NCBI GenBank assembly: GCA_043228905.1
Contig: JBHGNT010000004.1
Coordinates: 13,578,001 to 13,642,000, forward strand
Length of the DNA stretch: 64,000 nt
Source of the DNA: Azolla caroliniana
Lineage: Eukaryota > Plantae > Polypodiophyta
Reading direction: 5' to 3'
A program made the position numbers and the translations under genes. Below are positions 1 to 64,000 of this stretch, in pieces. Each line of letters starts with the position of its first letter. Position 1 is the stretch's first letter. The notes beneath the pieces were generated by a model. That model had not been told where the DNA came from. It did not search any database and worked only from the letters and a program-made list of their open reading frames with translations.

Positions 1-20
1 AACAAGAATAGGCTAAGAGG

Positions 21-425
21 TGTCATAATATGGCAAGACTCGAACCCATGACCTTATGGTATATGGGTCGAGCTCTTAACCATCACACCATCTATTGTAA
101 TTCATAGGATATTATTTTCATTTATATTTTATTATAAGAAAGTAATGTATATTCCAGATTTCTCTGGAACATTCTAGAAGTTTCAAGATTACTCCTGACA
201 ACACTATAAAAGAAGGCACTAGGCATTATGTTGAACCAAATTGGTTCAACGCCAGTCTTAAGCCTCTCAGCCGCTTTGTACTTATCTTTTCACATAATAT
301 ATTAGCTGTTATCATCATCTTTTTCTCTCTCTCTCATCCTCGCTATCTCTCTCTCTCCTCTTAATACTAATAATACTACTCTTCTTAGTACTAATTCCAT
401 CTCTGCTTTAGTACTATTCCTGACA
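21..425 (+). repeat. 5' LTR of family A element
   Basis: Direct repeat of 5128-5540; TGTCA...TGACA termini; TATAAA at 205-210. Confidence 0.95.
31..92 (-). promoter_or_regulatory. tRNA-like Pol III A-box/B-box cassette in LTR U3, antisense (also at 5138-5199, 12824-12885, and on + at 13885-13946)
   Basis: Minus strand TGGTGTGATGG (A-box-like, 80-90) and GGTTCGAGTC (B-box, 37-46) at tRNA-like spacing of about 45 nt. Confidence 0.7.
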
Positions 426-440
426 GTTTGAACCAATTTG
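426..440 (+). promoter_or_regulatory. Non-tRNA (self-priming type) primer binding site
   Basis: GTTTGAACCAATTTG follows the LTR, lacks TGG, and is complementary to LTR 237-249 (CAAATTGGTTCAA). Confidence 0.75.
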
Positions 441-497
441 CCTTTCCTCCAGCCTACTTGCTGTTCTCCCTCATCCTCCTACCCTTTTCCCTATACT

Positions 498-1655
498 ATG
501 GCTACTGTTAGTGCCCAAGAATATCAATCCGTTTTCTCCGAGTTACAGTGCCTAAAAGAAAAGTTTGTTGCCCTGGAACAAGAAAACCAACGGTTGATAG
601 GGGATCTGCAACAAATCGCTCTCGAAAAACAACAAACGCAACAACAACATGGGGAGTTAGCATTACGGGTACAACAACTCGAAGCAGCGTTGCAACATCA
701 AGGATCAAGTCCCCAAGGATTTCATAAAGAGCCCAAGATTGGACTTCCTGTGAAATTTGATGGAACGCGATCGCAATTCTGGGGATTCCTTAATCAGGTA
801 CGCTTCGTCATCCAGATGCATCCTTCCCGATATCCCACTGATGCATCTCGAGTCGGCCTAATAGGCACGTTACTTAGTGGCTCAACCTTGGCATGGTTCA
901 CTCCGCTTCTAGAAAAACAATCACCCTTGCTTAATAACTTTGAAGATTTTATTGGTGAGTTTAAGGCCTGCTTTGGAGATACCAACAGCATCAGGACGGC
1001 GATCAACAAGATCCGAAGAATGCGTCAAGGCGATCGTCCAGCCTCTGCATACGTGGCGGATTTCCTTCTACTCGCCTTAGATATTCCCTGGGATGATCAG
1101 GCCCTCATGGAGCAATTTCGCTACGGCTTGCGCAATGATGTCAAAGATCTGCTTTTAACCTTCCTAGAAGAACCAAAGTCTCTTACGGAGGCAATCAGTC
1201 GAGCGGTCCGATGCGACAACCGCCTTTTCGAACGGCGTTCGGAGCATCAGTTACAAATACCACGCTCTTGGCCGGAACCCACATACGCCTCAGTCATGGC
1301 TAAACCGTTTGCACGCGATGTACCTCAAGCCAATATTCCGACACCGATGGAGATCGACACCATGCGTCGACGCGGCCCGTTATCGGAAGAAGAAAAGCAA
1401 CGACGACGTGCCAATCGATTATGTCTTTATTGCGGTGGACCAGGGCACATCGCCATCAATTGTCCCCATAGGCCAAGAAGACAGGTAAATCAAATCGTCG
1501 CTTGTACTAAACCCGAGTCAATTCTTCCCTTCGGAGTGTCTGATAGTATTAATAGTACTAATAGAGTGTCAGATAGTATTCATAGTACTAATAGCCCAAG
1601 TATCTCAAACAAATTTGAAATCCTTAGTCAATTAGATGAAGAGTTAAACGATTAA
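498..1655 (+). CDS. gag: Gag (coiled coil, retrotransposon capsid, CCHC knuckle), intact
   Basis: Open from ATG 498; KFDGTRS..GFL motif, PTPMEID, CLYCGGPGHIAINC. Confidence 0.9.
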   Translation: MATVSAQEYQSVFSELQCLKEKFVALEQENQRLIGDLQQIALEKQQTQQQHGELALRVQQLEAALQHQGSSPQGFHKEPKIGLPVKFDGTRSQFWGFLNQVRFVIQMHPSRYPTDASRVGLIGTLLSGSTLAWFTPLLEKQSPLLNNFEDFIGEFKACFGDTNSIRTAINKIRRMRQGDRPASAYVADFLLLALDIPWDDQALMEQFRYGLRNDVKDLLLTFLEEPKSLTEAISRAVRCDNRLFERRSEHQLQIPRSWPEPTYASVMAKPFARDVPQANIPTPMEIDTMRRRGPLSEEEKQRRRANRLCLYCGGPGHIAINCPHRPRRQVNQIVACTKPESILPFGVSDSINSTNRVSDSIHSTNSPSISNKFEILSQLDEELND

Positions 1656-4600
1656 GTCCAACCAAAATAGGAGCCATTTGGTTGGACAACAGCCCTAGAT
1701 CTGTACAGCCCATTAGTGGTTCCATTCCTTCCAAGCAAGTTAGCAATGTGTTCCTAGCCCAAGTCATTGTTAGTACTAAAAGTACTCCCCCAGTACCCGT
1801 CCTAGCACTCTTAGATTTCGGAGCTAATTCCTGTTTCATGGATCGAAATTTTGCCCAAGCTTCTTAGATATCCCTAAGAAAACTTCCTTGTCCCGCATCT
1901 GTAGTAGTCATTGATGGTTGTCCCATTGCTTCTGGGAATATTGTAGAAGAATCAGAACCCATTCAAGTTGTCCTAGGTAGTTTTGTGTGTGTAATATCAT
2001 TTAATATAATTAGTAGTCCAGAGCATCCCATTGTCCTAGGATTACCTTGGTTTGAATTACATAATCCAACCATAGATTGGAGAACAAGAGAAGTCCGATA
2101 TCGACCACCCCAAGAATCTACTCATCGAGTTTCGACCATTTCACTCCAATTACTCGAAGAAGGACACAAGGAGGCAATGTTCCTATTTGCAATATCAGTA
2201 CATCCTTCCAACACTATTAAGAAGGACTCCTCAGTACAACTTCTGGCAAAATATCATCCTTATGCCGATGTATTTGACAAGGTAAAAGCCGATACCCTTC
2301 CTCATCACCGTATTTACAACCAGGAACCGAGCCACCATGGGGACCAATTTACAACTTGTTACCCACCGAGTTAGAAGTCCTTCGAGCCTACATAGAGGAG
2401 AACTTGGCAAGCGGGCTCATCCGTCATTCGAAATCTCTGGCCAGTGCACCCATCTTCTTTGTCAAGAAGAAAGATGGCTCACTTCGTCTCGTCGTTGATT
2501 ACCGCGGATTGAATAAGGTCACCATCCGGAATAGGTATGCACTTCCTCTTATATCAAGTCTTTTAGAGCGAGTTAATGGTGCCAAGTTTTTTACCAAAAT
2601 CGATCTACGAGGAGCGTATAACCTCATGCGGATCCGACCGGGAGATGAATGGAAGACCGCCTTTCGCACGCGGTATGGGCATTTCGAGTATACTGTTATG
2701 CCGTTCGGCCTAACCAATGCACCCGCAGTCTTCCAACACATGGCAAATGATATATTCAGAGACCTCTTGGATATCTGTTTGATCATCTATCTTGATGATC
2801 TATTGATTTATACGAAGACCCAGCACGAGCACGATTCTCATGTACTATTAGTACTAAATCGACTCCGCGAGAATGGTCTTTATGCCAAGCTAGAAAAATG
2901 TAGCTTTGACTACAAGCAAGTGGAATTTCTAGGCTACGTCATCTCCTCAAAGGGCATCGCCATGGATCTAGCTAAAGTCCAAACTGTACTAGAGTGGCAA
3001 ACTCCACGGTCGGTACGAGATGTACAATGTTTTCTAGGTTTTGCTAACTTCTACCGTAAGTTTATACAGGATTACTTGAAGATTATCTTACCCCTCACAC
3101 AACTTACGAAGAAGGGCCAAGCATTTCTTTGGTCCATTGAAGCAAATATGGCTTTTCGGCATCTTAAGAAAGCCTTTACATCAACACCGATTCTAGCTCA
3201 TCTAGATACTAGCAAACCATTCATCATGGAGGCCGATGCTTCAGATTTCGCCCTCGGTAGCATCCTTTCTCAACAAGGAGATAAAGAAGAGTTGCATCTG
3301 GTGGCTTTCCATTCATGCAAATTCGATGTTGCGGAAATCAACTGCGAAATACATGACAAGGAGTTATTAGCCATCGTGGATTCATTTGTGCAATGGCGGC
3401 ATTTCTTAGAGGGCTCTCCACATCAGGTCGTTGTCTTTAGTGATCATAAAAATCTTGCTTATTTCTAGAACGCTCGCGTACTAAATCGACGGCAAGCTCG
3501 GTGGGCGCAATTCCTCACGCGTTTCGACTTCAAAATCACATATCGACTGGGGAAGCAGCAAGGAAAAACAGATGCACTATTACGGCGTTCATATCTTGCA
3601 CCTCGTCCTGGTGATCCAACATTTGATAATCAAAAGCAAGTAATCTTGGGACCAACACGATTGCACACGATGCGGATTTTTCACACCCCGATGGATTCAC
3701 GGATTACCGATGACATACGTGCAAACTTGAAAACGGATAGTTTTGCTCAAGACATCCTGGCGCACATTGATACTTCTCGGGCATCCTATTCTCAGTCTTA
3801 ACAACCAGGTATTGACTACCGACAATTCGAATATCATGATGGTTTGTTATTCTTTAAAAAGCGCGTATATGTCCCCGATTGCTCCTGTCGCCTTCAAATC
3901 GTCCAGCATTGTCACGACACCCATACGGCGGGACATTTCGGTAGTACTAAGACGTTGGAGCTAGTGCAACGATCTTTTTGGTGGCCCCACATGCGCCGTT
4001 TTGTCGACGACTACGTGCGGACCTGTGATGCTTGCTGCCGAGCAAAGATGCCACAACACCATCCATATGGCTTGTTGGAACCCTTACCGATTCCAAGTAA
4101 GCCGTGGCAGTCTATTTGTCTTGATTTTATCACAGATCTTCCGGTCTCGCAGGGGTTTGATGCTATCTTAACCGTCGTCGATCGATATACGAAGATGGCA
4201 CATTTTGTTCTGTGTACTAAGGCCATCACTAGCGAGGAAACCGCCGCCCTTGTCATGCGTGAGGTATTTCGGCATCATGGCCTCCCAGACAGTATCATCA
4301 GTGACCGAGGACCGCAATTTGTCTCCAAATTTTGGCAGCATCTCTTCAAGATGCTCAAGGCCTCTTGCAACCTCTCCTCCGGCTACCATCCTCAAACCGA
4401 TGGGCAGGCAGAACGAACAAACCAAACGCTGGAGCAATATCTCCGGTGTTTCCTGAGTTATCAACAGGACGATTGGGCCGAGATTCTCCACTTTGCGGAG
4501 TTTGCGTATAATAATGTTGTTCACTCCTGGACTCGAGTCTCCCTATTCTACGCTTATACCGGTTCTCATCCTCATTGATCGGTGATCGATACCCCAGAGC

Positions 4601-5116
4601 TACCTACCAATCCTCGTGCCGGGGATCATTTGGAGAGACTACGCAAGATCCAGACAGATCTCTCGACTCATCTTCGTCATGCTCAACAGACACAGAAGAC
4701 TTACGCGGATCGTCATCGGCTTCCCTCCTCTTTTGCCATCGGAGAGCGAGTATGGCTCTTACGCCGTCACATCAAGACTACTCGACCGTGCGACAAGTTG
4801 GATTATCGACGACTCGGTCCTTTCCGTATTACGGGTAAGGTTAATGATGTCACATTCCGCCTTGATCTCCCTCCGCAGCTTCAGATACATCCGGTTTTCC
4901 ATTGTTCTCTTCTTGAACCTTATAAAGCAAACACCATTCCCGATCATGTTACACCACCGCCGCCCCCGCTGGAGTTGGACGCCGGCCCGGAGTATGAAGT
5001 TGGAACCCGTCGAGCATGTTGCCAATGCTCAGGATCTGCTTGCTGATTTCCACCGAAAGTATCCGAACAAACCTGGTCCGCAATCAACGCCGACTCGTTC
5101 CACTCGTCGTCTTTAA
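1650..5116 (+). pseudogene. pol: pol (PR-RT-RNaseH-INT-chromodomain), disrupted
   Basis: ALLDFGA protease, YLDD RT, ADASDFALG RNase H, HHCC and DRGPQF integrase; stops at about 1865 and 3466, frameshifts, chromodomain internally deleted near 5000. Confidence 0.92.
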
Positions 5117-5127
5117 GGGGGAGATAG

Positions 5128-5540
5128 TGTCATAATATGGCAAGACTCAAACCCATGACCTTATGGTATATGGGTCGAGCTCTTAACCATCACACCATCT
5201 ATTGTAATTCATAGGATATTATTTTCATTTATGTTTTATTATAAGAAAGTAATGTATATTCAAGATTTCTCTAGAACATTCTAGAAGTTTCAGGATTACT
5301 CCTGACAACACTATAAAAGAAGGCACTAGGCATTATGTTGAACCAAGTTGGTTCAATGTCACTCTTAAGCCTCTCAGCCACTTTGTACTTATCTTTTCAC
5401 ATAATATATTAGCTGTTGTCATCATCTTTCTCTCTCTCTCATCCTCGCTATCTCTCTCTCTCTCTCTCTCTCCTCTTAGTACTAATAATACTACTCTTCT
5501 TAGTACTAATTCCATCTCTGCTTTAGTACTATTCCTGACA
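5128..5540 (+). repeat. 3' LTR of family A element
   Basis: Matches 21-425 with few substitutions; preceded by PPT. Confidence 0.95.
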
Positions 5541-5590
5541 AGAGGCCATCCTTGACGAACGGATCTTGTGAGGGCAATATTTGATGTAAC

Positions 5591-8500
5591 TGTCACAGAT
5601 GTAGACGAGGGCAAGGAAAATTAGGCGAGCTCAATATTAACAAGAGAGAAAGAGAGGTATATAGATAGAGAGGAGCATAGACAAGAGAACGAGAGAGAGG
5701 GTAAACAAAAGAGCGAGAACTAAATTATGCTTCCATAACTGGTGTTGTTCACCTTGATTGTAATCAAGGTGCACCAAAGTATTTATACAAGAATGTGGTG
5801 GTATGCATGTAAGCTAGGAAACATCTAGAGAATGCATGGAAACTTCTAGAGAGTGCATATCTGTGCATTCTCTAGAAGTTTCTTGAAAGTTCTAGTGATT
5901 AACTTAGAATGTAATAAGTTGAAACTTATACAATACAATAATGTATAGATGGAACGTAGCTCAGTTGGTAAGGTTGCCTAATAAGACCAAGAGGTCATGG
6001 GTTCAACCCCCTACATTCCGTCATGTCTATGCCATTATCCTCCTGGCTTATGTGGGTATCGTTGATGAAAATCGTGAATGGCCTCCGGAGCATTTTGTAA
6101 ATGTGTAACTGGCTCCCATGTGGCGTCCGAAATGGGGCAACCTTTCCATAAGACCAAATATTGGAGCTGTCGACGACAATATCGAGAGTACAGGATTTGG
6201 TCAACCTCATATTGTTCGCTCGTCGACAATTCCACAGGTGGCGGTGGAGGAGGGTGTCATCCTGGAATTCAAGAAGGATGGTAGAGTTCGACGAGGGAAA
6301 CATGAAAAAGATCGTCAATCCTGAATGTTGGAGGAAGTGCTAACCAGAAGGCGACTGGGTTGATCCGCTCGATGATACGAAAGGGGCCTGGTCTTTTGTA
6401 GTTCAATTTTGCACATGGACGTTTGGTAGCGATGTGACGACGTAACAGCTAAACCATGTCTCCGATTACAAACATCGGTGCAACTAAGTGATGTTGGTCT
6501 GCTTGATTTTATAGCGGTCACCAGCAACACAAAGCTCCAAGGAGAGGTCACGATGGACATCGTGTAAAGCGTGGGCACACGTCTCTGCCGAAGTATTGAC
6601 CGAAGTTGTAGGTATGGAAATGTTGAAACTAGGGTGAAATCCATAGTTTGCAAAGAAGGGGGAAACCTTAGTCAAAGCATGCACACTATTATTGTAAGCA
6701 AAGTCCGCCATTGCAAGGAAGTCCACCCAATCCTCCTGTTGGTAGCTCACGGTACACCGAAGGTATTGTTCGAGGGTTTGGTTGACTTGCTCCGTTTGTC
6801 CATTAGTTTGAGGATGGTATGTTGAAGACAAGTTGACAGAAGTCTCGAATGTTTGTAGAAGTCGTCGCCAAAACTGGGAAATGAATTGAGAACCTCGATC
6901 AGAGGTGATATCCTCGGGTAAGCCGTGTAATCGAACAACATTTTTAAGAAAAAGATCAATTGTCTCTTCCCCAGAAATGGTTTTGGAGCATGGAACAAAG
7001 TGAGCCATCTTCGAAAACTAATCGACAATGAATAGCACCGTGTCATGTCCACCAACCAGAGGGAGGTCCATGATAAAGTCCATGGATAGAGAGACCCATG
7101 GTCCACGTGGAATAGGGATCGGGTGGAGAAGACCATATACCCGATGGTGAGGCGTTTTGGACCGAGCACATACATCACATGTCTTAATAATAAATTCCTT
7201 GACAAATTTTCAGGGTTGGGGCAACCAAAACCCTCAAGATAGCAATTCTAGGGTTTTCGTAACCCCAAAGTGGCCTGCAAGAGGATCATCATGACAGTTT
7301 TTTAGAACTTGTGTACGACATGAACCTTCAGGAACGTACAAGAGATGATTACGATATAGTAACCCATCCCGGGTTACTAATTGGTTGAGATATGAGATTT
7401 TCATGTCTGGAGATGGGTCATTAATGTGGCCCATGATTTCTTTGGCGAATGGGTCCGACACAGTTGCCGTGGCGATCTCATTGAGCAAAGAATCATAATG
7501 TAACATGCAGGTGGCGAACATCTGAAGTGGATCGGGCCGCAACAAACAATGGGATTGTTGTGAATATGCATCATCTCTTGGGCATAATGCAAAATCAGGT
7601 CGCAGAGAGAGGGCATAAGATTTCCCATGTTGAACTCCGGGTTGAAACAAGACCTCAAAGTCATAGTTGGCGAGAAAAGATGACCATCGGACTTGCCTCC
7701 GATTCAATGTACAACTGGTGGTGAAGTAAATTAGATTTTTGTGGTCGGTCAGCACCTGGATGCGATGTTGGGCCCCAACCAAATAGGGTCGCCATTCAGT
7801 GATTGCTGCTAGCTCTTTGTCGTAGACTGGACAATTGATTTCCGGGGCGGTAAACTTCCGAGAGCAGAAGGCAACAAGATGTAGTGTGCCCTCGTCGTCT
7901 AGTTCGGACAGGACAACTCCAATGCCAAAGTCGGAGGCATCGGTTTCGACTTGGAAGGGCCTTGTGGGGTCGGGGTGAACCAACACTAGGGCTATGAGAA
8001 AAGCTGCCTTGAGGGCATCAAAAGCACGTTGCGCCGTAGAGGTCCAGAAAAATGGAGTATCTTTTCTTGGAAGGATGAAATTAGAGGTTGTAGTAAAGAT
8101 GAAAAACCATTGATAAATCGTCGATAGAAATTTTCAAAACCAATAAATGATTGTACCTCTTTCAACCGAGTAGGGATAGGCCAATCGGTGATTGCCGCTA
8201 CCTTGCATGCATCCATTGTGATCCCGGAGGGTGAAATCACGTAGCCTAGGAATTCAATAGAGGTCCGATGGAATTCACATTTCTCACTTTTGGCGTAAAG
8301 TCCATGTTCCCAAAGTTTTGATAGGATCAATCGGACGTGTCAAGTGTGCTCCTCTATGTTGGAAGAAAAAACTAAAATGTCGTCAAATGTAGATCAGCAC
8401 GAAGTGATCGAGATTTTCCCGAAATATATTGTTCATCATGTGTTGAAAGACCACAGGGGCGTTGGTGAGACCAAAAGGCATCATCTTGTACTCGAAATGT

Positions 8501-10904
8501 CCATAGCATATTCAGAAGGCCATTTTCCACTTGTCTCTTAGCTTGATACACACTAGATTGTAGGCTCCCCGAAGGTCGATTTTGGAGAAGATACTCCCGG
8601 TTCGAAGTTGGTCAAGAAGTGTTGGAATTAAAGGAAAGGGGTAACGATTACATACCGTAATTTTGTTAAGACCCTGATAATCCACACATAGGCGTAATGA
8701 GCCGTCCTTCTTCTTGACAAATAAGATTGGGGCTCCAACCGGTGATTTGGAGGGTTGAATGAAACCCTTGGCGAGGTTTTCATCCAGATATGTGTGAAGG
8801 GCCTCAAGTTCAAGTTCAAATAGCCCATAGATGGGCCCAAATGGTGGGTGTGTGCGCCATCTTGGAGTTCGATTGGGCAATCATAGGGAAGATGTGCCGG
8901 CAACCAGTTTGCATTTCGCTTTTCGAACACGTTCAGAAAGTAGTTATATCTTGCGGGCAAATTGGTGACAAGAGTAGGGATGTCCTATGACACAACGGGC
9001 ACGGAAGTGACCATGCTAGAATCAGCCACAACGGAATAGGCAACGTTAGAGACTGAGTTGAAATCAGAAGAATGTGCAGCCAAGCTGAAAGTAGCCCCCA
9101 CACAAGTAACAGTGTTTGTGGAAAAGTGATGGAGCGGCTACACCAATCCACCATCGGATTGTGCGTTTCCAACCAGGAGAGCCCTAAAACAATCAGATGA
9201 AGAGGGGTTGCAATGAGGTAGAATGTTAATACCTCCTGGTGGAACCCGACTTGAAATACCAATGGGACAGTGGCTTCGGTAACCACCCTTGAAGAGAGAA
9301 CCTGTCCGTCGATAGTTTCAACGGATATGGGTTGTGTTGTGCGAACGATTGGGATTTTATGTGCTTGGACAAACGCGATATTGATGAAACAAGTAAATAC
9401 ACCAGAATTGAGAAAGGCATGGGATTTTATTAAAATAGACCCAAAACAAAGACTTACTTGCAAAGTAAAACCTCCCGTTGGCATGACTGAATTGTAGGAG
9501 CACGAAGAACTAGGGCGACGGAAAGTGTCCAGCGCCATGGCTCCTACTGCCGCCGGACTTGCTGATTTTCCCATTGTCCAGAAACCTCTGCCAGATGTGC
9601 ACAAACGTTTTCTTGTTGTCGAGAAGGCTTTGCAAGACGTGCACGGTGGGATTGATGACGAGGGTTGTGCATCGGGCTGTGGCGGATGACATGGCCGGGG
9701 GTACCACAATAGAGGCAAAGGCCATTGTCACGTCGATGTTGTTGTTGGGCATCGGTTAATGGTTGGAACCAAGCATGGTTGATCTCCATTGGGGTACAGG
9801 GATTGACCTCCATCGGGGTATGAGCACTATTGGAAGATGGCAGCTGAGGCGTGCTTGACGAAACTGATATATATGTCCTTGTGAGTGGAGCATTGTGGGA
9901 GGAAGATGGAAAACCTCAAGTCCCCTGTTCCTCTTGTCGAAGCTCAAAAAGACGATTATCACATTGAACGGCTTGGGAGATTACCTGGGACAATGATATG
10001 GGCTCCGGAAATTTTAAGAGAAGAGTCTTGATATCATTTCAGAGGCCTCAACGAAACTGGTTGCATAAAGCTTGCTCAACCCAGCTGACATCGCACGTGA
10101 TCTGACGAAACTCTGAAGCATAAACGGAAACTGGACGAGAGCCTTGTTGTAAGGAATAGAGTTTCGTGAGTGCCATTCGTCTCCGATTTGTCTCACCGAA
10201 TGTGGCTTTGAGCTCTGCAAGGAAGGCAAGAAAGTTGTCTAGGAGGGGTGATGAGGTCTCGATCGAAGGGGTTGGGTTAGATGCTGACGAAAGGTGAGGC
10301 TCAACGGGTGAAGGATTGTTGGATGTGCTATTTTGAAGCTCTCGCAATAATTGACGAAGGCTTTCATTTTCTAATTGAAGTTGCTCCAAGGCTGCCATTA
10401 CTTGGTTTAAGGCTAAGTCGGACATGGTAACAAGAAGGGAAGGTGAACAAACTGTCACGGATGTAGACGAGGGTAAGGACAAGTAGGCGAGCTCAATATT
10501 AACAAAGAGAGAAAGAGAGGTATATAGATAGAGAGGAGCATAGAAAAGAGAACAAGAGAGAGAGAGAGGGTAGACAAAAGAGTGAGAACTAAATTATGCT
10601 TCCGTAACTGGCGTTCTTCACCTTGATTGTAATCAAGGCGCACCGAAGTATTTATACAAGAATATGGTGGTATGCATGAAAGCTAGAAGACTTCTAGAGA
10701 GTGCATGGAAACTTTTCAAGAGTGCATGAAGATGCATTCTCTAGAAGGTTCTTGAAAGTTCTAGTAAACAATCTAAAATGAAATAAGTTGAAACTTATAC
10801 AATACAAATAATACATAGACGGAATGTAGCACAATTGGTAAGGTTGCCCAATAAGAGCAAGAGCTCATGGGTTCAACCCCCCACATTCCATCGTGTTTAT
10901 GACA
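5591..10904 (-). mobile_element. Full-length degenerate gypsy chromovirus, family B
   Basis: LTRs 10453-10904 (5') and 5591-6034 (3'); TSD GTAAC (5586-5590, 10905-10909); fragmented gag, PR, RT, RH, INT; chromodomain YEVDQIL..YLVLWKG...ATWEP at 6035-6235. Confidence 0.94.
5949..6020 (+). promoter_or_regulatory. tRNA-like Pol III cassette in family B LTR (second copy 10819-10890)
   Basis: TAGCTCAGTTGGTA A-box, GGTTCAACCC B-box, AGGTC variable-loop-like segment, GGAATG/CATTCC acceptor-like stem; anticodon arm does not pair. Confidence 0.75.
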
Positions 10905-11995
10905 GTAACTCTCCCATTAAGCATTACTCGAGACAACGCATATTTTCCTAATAAAAATATAAGGCAAGACATATGAGGTCCAAAACACATTGTATGCATT
11001 AACCTAGAAACAAAGGACCAATTAACATGATCATAAGCTTTCTCCAAATCTAATTGCACCATAATCAATTCTTGATGAGTGTTCGAGCATAATCCATGGC
11101 TATTTGAACATTCAATATATTATGCAATATATTCCTACCTGCAACAAAACCATATTGAGCGAGATGTATAAATTTTGGCAAATACTTTCGTAATCTATTT
11201 GTCAAGACCTTTGTTAATATCTTATACAACCCCCCATCAAAGAAATAGGTCTCCATTGACGAAATGACTCGGGAGATGCCACCTTTGCAACTAATTTAAT
11301 TAGACCAACCTTCGACGCTTAAGGCAAACAACCAGAATCCCAAGAATGTTGAAACATCAAAGATAAGCGCACCTTTAAAATGTTCGAATATCGCTTAAAA
11401 ACATCATTTCTCAAGCTATCCCAACCAGGGCTCTTACCACTAAGAAGATGCCTTATAACCGTGTCCACCTCATCCTCATTGAAATTTGCATCCAATTCAT
11501 GACTAATGAGGTCATGCACAATACATCCAACGAGATCATAAAACTCAGGACGTGCTCTACTCACTTCATTTGTCATTAACAATTGTGGGCCAATCGATTT
11601 CTTAAAGTAACGAACACATATATGTCAATTATAGTAGTAGGATCCACTATCAATTTATCCCCTTGCTTCACATGTACCACATTAGATCAAGCATAAATAG
11701 GATATAACACTTTGGAAAACAAATGAGATTGAGCCCATCCCTCAATTCCCACATCTTTGTACAACAATAACTTTGGCATTGCAACGGAAAAATAATAACC
11801 TGCAATTGACTTTTGGATATCCGATAAGCTCATCATCTAATGGTGCATATATCAATAATGCATTACACCTAAAGAGAACTTGTGAGAATTGTCAAAGAAG
11901 ACCTCTTCTTCATTGAGCATTAGTTACTCCATACATACGATGAATGGTGTTAATGTTTCGTAACGTGATATCCCATGCTTTAACTCCTTTAAGAT
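10905..11995 (-). pseudogene. L1-type LINE RT remnant, copy 1 (continues at 5541-5590 and 1-20)
   Basis: KSPGWD, YKILTKVL..RL, QYGFVAGRNI, LDLEKAYDHVNW, VRQG motifs; collinear with 32880-34030 once the two gypsy insertions are removed. Confidence 0.88.
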
Positions 11996-12427
11996 TATCT
12001 CGTCATCATCCACGATGAATCAGAATTGAAGTTGTCACTAGTGCGTACCAGGATGCGGACTCGTCGAAAATGACGTCTCGACTTACTCGAGATTTTCGTG
12101 TTGACGGGATATAGCACTTGTACCCCTTTTGCTCCAGTGAGTATCCTACGATGATACATTTCTCTAACTTCAGGTCTAGTTTTTGTCGCTTCTCGTCCAG
12201 GATGTGCACGTACACAATGGAGCCGAATATCCAAACATGTGATAGGTTCGGCTTCTTTCTGAAAAACTTCTCGTGCAAAGTAAGTTCATGCACACCTGAT
12301 GTCGTACACCGATTCATGAGGTATACGGCCGTGTTAGCCGCTTCTTCCCTGTACGACTTCGGCACGTGCTTTTCATTCATCATGGCCCGTGCTACTTCGA
12401 GGATGTGCCAATTCTTTCGTTCGGCCA

Positions 12428-12448
12428 CCCTAAACCCTAAACCCTAAA
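12428..12448 (+). repeat. Interstitial plant telomere repeat (CCCTAAA)3
   Basis: Three exact copies inside copia integrase; absent from the paralogous site near 29985-30020. Confidence 0.85.
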
Positions 12449-12813
12449 CTCTCGCCGATTTCCTTCTTTCCGTACATGCGCCGTAAATTTGTCTGAGAAG
12501 TACTCCTTGCCTCCATTCGACCGAACACATCGTACATGTCGCTCATGGCTTTCTCGACTTCATTATCAAATTTTTGGAAGTGTCCGAACACTTCGCTATT
12601 TTGCAGCATGGGGTAGATCCAGGTGTGCTTGGAGAAGTCGTCGAGGAAGGCCACGTAGTATCGACATCCGCCGAATGTAGGCGTCTGAGTCGGACCCCAT
12701 ACATCGGAATGGATTATGTCGAGTATGCCTTTGCTACGCTCTGCTCCTTCCGAAATGGGTGCCGATGTTGCTTGTTGAATTGGAAGGTGGCACACATGCC
12801 TTCAATCTCTTTC

Positions 12814-13476
12814 TGTCATGATATGGCAAGACTCGAACCCATGACCTTAGGTTATATGGGTCGAGCTCTTGGCCATTAGATCATCTATTGTAATACGTAG
12901 GATATTATTTTACATTTTATTATAGGAAATTAGTGTATATTCCAAATTTCCCTGGAACATTCTAGAAGCTTCAGGATTACTCATCAAAACACTATAAAAG
13001 AGGGCACTAGGCATTATGTTGAACCAAATTGGTTCAACACCAGTCTTAAGCCTTTTAGCCACCATTGTATATTCTCTTCATATAATACATATCTTTCTTA
13101 TCATCACTCTCTCTCTCCCTCTCTCTCTTCCTCCTCTGGAAGAAGTGAGCGAGACAGAGAGAGAAGGAATTAGTACTAAACGAAGGATTAGTACTATGAG
13201 AGGTGTGGAACTTCTTCGAGAGAAGGAAGAAGTGCGCGAGACAGAGAGAAAGAGAGAGATTGAGAGAGAGAGGGAGAGAGGGAGTGATGATAAGAAAGAT
13301 ATGTATTATATGAAGAGAATATACAATGGTGGCTAAAAGGCTTAAGACTGGTGTTGAACCAATTTGGTTCAACATAATGCCTAGTGCCCTCTTTTATAGT
13401 GTTTTCAGGAGTAATCCTGAAGCTTCTAGAGTGTTCCAGAGAAATCTGGAATATACACTAATTTCCTATAATAAAA
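12814..13476. repeat. Two family A LTR segments forming an inverted repeat
   Basis: + LTR from TGTCA 12814; about 12915-13125 is the near-exact reverse complement of about 13265-13476. Confidence 0.9.
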
Positions 13477-13487
13477 TTGGTTCTAAC

Positions 13488-13605
13488 TATCAGGAATAGT
13501 ACTAAACAGAGATAGGATTGGTACTAAACAGAGACAGAATTAGTACTAGAGAAGGGAAGTACTATTAGTAATAAGGGGACGGGACTGCGTAAGACTCCCG
13601 AGAGA

Positions 13606-13646
<41 letters not shown>

Positions 13647-13956
13647 CGAGGACGAGAGATGATGATAACAGATTATATATTATAAGAAGAGTAAGTACAA
13701 AAGGGCTATGAGGCTAAAGACTGGCGTTGAACCAATTTGGTTCAACATAATGCCTAGTGCCCTCTTTTATAGTGTTCTCAGGAGTAATCCTTAAGCTTCT
13801 AGAATGTTCCAGAGAAATCTGGAATATACATTGATTTCCTGTAACACAATGTAAATGAAAATAATAATCCTATATATTACAATAGATGATATAATGGTCA
13901 AGAGCTCCACCCATATAACCTAAGGTCATGGGTTCGAGTCTTGCCATATCATGACA
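13488..13956 (-). repeat. Family A LTR (5'-type, followed by PBS at 13474-13487)
   Basis: Minus-strand TGTCATGAT start at 13956; abuts late integrase sequence with no PPT. Confidence 0.85.
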
Positions 13957-16900
13957 AAAACTAGATGGAAGTCGATGACGATCCGCGTAGACCTTGTGTG
14001 TTTGTTGAGCTTGCTGGAGATGAGTACATAAATCAGCTTGTATCTTGCGTAACTGCTCCAAACGATCCTCCGCGCAAGGATTTATGGACACCTCTGGGGT
14101 TTCAAGTACACTCTACCGAGGGTGACATCCCGTATAAGCATAAAATGGTGAAACTTTAGTCGATGCGTGGATAGAGTTATTATAGGCAAATTCGGCGAAG
14201 TGGAGAATATCTACCTAGTTATCCTGATGATAGCTGAGAAAGCACCGCAAATACTGCTCCAGCGTTTGATTTGTTCGTTCGGCTTGGCCGTCGGTTTGTG
14301 GGTGGTAGCCGGAGGAGAGGTTACAAGTGACCTTGAGCATTTTAAAAAGGTGCTTCCAGAATTTTGACACGAACTGGGGTCCACGATCGCTGACGATACT
14401 ATCGGGGAGTCCATGATGCCGACATACTTCACGCATGACAATTTCAGCGGTGTCTTCACTTGAGATTTCCTTAGTACATGGCAAGAAATGAGTCATCTTC
14501 GTATATCGATCTACCACTGTTAGAATCGCATTCAACCCCTTAGAGACTAGAAGATTTGTGATGAAGTCGAGAGCAATGGATTGCCATGGCTTGCTTGGAA
14601 TTGGTAATGGTTCTAATAAACCATAGGGATGATGCCTCGGCATTTTCGCTCTGCAGCATGTATCACAAGTTCGAACAAAATCTTCGACAAATTGTCGCAT
14701 ACGGGGTGACTAGAATGATTGTTGTACTAAATCTAATGTTTTAGTACTACCAAAATGCCCAGCTGTATATGTGTCATGACAGTTTTGTACTACTCGAAGG
14801 CGGCAAGAACCATTAGGAACATACAAAAGTTCTTTAAAGAAGAGTAATCCATCATGGTATTTGAATTGCTGATAGTCCATACCTGTTGGTTGTGACTGTG
14901 AACACGACGCTCGAGAGGGATCAATTTGTGCTAGTATAGCTTGGGTGAAAACATCTGTCTTTAGGTCCGCACGTATGATATTGATAACGTGGGAATCCAT
15001 GGGCATGCCAAAAACCTGTGTTGCTTGCAGTCGTGCCGGTCCCAAGATTACTTGCTTTTGGTTATCAAAAGCCGGCTCGCCGGGACGCGGTGTTAGATAC
15101 GAATGCCGTGATAATGTATCTGCCTTCCCTTGGTGCTTCCCCGGACGATATGTAATTTTGAAGTCGAAACGCGTGAGGAAGTGGGCCCACCGAGCTTGAC
15201 GTCGATTTAACACTCGAGCATCCTGAAAGTAGGCAAGGTTTTTATGATCACTGAATACGGTGACTTGATGAGAGGACCCCTCTAAAAAATGCCTCCATTG
15301 CATAAACGAGTCCACTATTGCCAATAGCTCCTTATCATGAATTTCGTAATTGATTTCGGCGGCGTCAAACTTGCGTGAGTGAAAAGCCACAGGATGTAGT
15401 TTCTCATCATTCCCCTGTTGTGACAGAATGCTCCCCAATGCGAAATCCGATGCGTCAGCTTCGATAATGAATGGTAGTTCCGGATCGACATGAGCTAGAA
15501 TTAGAGCTGATGTAAATGCCTTTTTAAGACTCTCGAAAGCCATATTTGCTTCTTCAGACCAAACGAACGATTGTCCCTTCCTGGTAAGCTGTGTGAGAGG
15601 CAGAACGAGCTTTGAGTAATCTTGTATAAACTTCCGGTAAAAATTGGCAAACCCTAAAAAGCATTGCATATCTCGCACCGAGCGCGGAGCGCGGAGCCTG
15701 CCATTCTACCACCGTCTTGACCTTAGCTGGGTCCATGGAGATGCCTTCTGACGAAATGATGTAGCCGAGAAATTCCACTTGGTTGCACCCAAAACTACAT
15801 TTTTCTAGCTTTGCGTAAAGACCATGTTCTCGAAGTCGTTTTAGTACTAACAGTACATGAGAATCATGCTCTTCTTCGGTCTTTGAATAAACCAGTAGAT
15901 CATCCAAGTAGATGATCAGACACACATCCAAGAGATCTCGGAATATATCATTTGCCATGTGCTGGAAGACGGTTGGCGCATTAGTGAGGCCGAACGGCAT
16001 GACCGTATACTCGAAGTGCCCATATCTAATGCGGAATGCAGTCTTCCATTCATCTCCTGGTCGGATCCGTACGAGGTTATAGACCCCCGTAAGTCGATCT
16101 TTGTGAAGAACCTGGCACCATTGATCCGTTCTAAAAGACTTGAGATAAGGGGAAGTGCATACCTATTGCGGATTGTAACTTTATTCAAGCCACGGTAGTC
16201 TACCACCAGACGAAGTGAGCCATCCTTTTTCTTGACGAAGAAAATGGGTGCGCCGGCTGGAGATTTCGAATGTCGAATGAATCCATTCTCCAAGTTCTCC
16301 TCTATATAAGCTCGAAGGACTTCTAGCTCGGTTGGTGACTAATTGTAGATCGGTCCCCATGGTGGCTCTTTCCCCGGTTGTAAATCGATGGGGCAATCAT
16401 ATGGTCGATGGTGAGGAAGTGTATTGGCTTGTACTTTATCGAATACATCGGCATAATGATGATACTTCTTTGGAAGCTGAACGATGGACTCCTCTTTAAT
16501 GGTGTCGGAGGGTTTCGGTGATATTGTGAAGAGAAACATTTCTTCCTTGCGTCCTTCTTCCCGCAACTGATGTAGTGAAATGGTGGCAATCTTCTGAGTA
16601 GATCCTCGGGTTTGTCGACACTGGATTTCTCTTCTTCTCCAATCTATGTCTGGGTTATGTAACTCGAACCATGGTAATCCCAAAACGATGGGATGTTCTG
16701 GGATACTAATAATGTTAAATGATACTACACATGCTAAGTTATCTAGGGCAATATTAACGGGTTCTGACTCTTCTATGATATTTCCGGAAGCAATGGGACG
16801 ACCATCAATGACGACTACAGAGGCTGGACACGGAAGTTTTCTAAGAGATATCTGATGAGCTTGGGCAAAATTCCTATCCATAAAGCAAGAATTAGCTCCG

Positions 16901-17705
16901 GAGTCTAGAAGTGCTAAGACGTGTACTGGAGGGGTACTTTTAGTACTAACTGTTACTTGGGCTACGAACACATTGCTAACATGCTTAGAGGGAATGGAAC
17001 CACTAATGGGCTGCACAGGTCTAGGGCTTTCCAACCAAACGGCTCCTATTTTGGTTGGACTTAGTCGTTTAACTCTTCTTCTAACTGACTAAGGACATCA
17101 AATTTGTTCGCTAGATCTAAGCTATTAGTACTATTAGTACTATCAGATATCCCTACTGTAATAGGCTCGGGTTTAGTACAATTAGAACTAACAACTATTT
17201 GGTTTACCTGTCTTCTTGGCCTATGGGAACAATTGATTGCAATGTGTCCTGGTCCACCGCAATAGAGACATAGTCGATTTGTTCGGCGTCGCTGCTTTTC
17301 TTCTTCGGATAATGGTCCTCGACGACGTGTAGTGTCAATCTCCATCGGAGTCGGAGTATTCACTGGAGGCGCATTATAGTACTCCCTGGGTAAAGGTTTT
17401 GCTACCATTGAGGCGTAGGTGGGCTCTGATCTTGCCCTCGGCATCTGTAGCTGTTGTTCCGAATGTCGCTCAAAGAGGCGGTTATCACATCTTACCGTGC
17501 GACTGATTGCTTCTGTTAAGGACTTTGGCTCTTTAGGGAAAGTCAAGAGTAAATCCTTGACATCGTTGCGTAAACCATAACAAAATTGCTCCAACGCTTG
17601 ATCATCCCAAGGGATGTCAGCGGCAAGTAGACGGAAATCTGCAGCATATGCAGAGGCTGGACGGTCTCCTTGGCGTAATCGCCGGATTTTGTTGATTGCG
17701 GTCCT
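13957..17705 (-). pseudogene. pol: Family A internal region (partial gag, PR, RT, RH, INT)
   Basis: ORFs 17061-17594 gag, 16339-17034 PR (LLDSGA), 15554-16293 RT, 14710-15678 RH, 14215-14700 INT. Confidence 0.92.
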
Positions 17706-17728
17706 ATCTCTGTTTAGTACTAATTTCC

Positions 17729-20155
17729 GGACGTCCCATTGCTTCCGGAAATATCATAGAAGAGTCAGAGCCCATTAATATTGTCCGAGATAACTAAGCA
17801 TGTGTAATATCATTTAATATTATTAGTATCCCAGAACATCCTATAGTTTTAGGATTATCGTGGTTCGAGTTACATAACCTAGACATAGATTGGAGAACAA
17901 GAGAAATTCGGTGTCTACAAACCCAAGGGTCAACTCAGAAGATGGCAACCATTTCGCTATGTCAGTTGCGTAAAGAAGGGCGCAAGGAGGAAATGTTCCT
18001 CTTTGCAATATCAGTAAACCCCTCCAGCACCACTAAAGAAGAATCCACCGTTCAACTTCTCGAGAAGTATCGTCATTACGCCGATGTGTTCGATAAAGTA
18101 CAAGCCAACACACTTCCTCATCATCGACCGTACGATTGCCCCATCGATTTACAACCGGGAAAAGAGCCGCCATGGGGACCGATCTACAATTTGTCACCAA
18201 CCGAGCTGGAAGTCCTTCGGGCCTATATAGAGGAGAATTTGGAAAATGGTTTCATTCGGCATTCGAAATCTCCAGCCGGCGCACCCATTTTCTTTGTCAA
18301 AAAAAACGATGGATCGCTTCGTCTCGTAGATTACCATGGCTTGAATAAGGTTACAATCAGGAATAGGTATGCTCTTCCCCTTATCTCAAGTCTTTTAGAA
18401 CGGATCAATGGTGCCAGGTTCTTCACGAAGATCGACTTACGGGGAGCATATAACCTCACACGGATCCGACCAGGAGACGAATGGAAGACCGCGTTTCGCA
18501 CCAGATATGGGCACTTCGAGTATACAGTTATGCCGTTCGGCCTCACTAATGCACCGACAGTCTTCCAACACATGGCTAATGATATATTCCGAGATCTATT
18601 GGATGATTGTTTGATCACCTATTTGGATGATATGCTGGTTTATTCAAAGACCCAAGAAGAACATGATTCTCATGTACTATTAGTACTAAAACGACTTCGA
18701 GAACATGGTCTGTATGCAAAGCTGGAAAAATGTAGTTTCGGGTGCAACCAAGTGGAATTTCTCGGCTACATCATTTCGTCAGAAGGCATATCCATGGACC
18801 CAGCTAAGGTCAAAACGGTGGTAGAATGGCAGACTCCGCGTTCGGTGCGGGATGTGCAATGCTTCTTAGGCTTTGCCAATTTTTACCGGAAGTTCATACA
18901 AGATTACTCAAAGATCGTTCTACCTCCAAGTTTGACGCCGCCAAAATCAACTACGAAATTCATGATAAGGAGCTATTGGCAATAGTGGATTCTTTTATGC
19001 AATGGAGGCATTTTCTGGAGGGATCCTCTCATCCAGTCACCGTATTTAGTGACCACAAGAATCTTGCCTACTTTCAGGATGCTCGTGTGTTGAATCAACG
19101 TCAAGCTCAGTGGGCCCACTTCCTCACACGTTTCGACTTCAAAATTACATATCGTTCAGGGAGGCACCAAGGGAAGGCAGATGCATTATCACGACGTTCG
19201 TATCTAGCACCCCGTCCCGGCGAGCTAGCTTTCGATAACCAAAAACAAGTAATCTTGGGACCGGCACGACTACAAGCAACATAGATCTTTGACATGCCTA
19301 TGGATTCCCGCGTTATCGATACCATACGTGAAGACTTGAAGATAGATGTGTTCGCCCAAGCTATCCTAGCACAAATTGATCCCTCTTGAGCGTCGTGTTC
19401 ACAGTCGCAACCACCAGGTATGTGGACTATCGGCAATTCAAATACCATGATGGATTACTCTTCTTTAAAGAACTTTTGTATGTTCCTAATGGTTCTTGCT
19501 ACCTTCGAGTAGTACAAAACTGTCATGACACATATACAGCTGGGCATTTTGGTAGTACTAAAACATTAGATTTAGTACAACGATCATTCTGGTCGCCCCG
19601 CCCCGTATGCGACAATTTGTCGAAGATTTTGTTCGAACTTGTGATACATGCTGCAGAGCGAAAATGCCGAGGCATCATCCCTATGGTTTATTAGAACCAT
19701 TACCAATTCCAAGCAAGCCATGGCAATCCATTGCTCTCGACTTCATCACAGATCTTCCAGTCTCTAAGGGGTTGAATGCGATTCTAACGGTGGTCGATCG
19801 ATATACGAAGATGGCTCATTTCTTGCCATGTACTAAGGAGATCTCCAGTGAAGACACTGCCGAAATTGTCATGCGTGAAGTATGTCGGCATCATGGACTT
19901 CCCGATAGTATCATCAACGACCGTGGACCCCAGTTCGTGTCAAAATTCTGGAAGCACCTTTTTAACATGCTCAAGGTCACTTGTAACCTCTCCTCCGGCT
20001 ACCACCCACAAACCGACGGCCAAGCTGAATGAACAAATCAAAAGTTGGAGCAGTATCTGCGGTGCTTTCTCAGCTATCATCAGGATAACTAGGTAGATAT
20101 TCTCCACTTCGCCGAATTTGCCTATAACAACTCTATCCACGCATCGACTAAAGTT
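17729..20155 (+). pseudogene. pol: Family A internal region (partial PR, RT, RH, INT), inverted relative to 14153-16801
   Basis: ORFs 17942-18985 (YLDD), 18826-19284, 19607-20032; internal deletion near 18927. Confidence 0.92.
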
Positions 20156-21719
20156 GTGCCATAACTCTATGTCGGAATCGGCTTTCGTGCCCTTTCCAAA
20201 CATGGCCAATTTCATCTCGTGCGAGTCGAGAATGAACATCCAGCCCTCTCTTCGTCAGCGAGCGATGAGTTGGCCCTCTTTTTCGATGAACCAACTGCCT
20301 TAATTAAATCGTGCTTGCATCCCTTGCTCAATAATTTGGCCAACAGAGACCAAATTCTTCGTAATGGTTGGTACATGCAAACATTCTTAATAAAAGCTTG
20401 GTTACCTTCTTTGCCGAATGAAACATTGCCGATGTGTCGAATCGGATGTGTAGTGTCGTCTCCGGTTTCTACATAGCCAGGTCGTTCTGGCTCTTGAAGT
20501 TCTCGGAACCATTCTTGATGAGATGTCATATGGTTCGAGGCACTGGAGTCAATGAACCATACGTCTTCTAGACTGGAGGGAGTAGTTGAAGTAGAAGCTG
20601 ACATAGAATTTGCTCTATGTCTCATCAGGAACATTCTACCACGATCATCATAGTCGGAGTTGGTGATGTAATTGGTGAGTTGTCGGCTACTAGAAGCCAA
20701 CTGTCGTATCTTCTTACGGGACTCTTCTTCATGGTGACCGATTTTTCCGCAATATCCGCAATCGATCGAGATGTGTCTCATTGGACCAAAATGCAAGCTC
20801 CCCTTTCTTCCGAAGGTTCCTCGATGGCTTCCGTCTTGATGCTGAAATTGCGAGTGGTTTTTGTAAGTCAAACCTCGTCCGCCTCGTCCTTGGCTGAATC
20901 AGCCGCTTGCTCGGCCGCTGCCACTTCCTCAATTCGAATGCGTGTAGAGCATGTGGCCTTCAGAGCCGTTGCTCCGTGTTCGAACATGGTTTTCTTCAAC
21001 CAACAACATGGATTGAAGATAAAAGGAGGGTGGGTTCTCTCGTGCTAGTACGGCGGTCCTCATCACGCTGAACCATGGTGCAAGGCCGCCAAGGCAGATT
21101 TGCACCATCTCATCATTGTTCACATTGACACTAATCAAACCAAGCGAGTCGCAAAGATCCTTGATCTTCAAGGTGTAGCTCATGATAGACATATCCCTTT
21201 GTTGGATGTTGTTCAACTCTTGGCGGCGTTGAAGCTTTCTCGCGGTTGTGTTGGCGGTGGAAATCTTTCATAGATTCTCCCATACTTCCATTGACGTCTC
21301 GGCTTCTCAAATGTAGCCGAGCCTGTGGTCGTGAATACATTTCGCCAAGCAATACACCAGTTGACTTGACGCTTGCTCCCATGTTTCGTACTCGGCATCT
21401 TTTGGGTCGGGTCGGTTTTCTTGTGCTCCCTTGACGTAACCCCAATAGTCTTTTCCAACAAGGTATTGGTACATCTTGTACTCCCAAGATGCGAATTTGT
21501 TTCGGTCCAGCTTCTCGCTAGGGAGAGCGCTCCCCATTTGAGTATTCATTGTCGATTAAGCTTCCTTTCTTCTAAATTTCCTTCTCTCTCGAACATGAGC
21601 TATGTAGTGGTACTACGATAGCGATGAGCCGGTTATTCTTGAATGTCAGTGTAGAGCATAACACTCGATCACGATGAGGTGAGTGGGCTACATCCAGCTA
21701 CCAAATCACTCTGATACCA

Positions 21720-22187
21720 TGTAAAGAATCGATGGTGATTCTTGTGCAGCGGAATAGATGTGCATTATGTGCGTATATGTGTGAGAGAAAAAGAGAGGAG
21801 AGAAAAGAGAACTCAAGGTAGATAGATACATGAGAGGAAAATAGAATACTCAAGAAGAAGGTGTATATTTCACAAGTAGAATAAGATTTACAAAATGTAG
21901 CATAACAAGGAGTCACAACCGACTTAGTATGAAGTATGAGGAGGGTGCTTTATATATAGTCACCCTCTCTCTTCATTAACTAACTACAACAACAACTCTC
22001 TCTTGGGAATGTGAAGACTCATAGTCATGGGGAATATGGAACTCATTAGTTATGTGTAATAGAATATGATTCTATGACACATAATTAATGTGTAGAGAGT
22101 ATTGGTGTGAATCTTGACTTTTGAGTAAACATAGATTCTCAAAAGGTGTGTTCACATGTTGCACTATGTTGAGCTGGATTCTTAGCA
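21720..22187 (-). repeat. Copia LTR shared by tandem copies C and D
   Basis: Matches 31902-32363; PPT (TGAGGGGGTG on minus, about 22188-22197) on one side and iMet PBS on the other. Confidence 0.9.
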
Positions 22188-22395
22188 CACCCCCTCAAAC
22201 TCAAGTCGGGTCGGTTGCTTTCAATTGATGTCCGCTTCAGTTGTTATCTGGTTTGGATGATCTCCGGTGTCCGCTTCGGTTTATACCCAGTTCGGATGGT
22301 ATCCGGTTCTTGCTTGTACTCCCCCTCAAGATTGGCAAGTTAGGGATACTCAATCCAAGGTCTGATATGAATTGCCGAAGCTTGTCAGCTCCTAG

Positions 22396-22479
22396 TGTTG
22401 CAAGCAATGTCGTCAATGCGGAAGATCTGAAGCACTCGATTCCTGTTTATTCCCTGTGTATGACTGTTTGTAGGTCGTT

Positions 22480-22517
<38 letters not shown>

Positions 22518-25500
22518 AAAAGAGTCTGTATTGCAAGAAGCAAATAACACAACAGCCAACCTTACAAAAAGGTTACAAGGTCACTATATATAGTGACCGA
22601 CTTAGGGCAACTACCCTTTATGCTAATTACATAAATGGCCAAAACGGGATAATGTGAATACGTCCATTATACACAGGTATTCGACACTCCCCCGTAATGG
22701 GCGTATACATGGGTTATCTAAAATTACAGGTATAGACTTAGGTTCTCGGACATATCAGCTTTGTTCGAGTCGGCAGGGTCCGAAGGCAGAAGACCAAATC
22801 TGGTCGGGTCGGAACAGTTGAAGCCGATCATTAAGAAACTGATGTCGGTTGTCGGGAACCATCCTGCTCTGTGTCCGGCTCTAACCGGACTGGTTTGTCG
22901 TTACGCCCATCTGATGCCGAAGAGACCGAAAACGGTTTGCCGAAAGACACTTGGTCATTCCATCTGCGACATTGTCGGTTGTGGATATTTTCTCTAGACC
23001 GATTTTCCCTGAAATGACGCAGTCCCGAACGAAGTGATATCGAACGTCGATATGTTTGGAGGCGTTGTGGTGAACCGGATTTTTCGACAAGGCAACAGCA
23101 CCTTGACTATCGCTGTAGACAACTGGGGCCGAGTCATGGTCGACTTGTCGAAACGTGTGCGCCAGCCGACCGAGCCACAAAGCTTCTTTTGCTGCGTCGG
23201 ACGCAGCTACATATTCTGCTTCGGTCGTTGAGGTAGCTGTGCACTCCTGAAGTTTCGACTTCCACGAGATTGCTCCATTGCCGAATTTGAAGCAGTATCC
23301 GGTTGTTGATTTCCGACTGTCTATACAGCCGGCGAAATCCGAGTCGGTGTAACCGACTACGCCTGAGGTTCGGTTCGGACCGAAAAGAATGCCGTGATCT
23401 TTTGTGCCAGCCAGATATCTGAACACATGCTTGACTGCGTTCCAATGCGATCGGCCAGGATTGTGCATAAATCTGCTAACGACTCCTACGGCATGAGAGA
23501 TATCAGGCCGTGTCGCGACCATCAGGTACATAAGGGAGCCGACTGCCGGTGCATACGGTACCGACTTCATATCTTCCCCCTCCGAACCGGATGTCGGGCA
23601 GTCTCGCTGAGAGAGCCGAAGATTCATAGGGAGCGGGGTTGAAGCAGATTGGGCTGATTGCATGTTGAAGCGTTCCAAGACACGTCCGATATAGTCGGTC
23701 TGAGACAAAAAAAGATGTCGTTTATCGCGATGCCGACTAATCTTCATGCCAAGGATGTGTCGTGCCGGACCGAGGTCCTTCATGGCAAACTTCAACCGCA
23801 GTTGCCGAACGAGATCGGCAAGTTCGCCCGCGTGGCGTCCAGAAATTAGCATGTCGTCCACGTAAATGATGAGGAAGATGGGTGATCCATCTTGAGCTGT
23901 ATTGGTGAAGAGACAATGGTCCTCATCGCTTTTGGAGAAGCCGATCGATTGGATGAAGTCGTCGAACTTCTTATACCATTGTCGCGGTGCCTGTTTGAGG
24001 CCGTATAGACTCTTCCTGAGTCGGCAGACTAGATGTTCTTGGCCGGTTGCCACGAAGCCTTTTGGCTGTTCCATATAAATTTCCTCCTCGAGATCACCAT
24101 GGAGGAAGGCTGTTTTGACATCTAGCTGAATCAGCTCCAAGTTGTCGGCTGCCACGACGCCGAGTAGAAAACGGAGGGTTGTCATTTTCACCACTGGTGA
24201 AAAAATCTCGTCGAAGTCGACGCCATATTCTTGTCGGAAGCCCTTCGCAACTAATCTGGCCTTGTACTTTGGGGTGGTCGAATCAGACGTCTCTTTTAGT
24301 CGATAGACCCACTTGCAAGGAAGAGCACGTCGGTTCCTAGGTAATTCGACCAGATCCCAAGTCTTGTTTGCCCGAATGGAGTGCATTTCCGACTCCATCG
24401 CCAGATGCCAGGTGGCTGAATTGACAGATGTCGATGCTTCTTCGTAAGACGTCGGTTCGCCGGCGTCGGTGAAGAAAATTCCAGGAGAATATCTCTCCGG
24501 AGGTTGCGACAGTCTCTCGGATCGTCGAGGTATGATTGGGCTGGTCGCATCGGGTATCGAGGTCGGATGGTCCGAAACCGAATCATTCGGCTGTGCCGAG
24601 TCAGAGTTGTCCGAGTCGGTAGTGTAAGGTTCAGCTACCCGTGAAGCTGACCGTGTGTTGAGAGCGGGGCCTTCTTGAAGGGTCGGCACATCGGAAAATG
24701 TTACCCTTCGGACTTCGATCGGTTTTTCGACTGATGGGTTCATAGCCGACTCGTTGAACACAATGTCCGAACTTCGAACGATTTGTCTGCGTTCGGGGTC
24801 CCAGAGTCGGTATCCCATTTCGCCGTCGGATCCATAGCCAAGGAAAATGCATTTCCTGGACCGAGGTGCAAGTTTTCGGCGATCATCTTTCGGAATAAGG
24901 GCGTACGCCTCGCATCCGAAGATCCTTAGCTTGTCGTAATTCGGCTTACTGCCGATCCATAGTTCCTGAGGAATTTGAAGTCCTAGAGGTCTACTTGGCG
25001 ACATATTGATTATGTGTACTGCCGTGAGTAGAGCCTCTGCCCAGAAGCCATCCGACAGTCGGGAGTGTTGGAGCATGGAAACTATCCGTTCTTGGATTGT
25101 CCGATTCATTCGTTCTGCAATCCCGTTTTGCTCCGGACTGTGTGGTGCCGTAAGTTCACGTCGGATGCCGCGTTGTCGGCAGAATTTGACGAATTCTTCG
25201 GATTTGAACTCTCCCCCATTATCTGTCCGAAGGCATTTCAGCTTTCGGTCGGTTTGATTTTCCACCATAGCGAGCCAATCGGTGAAGATCGAGAAGACCC
25301 GATCTTTGGTGCGAATCGGATAGGCCCACACCTTTCGAGTCGAGTCGTCAATAAAAGTGACGAAGTAAGATGCACCGCCTAGAGACTGATGCGGCATTGG
25401 GCCACAGACGTCCGAGTGGACCAAATAGAGAGGTCTCGTTTCTCTTGGTGCTGATGTCGGGTGTGATGCGGCTGCTTGTTTGCCATACTGGCAATGCTCG

Positions 25501-27643
25501 CAAAATTGATGGTCGGAGAAGGAGAGTTTGGGGATGTATCCGGCTCTAGATAGGTGCGTGATGCCGGCCTTGCTGAGGTGTCCCAGTCTTCGGTGCCATA
25601 ATGATGACACAGGAATGTCCACCAAAAACAGGTTACCCTCTCTGAGCGTAACATGTAACGGATACAGTGAGTGTATCTTGGGTCCTCTAGCAAGCAGGAG
25701 GTTCCCCCTGTGGAGTGTCCACCCTCCCGAAGAGAAACCGGCACGAATGCCGTCTTCATCTAGTTGTCCGACTGAGATCAATGGCCTTGAGAGCTCGGGT
25801 ACATGTCGGACATTGTGGAGTACAAGTGTAGAGCCACCTGCAAGGTTGAGCTCTACTGTGCCGATTCCGATGATGTCACAGTGTTGCGAGTTGCCGACCC
25901 GAACTGAGTCGGAGTGACGGATCGTATATTGCCGAAATTGGGACCGATGAGGAGTCACATGAAATGACGCGCCCGAATCCAAGAGCCATGTGCTCGATTC
26001 TTCAGTCGTGAGCAGAACTTCTGATCCGACTTGATTTTCGATTGATAGTATGTTCGGGTCGTCTGGTAGCACATCAGCTGAGAAGCTGACGTAATTGATC
26101 TCCTCATGCCGGCCACTCTTCTTGTTGTTCTTGTTCTTGAGTGCGCGGCAGTCGGCTTTGATGTGTCCGGGTTTCTTGCAGTAGTTGCAGATTCGGTTAT
26201 CCCGTGACTGGCTCCGTCTTCGCTGATTGTTCGGCGGTCGTGAGGAATCTCTTCCTCGTATGTTCGATCGGTCTGTCGAACCTTGTACTACATAAGCGTC
26301 TTCTGTTGAGTCTTTGGCGAAAGACTTTCTCCGAGCTGCTTCGGTCAGGATTGCGCTCGTGACTTCGGAGTATTTGACAGCCGTGGTTGACGCGTTGCAC
26401 ACGGTTGTGACGAAAGTCTCCCATGATGAGGGAAGGCTGCTCATGAGTATCATTGCTCTGAGTTCATCCTCGATTGCCGTCCCCTGTGACGAGATTTGGG
26501 AGCTTATGCTTTCGTACTCATTGAGGTGTGATTGGACCGAGTCGGATTCTTTCATCCGCAAGTTGTAGAGGCGCCGGATCAGAAACATCTTCGTTGCGGC
26601 GACCTTCTTTTCGTAAGTGTCCGACAGTGTTTTCCACAGTTCGAATGCTGTCGTACACGATTGCACCGTGAAATATACCGATTCCGATAGGTGCATTCGA
26701 ATTGTGGCGCGGACGATTCTGTCCAGCTTCTGCCACTCGATTGGTTTGTACCCTTCTGGAGGTTCTTCATTTTCGATGGGATCGATTTGCCCCTTGACTA
26801 TGAGATAGTCCTGCATTTGCTCCTTCTAGAAGTTGAAGTTCGATCCATCGAACTTTCGTAGACTCATTTCTGACGAGCCGGATGTTGATGCCATCAAATT
26901 TGGTTTCGGTTGACGAAGCTCGGTTCGGAGTTGACTACGAACCTTGTTGGAGTGCAGCCAGTTGGCTCACCTGATATCGTTCTAGTCGGATTTGAACCCG
27001 AGTCGGTTCGGCTTCGGAACTTGCTCGAATTGACTCCGGTAGCTTGAGGGACAGAACCGACTGGTCTTCCCGAATGTTGCCGAGTCGAAGTGAGCCCGGT
27101 TCGCTTCGGATATATATGCCGAATACCGATTATTGAAACCGATTATTTGGACCGATTCTGCTTCGGTTGACTGCAGCGACGAGAGAGACGGATCCAACTG
27201 ATCCTCTCGAATGTCGATCAGCCTGATGAAGCACGAATTTAGGGTTGTTGTCTTGAGACCGATCTGCACCGAGTGGTTGCAACGAGCGGCGTTTGGTGAC
27301 CTCTTCGAATGCCGTTTAACCGAATGGAGCACGATCGTGTCAATGTTGCACAAGGGGATTTCACCTCGAGCGGTTACGATCACAAGGAACGGAGTACAAC
27401 CTGCTGGCTTACTCCAAGCAAGATAATCTAACGCAATGAGATGCAAACCTGGTTTTTCTTCTTCTTCTCTCTTCTTCGAATGACGCAGGAAACCGAATGC
27501 AGAGACGACGGCCGACAGCGGATTGAAGGACCGACTACTGTGCAGGCTCTGATACCAGATGTTGCAAGCAATGTCGTCAATGCGGAAGATCTGAAGCACT
27601 CGATTCCTGTTTATTCCCTGTGTATGACTGTTTGTAGGTCGTT

Positions 27644-27683
<40 letters not shown>

Positions 27684-27852
27684 AAAAGAGTCTGTATTGC
27701 AAGAAGCAAATAACACAACAGCCAACCTTACAAAAAGGTTACAAGGTCACTATATATAGTGACCGACTTAGGGCAACTACCCTTTATGCTAATTACATAA
27801 ATGGCCAAAACGGGATAATGTGAATACGTCCATTATACACAGGTATTCGACA
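22396..27852 (-). mobile_element. Very young full-length Ty1/copia (Tnt1/Tork-like), element E
   Basis: LTRs 22396-22686 and 27560-27852 appear identical except one AG unit; TSD CCTAG; PBS TGGTATCAGAGC 27546-27557; PPT near 22687-22694. Confidence 0.97.
22881..26894 (-). CDS. Copia gag-pol polyprotein; 1311-aa open frame with one in-frame TAG at codon 23
   Basis: CCHC knuckle, WLLDSGAS, HHCC, DDE, YVDD and RNase H all intact; upstream ATG 26894 gives MASTSGSSEMSLRKFDGSNFNF*KEQMQD. Confidence 0.9.
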
Positions 27853-30800
27853 CCTAGGGCCTTGGTGAAGATGTCTGATGTCTGAAGATTCGTGTTGATG
27901 TGTAGAAGATCAACATCTCCGGCCTGAACACGATCTCAAATGAAGTGGTAGTACACTTTGATATGATTTGTGCGTCCGTGGAACACCGGGTTCAAGCCAA
28001 ATATATATTGCTCATGTTGTCGCAGTAAATGGGAGTCGGATCCTTGATGGGAAAAAGTCTCGATCCTTCAAAATCCTCTTGAGCCATACGACTTCACATG
28101 CAGCTACGGTTGTGCCCTTGTATTCGGCCTCCGTACTCGAAAGTGTGACGGTAGGCTACTTGTTACTATTCCAAGATATTGCTCCGCTACCGAGTGAGAA
28201 GAAAAATCGGGAGGTTGATTGTCGATCCACTCTATTGCCGGCCCACTCGGCATCCGTGCACCCTTCGAGTCGAATTGGTGTGGCCGATGCGTAGAGGATG
28301 TTGTAATCCATTCGGCCGCTCACATATCGTAATACTCACTTAGCGCAATCAAAATGGATTTCTCGCGGAGTTTGCATGATTTGGCTAAGGAAGCCGACCG
28401 GATAGTTGAGGTCAGGTCGAGTGATTGTGAGATAGATGAGGCTCCCGATCAGTTGTCGATATTGAGTCGGCTCGCACTCGTCTATGCCGGAGTCGACATC
28501 TAGTTTGAGGTTTTGATCAAGAGGGGTTGCCCCAAATTTGCACTCTATCATCCCGAACTTGTATAATAAGTTGAGAATGTAGTGCCATAGAGAGATTAGA
28601 ATGCCAGTCAGAATCCAAATTACTTCGATTCCTAGGAAGTAATGAAGCTCCATATCCATCATCTCGAATTTGTTGGAGAGGAGGGATTTCACCTTGTTGA
28701 TGTCGACCAAATGCTCACCTCCAATAACCAAATCATCCACGTATAGGATAATGACAATAAGACTTCTAGAGTCGTTTTGTACGTAGAGAGAGTTGTCGGA
28801 TTTCGACATTTTAATGCCGATTTGATGAAGATATTGCGTAATCTTCGAATGCCAAGCACGCGGTGCTTGCTTGAGGCCGTAGAGTGGCTTCTTGAGTTGG
28901 CACATAGCTTTTGGATGAGTACGTGATTTGAAACCGGGTGTTTGTACCATGTATACCTCCTCTTCTAATTTGCCTTGAAGAAAGGCATTCTTACCTCCAT
29001 TTGATGGAGGTGCCACCCTTTTGCTGCTTTGAGTGCAATTACGGTCCACACCGTCGACATCTTTGCCATGGGGGAAAATGTCTCTTTGTAGTCGACTCCA
29101 TGTGTTTGTGTGTATCCTTTCGCTATGAGTTGAGCTTTGTAGCGGTTTATGGAGCCATCAACCTTATACTTCACCTTGTAGATCCATCTACAACCAATCG
29201 CCTTCTTATGCGGTGATTGGGGAACGAAATCCCATGTTTCGTTCTTGCAAAGTGCTCGCATCTCTTCGTTCATTGCTTCGACCCATCGTGGGTCCTTCAA
29301 GGCTTCGGAAAAGGTTTCCGGCTCCTGTACTGTCGCTACCTTCATCATAAAGGCGTAATGGTACGCCATATAATTGTTGTAGCCAAATCGGCAGAGCTTC
29401 TCGTTTGCAGTTACTAAGGCTTTCTTCACTCCATTTGTCCGGATGTCAAGGCCATCAAACTCACTATCGAGGGAGTAAGTTGATTCGTTACCGTCGAAGT
29501 GATCTTCTTCATACTCCAGTGTTTTCGCCTTCCCTTTGTCCAGCTTCGGACTCGGCCGAGATGTGCTTTGATCGATCGGAGGCTCTTGTGGTTCACTAAG
29601 CCATGTCGTAATCGGGCTTTCTTTGAACATGTGTGTGAGGCAATCTTCAGCTTCAATCTATATTTCGGCGGATGAATCCGCTCGACCTGGAATCCGCCGA
29701 GCACTTGTACCCCTTTTGCTCCAGAGAGTATCCTACGAGCATACATTTCTCTGACTTCGGGTCTAGCTTTTGTCGCTTCTTGTTGCGGATGTGCACGTAC
29801 ACAATGGAGTCGATTATCCGAACATGTGATAGGTGCGGAGTAAGTTCGTGCACAACTGATGTCGTACACCGATTCATGAGGTTTACGGCCATGTTAGCCA
29901 CATCTACCTAGTACCACTTCGGCACGTGCTTTCAGTCATCATGCCCCATGCTACTTCAAGGATGTGTTGATTCTTTCATTCCGCCACCCCGTTTTGTTGT
30001 GGCGTATCTTGGCACGAAAACTCTCGATTCCTTATTTCCGTAGATGCACCGTAAATTCATCGAAGAATTACTCCTTGCCTCCATCTGACCGAAGACATCG
30101 TACATGTCGGCCCATGGCTTTACCAACTTCAATCTTAAAGTTTTGGAAGTGTCTGAACACTTCACTCTTTTGCCGCATGGGGTAGATCCAAGTGTGCTTG
30201 GAGAAGTCGTCGAGGAAGGCCACGTAGTATCGGCAGCCGCCGAATGTAGCCGTTTGAGCCGAACCCCATACATCAGAATGAATTACGTCAAGTATGCTTT
30301 TACTCACATTCTGCTCCTTCAGAAATGGATGCCAATGATGCTTTCTGAATTGGCAAGCGGCACACACGCCTTCAATCTCTTTCTCCGTGAATTTCGGGAG
30401 CCCGATGACAACTCCTTTCGATTGCAATACCTTGAACTTTTGGAGGTTGATATGCCCAATCCGCTTGTGCCATAACTCTACAACGGAATCGGCTTTTGTG
30501 CCCTTTGCGAACATGGCTGATTTCATCTCGTGCGAGTCGACAATGGACATCCGGTCCTATCTTCATCTGCAAGCGATCAATCGGCCCTCTTTTTTGATGA
30601 AGCAACCGCCTTGATTAAATCGTACTTGCCGACAGAGACCAAATTCTACGTAATGGTTGGTACATGCAAGGCATTCTTAATAAAAGTTTGGTAACCTTCT
30701 TTGCCGGATGGGACATTGCCAATGTGTCGAATCGGATGTGTAGTGTCGTCTTCGGTTTCGACATAACTAGGTTGTCCGGCTCTCGAAGTTCTCGGAACCA

Positions 30801-32363
30801 TTCTTGATGAGATGTCATATGGTTCGAGACACAATAGTCAACGAACCATACGTCTTCCGGACCGGAGGCAGTAGTTGAAGTAGAAGCCGACATAGAATTT
30901 GCTCTATGTCTCATCACGAACATTCCGCCACGATCGTCATAGTCGGAGTTGCTGGCGTAATTGGTGAGTTGTCGGCTAGTGGAAGCCGACTCACGTATCT
31001 TCTTACGACACTCTTCTTCGTGGTGACCGATTTTTCTGCAATATCCGCATTCGACAGAGTTTTGTCGGCTTGGACCGTAATGGAAGCTCCCCCTTCTTCC
31101 GAAGTTTCCTCTATGGCTTCCGTCTTGATGCCAAAATTACAAGTTGTTTTCATAAGTAGAACCTTGTCCACCTCGTACTTGGCCAAATCGGCCTCTTGCT
31201 CGGTCGCAACCTCTTCCTCCATTCGAATGCGTGTAGAACATGTGGCCGTCCGAGGCGTTGCTCTTTGTTCGCACATGGTTTTCTGTGACCAACAACATGG
31301 ACTGAAGATCGAAGAAGGAGGGCGGGTTCTCCCGTGCTAGTAAAGCGGTCCTCATTGCATCGAACCGTGGTGCAAGGCCGCTAAGGCATATTTGCACCAT
31401 CTCATCACCGTCCACATTGACACTTATCGAGCCGAGCGAGTCGCAAAGTTCCTTGATCTTCAAGGTGTAGCTCGTGATGGACATATCCCTTTGTTGGATT
31501 TTGTTCAACTCTTGACGGTGTTGAAGCTTTCTCGCGGTTGTGTTGCCAGTGGAAATCTTTCGTAGATTCTCCCATGCTTCCTTTGGCGTCTCGGCTTCTT
31601 GAATGTAACCGAGCCTGTGGTCGTGAACACATGTCGCCAAGTAATACATCACTCGGCTTCACGCTCACTCCTATGTTTCGTACTCGGCGTCTACTCCCTT
31701 CATGTAACCCCAATAACCCCATTTGAGTATTCATTGTCGATTAAGCTTCCTTTTTTCTTTTTCTTCTCTCTTGAACACGAGCTATGTAGTGGTACTATGA
31801 TAGTGATGAGCTGGTTCTTCTTGAACATTGGCGTAGGGCATTACACACGATCACGATGAGGCAAGTGGGCTAGATCGAGCTACCAAATCGTTCTGATACC
31901 AAGTAAAGAATCGATGGTGATTGTTGTGCAGCGGAATAGATGTGCGTTATGTGCGTATATGTGTGAGAGAAAAAGAGAGGAGAGAAAATAGAACTCAAGA
32001 TAGATAAATGAGAGGAAAATAGAATACTCAAGAAGAAGGTGTATATTTCACAAGTAGAATAAGATTTACAAAATGTAGCATAACAAGGAGTCACAAAATG
32101 TAGTATGAAGTATGAGGAGGGTACTTTATATATAGTCACCCTCTCTCTTCATTAACTAACTATAACAACCACTCTCGCTTCGGAATGTGAAGAATCATAG
32201 TCATGGGGAATATGTAACTCATTAGTTATGTGTAATGGAATATGATTCTATGACACATAGTTAATGTGTAGAGAGTAGTGGTGTGACTCTTGAATTTTGA
32301 GTACTCATAGATTCTCAAAAGGTGTGTTCACATGTTACACTATGTTGAGCTTGATTCTCAACA

Positions 32364-35300
32364 AAGAGGTTTCAAAACAAAATGCACTTTAGCCTTCATT
32401 GTCCATGGAAACAATGGCAAATAATGTAATATCAGGGGGTTACATAATACATTGTATGACCTTCAAGCGTTCATGAAATGGTCAAGATTGTGACTTCCAA
32501 TACATGAACTTATCCCTCAACTTACCAGACATGTCCAATCAAACAATTGACCATTTGTAACATTCATTCCTATTGGATAACCCATGTGTCGAAAAATAGA
32601 CTGCCTTTCTTCACCACAGATCCTTGTTATCCTAACCATTCTAAATCCCTTTTAGTACACGATATGAGACTAGAATTCCTCCAATTAATATGTAATCCGG
32701 AAGCAAATGCAAATTGGTCCCATAAAAGTCTCAAGATTCTCTCGTGAAGCTTGTAAAAACATGAAGGAATTATCAACCAAAGCTTGTGCTACTGGTTGCC
32801 CTCCAAACAGAAGGTGTAGACCCACAATGTCAGCATTTGTTGCAAGCCTTGATAGCATCACTAACAAGGGAAGGGTAACAATAGCAAACAACAATGGGCT
32901 AAGAGGCCATCCTTGACGAACGGATCTTGTGAGGGCAATATTTGATGTAACTCCCCCATTAAGCATTACTCGAGACACCGCATCTTGTCCTAGTAAAAAT
33001 ATAAGGCGAGACATATGAGGTCCAAAGCCCATTGTATGCATTAACCTAGAAACAAAGGACCAATTAATATGATCATAAGTTTTCTCCAAATCTAATTGCA
33101 CCATAATCAATTGTTGATGAGTTTTCGAGCATAATCATGGCCATTTGAACATTCAATACATTATGCAATATATTCCTACCTGCAATAAAACCATATTGGG
33201 CGAGATGTATAAATTTTGGCAAATACTGTTGTAATCTATCTGTCAAGACCTTTGTTAATATCTTATACAACCCCCCATCAAAGAAATAGGTCTCCATTAA
33301 TGAAATGACTTGGGAGATGCCACCTTTGCAACTAATTTAATTAGACCAACCTTCGAAGCTTGAGGCATACAACCAGAATCCCAAGAATGTTGAAACATCA
33401 AAGTTAAGGGCCCCTTTAAAATGTTCGAATATCACTTAAAAACATCATTTCTCAAGCCATCCCAACCAGGGCTCTTACCACTAGGAAGATGCCTTATAAC
33501 CGTGTCCACCTCATCCTCATTGAAATTTGCATCCAATTCATGACTAATGAGGTCATGCACAATACATCCAACCACATCATAAAACTCATGACGTGCTCTA
33601 CTCACTTCATTTGTCATTAACAATTGTGGGCCAATCAATTCCTTAAATTAATGAACACATATATGTCAATTATTGTAGTAGGATCCACTATCAATTCATC
33701 CCCTTGCTTCACATGTACCACATTAGATCAAGCATAAATAGGATATAACGCTTGGAAAAACGAATGAGATCGAGCCCATCCCTCGATTGCCACATCTTTG
33801 TACAACGATAAAATTAGCATTGCAATGGAGAAATAATAACCTACAATTGACTTTTGGATATCCAAAAGCTCATCATCAAATGGTGCATGTATCAATAATG
33901 CATTACACCTAGAGAGAACTTATGAGAATTGGTAAAGAAGACCTCTTCTTCATCGAGCATTAGTTACTCCATAAATACGGTGAATGGTCTTAATGTTTCG
34001 TAACGTGGTATCACATGCTTCAACTCCTTTAAGGTTCACTTCTTGTGAAAAATTTACGAGAATTTGCTTCATGAGAGAATCAAAGCGAGGTTGAAGCAAA
34101 AGAGAAGAGTTAAAGCGTAATGGAGGCTTTCCAAGTAAGGATTTATATATGTCAAATGCATGACTACAAACCTCCAAACAAATATGAAATTGATCTAAAA
34201 ATTCATACATCTTGTAGAAATGTCATACGAAGTGATGACCGTAAAAAAGAATCATCGTGTATCACATACATTCTATCTAACCAACTCCATGTTTGTCTAT
34301 GCTGAGCAAATTGGGAAGTAAAACCTGGATCATTCCCATGCAACCATGTCCAAACATCCAACTTCAGAACCTCCATAGCTAATGAATCCATGATTGAATG
34401 TTCACGCATAGATTGAGATGCATCAACACACATGTTAAAATCACCCATAAGTAATCTTGGATGGCCCACACACAAGGTTTGAAGGAGTGAGCCCCATAAT
34501 GCATTATGTTGAGTGGCTTGGTTAGGGGCATAAATCCAAACCTCCCACACAACCTTGCCAAAAAACATGATTTCTAGAACCAAAAACCAACCATAAGGAT
34601 CATTATGCACCCGTTGAGGATAATATTTATCCCACACGATTAATACCACACCTGAATAATGATTATTAAGATGCATTGCATAGAATGATGAATATCCACA
34701 CAAATGAACTGTGGATCCTGGTAATTCATGACACTTATGCCCAACTGCACATAATATATCCCATTCTATACTTAACAAAGTTTCCCATAATATATGCTTC
34801 TTATGAGGAGAACATGCCCCTCTCACATTCCATGTTACCACTTTCATTCAACCAACAATGTTATGGGTGCACTTGCACCATTAGAGCAATCGATGTCATG
34901 AAACTAGTCAAAGCATGTTCCAATGTTGCATATGGATTCTCATTCACCACATCCTTATAGTAGTCTATCAAAATCTTTTGTTTAGGTCTTCCTACATGAT
35001 GAAAACCTCGAGAATTCGATAAATTTACAACCCATCCCAATGAATCACATTGAAGGTGAAGGGGTAATCCCCTTATGCCTAAATTGTCGTTGCCAACGAA
35101 ATTTTCAAGGATCCTCCCTAGTTCCTGAATTACCTTGCCAAGTAGTCTCACCAGTAGTGGGCAAACTATTACATTGCATATTCATTGATTTCCCCTTCGA
35201 CTTGCCCTTAACCTAATGTCAATCTTTGTCAACAACAACATCATTATCTTTGTCCCCTTATTTATAACCACTAACTTTTGTTTTTCCATATAGACTAATT

Positions 35301-36075
35301 GAGTTCCCTTATTCTTAGGGCCCAAACCTTGATGCGAGACCTCTTTATAACATGTTCTAGATGATGTTCCTTAATCAATAACAACCACAATATCTGACAC
35401 ACCAATATCCTTAACACTCCTTTCATTAGGAACCTCTACAATTGAAGGACAATGACAATGGCATTCTGCCATAAAGTGACCCCATTCACCATATCCAAAA
35501 CAATGACCTACAAATGCCTCCCACCTCAATATAAAACAAAGTCTTTTTTATACTAGGTGTGTACACACCCATCCAGGCCTCTTATGACTTGTATCCCATA
35601 ACACACGAAATCTACACTTATTTGTAGCATTTGTATGTGGAGGTACCAACACTTTACCCATTTGACTCATCAACTCTAGTAAAAGTGGCCATAAAAGAGG
35701 TTGCTTACAATCCACCATTACCAAGACAAGGCATTCCCATTTTAACAAAACATGATAGTCCAATACGGGGGACCATTACATTACATGCACCAATTGTTTA
35801 TCAAGAAACACAGGAACTTTAGCCAACAATGCACTTCCATGTTCCGGTGAACAAAATATTACATCATACTACACAAAATACTACGATTGTGTTCAACCAT
35901 TGTTTAATCCAATTAATGTATGCGAGTTTCCCGGTAAAAAATAATATCATAGCACGATCATAGAGTATGTTTTAAAGTTTGCATCATTGCTTTAGCATCA
36001 ACTTCCGCATCATGCACATCCTCATCAATGCCTTCTTTCGCTTTATTTTCGTTTTCTTCCACAATATCAGACATT
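32364..36075 (-). mobile_element. L1-type LINE, copy 2, degenerate (ORF1 remnant, APE endonuclease, RT)
   Basis: MKVVTWNVRG, GDFN and LDR endonuclease motifs 34203-34847; RT fragments 32685-33638; ORF1 zinc-knuckle region about 35400-36075. Confidence 0.88.
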
Positions 36076-36127
36076 TTTTGTTAACCGTTCGGTTGTAGCA
36101 AGGAGTGCGATCGACATTGCGATATGG

Positions 36128-39100
36128 TGTCATAGATAGGATGCCACATGGAATGGTGGGGATTGAACCCGTGACCTTCTGGTCTTATTGGGCAACCTTA
36201 CTAGTTGAGCTACATCCATCTATGCATTATTGTATTCTATAAGATTCAACTTATTTCATTATATATTGATCACTAGAACTTTTAAGAACCTTCTAGAGAA
36301 TGCATCTTCATGCACTCTCTAGAAGTCTTCTAGCTTTCATGCATGCCTCCACATTCTTGTATAAATACTAGGGTGCACCTTGATTACAATCAAGGTGAAC
36401 AACACCAGTTACGAAAGCATAATTTAGTTCTTGTTCATTTTTCTAATTTCTCTCTCTCTTGCTTGTTCTCTTGTCTATGCTCTCGCTCCTGTTATCTCTT
36501 AATATTGAGCCTCATCTACTTGTCCGTGAAAATCGTGTGATCTTGCTTATGCTCTCGCTCTCTCTTAGTACTTAGCTCATTCCACCCTTTCATGACAGTT
36601 TGTTCACCTTCCCATTTTCTAAGCCTTAGCATGTCGGATCTTACCAAGAGAATAAATCAGCTCATGGAAGCCATGCATCAACTTCAACTTGAGAATGACA
36701 ACCTTCGGGAATCGTTACAGAAGCTTCAAGTTACTACTCAACTTTCTAGAGCCTACGTCATTGTCACAAGCCATCATGCAAGCAGTTAGTTGTGACAATC
36801 GGTTGTTTGAGCTTCGTCAAGAGGAACGAGAAACTTCAAGGTGGAAAACCTCTTCGAAATCTTCTCCATCGTCATTGTACGATGACCCCATGCCGATGGA
36901 AATTGATCAAGCTCGTGCTCTGCCACTCACCGAGGCTGAACGGAGGTATCGCCGAACCAACGGACTATGTTTATATTGTGGTGCATCCACCCATCTAATT
37001 CGCTTTTGCCCAATCAAGAATAATCAACGACAAATATCTACAAACAAAACGACAAGATGGCCCCAACAACCGGAAAATGATAGTGTCCAACTACAATAGG
37101 AGCCATGTGGTTGGACAATCCACATTCATGTCACTCCCATAGTTCGGCTACATCGAGAGAAGATTTCTCCTCTCCAGTAAGCATCCATTTCAAGTTGATT
37201 TCAATTAGGTCCTTAGCACTTCTCGATTCTAGGGCAAGAACATGTTTTATGGACGAAAGGTTCGTTCATAAACACAAATTTCCGGTTTTCCGATTGTCCA
37301 AGCCAATCCCAATGGAAGCTATTGATGGACACATGCTTTCTTCAGGAGTAGTCACCGAAGCCATTGTCCCACTTATCTTATAGATCGGGGACCACCAGGA
37401 GGCCTTAATGTTTTATATTATCACTTCACCTCCACATCCGGTCATCCTTGGTTTGTCTTGGCTGAAGGCACAGAATCCACTTGTTGATTGGCGCAATCAC
37501 TCAATTACTTTCTCCCAAACCAGCTCGAAGGTGCAAACAGTATCTCATGTTGCAGCAAGCACTCACTCTCCCATTAAAGAAGGAATTAGGTCCAAGGTGA
37601 ATGCTGACATCCCAATCACAACAAGGAAAATAGTGCATAGTGCCTCAAAGTCGCACAATCCAATGAGGACAGCTACTGACTCACTACCGTCCAAGAATGA
37701 AGACTTCGAGGACGTGTTTGAGAAAAAGAATGTTGATAACTTGCCTGAGCATCGAGGCTACGACTGTCTGATCGATCTGCAAGAAGGTGCTAGTCCTCCT
37801 TTGGCCCAATTTATGGGTTGTCGGACAAGAACTCCAGGCACCTCTGTAGAGTTTCTTGGGTATGTCATTTCAACACAGGGAATCACAATGAACACACGGA
37901 AAGTCAAGACTATCCAAGAGTGGGCTGCCCCAACGCGGGTACGAGATGTGCAATCATTCCTTGGTTTTGCTAGTTTTTATCGTCACTTCATCAAAGGATT
38001 CTCAGTGATTGCACAACCTCTCATTGCTCTTACCCTCAAGGATGTTACTCTTTGAATGGACAACAGTTGCATAAAACGCGTTTGACTTGCTGAAACAAGC
38101 CTTTACTATATGGCACCAATCCTCTTACATCTTGACCCAACTAAACCTTTTCAAGTGAAAACGGATGCTTCCGATTTCACCATTGGGGCGATCCTCTCCT
38201 AGCCAGATGAGGTCGGTGTGCTTCACCCGGTGGCTTACTACTCCCGCAAATTCACAGCCCTAGAAATCAACTACCCCATATACGACAAGGAGCTTCTCGC
38301 TATTATTGCTTCTTTTGAAGAATGGAGACCCTATTTAGCCGGGGCCCAACACCGTATCCAAGTGATTACCGATCACAAAAATCTAATATACTTTTCTACC
38401 ACATGACCCTTAAATCGTAGACATACACGATGGTCAACCTTCTTGGCGAACTATGATTTTGAGATAATATTTCGACCCGACGCTCAACACACGACGGCTG
38501 ATGTCTTATCCCATTGGTCTGAGTTCGAGGACACTCTGGAGGATGAAGCCTATGTTCAGTAGTCATAGAGTTTGTTAAAATGTGACCAATTCTAGAACTT
38601 CGTGACTTGCTTGCTCCGAGATGACTCTTTGCTCAAGCAAATAGCAAAAGTCACCACGACTGACAAGTTCGCCACAAAGGTCAAGGCAAGTATCACAAAC
38701 CCCTCCCACGAACCCAAAAGGCCTGATTTAGCTCGTTTTACAATTCAAGATAATCTTTTGTTTCGAGATAATCTGTTGTATGTCCTAGAAGGTCCTTGTC
38801 CGACCAGGGTGCTTCGCGAGTGTCACGATGATCCACTTGTTGGTCATTTAAATTGGCATTGTGAAAACCTTGGAGTTGATATCTCGGGGGTATTGGTGGC
38901 CACAGTCATGGAAATTGGTGAAGGAGTTCGTTAAATCATGTCATGTTTGTGCTCACTCTAAAGCATTTCATCATCTACCATATGGTCTCCTTCACCCTCT
39001 CCCAATCCCCAAACGGCCTTGGGCCTCTCTTTCCATGGATTTCATCACATACCTTCCTTTTGTTGGTGGCTATGACTCGGTATTCTTCATGGTCGATCGC

Positions 39101-40532
39101 TTCACCAAGATGACTCATTTTGCTCTATGTCCAAAAACCATTACCAGAGAGGAGACAACCGATTTGTTTTCCAAAAATGTGATTCGACTACATGGACTCC
39201 CAGACAATATCACTTCTGATCGAGGACCGCAATTTGTTTCCAATTTCTGGCTGAGCCTTCTAAAAACCTTCGGTTGTACTATGAATCTGCTTCCTCCTAT
39301 CATCCGCAAACCGATGGACAAATGGAGTGGGTTAACCAAATCGTGGTAAAATACTTGCGGTGCTCTCTTAGCTACCAACAAGACAACTGGGTTGACCTTC
39401 TCCCACTTGTCGAGTTCACCTACAACAACTCTCTGCATGCATCTACAGGAGTTATTGCATTTTTCGCAAACTACGGTCTCCACCCCCACTTCAACATTTC
39501 GCTTCCATCAAACTCTGTCAATCCTTCGGTGGAAGACCAAGCTCATCTCTTGGAGGATGTACATTGTGATCTTTCCTTGGAGCTCACCCTCTCTGGTGAA
39601 CGCTACAAGGAGGAAGCTGACCGACTTCACTTAGATGCTCCCCGGTTCAAGGTAGGGGACTTTGTTTGGCTTCTCCGTCGCAATATTGCCACCAGTCGTC
39701 CTTGTCCGAAACTTGATTACAAAAAGTTAGGCCCTTTCCGAATCATCGAGAAAATTGGTTCCATGGTTGTCCGCTTAGAGCTACCATCCCACTTCCGTAT
39801 TAATAATGTACTCTATGTCTCCCTTCTGGAACCTCACCATATATCTGAAAACCCCGGTTGACACCCGTCTCCTCCACCACCAATCCAGCTCTCAACCGGA
39901 GAAGAATATGAGGTCGATCAAATTCTCGACTCTCGTCTCTTCCATCACTAGGTTCAATACCTTGTCCTTTGGAAAGGGTACCCGATCTCCGAAGCAACGT
40001 GGGAGCTAGCACACCATCTCAAGCATGCCCCAGACATAGTTCAAACATTTCATCAATGCTATCCACAGAAACTGGCCGCGGATCCTAGGAGGTGGCCTTA
40101 GAGGAGGATAACGTCATAGACAGGATGCTACATGGAATGGTGGGGGTTGAACCCATGACCTTCTGGTCTTATTGGGAAACCTTACCAATTGAGCCACATC
40201 CATCTATGCGTTATTGTATTGTATAAGATTCAACTTATTTCATTATAGATTGATCACTAGAACTTTCAAGAACCTTCTAGAGAATGCATCTTCATGCACT
40301 CTCGAAAAGTTTCCATGCACTCTGTAGAAGTCTTCTAGCTTTCATGCAGACCTTCACATTCTTGTATAAATACTGGGGTGCACCTTGATTACAATCAAGG
40401 TGAACAACACCAGTTACAAAAGCATAATTCAGTTTTTGTTCATTTTTCTATTTTCTCTTTGTCTGGCTTGTTCTCTTGTCTATGCTCTCTCTCCCGTTAT
40501 CTCTTGATATTGAGCCTCGTCTACTTGTCCGT
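36128..40532 (+). mobile_element. Gypsy chromovirus related to family B (element F), with gag and RT deletions and truncated 3' LTR
   Basis: 5' LTR 36128-36597, PBS GTTTGTTCACCTT from 36598, PPT 40100-40111, 3' LTR from 40112, chromodomain about 39900-40070. Confidence 0.9.
36148..36220 (-). promoter_or_regulatory. tRNA-like Pol III cassette in element F LTR (second copy about 40131-40205)
   Basis: Minus strand TAGCTCAACTAGTAAGG...AGGTCACGGGTTCAATCCC. Confidence 0.7.
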
Positions 40533-41155
40533 AAGGATTTAAGGTGGAAGTGTAATAAGAGTGTAAATAGATGGAGGGTTGTAAGGATTTAAGGTGGAAG
40601 ATGTTGATGATTGGGGGGGGGGGGGGGGGGGGGGGTGTGATACATGACCGTTATAAATGAGAACGTTACACATTCTTGTACACATGCACATAATTGTGCA
40701 TGTGCCCATACATATACTCATCCTCACACACTCATTTTCTTTACACATACACATCAACCACATCATTACACATACCCTTATGCCTCCCCGTATATTCTTA
40801 CGGGTAACAGCTGATGATAGGAAGATTGATAGGATGATAACACAGATGAGTGATTGGGATAGGGTGATAAAGGGAAATGAATGAGTGATAGGGTGTGTAA
40901 TTATATATACGTAAACAAAAGATGGTGAGAAGGTGAAAATCAAAGAAGGGAATAATAAGGGAAAGGAAGGAAAAGAAAAAGGAACTTAGTAAGAGGTGGT
41001 GGGGAGAGGGGTCGAGGGAAAAGAGAGAAGAGAGAGAGTGTATAAAAAGGTAGTGAGAGATAGAGGGGAGGGGGAGAGAGAGATGTGTTTGACTAGTAAA
41101 TAGTAGTAAGGGGTAAGGAGAGAGGAACAAGGAAGGGGGATAGATTAAATGAAGG
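40533..41155 (-). repeat. Second copy of the 3' region of the Penelope-like element, with a G23 tract at 40613-40635
   Basis: 40641-41155 is a direct repeat of 43471-44016. Confidence 0.75.
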
Positions 41156-41729
41156 CACACCTGTGGGATAGTGCATTGCACGGTGAACCCACTCGCCATG
41201 GCAACTCTTCTCGACCGGAACTCCATCGGTCGTCTCAACGGTCGGAAATCCCTCAACTGGATCACTGCTCTACGATCGATAACTTCGATCGGAGCTTTGC
41301 TTGACTCAAACCTTCTCGTTCGGTCAGCACAATGCACAATTGGATCATACACCAATCGACTAGTTCACTGCATGGGTCGTGAAATCGTGTTGTGTGTTTA
41401 CGTATTTTTTCTTTCGTCATGTGAAGTGAGTTTTATATTTTGTACCCTTTGGTCTTTAAAATTCTTGTTTTTCACTTCTGATTTCTCTCTTCTTCCTTTC
41501 TATTTCCTTCTCTATCTCCGTTTTCTTCCTGCGTTCTTCTCCTTGCTTTCTTCCATTTCTTCTTCACCTTTAGCCATGAAAAGAGCTCGATGGAGCTCTC
41601 TCTCTACTCTATCTTGGTTTGTGTCTATGTCTGTGTTCGTCAAAGTCGTTTCTGTTCGTCGGTCGTTGGTCGTGCCTGTCCGTTGGCCATCTATCGACCG
41701 TCACCGTCATGGACTGTCCAACGACCATC

Positions 41730-42240
41730 TCTCAGTTCGGCCGATTGAGTCGTCGATGGTCATGTTTGTTCGGCCAGTGTCATTTTTGTCGTCTGGCTCA
41801 TTGGTTGTCTCTCTTGGGTGGCTACGCATCTCGGCAATGCTTTTCGTCGCTCATCTCAGCCGTCGTTTTTCGGCCATCACTTGGCCGTACTCCGCGTCTT
41901 GGTCATACTCTTGGCCATGCGTCTCGGCCGTACTCTAGGCCACGCGCCTTGCCTGTACTCTGGGCCACGCCTCTCGTCTTGGCCGTACTCTCGGCCGCGC
42001 TTCTTGGCCACGCATCTCGGCCATGCGTCTTCACTATCTTCTCAACCATGCTCTTGGTCGCACATCTCGGTTGTTGTCGGCCATTGTCTGACCAATCAGC
42101 ACTACCATTCGGCCATTGTCCAACCACCATTTGACCACTATATGGCACCACTCGGCCACTATCGGCTACTACCCTTCAGCCATCAGCCGTCGCTATTCGG
42201 GCTTATCCATTCGGGCGTTGTTTGACCACAACCGACCATT
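41730..42240. repeat. Degenerate ~11-nt minisatellite (CTCGGCC/CTTGGCC core)
   Basis: Roughly 20 recurrences such as CTCGGCCGTACT and CTTGGCCATGC. Confidence 0.6.
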
Positions 42241-42359
42241 GTTCGTCCGTCGCTCGAATGGTTGTAGCGGCTTGAACTCTTGCTTCTCGCCACTATGCTT
42301 CTTGGACTTCTTTTATGAAAAATCAAACTTCGAAGGTCTGCTAACAAAGCAACCATATT

Positions 42360-43323
42360 GAGCCTTAATAGAATCTATGCTGATGGAGAGGGTAGTGGCA
42401 TTGTACTCATCGATTTGATGGGATCAGTAGTGAGTATCTCCATAAATGCCTCTTCCTTTCTTTCCCTTTAAATTTGCTTCATTTTGATCGAGAAGGATCA
42501 TATTCACCACAACAAGCAACACAGTCATATTCATTAGTACTAGTGATTCCATCTATGCTGTGAGAGAGATATGCTCCCATTTCTACTCCACTTTCGGATG
42601 ATCAGATCAAACTTCTGAGTGAAATATTAATGTAGGACAAACCCCTTACACAGAAATTGTAACTTATATTCCCACCATTATACCGATCTGCTACCAATGA
42701 TGGCAAAGTGGTTGGTCCACATACCTCAATCTCCCCCATCCCACCAGAGGAGTTGCTGCTATCCGGAGGATGAGGGTATCTGATGATGGTGGTGGTGATT
42801 ATGGTGAAAATGATAACTCTAATGAAGAAGCCAAAACTTCCAAATATCCACAGAATCATTCTCTTTCCTTTGCAGATAGTTGCTTTCTATAGAGAGAGAA
42901 CAATATAGCTACATCTAAGCACAAAAAGATTAGGGTTTCTTTCTTGAAATCAAAGTAAAGGTTGATTTGGAAAAAAGAAGAATGACATATTACAACACAC
43001 AAAAGATAGGGGAAAGAGCAAAAAGATAGTCATCTCACTAAATCTCTAGATCCCGATTCCCAACGCACACGAAGAACCTTTAATAAAACGGATCACCATA
43101 CAGAGAGAGTCTATGCACAAAACCACTCTCTCTAACACAGATAGCAACAACACACAACAAAGGAGAGAGAGAGAGAGAGAGAGATTAGTGATGCAGAGGA
43201 GAGCAAGGGAGGGAGATGTGACTTCTTCTCAAAGGAGGGTCAGCCTTTCAAGCGTGCCAAAAGTGTTGCTGAGGTGGGGGGTGAAGCCTAGAATGGCTTC
43301 ACACCCCTCCCAACGGGGTTACA

Positions 43324-43373
<50 letters not shown>

Positions 43374-43468
43374 AAAGTGAAAATACAAAATGACACAAAA
43401 ATGAGAGGGGGAAAATGTATATCATTACATACCCCATAGGGGGTTTATATAATACATCTAATGTAACA
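42360..43468 (-). mobile_element. Possible LTR plus gag remnant of another LTR element
   Basis: Minus-strand TGTTAC start at 43468, TATA and CT microsatellites typical of local LTRs; weak gag-like WWE motif near 42670; no PBS or TSD seen. Confidence 0.3.
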
Positions 43469-45500
43469 GTTACATGACCGTTATAAATAAGACTGTTACA
43501 CATTCTTGTACATATGCACATAATTGTGGATGTGTCCATACACATGCTCATCCTCACACACTCATGTTCTTTACACATACACATCAATCATATCATTACA
43601 CATACCCTTATGCCTCCCTATATATTCTTACGGGTAATAGCTGGTGATAGGAAGATTGATAGGATGATAACACAGATGAGTGACTGGGATAGGGTGATAA
43701 AGGGAAATGAATGAGTGATAGGGTGTGTAATTATATGTACATAAACAAAAGATGGTGAGAAGGTGAAAATCAAAGAAGGGAATAATAAGGGAAAGGAAGG
43801 AAAAGAAAAAGAAACTTAGTAAGAGGTGGTGGGGAGAGGGATCGAGGGAAAAGAGGGAAGAGAGAGAGTGTGTATAAAAAGGTGGTGAGAGGTAGAGGGG
43901 AGGGGGAAGGGGGAAGGGAGAAAAAGGGGGAGAGGGAGAGAGAGATGTGTGTGACTAGTAAATAGTAGTAAGGGGTAAGGAGAGAGGAACAAGGAAGGGG
44001 ATAGATTAAATGAAGGGTGAGAAAATATGTTTTATGGGGGGTATCTAGGATGTTTTTAGTTTTGACTAGAAGGGAGTGGAGGTTTTTGGATTTTCTCCAA
44101 CAGATAATGGGTTTAGGGATATGTTGTAGTTGGGGATCTAATTGGATATCAGCGTGTAGGCTAGTGAGTATTTCTTTGATAATTAGTGTGGGGGTATGGT
44201 GAGTATATCTAAGTTAAAAGATAGTGGGTGGGGTGGTTTTTTTAGTTTTTTCTTTGAAAGGGAGAGTGTGTCTAAGGGAGTAAGGGTGTTTTCTAAAGTT
44301 CTTTAGAATAAAATGCGTGGGATAACCTCGAGCCCTAAGTACCGTAAAGAATTTCTTTTGCATATTTAAATAACCATATATCATTTTAGTTCATTCGAAA
44401 CAAAACTATTTTTAACATGGAGAGGGAAATTGGAGGAATAAGGGATGTATTGATATGTATTAAGTGTTTTTTGAAAGCAATTAAAAGTGAATCTATTATT
44501 ATCTAAGTTAATCCAGAAGTCTAAAAAGGGTAGTTTCGTGTAAGAAGAATGTATGGTTAGTTTGATAGAGTTGTGAGTAGTGTTACTATAGAAGTTTAGG
44601 CATTCGAAAAGTTGGGTTTTAGTACCAGTCCAGACGCCAAAGACATCATCAATACACCTAGTGAAATAGAAAAGATGGGGTGATGGATTTGAATTTTCTA
44701 GATATGAGAGGAAGAGACATGCGTAGACAACGGAAAAATTACTGCCCATGGTTGTTCCTTTTACCTATTGATAAATTTGGTTGTTGAAATTTAGGAAGTG
44801 GTATTCTAAAGTGAGGGCACTAAGGGTATAAATCAAATTAGTTTTTTGGTTTGAAAAGTGTGGGGAAATAAGATTTTTTAGGGCTGAGAGTCCTAGTTTT
44901 GGTGGGATGCTAGGGTAGAGGAATTCAACATCAAAAGATAAAATGAAGCTATTGGGTGGTTTTATAAGTTGTTCTAAGGTTTTGACAATGGAATGGGAGT
45001 CCCTAAGATATTGTTTTTGACATAGAAGTATAGGGAGGAGTTGATGGTGATGCCATTTAGACGTTTGTTCAAATAATGAACCATTATATGAGCAAATTGG
45101 TCTATAGCTAACGGGGGTTTTATGTACTTTTGGTTGGAAGTACATATTAGGTATTGAGTAACCTTTAGGAGGTTTGGGTAGGATAAATTGTATTTCTATG
45201 AGAGACAAGACATTAAGCTAACTTACGATTGACTATGTCATGTAGTCGACTTAAAAGTTCTTCTAATGGGAGACTATTAACTTTTTTATATGTAGTGATG
45301 TCGAATAAATGTTCTAGGGTTTTATCTAGGTATGTTTTTTAATCGAGGACACAAACTCCGATGTTTTTGTCCGCTGGTAGGATGATTATTTGTTTGTTTT
45401 TTTCTAAGATTGGTTAGTGGTATTTTGGTATTAGGTAGTATATTGTTATGGAGGTCTATGGAGAGAGAGATGTAATTGTGTTTATGGAGTATCGACTCTA
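43469..45500 (-). mobile_element. Penelope-like element, 5'-truncated RT pseudogene
   Basis: IIILPADKNIGV, PKVHK..YRPI, FDVEFLYPSIP, KGTTMGS, RCIDDVF, LPFLD, YIPYSSNFP, LRARGYP, WRKSKNLHSLLVK. Confidence 0.85.
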
Positions 45501-46355
45501 ATGCAATTCCCCATAAAGATATCTGAATTTCAATGATCCTTGTTGACCTCATTTATATGTATTACTTCGGCATATGTCAATTATTTCTCATTAATTTCCT
45601 CAATACCCTTAAACCTCTTAGATCTTCCAATGTCCTCCCTTTCACGATAATACCCAACCATCGCATTACTCTTTTTTGGATCAATTGTTTCCATATTGTT
45701 GATAACCCCACAATTTGTGAGGAATTCATGTTTATATCCATTATTCTTGATGTTATTTCAATACACGATAAAAACAATTTTCCATGAATAAAAAGAGACA
45801 ACCGGAACTCACTCGATTGAAGAGGTTGAAGATGATAAAGACAATAGAAGACCCGCAATGAGTGTTGAGTATGTGGATGTTGAGAACAGAAGATTCCTTA
45901 TTTCTATCGCTGCTTTTCGTAAAAACCACTAAATTTAACTTGCTATATTTCGTTACGAAGGTCTAATCGAGGGCTTTCTAACGCTTTTCTTTGCGCCCAA
46001 TTCCGTTGTCGATAGAGAGCGTAGCAACAAAAACAAATCCTTCCTTACCACTCCCTTCAATAGCAACCTCTATAGTTGAAGGACAATGACAATGGCATTG
46101 CGCCGTAAAGTGACCCCATTCACCACATCCAAAATAATGACCTACAAATGCCTCCCACCACCATTTCAAACAAAGTCTTTTCATATTAGGTGTGTGCATA
46201 CGCACCCATCCTGGCCTCTTACGACTTGTATCCCATTACACACAAAATCTACATTTATTTATAGCATTTACATGTGGAGGTACCAAGACTTTACCCATTT
46301 GACTCATCAACTCTAGTAAAAGTGGCCATAAAAACGCATGCTTACAATCCACCGT
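45501..46355 (-). pseudogene. L1 ORF1-derived fragments (continuing at 53976-55850)
   Basis: GHYFGCGEWGHFTAQC knuckle; similar to 35400-36075 and 54427-55020; split by gypsy G. Confidence 0.65.
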
Positions 46356-49300
46356 TGTCATAGTGTATTTCGTACACTACGTGAAAAACGTATAGAGTAC
46401 TAGATTCAATGAACCTGAAGAAATAGAAGAAAATATTAAATTTATGTATTACATGCATAGGGCAATATTCAAACCTTGTACCTCCATGTTTATAATGTAA
46501 AGCCTTACCATTATACTAACACATCATAAGTGTTAAAAAATAGATATCTCACATAGAAAGGTTATTTCATGTATATTTTCTAGATAAAAAAGCTTTAGTT
46601 AGAAGAAAATGCATGATAAAAGAAAAAAAGCTACACATGCACATCTAGCATGCATGAACACTATAGTTAGAGAAAGCATGATCACTTTTAGAAAAAGCAT
46701 GTTAGAGAAAGCATATAGTCTATTGATAGAAAAGGCATGGAGTTGATAGTTAAAGAAAAAGCATGGATTGCTAAGACTCTCTAATCACTATATAAGGATG
46801 GGGAGCACAATGTAATAAGGGGGGTTCAAAATCTTTGGAAATTGGATATGTTTCTAAGTAACTATTAATAAACTATACTTGTGGGATTCACGAGATTTCT
46901 ATATTCTTCTCTTTCAATCTAAATTCATATTCTTATTTTAATATTGATTAATCTAATACAATATACTTGTGGGAGTCACAAGTTTCAATCACTCTTTCTT
47001 ATAATCTATTCATATTCATAACTAAACTCGTCTCAAATTCCTCCTCCTCCTAGTCCAAAACCCCAGCGGTTCCCACCCGACCCAGGCAACGATCCGGTGC
47101 CAAAAGGCACGGCACAATTGGTAAACCCAACGTGAAAGCAGGTCGCAAGGAGATGGAGAATCAACAAGAGGCGATGAACACGATGATGATGATGATGATG
47201 ATGTTCAAGCGGATGCTACAAGAACAATGAGTGATGTCGGAGATCATGGCGACAGTAATGCGGTTCGTACAACAAAACGGAAAATTCAACGAAAAGGATG
47301 TGTCACGCTATCTACGTAACTACAAGGCGGAGATGATGCGATGTGGGATACCATAAGGATTGCAAGTGATATCCTTCAATTTGGTGGCCACGGATGAGCT
47401 ACAAGAGAGAATCTACGAGATACGGCAACAAAACCCAGGGTGGATGTCCTTTGAGAAAGCTCTATTGGAGAAATATGATTACGAGAGACCAAAGGGACGA
47501 GGTCAGTGCGGATTCGACCAGTGGGTGCAATCGGAGAAGACCCACCGAAGCGCACCACAAGCATTCATAGAGTTCGAGCATCGTTTTGCTCGACTCTCGG
47601 AGTGGGAACAAAGATTGGTGGGGAAGAATAAAGTCCTAATGTTCGTAAAGTCCGGATCAAACTTGAAGACGATGATGGTGCAAATGGTCTCACCGAGGAT
47701 TGGGACGAAGTTGAAAGAGTATGCTGAAGACATGATAAGAGGAAGATGAGAATCTCGTTGGCCTCAACATGGTCCATCAGGAATGATCGGTTGAGAACGA
47801 ATGATGTGGCCGATATGAAGGCCGAAATACAATATGATGGTACTACAAGAGAGGGTGTGGAACAAGCTACCCTCTCGTCTTGAGAAAGAATGATGACCAA
47901 TGACAAGGCCGATGACTTGAGAGTGGCAAACACCACTTCAAGGGTGGAAGAAGGTTTCGGGACACGAGTGTCCGAAACATCGAGTGAAAAAGGGGTAAGC
48001 ATAATCGAAGCTTGCACGATCAAGGAGGGCAAAGAGTGTCAAGCCTATGGAGTTGAAGAGATAGCCAAGGATAACGACATTGAGGCGAAGGTGGCTAAGG
48101 ATGGTTCGATGGAGGATGGTAATATCGAGGATTCCTTCCCACTAATTCTAGAGACTTCGGCAGTTATATCTTAGAGCTAATCTGAGACCATATAGACGGA
48201 AGGTGGCAGAGAGGAAACGAAGGTTGAAGCCGATGCATGTGACGGAGAGATAGTCGAGAAGGTGGCTATGGTGGCAAATGGCCAAGGAGAGACTTTCCCA
48301 ACAATAATTCTAGAGACTTCGGCAGTTGCATTCGAGAGGCAACGTGAAACCGGAGAGACGGAAAGTGGCAACAGGAAATTGGAAGACCATCAACCATGGG
48401 CTCGGGAGACTACGACCGAGAAGGGAATCCATGCAACCACAGTGGAGCAGTTGCTGAAGGAGATGGAGAATCTGAAAATCGCAACGGTGAAGAAATCTGA
48501 AGACCGTCCCACAAGTTCCAAGTATATGAACCATCGGTGCATATGGTGCGATAACACTGAACATGATCGAAAGGATTGTGATGAGCACAAGGAGGCGCTA
48601 CGACAGGATTGGGAAATCGGATTCATTTGATGGACTCTCAGAAGCCACTCCGGCCAAACTTCCGAAAAAGCAGCATGAAGAAGGTCCTAAAGGAGGAGAT
48701 AGTGGCGAAAAGTAAGTTTGTGACAACCGAGGGAATACGTGTGGGGGAACCATCTGGAGCAAAGGCATATTTTTGGCCGGAAGTGCTAGAAATCTCAAAG
48801 AAAGCCGACTTTGATGAAATCCGGAGCACCATAGAAGGCATCCGGGAAGCTACGGGATGGGAGTGCCCCGTAGATAAGAATAGCATACATGCCTTATGTC
48901 AATTGCATGAGGTGTATGTAGATGCGAAACGACGACGCACAAATGATGCGGTTGGGCCATCAAAGACACCGGAGAGCTGGAACTCCGAAGGGAAGGGAAA
49001 GGAAAAACAATTCCGGCATTCAAACTCACTTTGGACATCGAACAATGGACGGACCTAACGAAGGTGTTCGAAGAGAGAATCCTTGATAGCCGGGTGGAAT
49101 TTTCTCTCCGGGAATTACTCGGAATAGCGAAGGAGTTCCATGATATTCTTATGGATCTCATAAAAAGAAAGAGACAAACTACGGATGAAAATTATCCAAG
49201 GATGAATGCAAATACCATTCTAATGAATGACATGGAAGTGGAGGATGAAATTTCGAGCTCCCACTACACAAGGCCACACTAGGCACGCGCAACTACAGAG

Positions 49301-52300
49301 ACTCTTGTCCGAATCAGAAACATCAAAGAGCCTGTACTAGCATTGATTGATCACAGGTCAGAGATCAATTTGATGTCCAAGGAGTTCTACTGGAAGGGAA
49401 AGTGGCCTATAAACACTAGCCATGGATGGAAGATCCGGCCAGCCACAAAAGCCACGGAAGATCTATTTGCGGCTTGTCCGGATGTGACGATGAAGATCGG
49501 AGATGTGGAGATTGACCAAAATTTCTCACATTCCGTGATCCTTGGGCAACCCTTGAGGCAAAGGTGGTCAATAGCGGAGCAGCTTTTTCACGAATTCAGA
49601 GCCAAAGTGGAGGGAAAACCGTCCAATTCCTAATTATGCCATTGAATCACGAAAGGAACAAGAGAGAGCTCTTGTCCCAAACAAAAATGGATTTTTAAAG
49701 TGGATTGTTGCGGAGCAGGGAATTGATAGTATGAGAAGCCCTAATACCCCACACAGAAACAAAACTCTTGGAACAAAACAAATACGAATCGGTCTGAATG
49801 GGGCATCTACATACACGGCTGTAACCGGGGCAAGATGAGTTACGGTTTGCATCAATCATAAAAGAAGACGAAGAGATCGTGGGAGTAGTCGAAGAAGTGT
49901 TCTATGGGAGCACGCTACAATGGCTTGAAGAGCTTGCGGAAGAGAATAGCCAAGAAGACTGGGTAGTCCTGGTGGAATCAGTCTAGATGTACGATATCAT
50001 TGCTAATATGAGGCCGGATGCGCTCCACAAAGAAGAAGCAATGGTATGTACAAAATATAAGACCGTGGGAAAGAAGGTGAAACCGTCCGTGGGACCGCTA
50101 CCCTCCAATAGCGAACAAAAGAGGAAAGAAGTCTCGAGAGATCCGACACTTCGGAAATCCGTGGATATCAGACATGACTTCACGAAGGAGACCCGGAAGA
50201 AACTTCGGATTGGTGGAGGTGGGTTCCTCTTAAAGAATGAAGAAGAACGATTCCGTGAGATGTTGGAGCAACATGGAAAGCATTCGCATTTACACCAAAA
50301 GAGATAGGGTGTGTTGATCCAAAGATAGTGGAACTGATGGTGATCTTCACGATTGATCATGTGTCATGGAACTTGAAGCCAATTCCAGTGCCACGGGCAC
50401 ATATTCCGAAAATCATTGAATTGCTCAAAGAAAAGCTAACGATGGGGATTCTAGAGCCATCAAACGCTCCGTACTCAAATCGATGGTTTACTGTTCCTAA
50501 GAAGAATGGGTCACTCCGATTCATTCAAGATTTGCAACTGGTGAACAAGGTCACGATCTGGAACTCCGGAGACGGTCCGATAGTGGACGAATTTGCGAAA
50601 GTATATGCCGGACGCGTGATATACTCCATTGGAGAGCTATACTCCGGTATGACCAATTCGAACTAGCCGTGGAGAGCCGAGATATTACTACAATGCGAAC
50701 ACCGATAGGATTAGTTCGGATGTGCACACTACCACAAGGTGAAACAAACTCGGTCGCACATATGATGAATGCGATGAACAAGGTGCTCCGAGATTGCATT
50801 ACGGAGATAACAATGTCGTTCCTACATGACATTCCGATAAAAGGATGTGCGGTGGAAGAAAAAGATGAGACAATGGATGATCGAGGATGTCAAAAGTTCG
50901 TAGTTGACCATATTCATGATTGCGAGAAAGTGCTACGGAAATTAGAAGATGTGCACCTAACACTCTTCGGAGAGAAATCGGCATTCGGACAAGAAGAGAT
51001 ATTGGTAGCCAGACATCTATGTGGGCCCTACGGCCAAAGACCATCGCCAGTCAAGATTGATGCGATTCAAGCTATGAAAGAAATATGCGAGTCACAATCC
51101 GAAGTCCGTAGATTTCTTGGTGCATGTGCATTTTATCACATATGGATTCCGCACTATGCACACATTGCGGACCCACTCTATCACTTGTTGCGGAAGGGTA
51201 AGAAGTTCGAATGGAGGCCAGAACATACCAAAACCATGAAGAAGCTCAAGAAAACACTATGGAGAGTAGAATCACTTAAGAAACCAAACTATGACTGACC
51301 GATCATAGTAACGGTTGATACAAGTCCAACCTGGATAGGATAGGTCATCAACCAAGTTGACTGGGATGGTTCACGATATCCGATCTGTTTCGGAGCAAAA
51401 GTTCTCAACGAAAGGCAACGCGGATATGCACAAGAGAATTATAGGGAGTCATGTCGGCGATAAAATCAGATCGAGATTATTTGATCGGAGCCGAAGTAGT
51501 GATCGAAATGGATTGTCTTCCGATACTCGGGATGATGCGGTGTTGTACGATACCGGATATGGATATGCTAAGATGGATTGCATATGTAAAATCGCTTAAT
51601 CCGAAGGTACGACACATCTCCGGAAAAGACAACACAGTATCGGATATGCTGCCAAGGGCACGGTTCGGAGACGACATAGCCGAATCTGATAATGAAGAAG
51701 TTTCCGAAAACTACTTTACTTCAGAGCAGATATGCCGGGTGAACGTAATCCAAGAATTTCGGGAAGCCGTATACGAGGGAGAAAGCCTAATGGTCGAGAA
51801 GGTGCTACAAGAAATCAAAGAATCATCGGACAATATGGAAAAGAGAGCCGAGATCCGAAGTAAGAAGTGGCAAATCCAAAAGTTCTTCTTGAACAATGGA
51901 TTAATCTGGAGGGAGCCGAAAAGACCGAATGGCATACCACTACAGGTAGTCGGAACAAAAGAGCAACGATATCGAATAATATCCGAATTTCACGATTCTG
52001 ATTGGGCTCGACATCGTGGAACACAGGCAACATTTGGAAAGATCAAGCAAAAATATTGGTGGAAGAATATGTACAAAGATGTAGAGGAGTTCACTGGAAG
52101 CTGCGAGAAATGCCAAATCTACTCCGGAGTTCGACACTAAGATGAATTACATCTGACATTCTCACCGACAATCAACTTCAAATGGATGGTCGACATTGTC
52201 GCCATGCCAACTGGGATTGGACAAAATAGTACTTGGTATTAGCTCGGGAAGATCTAACGAACCAAGTAGAAGGTCGGGCGCTATGGAGGATAAAATGTTC

Positions 52301-53975
52301 TGCAGTATGCCAATTTCTCTTGGAAAAAGTGTTCTGCAGGTACGAGTGCGTAGGACAAGTGATTGCAGATCGGGGAGAACTTGACTCTGATAAGGCTAGG
52401 GAATTCTTCACCAAACATGGAGTACGGTTAACACTAACCACGACATACAATCCAGAAGCCAACAGGAAGATCGAACGAGGACATAGTCCAATTGTTAAAG
52501 CACTTGTAAAAGCATGCGACGAAAGCATGTAGAATTGGCCGCAGATGCTTCCATATGCAGATCGCACAATGCATAGTTTCGTGACCGGTTCTATGCCAAC
52601 AGAACTTATCACCGGCCAAGCACCGGTAATGCCGACGGAAACCGCAATTGCAACATGGATAGTGCTGTCGTGGAAGCAAGAGATGAGCCAGGAAGAACTA
52701 CTAGTGGTTCGGATATAACAACTAGAGAGAAAACCCGAAGACATAGCGGAAGCAATACACTGACAACAAGAAGCGCGGTTCCGAAACAAAAGTCATTTCA
52801 ACACAAAGCACTATCTACGACCACGGAAGATTGAAGAAGGAGATTGGGTGATAGCCTATGACAGTAGTTTGGATCATCAACACACAACGATCCGGAAATT
52901 CGCAAAAAGGTGGTTCGGACCACACGAAGTTTGGAAAGTTTTTGACAAAGGAACCTACCAACTAAGTGAGTTCGATGGAACAGTACTATGGGTGCGTATA
53001 GCGGGGAAACGGGTGAAGATTTTCAAGAAGCGAACTAATGACGAAACCTATGTGACCTTATATAAGACCGTCAACGAAGAGTAATCGGACAAAGATCACG
53101 GTGGTGCGGAAAGCGAAGAAAGTGGGCTAGAATTGATAATCGACATAAGGGGAGAAAATGAGGGTACTACGGATGAAGGAGAATAACGAGCTCCAACAAC
53201 TTCGGTACATACCGGAGGATGTGCGGGTTCGGAGGGCGTAAGTGTCATAGTGTATTTCGTACACTACGTGAAAACCGTATATAGTACTAGATTAAATAAA
53301 TATGAAGAAATAGAAGAAAATATAAAAATATGTATTAGACGCATAGGGCAAGATTCAAACCTTGTACCTCCATGTAAACAATCCCCAAACCTTACCATTG
53401 TATTAACATATCATAAGTGATCTAAATATAGATTTAATAGATATAACACTTATATTTACACCAATTTTTATAAAAAAACCAACCCATGCACATTTAGAGT
53501 GCGCAAGAACTTTATTTAGAAGAAAAACGCAAACAAAGAAAAAGTTACTCATGTACGTCTAGAGTGCATGAGTACTATATTTAGAAATTAAAAGCATGGT
53601 AGAAAAAGCTATTCAGGGACATCTAGTGTGCATGAACACTTTAAAAAAGCATTATGTTATGTTTAGTATCTTCCATCACTATATAAGTAAGAAAGAAAGA
53701 TGTATATGGTTGTTGATTTTTTTGAAGGGCTAATTAATATATTATATTTGTGGGATTTGCAAATTTGCCATCTATTTCTCTCTTGCAATCTAAATTCATA
53801 TTCTTTCCTAAAACATTAATTAATACACTTTACTCGTGGGATTCATGAGTTTCCTATCTCGCTTTCTTATAATCTAATCATAACTAGATTGCCTCAAATT
53901 CTTCCTCCTCCTAGTCCAAAACCCCAACAGTTCCCACCCAACTCACGCAATGATCTAGCATTGAAAGGCATGCCA
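46356..53975 (+). mobile_element. Old non-chromovirus Ty3/gypsy (Phygy-like), element G
   Basis: Diverged LTRs 46356-47114 and 53243-53975; TSD CCGT; TGG-starting PBS at 47119; CIWC..EH...C knuckle, IDHRSEIN protease, LRFIQDLQLVN RT, YNPEAN..IER integrase. Confidence 0.9.
46460..46521 (-). promoter_or_regulatory. Decayed tRNA-like A/B-box cassette in G LTR (second copy about 53346-53409)
   Basis: Minus strand TAGTATAATGGTAAGG...AGGTACAAGGTTTGAAT, 44-nt spacing; B-box CG decayed to TG. Confidence 0.55.
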
Positions 53976-55835
53976 CCGTTACCTAGACAGCACATTCCTC
54001 TTTTAACAAAGCATGATAGTCCACTAGGGGGGACCATTGCATTAAATGCACCAATCATTTATCAAAAAACACAAGAACTTTAGCCAACAATACATTGCAA
54101 TGTTCCGGTAAACAAAATACTACATCATAAAACCCTCATGGTCCTGCATATATATTCTCAACACTATTTAGTGACACAATTGTGTTCAACCATCGTTTAA
54201 TCCAATCAATGTATGCGAGTTTCTCGATAAAAAATAATATCACCGCACGATCATAGAATACGTCTAAAAGATTGAAACATTGCTTTAGCATCAAATTCTG
54301 CATCATGCACATCCTCATCAATGCATTCTTTCGCTTTATTTTCATTTTATTCCACAATATCAAACAACAAGGTATTGGCAATTCCCCATAAAGTATCTCA
54401 ATTACAATGATCCTTTCTTCTCGTACGGACCACCAAATTTGGCTTGCTATATCTCGTTACGAAGGTCTAATTGAGGGCTTTCTAATGCTTATCTTTGCGC
54501 CCAATTCCATTGTCGATAGAGAGGGTAGCAACAAAAACAAATCCATCCTTACCGCTCCCTTCATTAGGAACCTCTTTAGTTGAAGGACAATGATGATGGC
54601 ATTTCGCCGTAAAGTGACCCCATTTAGCACATCCAAAACAATGACCTGCAAATGCCTCCCACTTCAATTTAAAACAAAGTCTTTTCATATTAGGTGTGTT
54701 CATACGCACCCATCCTGGCGTTTTACAACTTGTATCCCATAACACACAAAATTTGCGCTTGTTTGTAGCATTTGCATGTGGAGGTACCAACACTTTACCC
54801 ATTTGACTCATCAACTCTAGTCAAAGTGGGCATAAAAAAGCATGCTTACAATCCATTGTTACCTAGACAAGGCATTCTTGTTTTAACAAAGGATGATGGT
54901 CCACTACAGGGAACCATTGCATTACATGCACCAATCGTTTATCAAAAAGCACAGGAAGTTTAGCCAACAATGCACTTCGAGCACCTCCCCAAAGTCCAAT
55001 CAACAAATTTTCATAACAAATATAGTAGCCTATATGTTTCTAGATAATAGAAAACCAATGGAGTTAGGCACTTTGCCAAAAAAAATTACAAGATAATACA
55101 ATCAGTTCTCCACAATTCTAGCAACCTATGCAAAGTTTATATTCCACAATTCTCATCCACCATGTACTAAATTTTATGCTAATGAGATGGAGAAAAATGA
55201 TGACAGAGGAACGTAGTTCAGGAATTTTTATTGTACAGGGAATATAAATAATTCCCTGAGCTACTAGAAGAACCGCGGCAAGGAAAGGAAAAGAGTAATG
55301 CAGTTATTCTACTTTTATCATTGAAGAAAAGTAAACTGTTTCCCAAGATACTAAAGGGACTACAACATGGAAAACAAATTATTAATGCAGTCATGGCAAT
55401 TTTCTCATACATGAAATTCAAACATCTCATATGTAGAATTTTCAACAATATGATATCATAAAATCTAAATTTCGAAATTCACCTACTTGAACTCTCTTTT
55501 TTTCATTTTCTTCCACAATATCAGACAACAAGTTATTGCAATTCCCCATAAAGTATCTCAATTACAACGATCCTTGTCAACCTCATCTACATGTATTATT
55601 TCGGCATGTCATTTTTTTCTCATTAATTTCCTCAATTCCCTTAAACCTCTTAGAGCATCGGGTGTCTTCCCTTTCATGATTACATTCAACCATCACGTTA
55701 CTCTTTTTTGGATAAATTGTTTCCATATCGGTATCCCCCACAGTTTGTGAGGAATTCATGTTTATATCCATTATTCTTGATGTGATTTCGATCCGTGATA
55801 AAAAACAAATTTCCATGAATAAGAGAGACGATCGG

Positions 55836-55850
<15 letters not shown>
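53976..55850 (-). pseudogene. Tandem L1 ORF1-derived fragments
   Basis: MGKVLVPP..., GHCFGCAKWGHFTAKC; 55540-55830 repeats 45501-45800; AT-rich insert about 55020-55490. Confidence 0.65.
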
Positions 55851-55879
<29 letters not shown>

Positions 55880-55884
<5 letters not shown>

Positions 55885-56145
55885 GGTTGTTGAACGCCCT
55901 ACACCCTCCTCCTCCTTGAGATGGAATTGCTTCATATTGATATCATGGCCATGGAAAGGGTTGTTGAATACATGCTTAAGGTTCAAAAAAGTCCCTCACA
56001 TCGACTTCCTAGAATTGCATGGGAAGCAAGCAAAAAGATCCAAAAGACGCATAAAAGCAAAATTTTGTGTTCCAGTTGGATGCAAGATATAGAAAAATGG
56101 TTTGGTAGATGGGATGCGAGACACTTGCTTCATAATGCATCACTA
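55880..56145 (+). pseudogene. Possible C-terminal fragment of an RTE-like LINE ORF
   Basis: LLLEMELL...YMLKV...RLPRIAW...W..DI.KW pattern only; no catalytic motif. Confidence 0.35.
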
Positions 56146-56495
56146 ACACCAGGTCATTTGAAACGGGTAATATGTCGCAATTTTAAGAACAGTCCATCCA
56201 AAAAAAAGCACAAAGTAGGTCATTTCACAAAAAGGACCATCGCATGTGTAAAGGGTTTTGGAAATTGAATCAAAATATATTGATTTATACCATGTCCAAA
56301 AGTTTAGGGCTGTCAAAAAGTGCCCCTAATAATTGACATGTGAAATTTACAAGAGAACGTACAAAAATTACAAAATGACTAACATGTATATTTATACATA
56401 TTTTTGAATCGCCATATTGATGTAACATACAATATTTACATTTCATATATGAGATCCATCACTTCCCAGAGATACGCCTTCCCTTGAGACCCACC

Positions 56496-58408
56496 CTATG
56501 AACTAGAAGAGCTTTGTGAGGTCTCATCCTCATCATCACTAGCAAGCAATGCATTGTCTTCATCCAATTGCAATCCAACGTCACCGTGATTATGAGACGT
56601 ACTCCTTGTTCTTCTCTGTGTTGCGTCAACAAACACATATGGGATCTTCTCTTTTATTATCTTGATTGTAGTCTGTCTTAGATGGCCTCTTTTGGTCAAG
56701 GAGAAGTCATACACGAGTATGTTGACATTATCAAGGGCTAGAGTAGACGTGCTTGGTAGATTCTTTCTTCTCCGCTTTCTACTTGTGCCTTCGACATCCT
56801 TAACCATATCTAAAGAGTACTTACAAGTAAATGCATCTTTGGAAGAGGTATGATACGAATGAACCACAATAGATTTTACTTGATTGCCTTCATCATCCTT
56901 AATAATTTCAATGATTTTGTCAATCTAGAAGGGATGGCCCAACTTATCACTCCCAGCTAATGTTACAACCAACATACCAACTTGTAGCTCATATAGATTG
57001 CCTTGCCACTTGGCCTCTACAACATGCGATAATCTTGGTCCCACGTAAATATCTCTTTGTCGTGGACGAACTAGATTATTAATTCAAGATTATCTAGTGG
57101 TTGTAAAGGAGTCGAATTGATTTTGTAGTGGCCAATACCTTGTAAAGTGGTTATCTAATATTGTATCTTGATGATTAAAGAAGACATCCCACCAATCCAC
57201 ATCCTAATCACCAATGTACTTTTTCGTTCGCTCAATATTTTTCTGTTTTTCCTCAAGGCACTGCATCCAATATATCTTTTTCTCTTCAATTGAACTACCA
57301 ACAACCAATCTTTTATGGTCGTCATAGGGCATTTGCTCAGCACCATAGATTATTGCATCTGGGAAATGCAATAAGAGCCTACATCCGTCTTGTGGCTCCC
57401 ATTGCGAACTAGATGAGTATTGTTTGGCATACATCAAGGTCTGGTTGTGACCAACCCCAATTTTTTGGATGAGGAAGATGTGGTTAAAACTTATATTATT
57501 AAGTAGAGCAAGAACCCTACATCTAGTCCCATCACCATCCACACAAAAATGTTTGAAATCATATACTTCATCTAAATGTTGCACATCTAGTTTGGGGGTA
57601 TAAGCTTTATCGATCAACCTTGATAGCATAGGAAATGATAATGTGTATGACCAACCAGCAAGAAGTTGACCTTAATCTTTTTGAAAATACCCTTGTCTAC
57701 CAACATGCTCAAATAACCAAACACAGTTGAGTTCTTGTTTTCTCTGGCTGTGTTGTCAAGTTGCACGTATAGTACTGGTGGGACTAAACCTTGCCAACTC
57801 TGTTGAACTCTTTGCATGTCTGTCACTGTAAGATTAGGGTCGTTGTGGATATTTGCATAAGTTAGGAACACTTGATTCCTTATTGTCTGACAATACAGAA
57901 GACATCCTACTAAGTGCATCTGCACTAGGCATTCATCTCCAACATCCTTGGGCAACCTTCGAAAATGTGGCAACATCCTTGGGCAAGTTAGGAACACTTG
58001 AGGCCTTATTGTCGGACAATATAGAAGACATCCTACTAAGTGCATCTGCACTAGGCATTCATCTCCAACATCCTTGGGTAACCTTCGAAAATGTGGCAAC
58101 ATCCTTGGGCAAGTTAGGAACACTTGAGGCCTTATTGTCTGACAATACAGAAGACATCCTACTAAGTGCATCTGCACTAGGCATTCATCTCCAACATCCT
58201 TGGGCAACCTTCGAAAATGTGGCAACATCCTTGGGCAAGTTAGGAACACTTGAGGCCTTATTGTCTGACAATACAGAAGACATCCTACTAAGTGCATCTG
58301 CACTAGGCATTCATCTCCAACATCCTTGGGCAACCTTCGAAAATGTGGCAACATCCTTGGGCAAGTTAGGAACACTTGAGGCCTTATTGTCTGACAATAC
58401 AGAAGACA
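56496..58408 (-). pseudogene. Sola/DUF7869-like DNA transposase remnant
   Basis: LPHF..PKD..HLVG, LYVQLDNTARENKN, VNFLLVGHTH motifs; deletion/frameshift after GHTH; downstream ORFs 57204-57629 and 56496-56867; TIRs not identified. Confidence 0.65.
57859..58408. repeat. 126-bp tandem array, about 4.4 copies
   Basis: Unit starts at 57859, 57985, 58111, 58237, 58363; near-identical. Confidence 0.95.
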
Positions 58409-58448
58409 ATATAGAGAACTGTTATTTTCTGAATAGAGTTTTGTGTCT

Positions 58449-58480
<32 letters not shown>

Positions 58481-61400
58481 CCGCGCACTGTGTATATTCA
58501 AGCTCTCCATTAAACCTACATATTTTTCTGTCTTCAGTTTTCTACTTGCTTTCGCACGTTATTCTTTACATGGCACCAGAGCGAGGTTGAGAGCCTCTAC
58601 AGCCAACATAGCTTGAAAAGAAAACCAACCAAGAAGAACAGGTAAAAACCGATGGATAGAGGCATGGCTAGCTCGCTTCCGACGGAGAAGCTCGATAGAA
58701 ACAACTACGCATCTTGGTCCTACAAGATGCACCAGTACCTGCTCGGGCACAGTTACCCGAATCGACACACACAGATTTCCCGGTGTGGGAACAGTCGGCG
58801 AGTAGAGTACTGTATTGCTTCGCGTCTTGCGTGGCTGAACAACTCCTAAGCTAGATTCGGGATGCAAAAATGCCGAAAGATGCTTGGGCACCAGTACCTG
58901 CTCGGGCACAGTTACCCGAATCGACACACACAGATTTCCCGGTGTGGGAACAGTCGGCGAGTAGAGTACTGTATTGCTTCGCGTCTTGCGTGGCTGAACA
59001 ACTCCTAAGCTAGATTCGGGATGCAAAAATGCCGAAAGATGCTTGGGGAAATTTGAAGAAGATTTTCGCCACAAGCACTATAGCCAGGAAGCTTCAACTC
59101 CGACAAGAGCTGAGCAACCTACAACAACGCGACTTCTCGGTGGCAGATTACACCTCCAAAATCAAGGACATTTGCGACTCTGTGGCCTCCATCGATATGA
59201 ATATCGAAGAAGCCAATATGGTGCAAATTTGTCTCAGAGGTTTGGCGTCAAAGTTCGGATCGTTCCGAACTATTGTGTGTACAAGGGAGAATACACCGTC
59301 ATTTTTCGACTTACAGTCGATGCTCCTTGTGGAGGAGAACCACGCCGATGTGTCAACAAGTGCACCCACCGACAACTGGATGTTGTACACAGAGGCAGAT
59401 CGGCCCCGTGGGAGTGGTGGATGAGGCGGGTCGGCTCGCAATGTTAGCAACCGGCAAGAGCAGGACCGAAGGCATAGAGAACGTGCCGACAATAGTTCTG
59501 GACCCTCCACAAGCAAGAGGAGTCAAGGCAGCGCCGGAGGCCAGCATGCAAAGGCCGACACGGAATGTTGGTACTGTGGTAAAAAGGGCCACAGAGAAAG
59601 CGAGTGCTGGAAGAAGCGCGCCGATTGGGACAGGTTTGGATGCGGCAAAGCCAGTAGAGAGAATCGGCAATACTCGCACTACGCAGAAGAATCGGGAGGA
59701 TCCAAAACCGGAAAAGCCTTGGTGATGAAACATGAGGCTAACCCGATGAAGAAGACCAGTTCCAAATCTCAGCAAGTGTGGTACGTTGATTTCCGTGCGT
59801 TGAATCACATGACGAGGCACAAAGAGTGGTTCTCTTTCTTGGAGAAACCGGAACAACAAGGAGTCGTCGAAACCGGAGACGACACTCCTCACCCAATCAT
59901 GCATATCGGAGAAGTCCCTTTGAGCCACATCGGACAAAAGGGGAAGTTGATGAACGTATTGCATGTTCTGACTATCATGAAGAACCTGGTGTTAGTCGAT
60001 CAGGTCATTGACTAGGGGATGCAGGTGCGGTTTACGCACTTTGGGTGCTTCATCGAGGAAGAGGGCCAGATTATTGCGCAAGGGCGAAGAGATGGGAGGA
60101 TGTTCATCCTAGACACCAATGACGTCGGAACCTCTTTGTTCGCCAAAGGACAGAAGATTGAATTGGATATTGATCTCTGGCACAAGCGGATTGGCCATGT
60201 CAATTACCGGAGGCTTCAAGACCTACAAAAGAAACATGTTGTTTTCGGTTTGCCGAAGTTCATTGGCTAGAAGGCCAAAATATGTGAAGCCTGCCAACTC
60301 GGGAAGCAACACTGGCTTCCATTTCCCACCGAACAAAACCGTAGCCGTAACAAGCTCGACCTTATTCATTCGGATGTATGGGGACCAACAAAGAACGTTA
60401 GTCTTGGCGGGAGTCGGTATTTCGTCTCCGTCATCGACGACTACAACCGACACACATGGATCTACCTCATTGAACGAAAGAGCGAAGTCTTTGAGTGTGG
60501 CCGGAACCTGCAAAGCCTTGTTGAACGGGAAACGGAGAGGAAGATCAAGTGCCTGCGGTCGGATGGCGGAAAAGAATATTTATACGACAAAAAGGAATTC
60601 GGAGAGATTTCAGCTACAGATACACACCGGAGCAAAACGATGTGGCCGAAAGGAAGAACCGGTTGATTGTCAACGCGGCAAGGGCAATGTTGGAGGAGAA
60701 GAGCATGCCCCATTTCTACTGGGCAGGGGCGGTGGGCAGGGGCGGTCCGGATGGTCATCTATATCCCAAACCGGATCGGTGACAAGGTGTCCGCGCATGA
60801 GCTGTATTTCGGACGCAAGCCGAATTTGAGACACCTTCAGATATTCGGTAGCATTGCATATGTGCATGTGCTGGATGAGAAGCGGAGGAAGTTGGATGCA
60901 AAGTCAGAGAAATGCATCCTTGTCGGTTACTCGCATGAGCAAAAGGGGTATAGGTGTTATAACCCCCGGACGAAGTAGGTCCGAATTAGCCAAGATGTTG
61001 AGTTTGATGAGACGGCATCATGGTATGCCTTACCAGCTCCGACTTCCGACCCCAACCCAATACCGAAGGATGAGGCTATTGAGCTTGAACCGGTCCAGAT
61101 AGAAGATGAAGAACTCGGCACTCTAGAAGAGAGCCCGATCTCATTTCGGTTAAGTGGACCGAATGAGCGGCTGAATCGGGATGCCCAGTCGGATGAGGAA
61201 CCGGCGAGTAATGGAGACTCTGTCGTGCTCTCCCCATGCAAGGAACCGAGGAGACGGTTCACTCGCAAAAAGAAAGGGAAGAAGAAGATGTCGGAATATG
61301 AAACCGGCAACGTTGAGATGGATCGGAGTGAATCCTACTCCGGAAAGGATGAAGGTGGATCTTCGAGGATGAAGTCCGAACCAACAAGAAGGGCCTTAAA

Positions 61401-63715
61401 CCGGGTAACGATAACTTACGCCGGTCTTCCTGCCTGAAGAACCCCATGACACGGTACGGGTACAATGAGTACATGGCGCATCACTATGCATACATGACCA
61501 AGGTGGCGGAGGTGCGTGAGCTGGAGAGCTACGCAGAAGCGGCAAAGGACGCAAATTGGCATGCCGCTATGGAGGAGGAAATGCGGGCACTTGATGCCAA
61601 TGACACATGGGACCTAGTTGGCTCTCCCCGACACTGTAAACCGATCGGATGTAAGTGGGTGTACAAGGTAAAGTACAATGTCGATGGTTCGGTTAACTGG
61701 TACAAGGCCCGTTTAGTGGAGAAGGGATATGCGCAGACCCACGGAATCGACTACGACGAGACCTTCGCTCTGGTAGCGAAGATGACGACGGTTCGTGTGG
61801 TGTTGGCGGTTGTTGCGGGAAGGGGGTGGCATCTTCACTAGATGGACGTGAAGAATGCATTTCTTCAAGGCGATCTTGAAGAAGAGGTCTTTATGACCCA
61901 ACCTCCCGGTTTCCAGACGGAGATAAATAAGTCGGCGGTATGCCGGCTGAAGAAGTCACTTTATGGCCTGAAGCAAGCCCCCCGAGCTTGGAATGCAAAG
62001 GTCACGCACCGGTTGCGTAAGATGGGGTTTGTGGCCTCCAAGTCTAACTCTTCGTTGTTCATCCGGCAAGGTCTGAACGGTCCGGTTTGCATCTTGTTGT
62101 ATGTTGATGATTTAGTCATCACCGGACCCGGACTCGATGAAATCAGCCGAATCAACTCCTAGTTGTCGGACGCATTTGAGATGAAGGACCTGGAGGACCT
62201 TCACTATTTCCTTGGGATCGAGGTGATCCGAACCCCCAATGGCATACTGCTCTCACAAAGATACTATGTGTTGAGTATGTTGTACAAGTTCGACATGACA
62301 GAATGCCGACCGATCTCCACACCCCTGGACCGGAACCAGAAGCTCCGTCCTGACTCCGAATAGGCCAGTGATGAGAAACGGTTCCGACCAGTCGTCAAAA
62401 GCCTGATATACTTGACAATCACTTGACCCGACCTCAGTTACCCGGTCGGAGGGATCAACCAGTTCATGTAGAAGCTGACCATCGAGCACCTTCAGTGCGC
62501 ACATCGGATACTCTGGTATGTGAGCGGCACAAAGGACCGGGGACTGTTATCTCAGCATGGTATAACCCAAGAGCTAGTCGGCTACACCAATGCCGACCAG
62601 GCCAACGATGCATCAGATCACCGATCCACCTCCGGCTATATGTTTTCCCTTGGTAGTGCGGTTGTTGCGTGGAGCAGCAAAAAGCAGCCAACAGTGGCCC
62701 TTTCGAGCACTGAGGCTGAATACCAGGGCGCTACCTTTGCCACTTGTGAAGCCCTTTGACTTCGGCAATTGCTGCAAGACCTGCAGATCGAGGTGCCGAC
62801 CCTGATCCTGATCTACTGTGACAAAATAAGAAGCATGCAGCTCGCCAAGAACACCATATTCCATGCTCACACGAAGCACATTGAAGTGCACTACCACTTC
62901 GTGCGTGAGTGTGTCCTGAGCGGTGAAGTCAAACTTCAGTATGTTTATACGGATCGGCAAGTTGCCGACATCTTCACCAAACCGCTCGGATCAGACAAGT
63001 TGCAGCACTTCACCGAAATGCTTGGTGTTCAGCATCTCGACGTGTCACACTTGAGGGGGAGAACAGGCAAAGACACCATAATGAGCAAAGGCAAAGAAAC
63101 TGTCGATTGTGTCGGTGAGGGAAGAACCGACAAAGGAAGTTGACACATCCGAACAAGTCGGAACAAGCGGCAGCAATGGCAGAGTCAAGAAGGACAAAGC
63201 TGACCAGAAGAAGAAGGCCAAGACCCGAACATGGTTCGATTTGGTGAAGGGCCTAGAACCAGAAGACGAATCGGGAGCGACTAATTCGGACAAGAGCTAG
63301 AACGAATCGGAGACAATCAATTCGGTTCAACAGATGGATTCCGAAGAACTGGAACAATTCAAGGCCAAGAGGACGAGAAGGCAGCCAAAGTCGACGCCAT
63401 CACGAAGGAATTGGCGAATCGACAAGTGTCGAAGTCACAACAGCGAGGGAGCTGACTTGGGCCTATTGAGTAGACAAGCCGACTGAGGAGGTCAAGGTGC
63501 GCAGAAACAGAAGGGTCGCGGCAAATGGGACCGGACCGGACGAGGAGCGCGAGCGAGGCGGAGTGACGCCAGAAGGAGCCGGGTGGAAGGACCGGCTCCC
63601 ATGGAGACTGACACTACGATCCGACCTCAAGTTGAGCTTGAGGGGGAGTGTTGAGCGGCAAGCTCAACCGGATACGGATTGACTAAATAAGCCTGAGCCA
63701 GATCAGTGAGCCGGT
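58409..63715 (+). mobile_element. Degenerate Ty1/copia (element H), related to C/D
   Basis: 5' LTR remnant ending TTTACA 58570, PBS TGGCACCAGAGC, gag EKLDRNNYASW, INT, RT YVDDL, RNase H, PPT TGAGGGGGAG, 3' LTR from 63649. Confidence 0.9.
58729..59046. repeat. Exact 159-bp tandem duplication in copia H gag
   Basis: 58729-58887 equals 58888-59046. Confidence 0.92.
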
Positions 63716-64000
63716 TGTCAAGATTCGAACTCTTAACATAACCATGTTATAATCGAGTGTTATGTGTTAACCACACATCTAGCATATAATCATGTATATA
63801 CTTCCTCATTGTAGGTTTTAGCTAGCATCATGTGCATAATTTCTCCCTTGTATTATTAACACTTGGCACATGCATGCGTACCTACTACCTACATGCTCTA
63901 TATATCACATGCATGCAACAGGTATGCATGCCACTTAGTATAAATAGTTGAGGTCACCTTCAAGGTATTCAAGGTGAACAACGCCAGTCATGGACATATC
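63716..64000 (+). repeat. Probable nested chromovirus-type LTR running off the window
   Basis: Starts TGTCA; antisense B-box GATTCGAACT; TATAAATA followed by CACCTT...AAGGTGAACAACGCCAGT as in family B LTRs. Confidence 0.55.

Follow-up and report, generated by a model that had tools for sequence, protein, structure and literature searches.

A backwards tRNA-type promoter, predicted to fold as one hairpin in most copies, in the LTRs of protein-coding gypsy retrotransposons of Azolla caroliniana

RESULTS

Gypsy elements of the window

We analyzed a 64,000-nucleotide stretch of Azolla caroliniana DNA (contig JBHGNT010000004.1, positions 13,578,001 to 13,642,000), referred to here as the window. 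It is comprised of nested retroelements with Ty3/gypsy and copia domains and a LINE endonuclease, and no host gene was recognized within its 64 kb. The named relatives of the copia proteins are land-plant proteins, with ~45% identity or less. The gypsy LTRs carry the feature under study, an antisense pair of tRNA-type A and B boxes, which we call the cassette. A young copia element (22396-27853; LTRs 99.3% alike) with an open frame of 1,314 residues is without one. Elsewhere in the window, RT-like frames on the minus strand (40641-41155 and 43471-45217), with an end of 500 bp that is repeated, have a Penelope-type look by eye, and a DUF7869 frame (57614-58558) contains a 126-bp tandem repeat.

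Element A1 (21-5540, plus strand) is a Tcn1-like gypsy element with LTRs (21-425 and 5128-5540) that are 94% alike, a 5-bp target duplication, a 13-nt self-primer match, and a broken pol. Element B (5590-10904, minus strand), also Tcn1-like, lies within LINE-like DNA and has LTRs that are 88% alike and a 5-bp target duplication. Element F (36128-40532, plus strand; LTRs 89% alike, the 3' LTR cut; 11-nt self-primer match) was placed in one family group with B because the B and F LTRs are 80 to 83% alike. LTR H (63716-64000, plus strand), which sits inside a copia LTR and is cut by the window end, has its self-primer region in common with B and F and probably belongs to the Tcn1-like clade. Element G (46356-53974, plus strand) is a distant gypsy element with a tRNA-type primer site and a 4-bp target duplication. 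Its LTRs (46356-47114 and 53243-53974) have near-identical 5' ends and close 3' ends yet are 69% alike overall; a chimera or conversion is a possible explanation of this mismatch despite the flanking duplication. The stretch before its 3' LTR (53200-53242) is without a clear purine tract and contains a small hairpin and a G-rich stretch.

The carriers are 4.4 to 7.6 kb long and gave matches to gag, RT, RNase H, and integrase. Reading frames are broken in all four full-length window copies; long open frames were found only in a metagenome relative, L008 (1-7649), a tandem pair of Tcn1-like copies with one common LTR, in which gag and pol (at least 1,137 residues) are open. In size, domain order, TG...CA LTRs of ~400 to 470 bp, 5-bp duplications, and self-priming, A, B, and F fit the Tcn1 chromoviruses as these are described in PMC6317226 and PMC2864245. 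All three are laid out for self-priming: rather than a tRNA primer site, they have an LTR stretch that is complementary to the bases directly following the 5' LTR, with complements of 13, 8, 11, and 12 nt in A, B, F, and L008, respectively. Neumann et al. predict self-priming in the majority of Tcn1 elements and, among plants, give the group only from mosses and club-mosses (PMC6317226). A chromodomain-like motif was seen by eye in B and F frames outside the 37 frames scanned. A, B, and F fit as Tcn1-like by sequence, in a tree that holds no named Tcn1 reference and with a likeness to the Selaginella element SM-Tcn1 that was judged by eye. A self-primer match arranged as in family A is also visible by eye in SM-Tcn1; PMC2864245 itself reports none. 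The family-A self-primer (232-253) is a palindrome with B-box-like sequence on both strands, probably by chance. CATGCA, which we take to be an RY-type motif, occurs 2 to 6 times per LTR counted in B, F, G, and H and 0 times in A1 and one copia LTR.

Antisense A and B boxes at the starts of gypsy LTRs

The initial annotation held that every gypsy LTR with an intact 5' end carries antisense A and B boxes. This was confirmed: the pair was found in the first 200 nt of the LTR at 11 of 11 cited sites. Positions are given in tRNA numbering. In family A, the cassettes are at 36-90 in the A1 5' LTR (minus strand; A box at 77-90, B box at 36-46), at 5143-5197 in the A1 3' LTR (minus strand), where C56 has decayed to T, at 12829-12883 in a truncated LTR, A2 (minus strand), and at 13887-13941 in an LTR on the minus strand, A3 (cassette on the plus strand). 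Those of B are at 5957-6010 in the 3' LTR and at 10827-10880 in the 5' LTR (both plus strand), and those of F are at 36159-36212 in the 5' LTR and at 40143-40196 in the 3' LTR (both minus strand). In G, the 5' LTR cassette (46465-46518, minus strand) has a decayed B box, and the 3' LTR cassette is at 53351-53405 (minus strand). The cassette of H (63721-63781, minus strand) is degenerate, with a good B box and a weak A box (7/9). The distance from T8 to G52 was 43 to 44 nt in 10 LTRs and 50 nt in H.

When the first 200 nt of the LTRs were scanned, an antisense score of at least 17, a cutoff chosen after the data had been seen, was reached in 11/11 gypsy LTRs and on the sense strand in 0/11. No shuffled sequence (0 of 150 dinucleotide shuffles each) and none of four copia LTRs reached this score. 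Pair scans of the whole window gave a modest excess (13 matches versus a shuffle mean of 5.8 and maximum of 11; at a second threshold, 14 versus a mean of 5.3 and maximum of 9). Strong box pairs were confined to LTRs, and no free cassette was found outside LTRs within the 64-kb window. A candidate copia-LTR cassette at 33985-34043 was rejected, as it sits in LINE-like DNA and has no A58.

The cassette lies 115 to 270 nt outside the TATA-like site of its element and faces away from that site, out of the LTR. The DNA upstream of it is 69 to 94% AT, and plant tRNA genes likewise have AT-rich upstream DNA (PMC13437025). In A1, a candidate TATA at about -27 was not accepted as a conserved upstream element, since its bases vary in most related contigs among the matches listed. 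The LTR edge is 5 to 35 nt past the B box in the Tcn1 families, and in G the segment lies ~108 nt inside the LTR. Both G copies have a T run inside the LTR, 31 nt (5' LTR) and 22 nt (3' LTR) after the B box. A T run was found outside the LTR, at 51 to 217 nt, in four copies, and none was found in the scanned stretch (up to 260 nt) in seven Tcn1-type copies. Since the Tcn1 families have no T run before the LTR edge, a putative transcript would enter flanking DNA; from a 3' LTR, it would run antisense into the purine tract and the integrase end.

Conservation of the boxes between and within families

Promoter-critical positions were kept at 144 of 156 sites in 12 cassettes, with A and B boxes at a spacing workable for a type 2 Pol III unit. 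Among four family groups, compared by ungapped anchoring, mean identity was 0.48 to 0.69 for the A box and 0.50 to 0.91 for the B box, versus 0.20 to 0.55 for the spacer and 0.26 to 0.48 for the upstream DNA. Within families, the 14-nt A box was less alike than the spacer (0.73 versus 0.84 to 0.96 in family A and 0.82 versus 0.88 to 0.90 in B/F). The initial annotation had suggested a check of whether the boxes are better kept than their neighbors; they are between families, but the A box is not within them. Its statement that boxes, spacing, and orientation persist stood up, all 11 sites being antisense.

G10 and C56 were each lost in 4 of the 12 cassettes. In related contigs from public DNA runs, among the matches listed, the C56 of G made up 54 to 64% of depth in four runs, being the canonical base in most related copies of the G 3' cassette, and the A14 of family A made up 61 to 100%. 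Contig depth, which is a rough guide only, was highest over the B box in both A and G. Because related contigs mostly show the canonical base, the deviations of the window copies are largely decay. Promoter-like conservation across deep divergence supports selective maintenance in protein-coding elements. To this extent the claim that autonomous elements maintain a Pol III module is partly supported, but the A box, no better kept within families, does not bear it out. Judged by its sequence, the cassette is a real and probably selected feature.

Relationship to tRNA genes and SINEs

ARAGORN called no tRNA at the cassettes (0 tRNAs). The Rfam tRNA model, for which the gathering score is 29, scored the B 3' copy (5950-6021) at 14.4 bits and gave no tRNA match for the first A copy, A1. 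Together with folding, these searches gave no cloverleaf and no anticodon arm, in line with the earlier observation that the anticodon arm is lost. A tRNA-like acceptor stem is kept in both B cassettes. A cassette-derived pattern matched real tRNA genes in 6/6 viral loci, and there was no eukaryotic tRNA among the fetched loci that could be the donor. The cassettes are not tRNA-derived SINEs with head, body, tail, and their own target duplications; in the 64-kb window only the head is present, with the strong box pairs inside LTRs. Over the whole window, Rfam searches turned up nothing beyond low miRNA matches on CT/GA repeats. At 12914-13477, two family-A LTR pieces make up an inverted repeat of 97% identity that could give rise to long double-stranded RNA; an Rfam MIR1023 match within it was set aside as likely spurious.

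A predicted hairpin between spacer and B box

Eight cassettes were folded in the tRNA sense. One long hairpin was predicted for A1 5' (z of -3.7) and B 5' (z of -3.3), and a hairpin of the same shape for G 3' had a nonsignificant z, as did the folds of the other five. One arm of the hairpin consists of the A-box end and the spacer start, and the other consists of the B box and the bases beyond. In a duplex test in which the boxes were held fixed and the spacer was shuffled, 9 of 13 cassettes (including five A copies that are close kin) were beaten by at most 7 of 300 shuffles, a result given by 2 of 30 real tRNAs; the test was nonsignificant for L008, F 5', G 5', and H, the last being without a long hairpin. 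A five-pair core helix reached at least 3.5 of 5 at the same place in 12/13 cassettes, including F 5', versus 1/30 tRNAs, in a register that was picked from the data and with per-copy P values of 0.0004 to 0.26. Position 59 is paired as C-G, G-C, or T-A, depending on the family, and position 57 is paired as C-G or T-A. When arms were swapped, those of B/F and G 5' paired with the family-A 3' arm about equally to or better than with their own. When RNAalifold was run on a MAFFT alignment, three T-stem pairs were all it found, and the long helix was missed. By strand, the fold was more stable in the tRNA sense in 7/13 cassettes and in the element sense in 6/13, including all four B/F copies.

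The hairpin between spacer and B box is a feature beyond what the initial annotation had observed, and we regard this modeled structure as probable, not proven. Since most copies have a spacer predicted to pair with the B box, the spacer is not free; the remark that the spacer differs by family is right as to its divergence between families and needs qualifying in this respect.

Two lineages carry the cassette

In an integrase tree of the best 48 of 161 rows (those closest to A, with at least 120 residues), A1, A3, B, F, and the metagenome relatives L007 and L008 formed one clade (97/94), with L009 and L010 as its sister (88/88). Integrases of the clade are down to ~50% identical, and A and B/F LTRs align in short patches only. 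The cassette is present in L007 and in L008, where the spacer is new, and it is absent from L009 and L010. By eye, it also is absent from SM-Tcn1 (PMC2864245); the U3 of this element has tandem repeats, and Pol III boxes go unmentioned in the available text of PMC2864245 and PMC6317226. Tcn1-like elements, therefore, do not need the cassette, and with a single cassette-bearing clade the chromovirus cases are most simply explained by one acquisition. In 70 of 157 outside loci, the start of the 3' LTR could be guessed and was followed by 150 nt, and some of these starts will be wrong; an antisense pair was found in 1/70 (L008) and a sense pair in 2/70. L007 does not enter this count, as its contig stops too soon.

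G represents a second, distant lineage, as its tRNA-type primer site, its 4-bp duplication, and an RT only 25% identical to that of A indicate; in the atlas, this RT fell only with clusters of plant and fungal RTs. At positions 62 to 70, however distant the elements, G and A have 8/9 bases the same, compared with 3/9 for A and B and 1/9 for A and L008, and 8/9 sharing was seen in 3 of 666 tRNA pairs. This likeness suggests that the module was exchanged between G and the A lineage through U3 DNA, although convergence forced by pairing with the A box could produce it too. Neither single proteins of A or G nor an A/G LTR pattern matched anything in scans of viral contigs. The "several dissimilar families" originally described thus come down to two lineages, one of them with a single inherited module.

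DISCUSSION

Protein-coding gypsy elements in this window carry, in their LTRs, a backwards tRNA-type promoter that is predicted to fold as one hairpin in most copies. The closest described relatives in make-up are the Helenus TRIMs (TRIMp3, including Helenus-1_SMo), which likewise have a tRNA-derived segment in both LTRs, with conserved A and B boxes and no working tRNA (PMC10886601). Helenus elements, however, are noncoding and 311 to 1,263 bp long, whereas the carriers here are gag-pol elements far above ~1 kb; and in the LTR of the Selaginella Helenus-1_SMo the segment is, by eye, in the sense orientation, whereas all 11 window cassettes are antisense (PMC10886601). The Helenus segment has been proposed to drive transcription of its own element, and according to Kojima, autonomous partners have to rely on Pol II, and it is unlikely that they have such LTR sequence in common (PMC10886601). 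Being antisense, the segment described here cannot make genomic RNA. The cassette, by its sequence, resembles Helenus but fails to match it in size, coding capacity, and orientation.

Among autonomous retroelements, the foamy-virus cassettes (PMC3993851) and the bovine leukemia virus (BLV) miRNA cluster (PMC12498455) likewise combine type 2 Pol III promoters with hairpins, and those of foamy viruses are located in U3, as here, a precedent that the initial annotation does not mention. In both viral systems terminators stand at the hairpin base and small RNAs have been demonstrated, whereas most families here have no terminator; the BLV B box is beyond the terminator (PMC12498455), whereas here it is inside the predicted hairpin at tRNA-like spacing. 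The RNA of the Brassica SINE SB1, a tRNA-derived product of Pol III, no longer forms a cloverleaf but stem-loops, as predicted here, and it binds HYL1 (PMC2408557); unlike SB1, the cassettes lack a SINE body and tail and have no target duplication of their own. No description of antisense tRNA-type boxes in autonomous plant gypsy LTRs came up in our search, which covered a minority of subscription papers and Repbase entries, and the available part of PMC6786969 has nothing on antisense LTR cassettes. By analogy, the cassette may work like a tRNA-gene barrier or like a retroviral Pol III cassette.

Taking all readings together, we consider it likely that the cassette is a working Pol III promoter. 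The reading we favor, while giving it somewhat less than an even chance, is a TFIIIC/Pol III unit that acts in cis, is kept by selection, and shields the outer edge of the LTR from silencing. TFIIIC would bind the cassette and place TFIIIB toward the Pol II promoter, and the two would keep the region nucleosome poor or block the spread of heterochromatin. Outward transcription by Pol III would stop within the LTR in the case of G and in flanking DNA in that of the Tcn1 families. The hairpin, about equal on both strands, would hide the antisense and genomic RNAs from each other and so reduce double-stranded RNA, a step that we add because a barrier working purely at the DNA level needs no hairpin. 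The G and A lineages may have the module in common via exchange of U3 DNA. tRNA genes sit in nucleosome-poor DNA and have been described as insulators (PMC11346459). A role for TFIIIC/TFIIIB in cis is favored by the constant location of the cassette at the outer edge, where it and the Pol II promoter stand back to back, by the promoter-type conservation, and by the want of both a defined 3' end and a common small-RNA sequence. Against it stand the A box, which is less alike than the spacer within families, the losses of G10 and C56, and the absence of the cassette from L009, L010, and, by eye, SM-Tcn1.

An RNA acting in trans is possible by analogy, if on balance doubtful: Pol III would make abundant hairpin RNA, either a substrate resembling a pre-miRNA or a decoy that occupies Dicer-partner proteins. 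The spacer/B-box pairing that beats shuffles in 9/13 cassettes, the core helix seen in all but one of them, the different Watson-Crick pairs at positions 59 and 57 across families, and the terminator-like T run inside the G LTR all fit such an RNA, for which the foamy-virus U3 cassettes (PMC3993851) and SB1 RNA (PMC2408557) are precedents. It sits poorly with the four cassettes in which the long hairpin is nonsignificant, with the RNAalifold result, with a helix register picked from the data, and with arms that pair as well across families as with their own. Moreover, the LTRs of Tcn1 copies are without a terminator, and no conserved sequence is fit to be a common mature small RNA. We think it rather unlikely that two unrelated gypsy lineages swapped and kept a U3 Pol III hairpin gene whose multicopy RNA titrates or feeds the Dicer pathway.

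Three further explanations fit less well than the cis and trans readings. The hairpin might work on the sense strand, in genomic RNA or cDNA near the plus-strand start, with the tRNA boxes riding along. The element-sense fold is the more stable one in 6/13 cassettes and the segment lies close to the LTR edge in the Tcn1 families, but changes between families fall mostly at promoter-free positions (57 as a purine, 59, and 60) and leave the invariant ones untouched, among them A-box bases that the helix does not involve; with the tRNA-sense fold better in 7/13 and the G segment so far inside the LTR, we regard this as improbable. It is equally improbable that the cassette is a neutral remnant of a tRNA or SINE head that inserted long ago and has been copied along with the LTR. 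A-box variation within families, decay in the H and G copies, sister elements without a cassette, the acceptor stem still visible in B/F, and the "not a few" Repbase LTRs with partial tRNA matches noted by Kojima (PMC10886601) would suit a relic; the boxes, spacing, and orientation, however, outlast LTRs that barely align and integrases at ~50% divergence, and a new predicted helix stands in place of the cloverleaf. Finally, the cassette might be a docking site for retroelements that seek tRNA genes, or a tether to Pol III sites. Ty3 is the analogue for such tRNA-gene-seeking insertion, and this analogy is what the proposal draws on; alignments showed an insertion just upstream of the cassette in 0/11 LTRs, and B and G lie in LINE-like or other repeat DNA with no tRNA nearby, which makes docking highly improbable.

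Small-RNA promoters in LTRs have been described for nonautonomous TRIMs, where they are thought to make the element RNA. A backwards promoter that is kept in coding elements therefore points to another role. If the arrangement is as we propose, outward-facing Pol III promoters would be scattered through the genome. About 7,500 tRNA genes are predicted in one fern, and counts are very high in some seedless plants (PMC13578239); the overlap of such counts with LTRs is worth checking, though ARAGORN called none of the cassettes. Should the Dicer-pathway reading be true, the cassette would be a retrotransposon counterpart of the foamy-virus miRNA cassettes and a transferable antisilencing module. 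If it is either a TFIIIC boundary or an RNA decoy, it would give plant retrotransposons a compact, cis-encoded resistance to silencing, and a module of 60 nt would make the barrier activity of plant tRNA genes testable.
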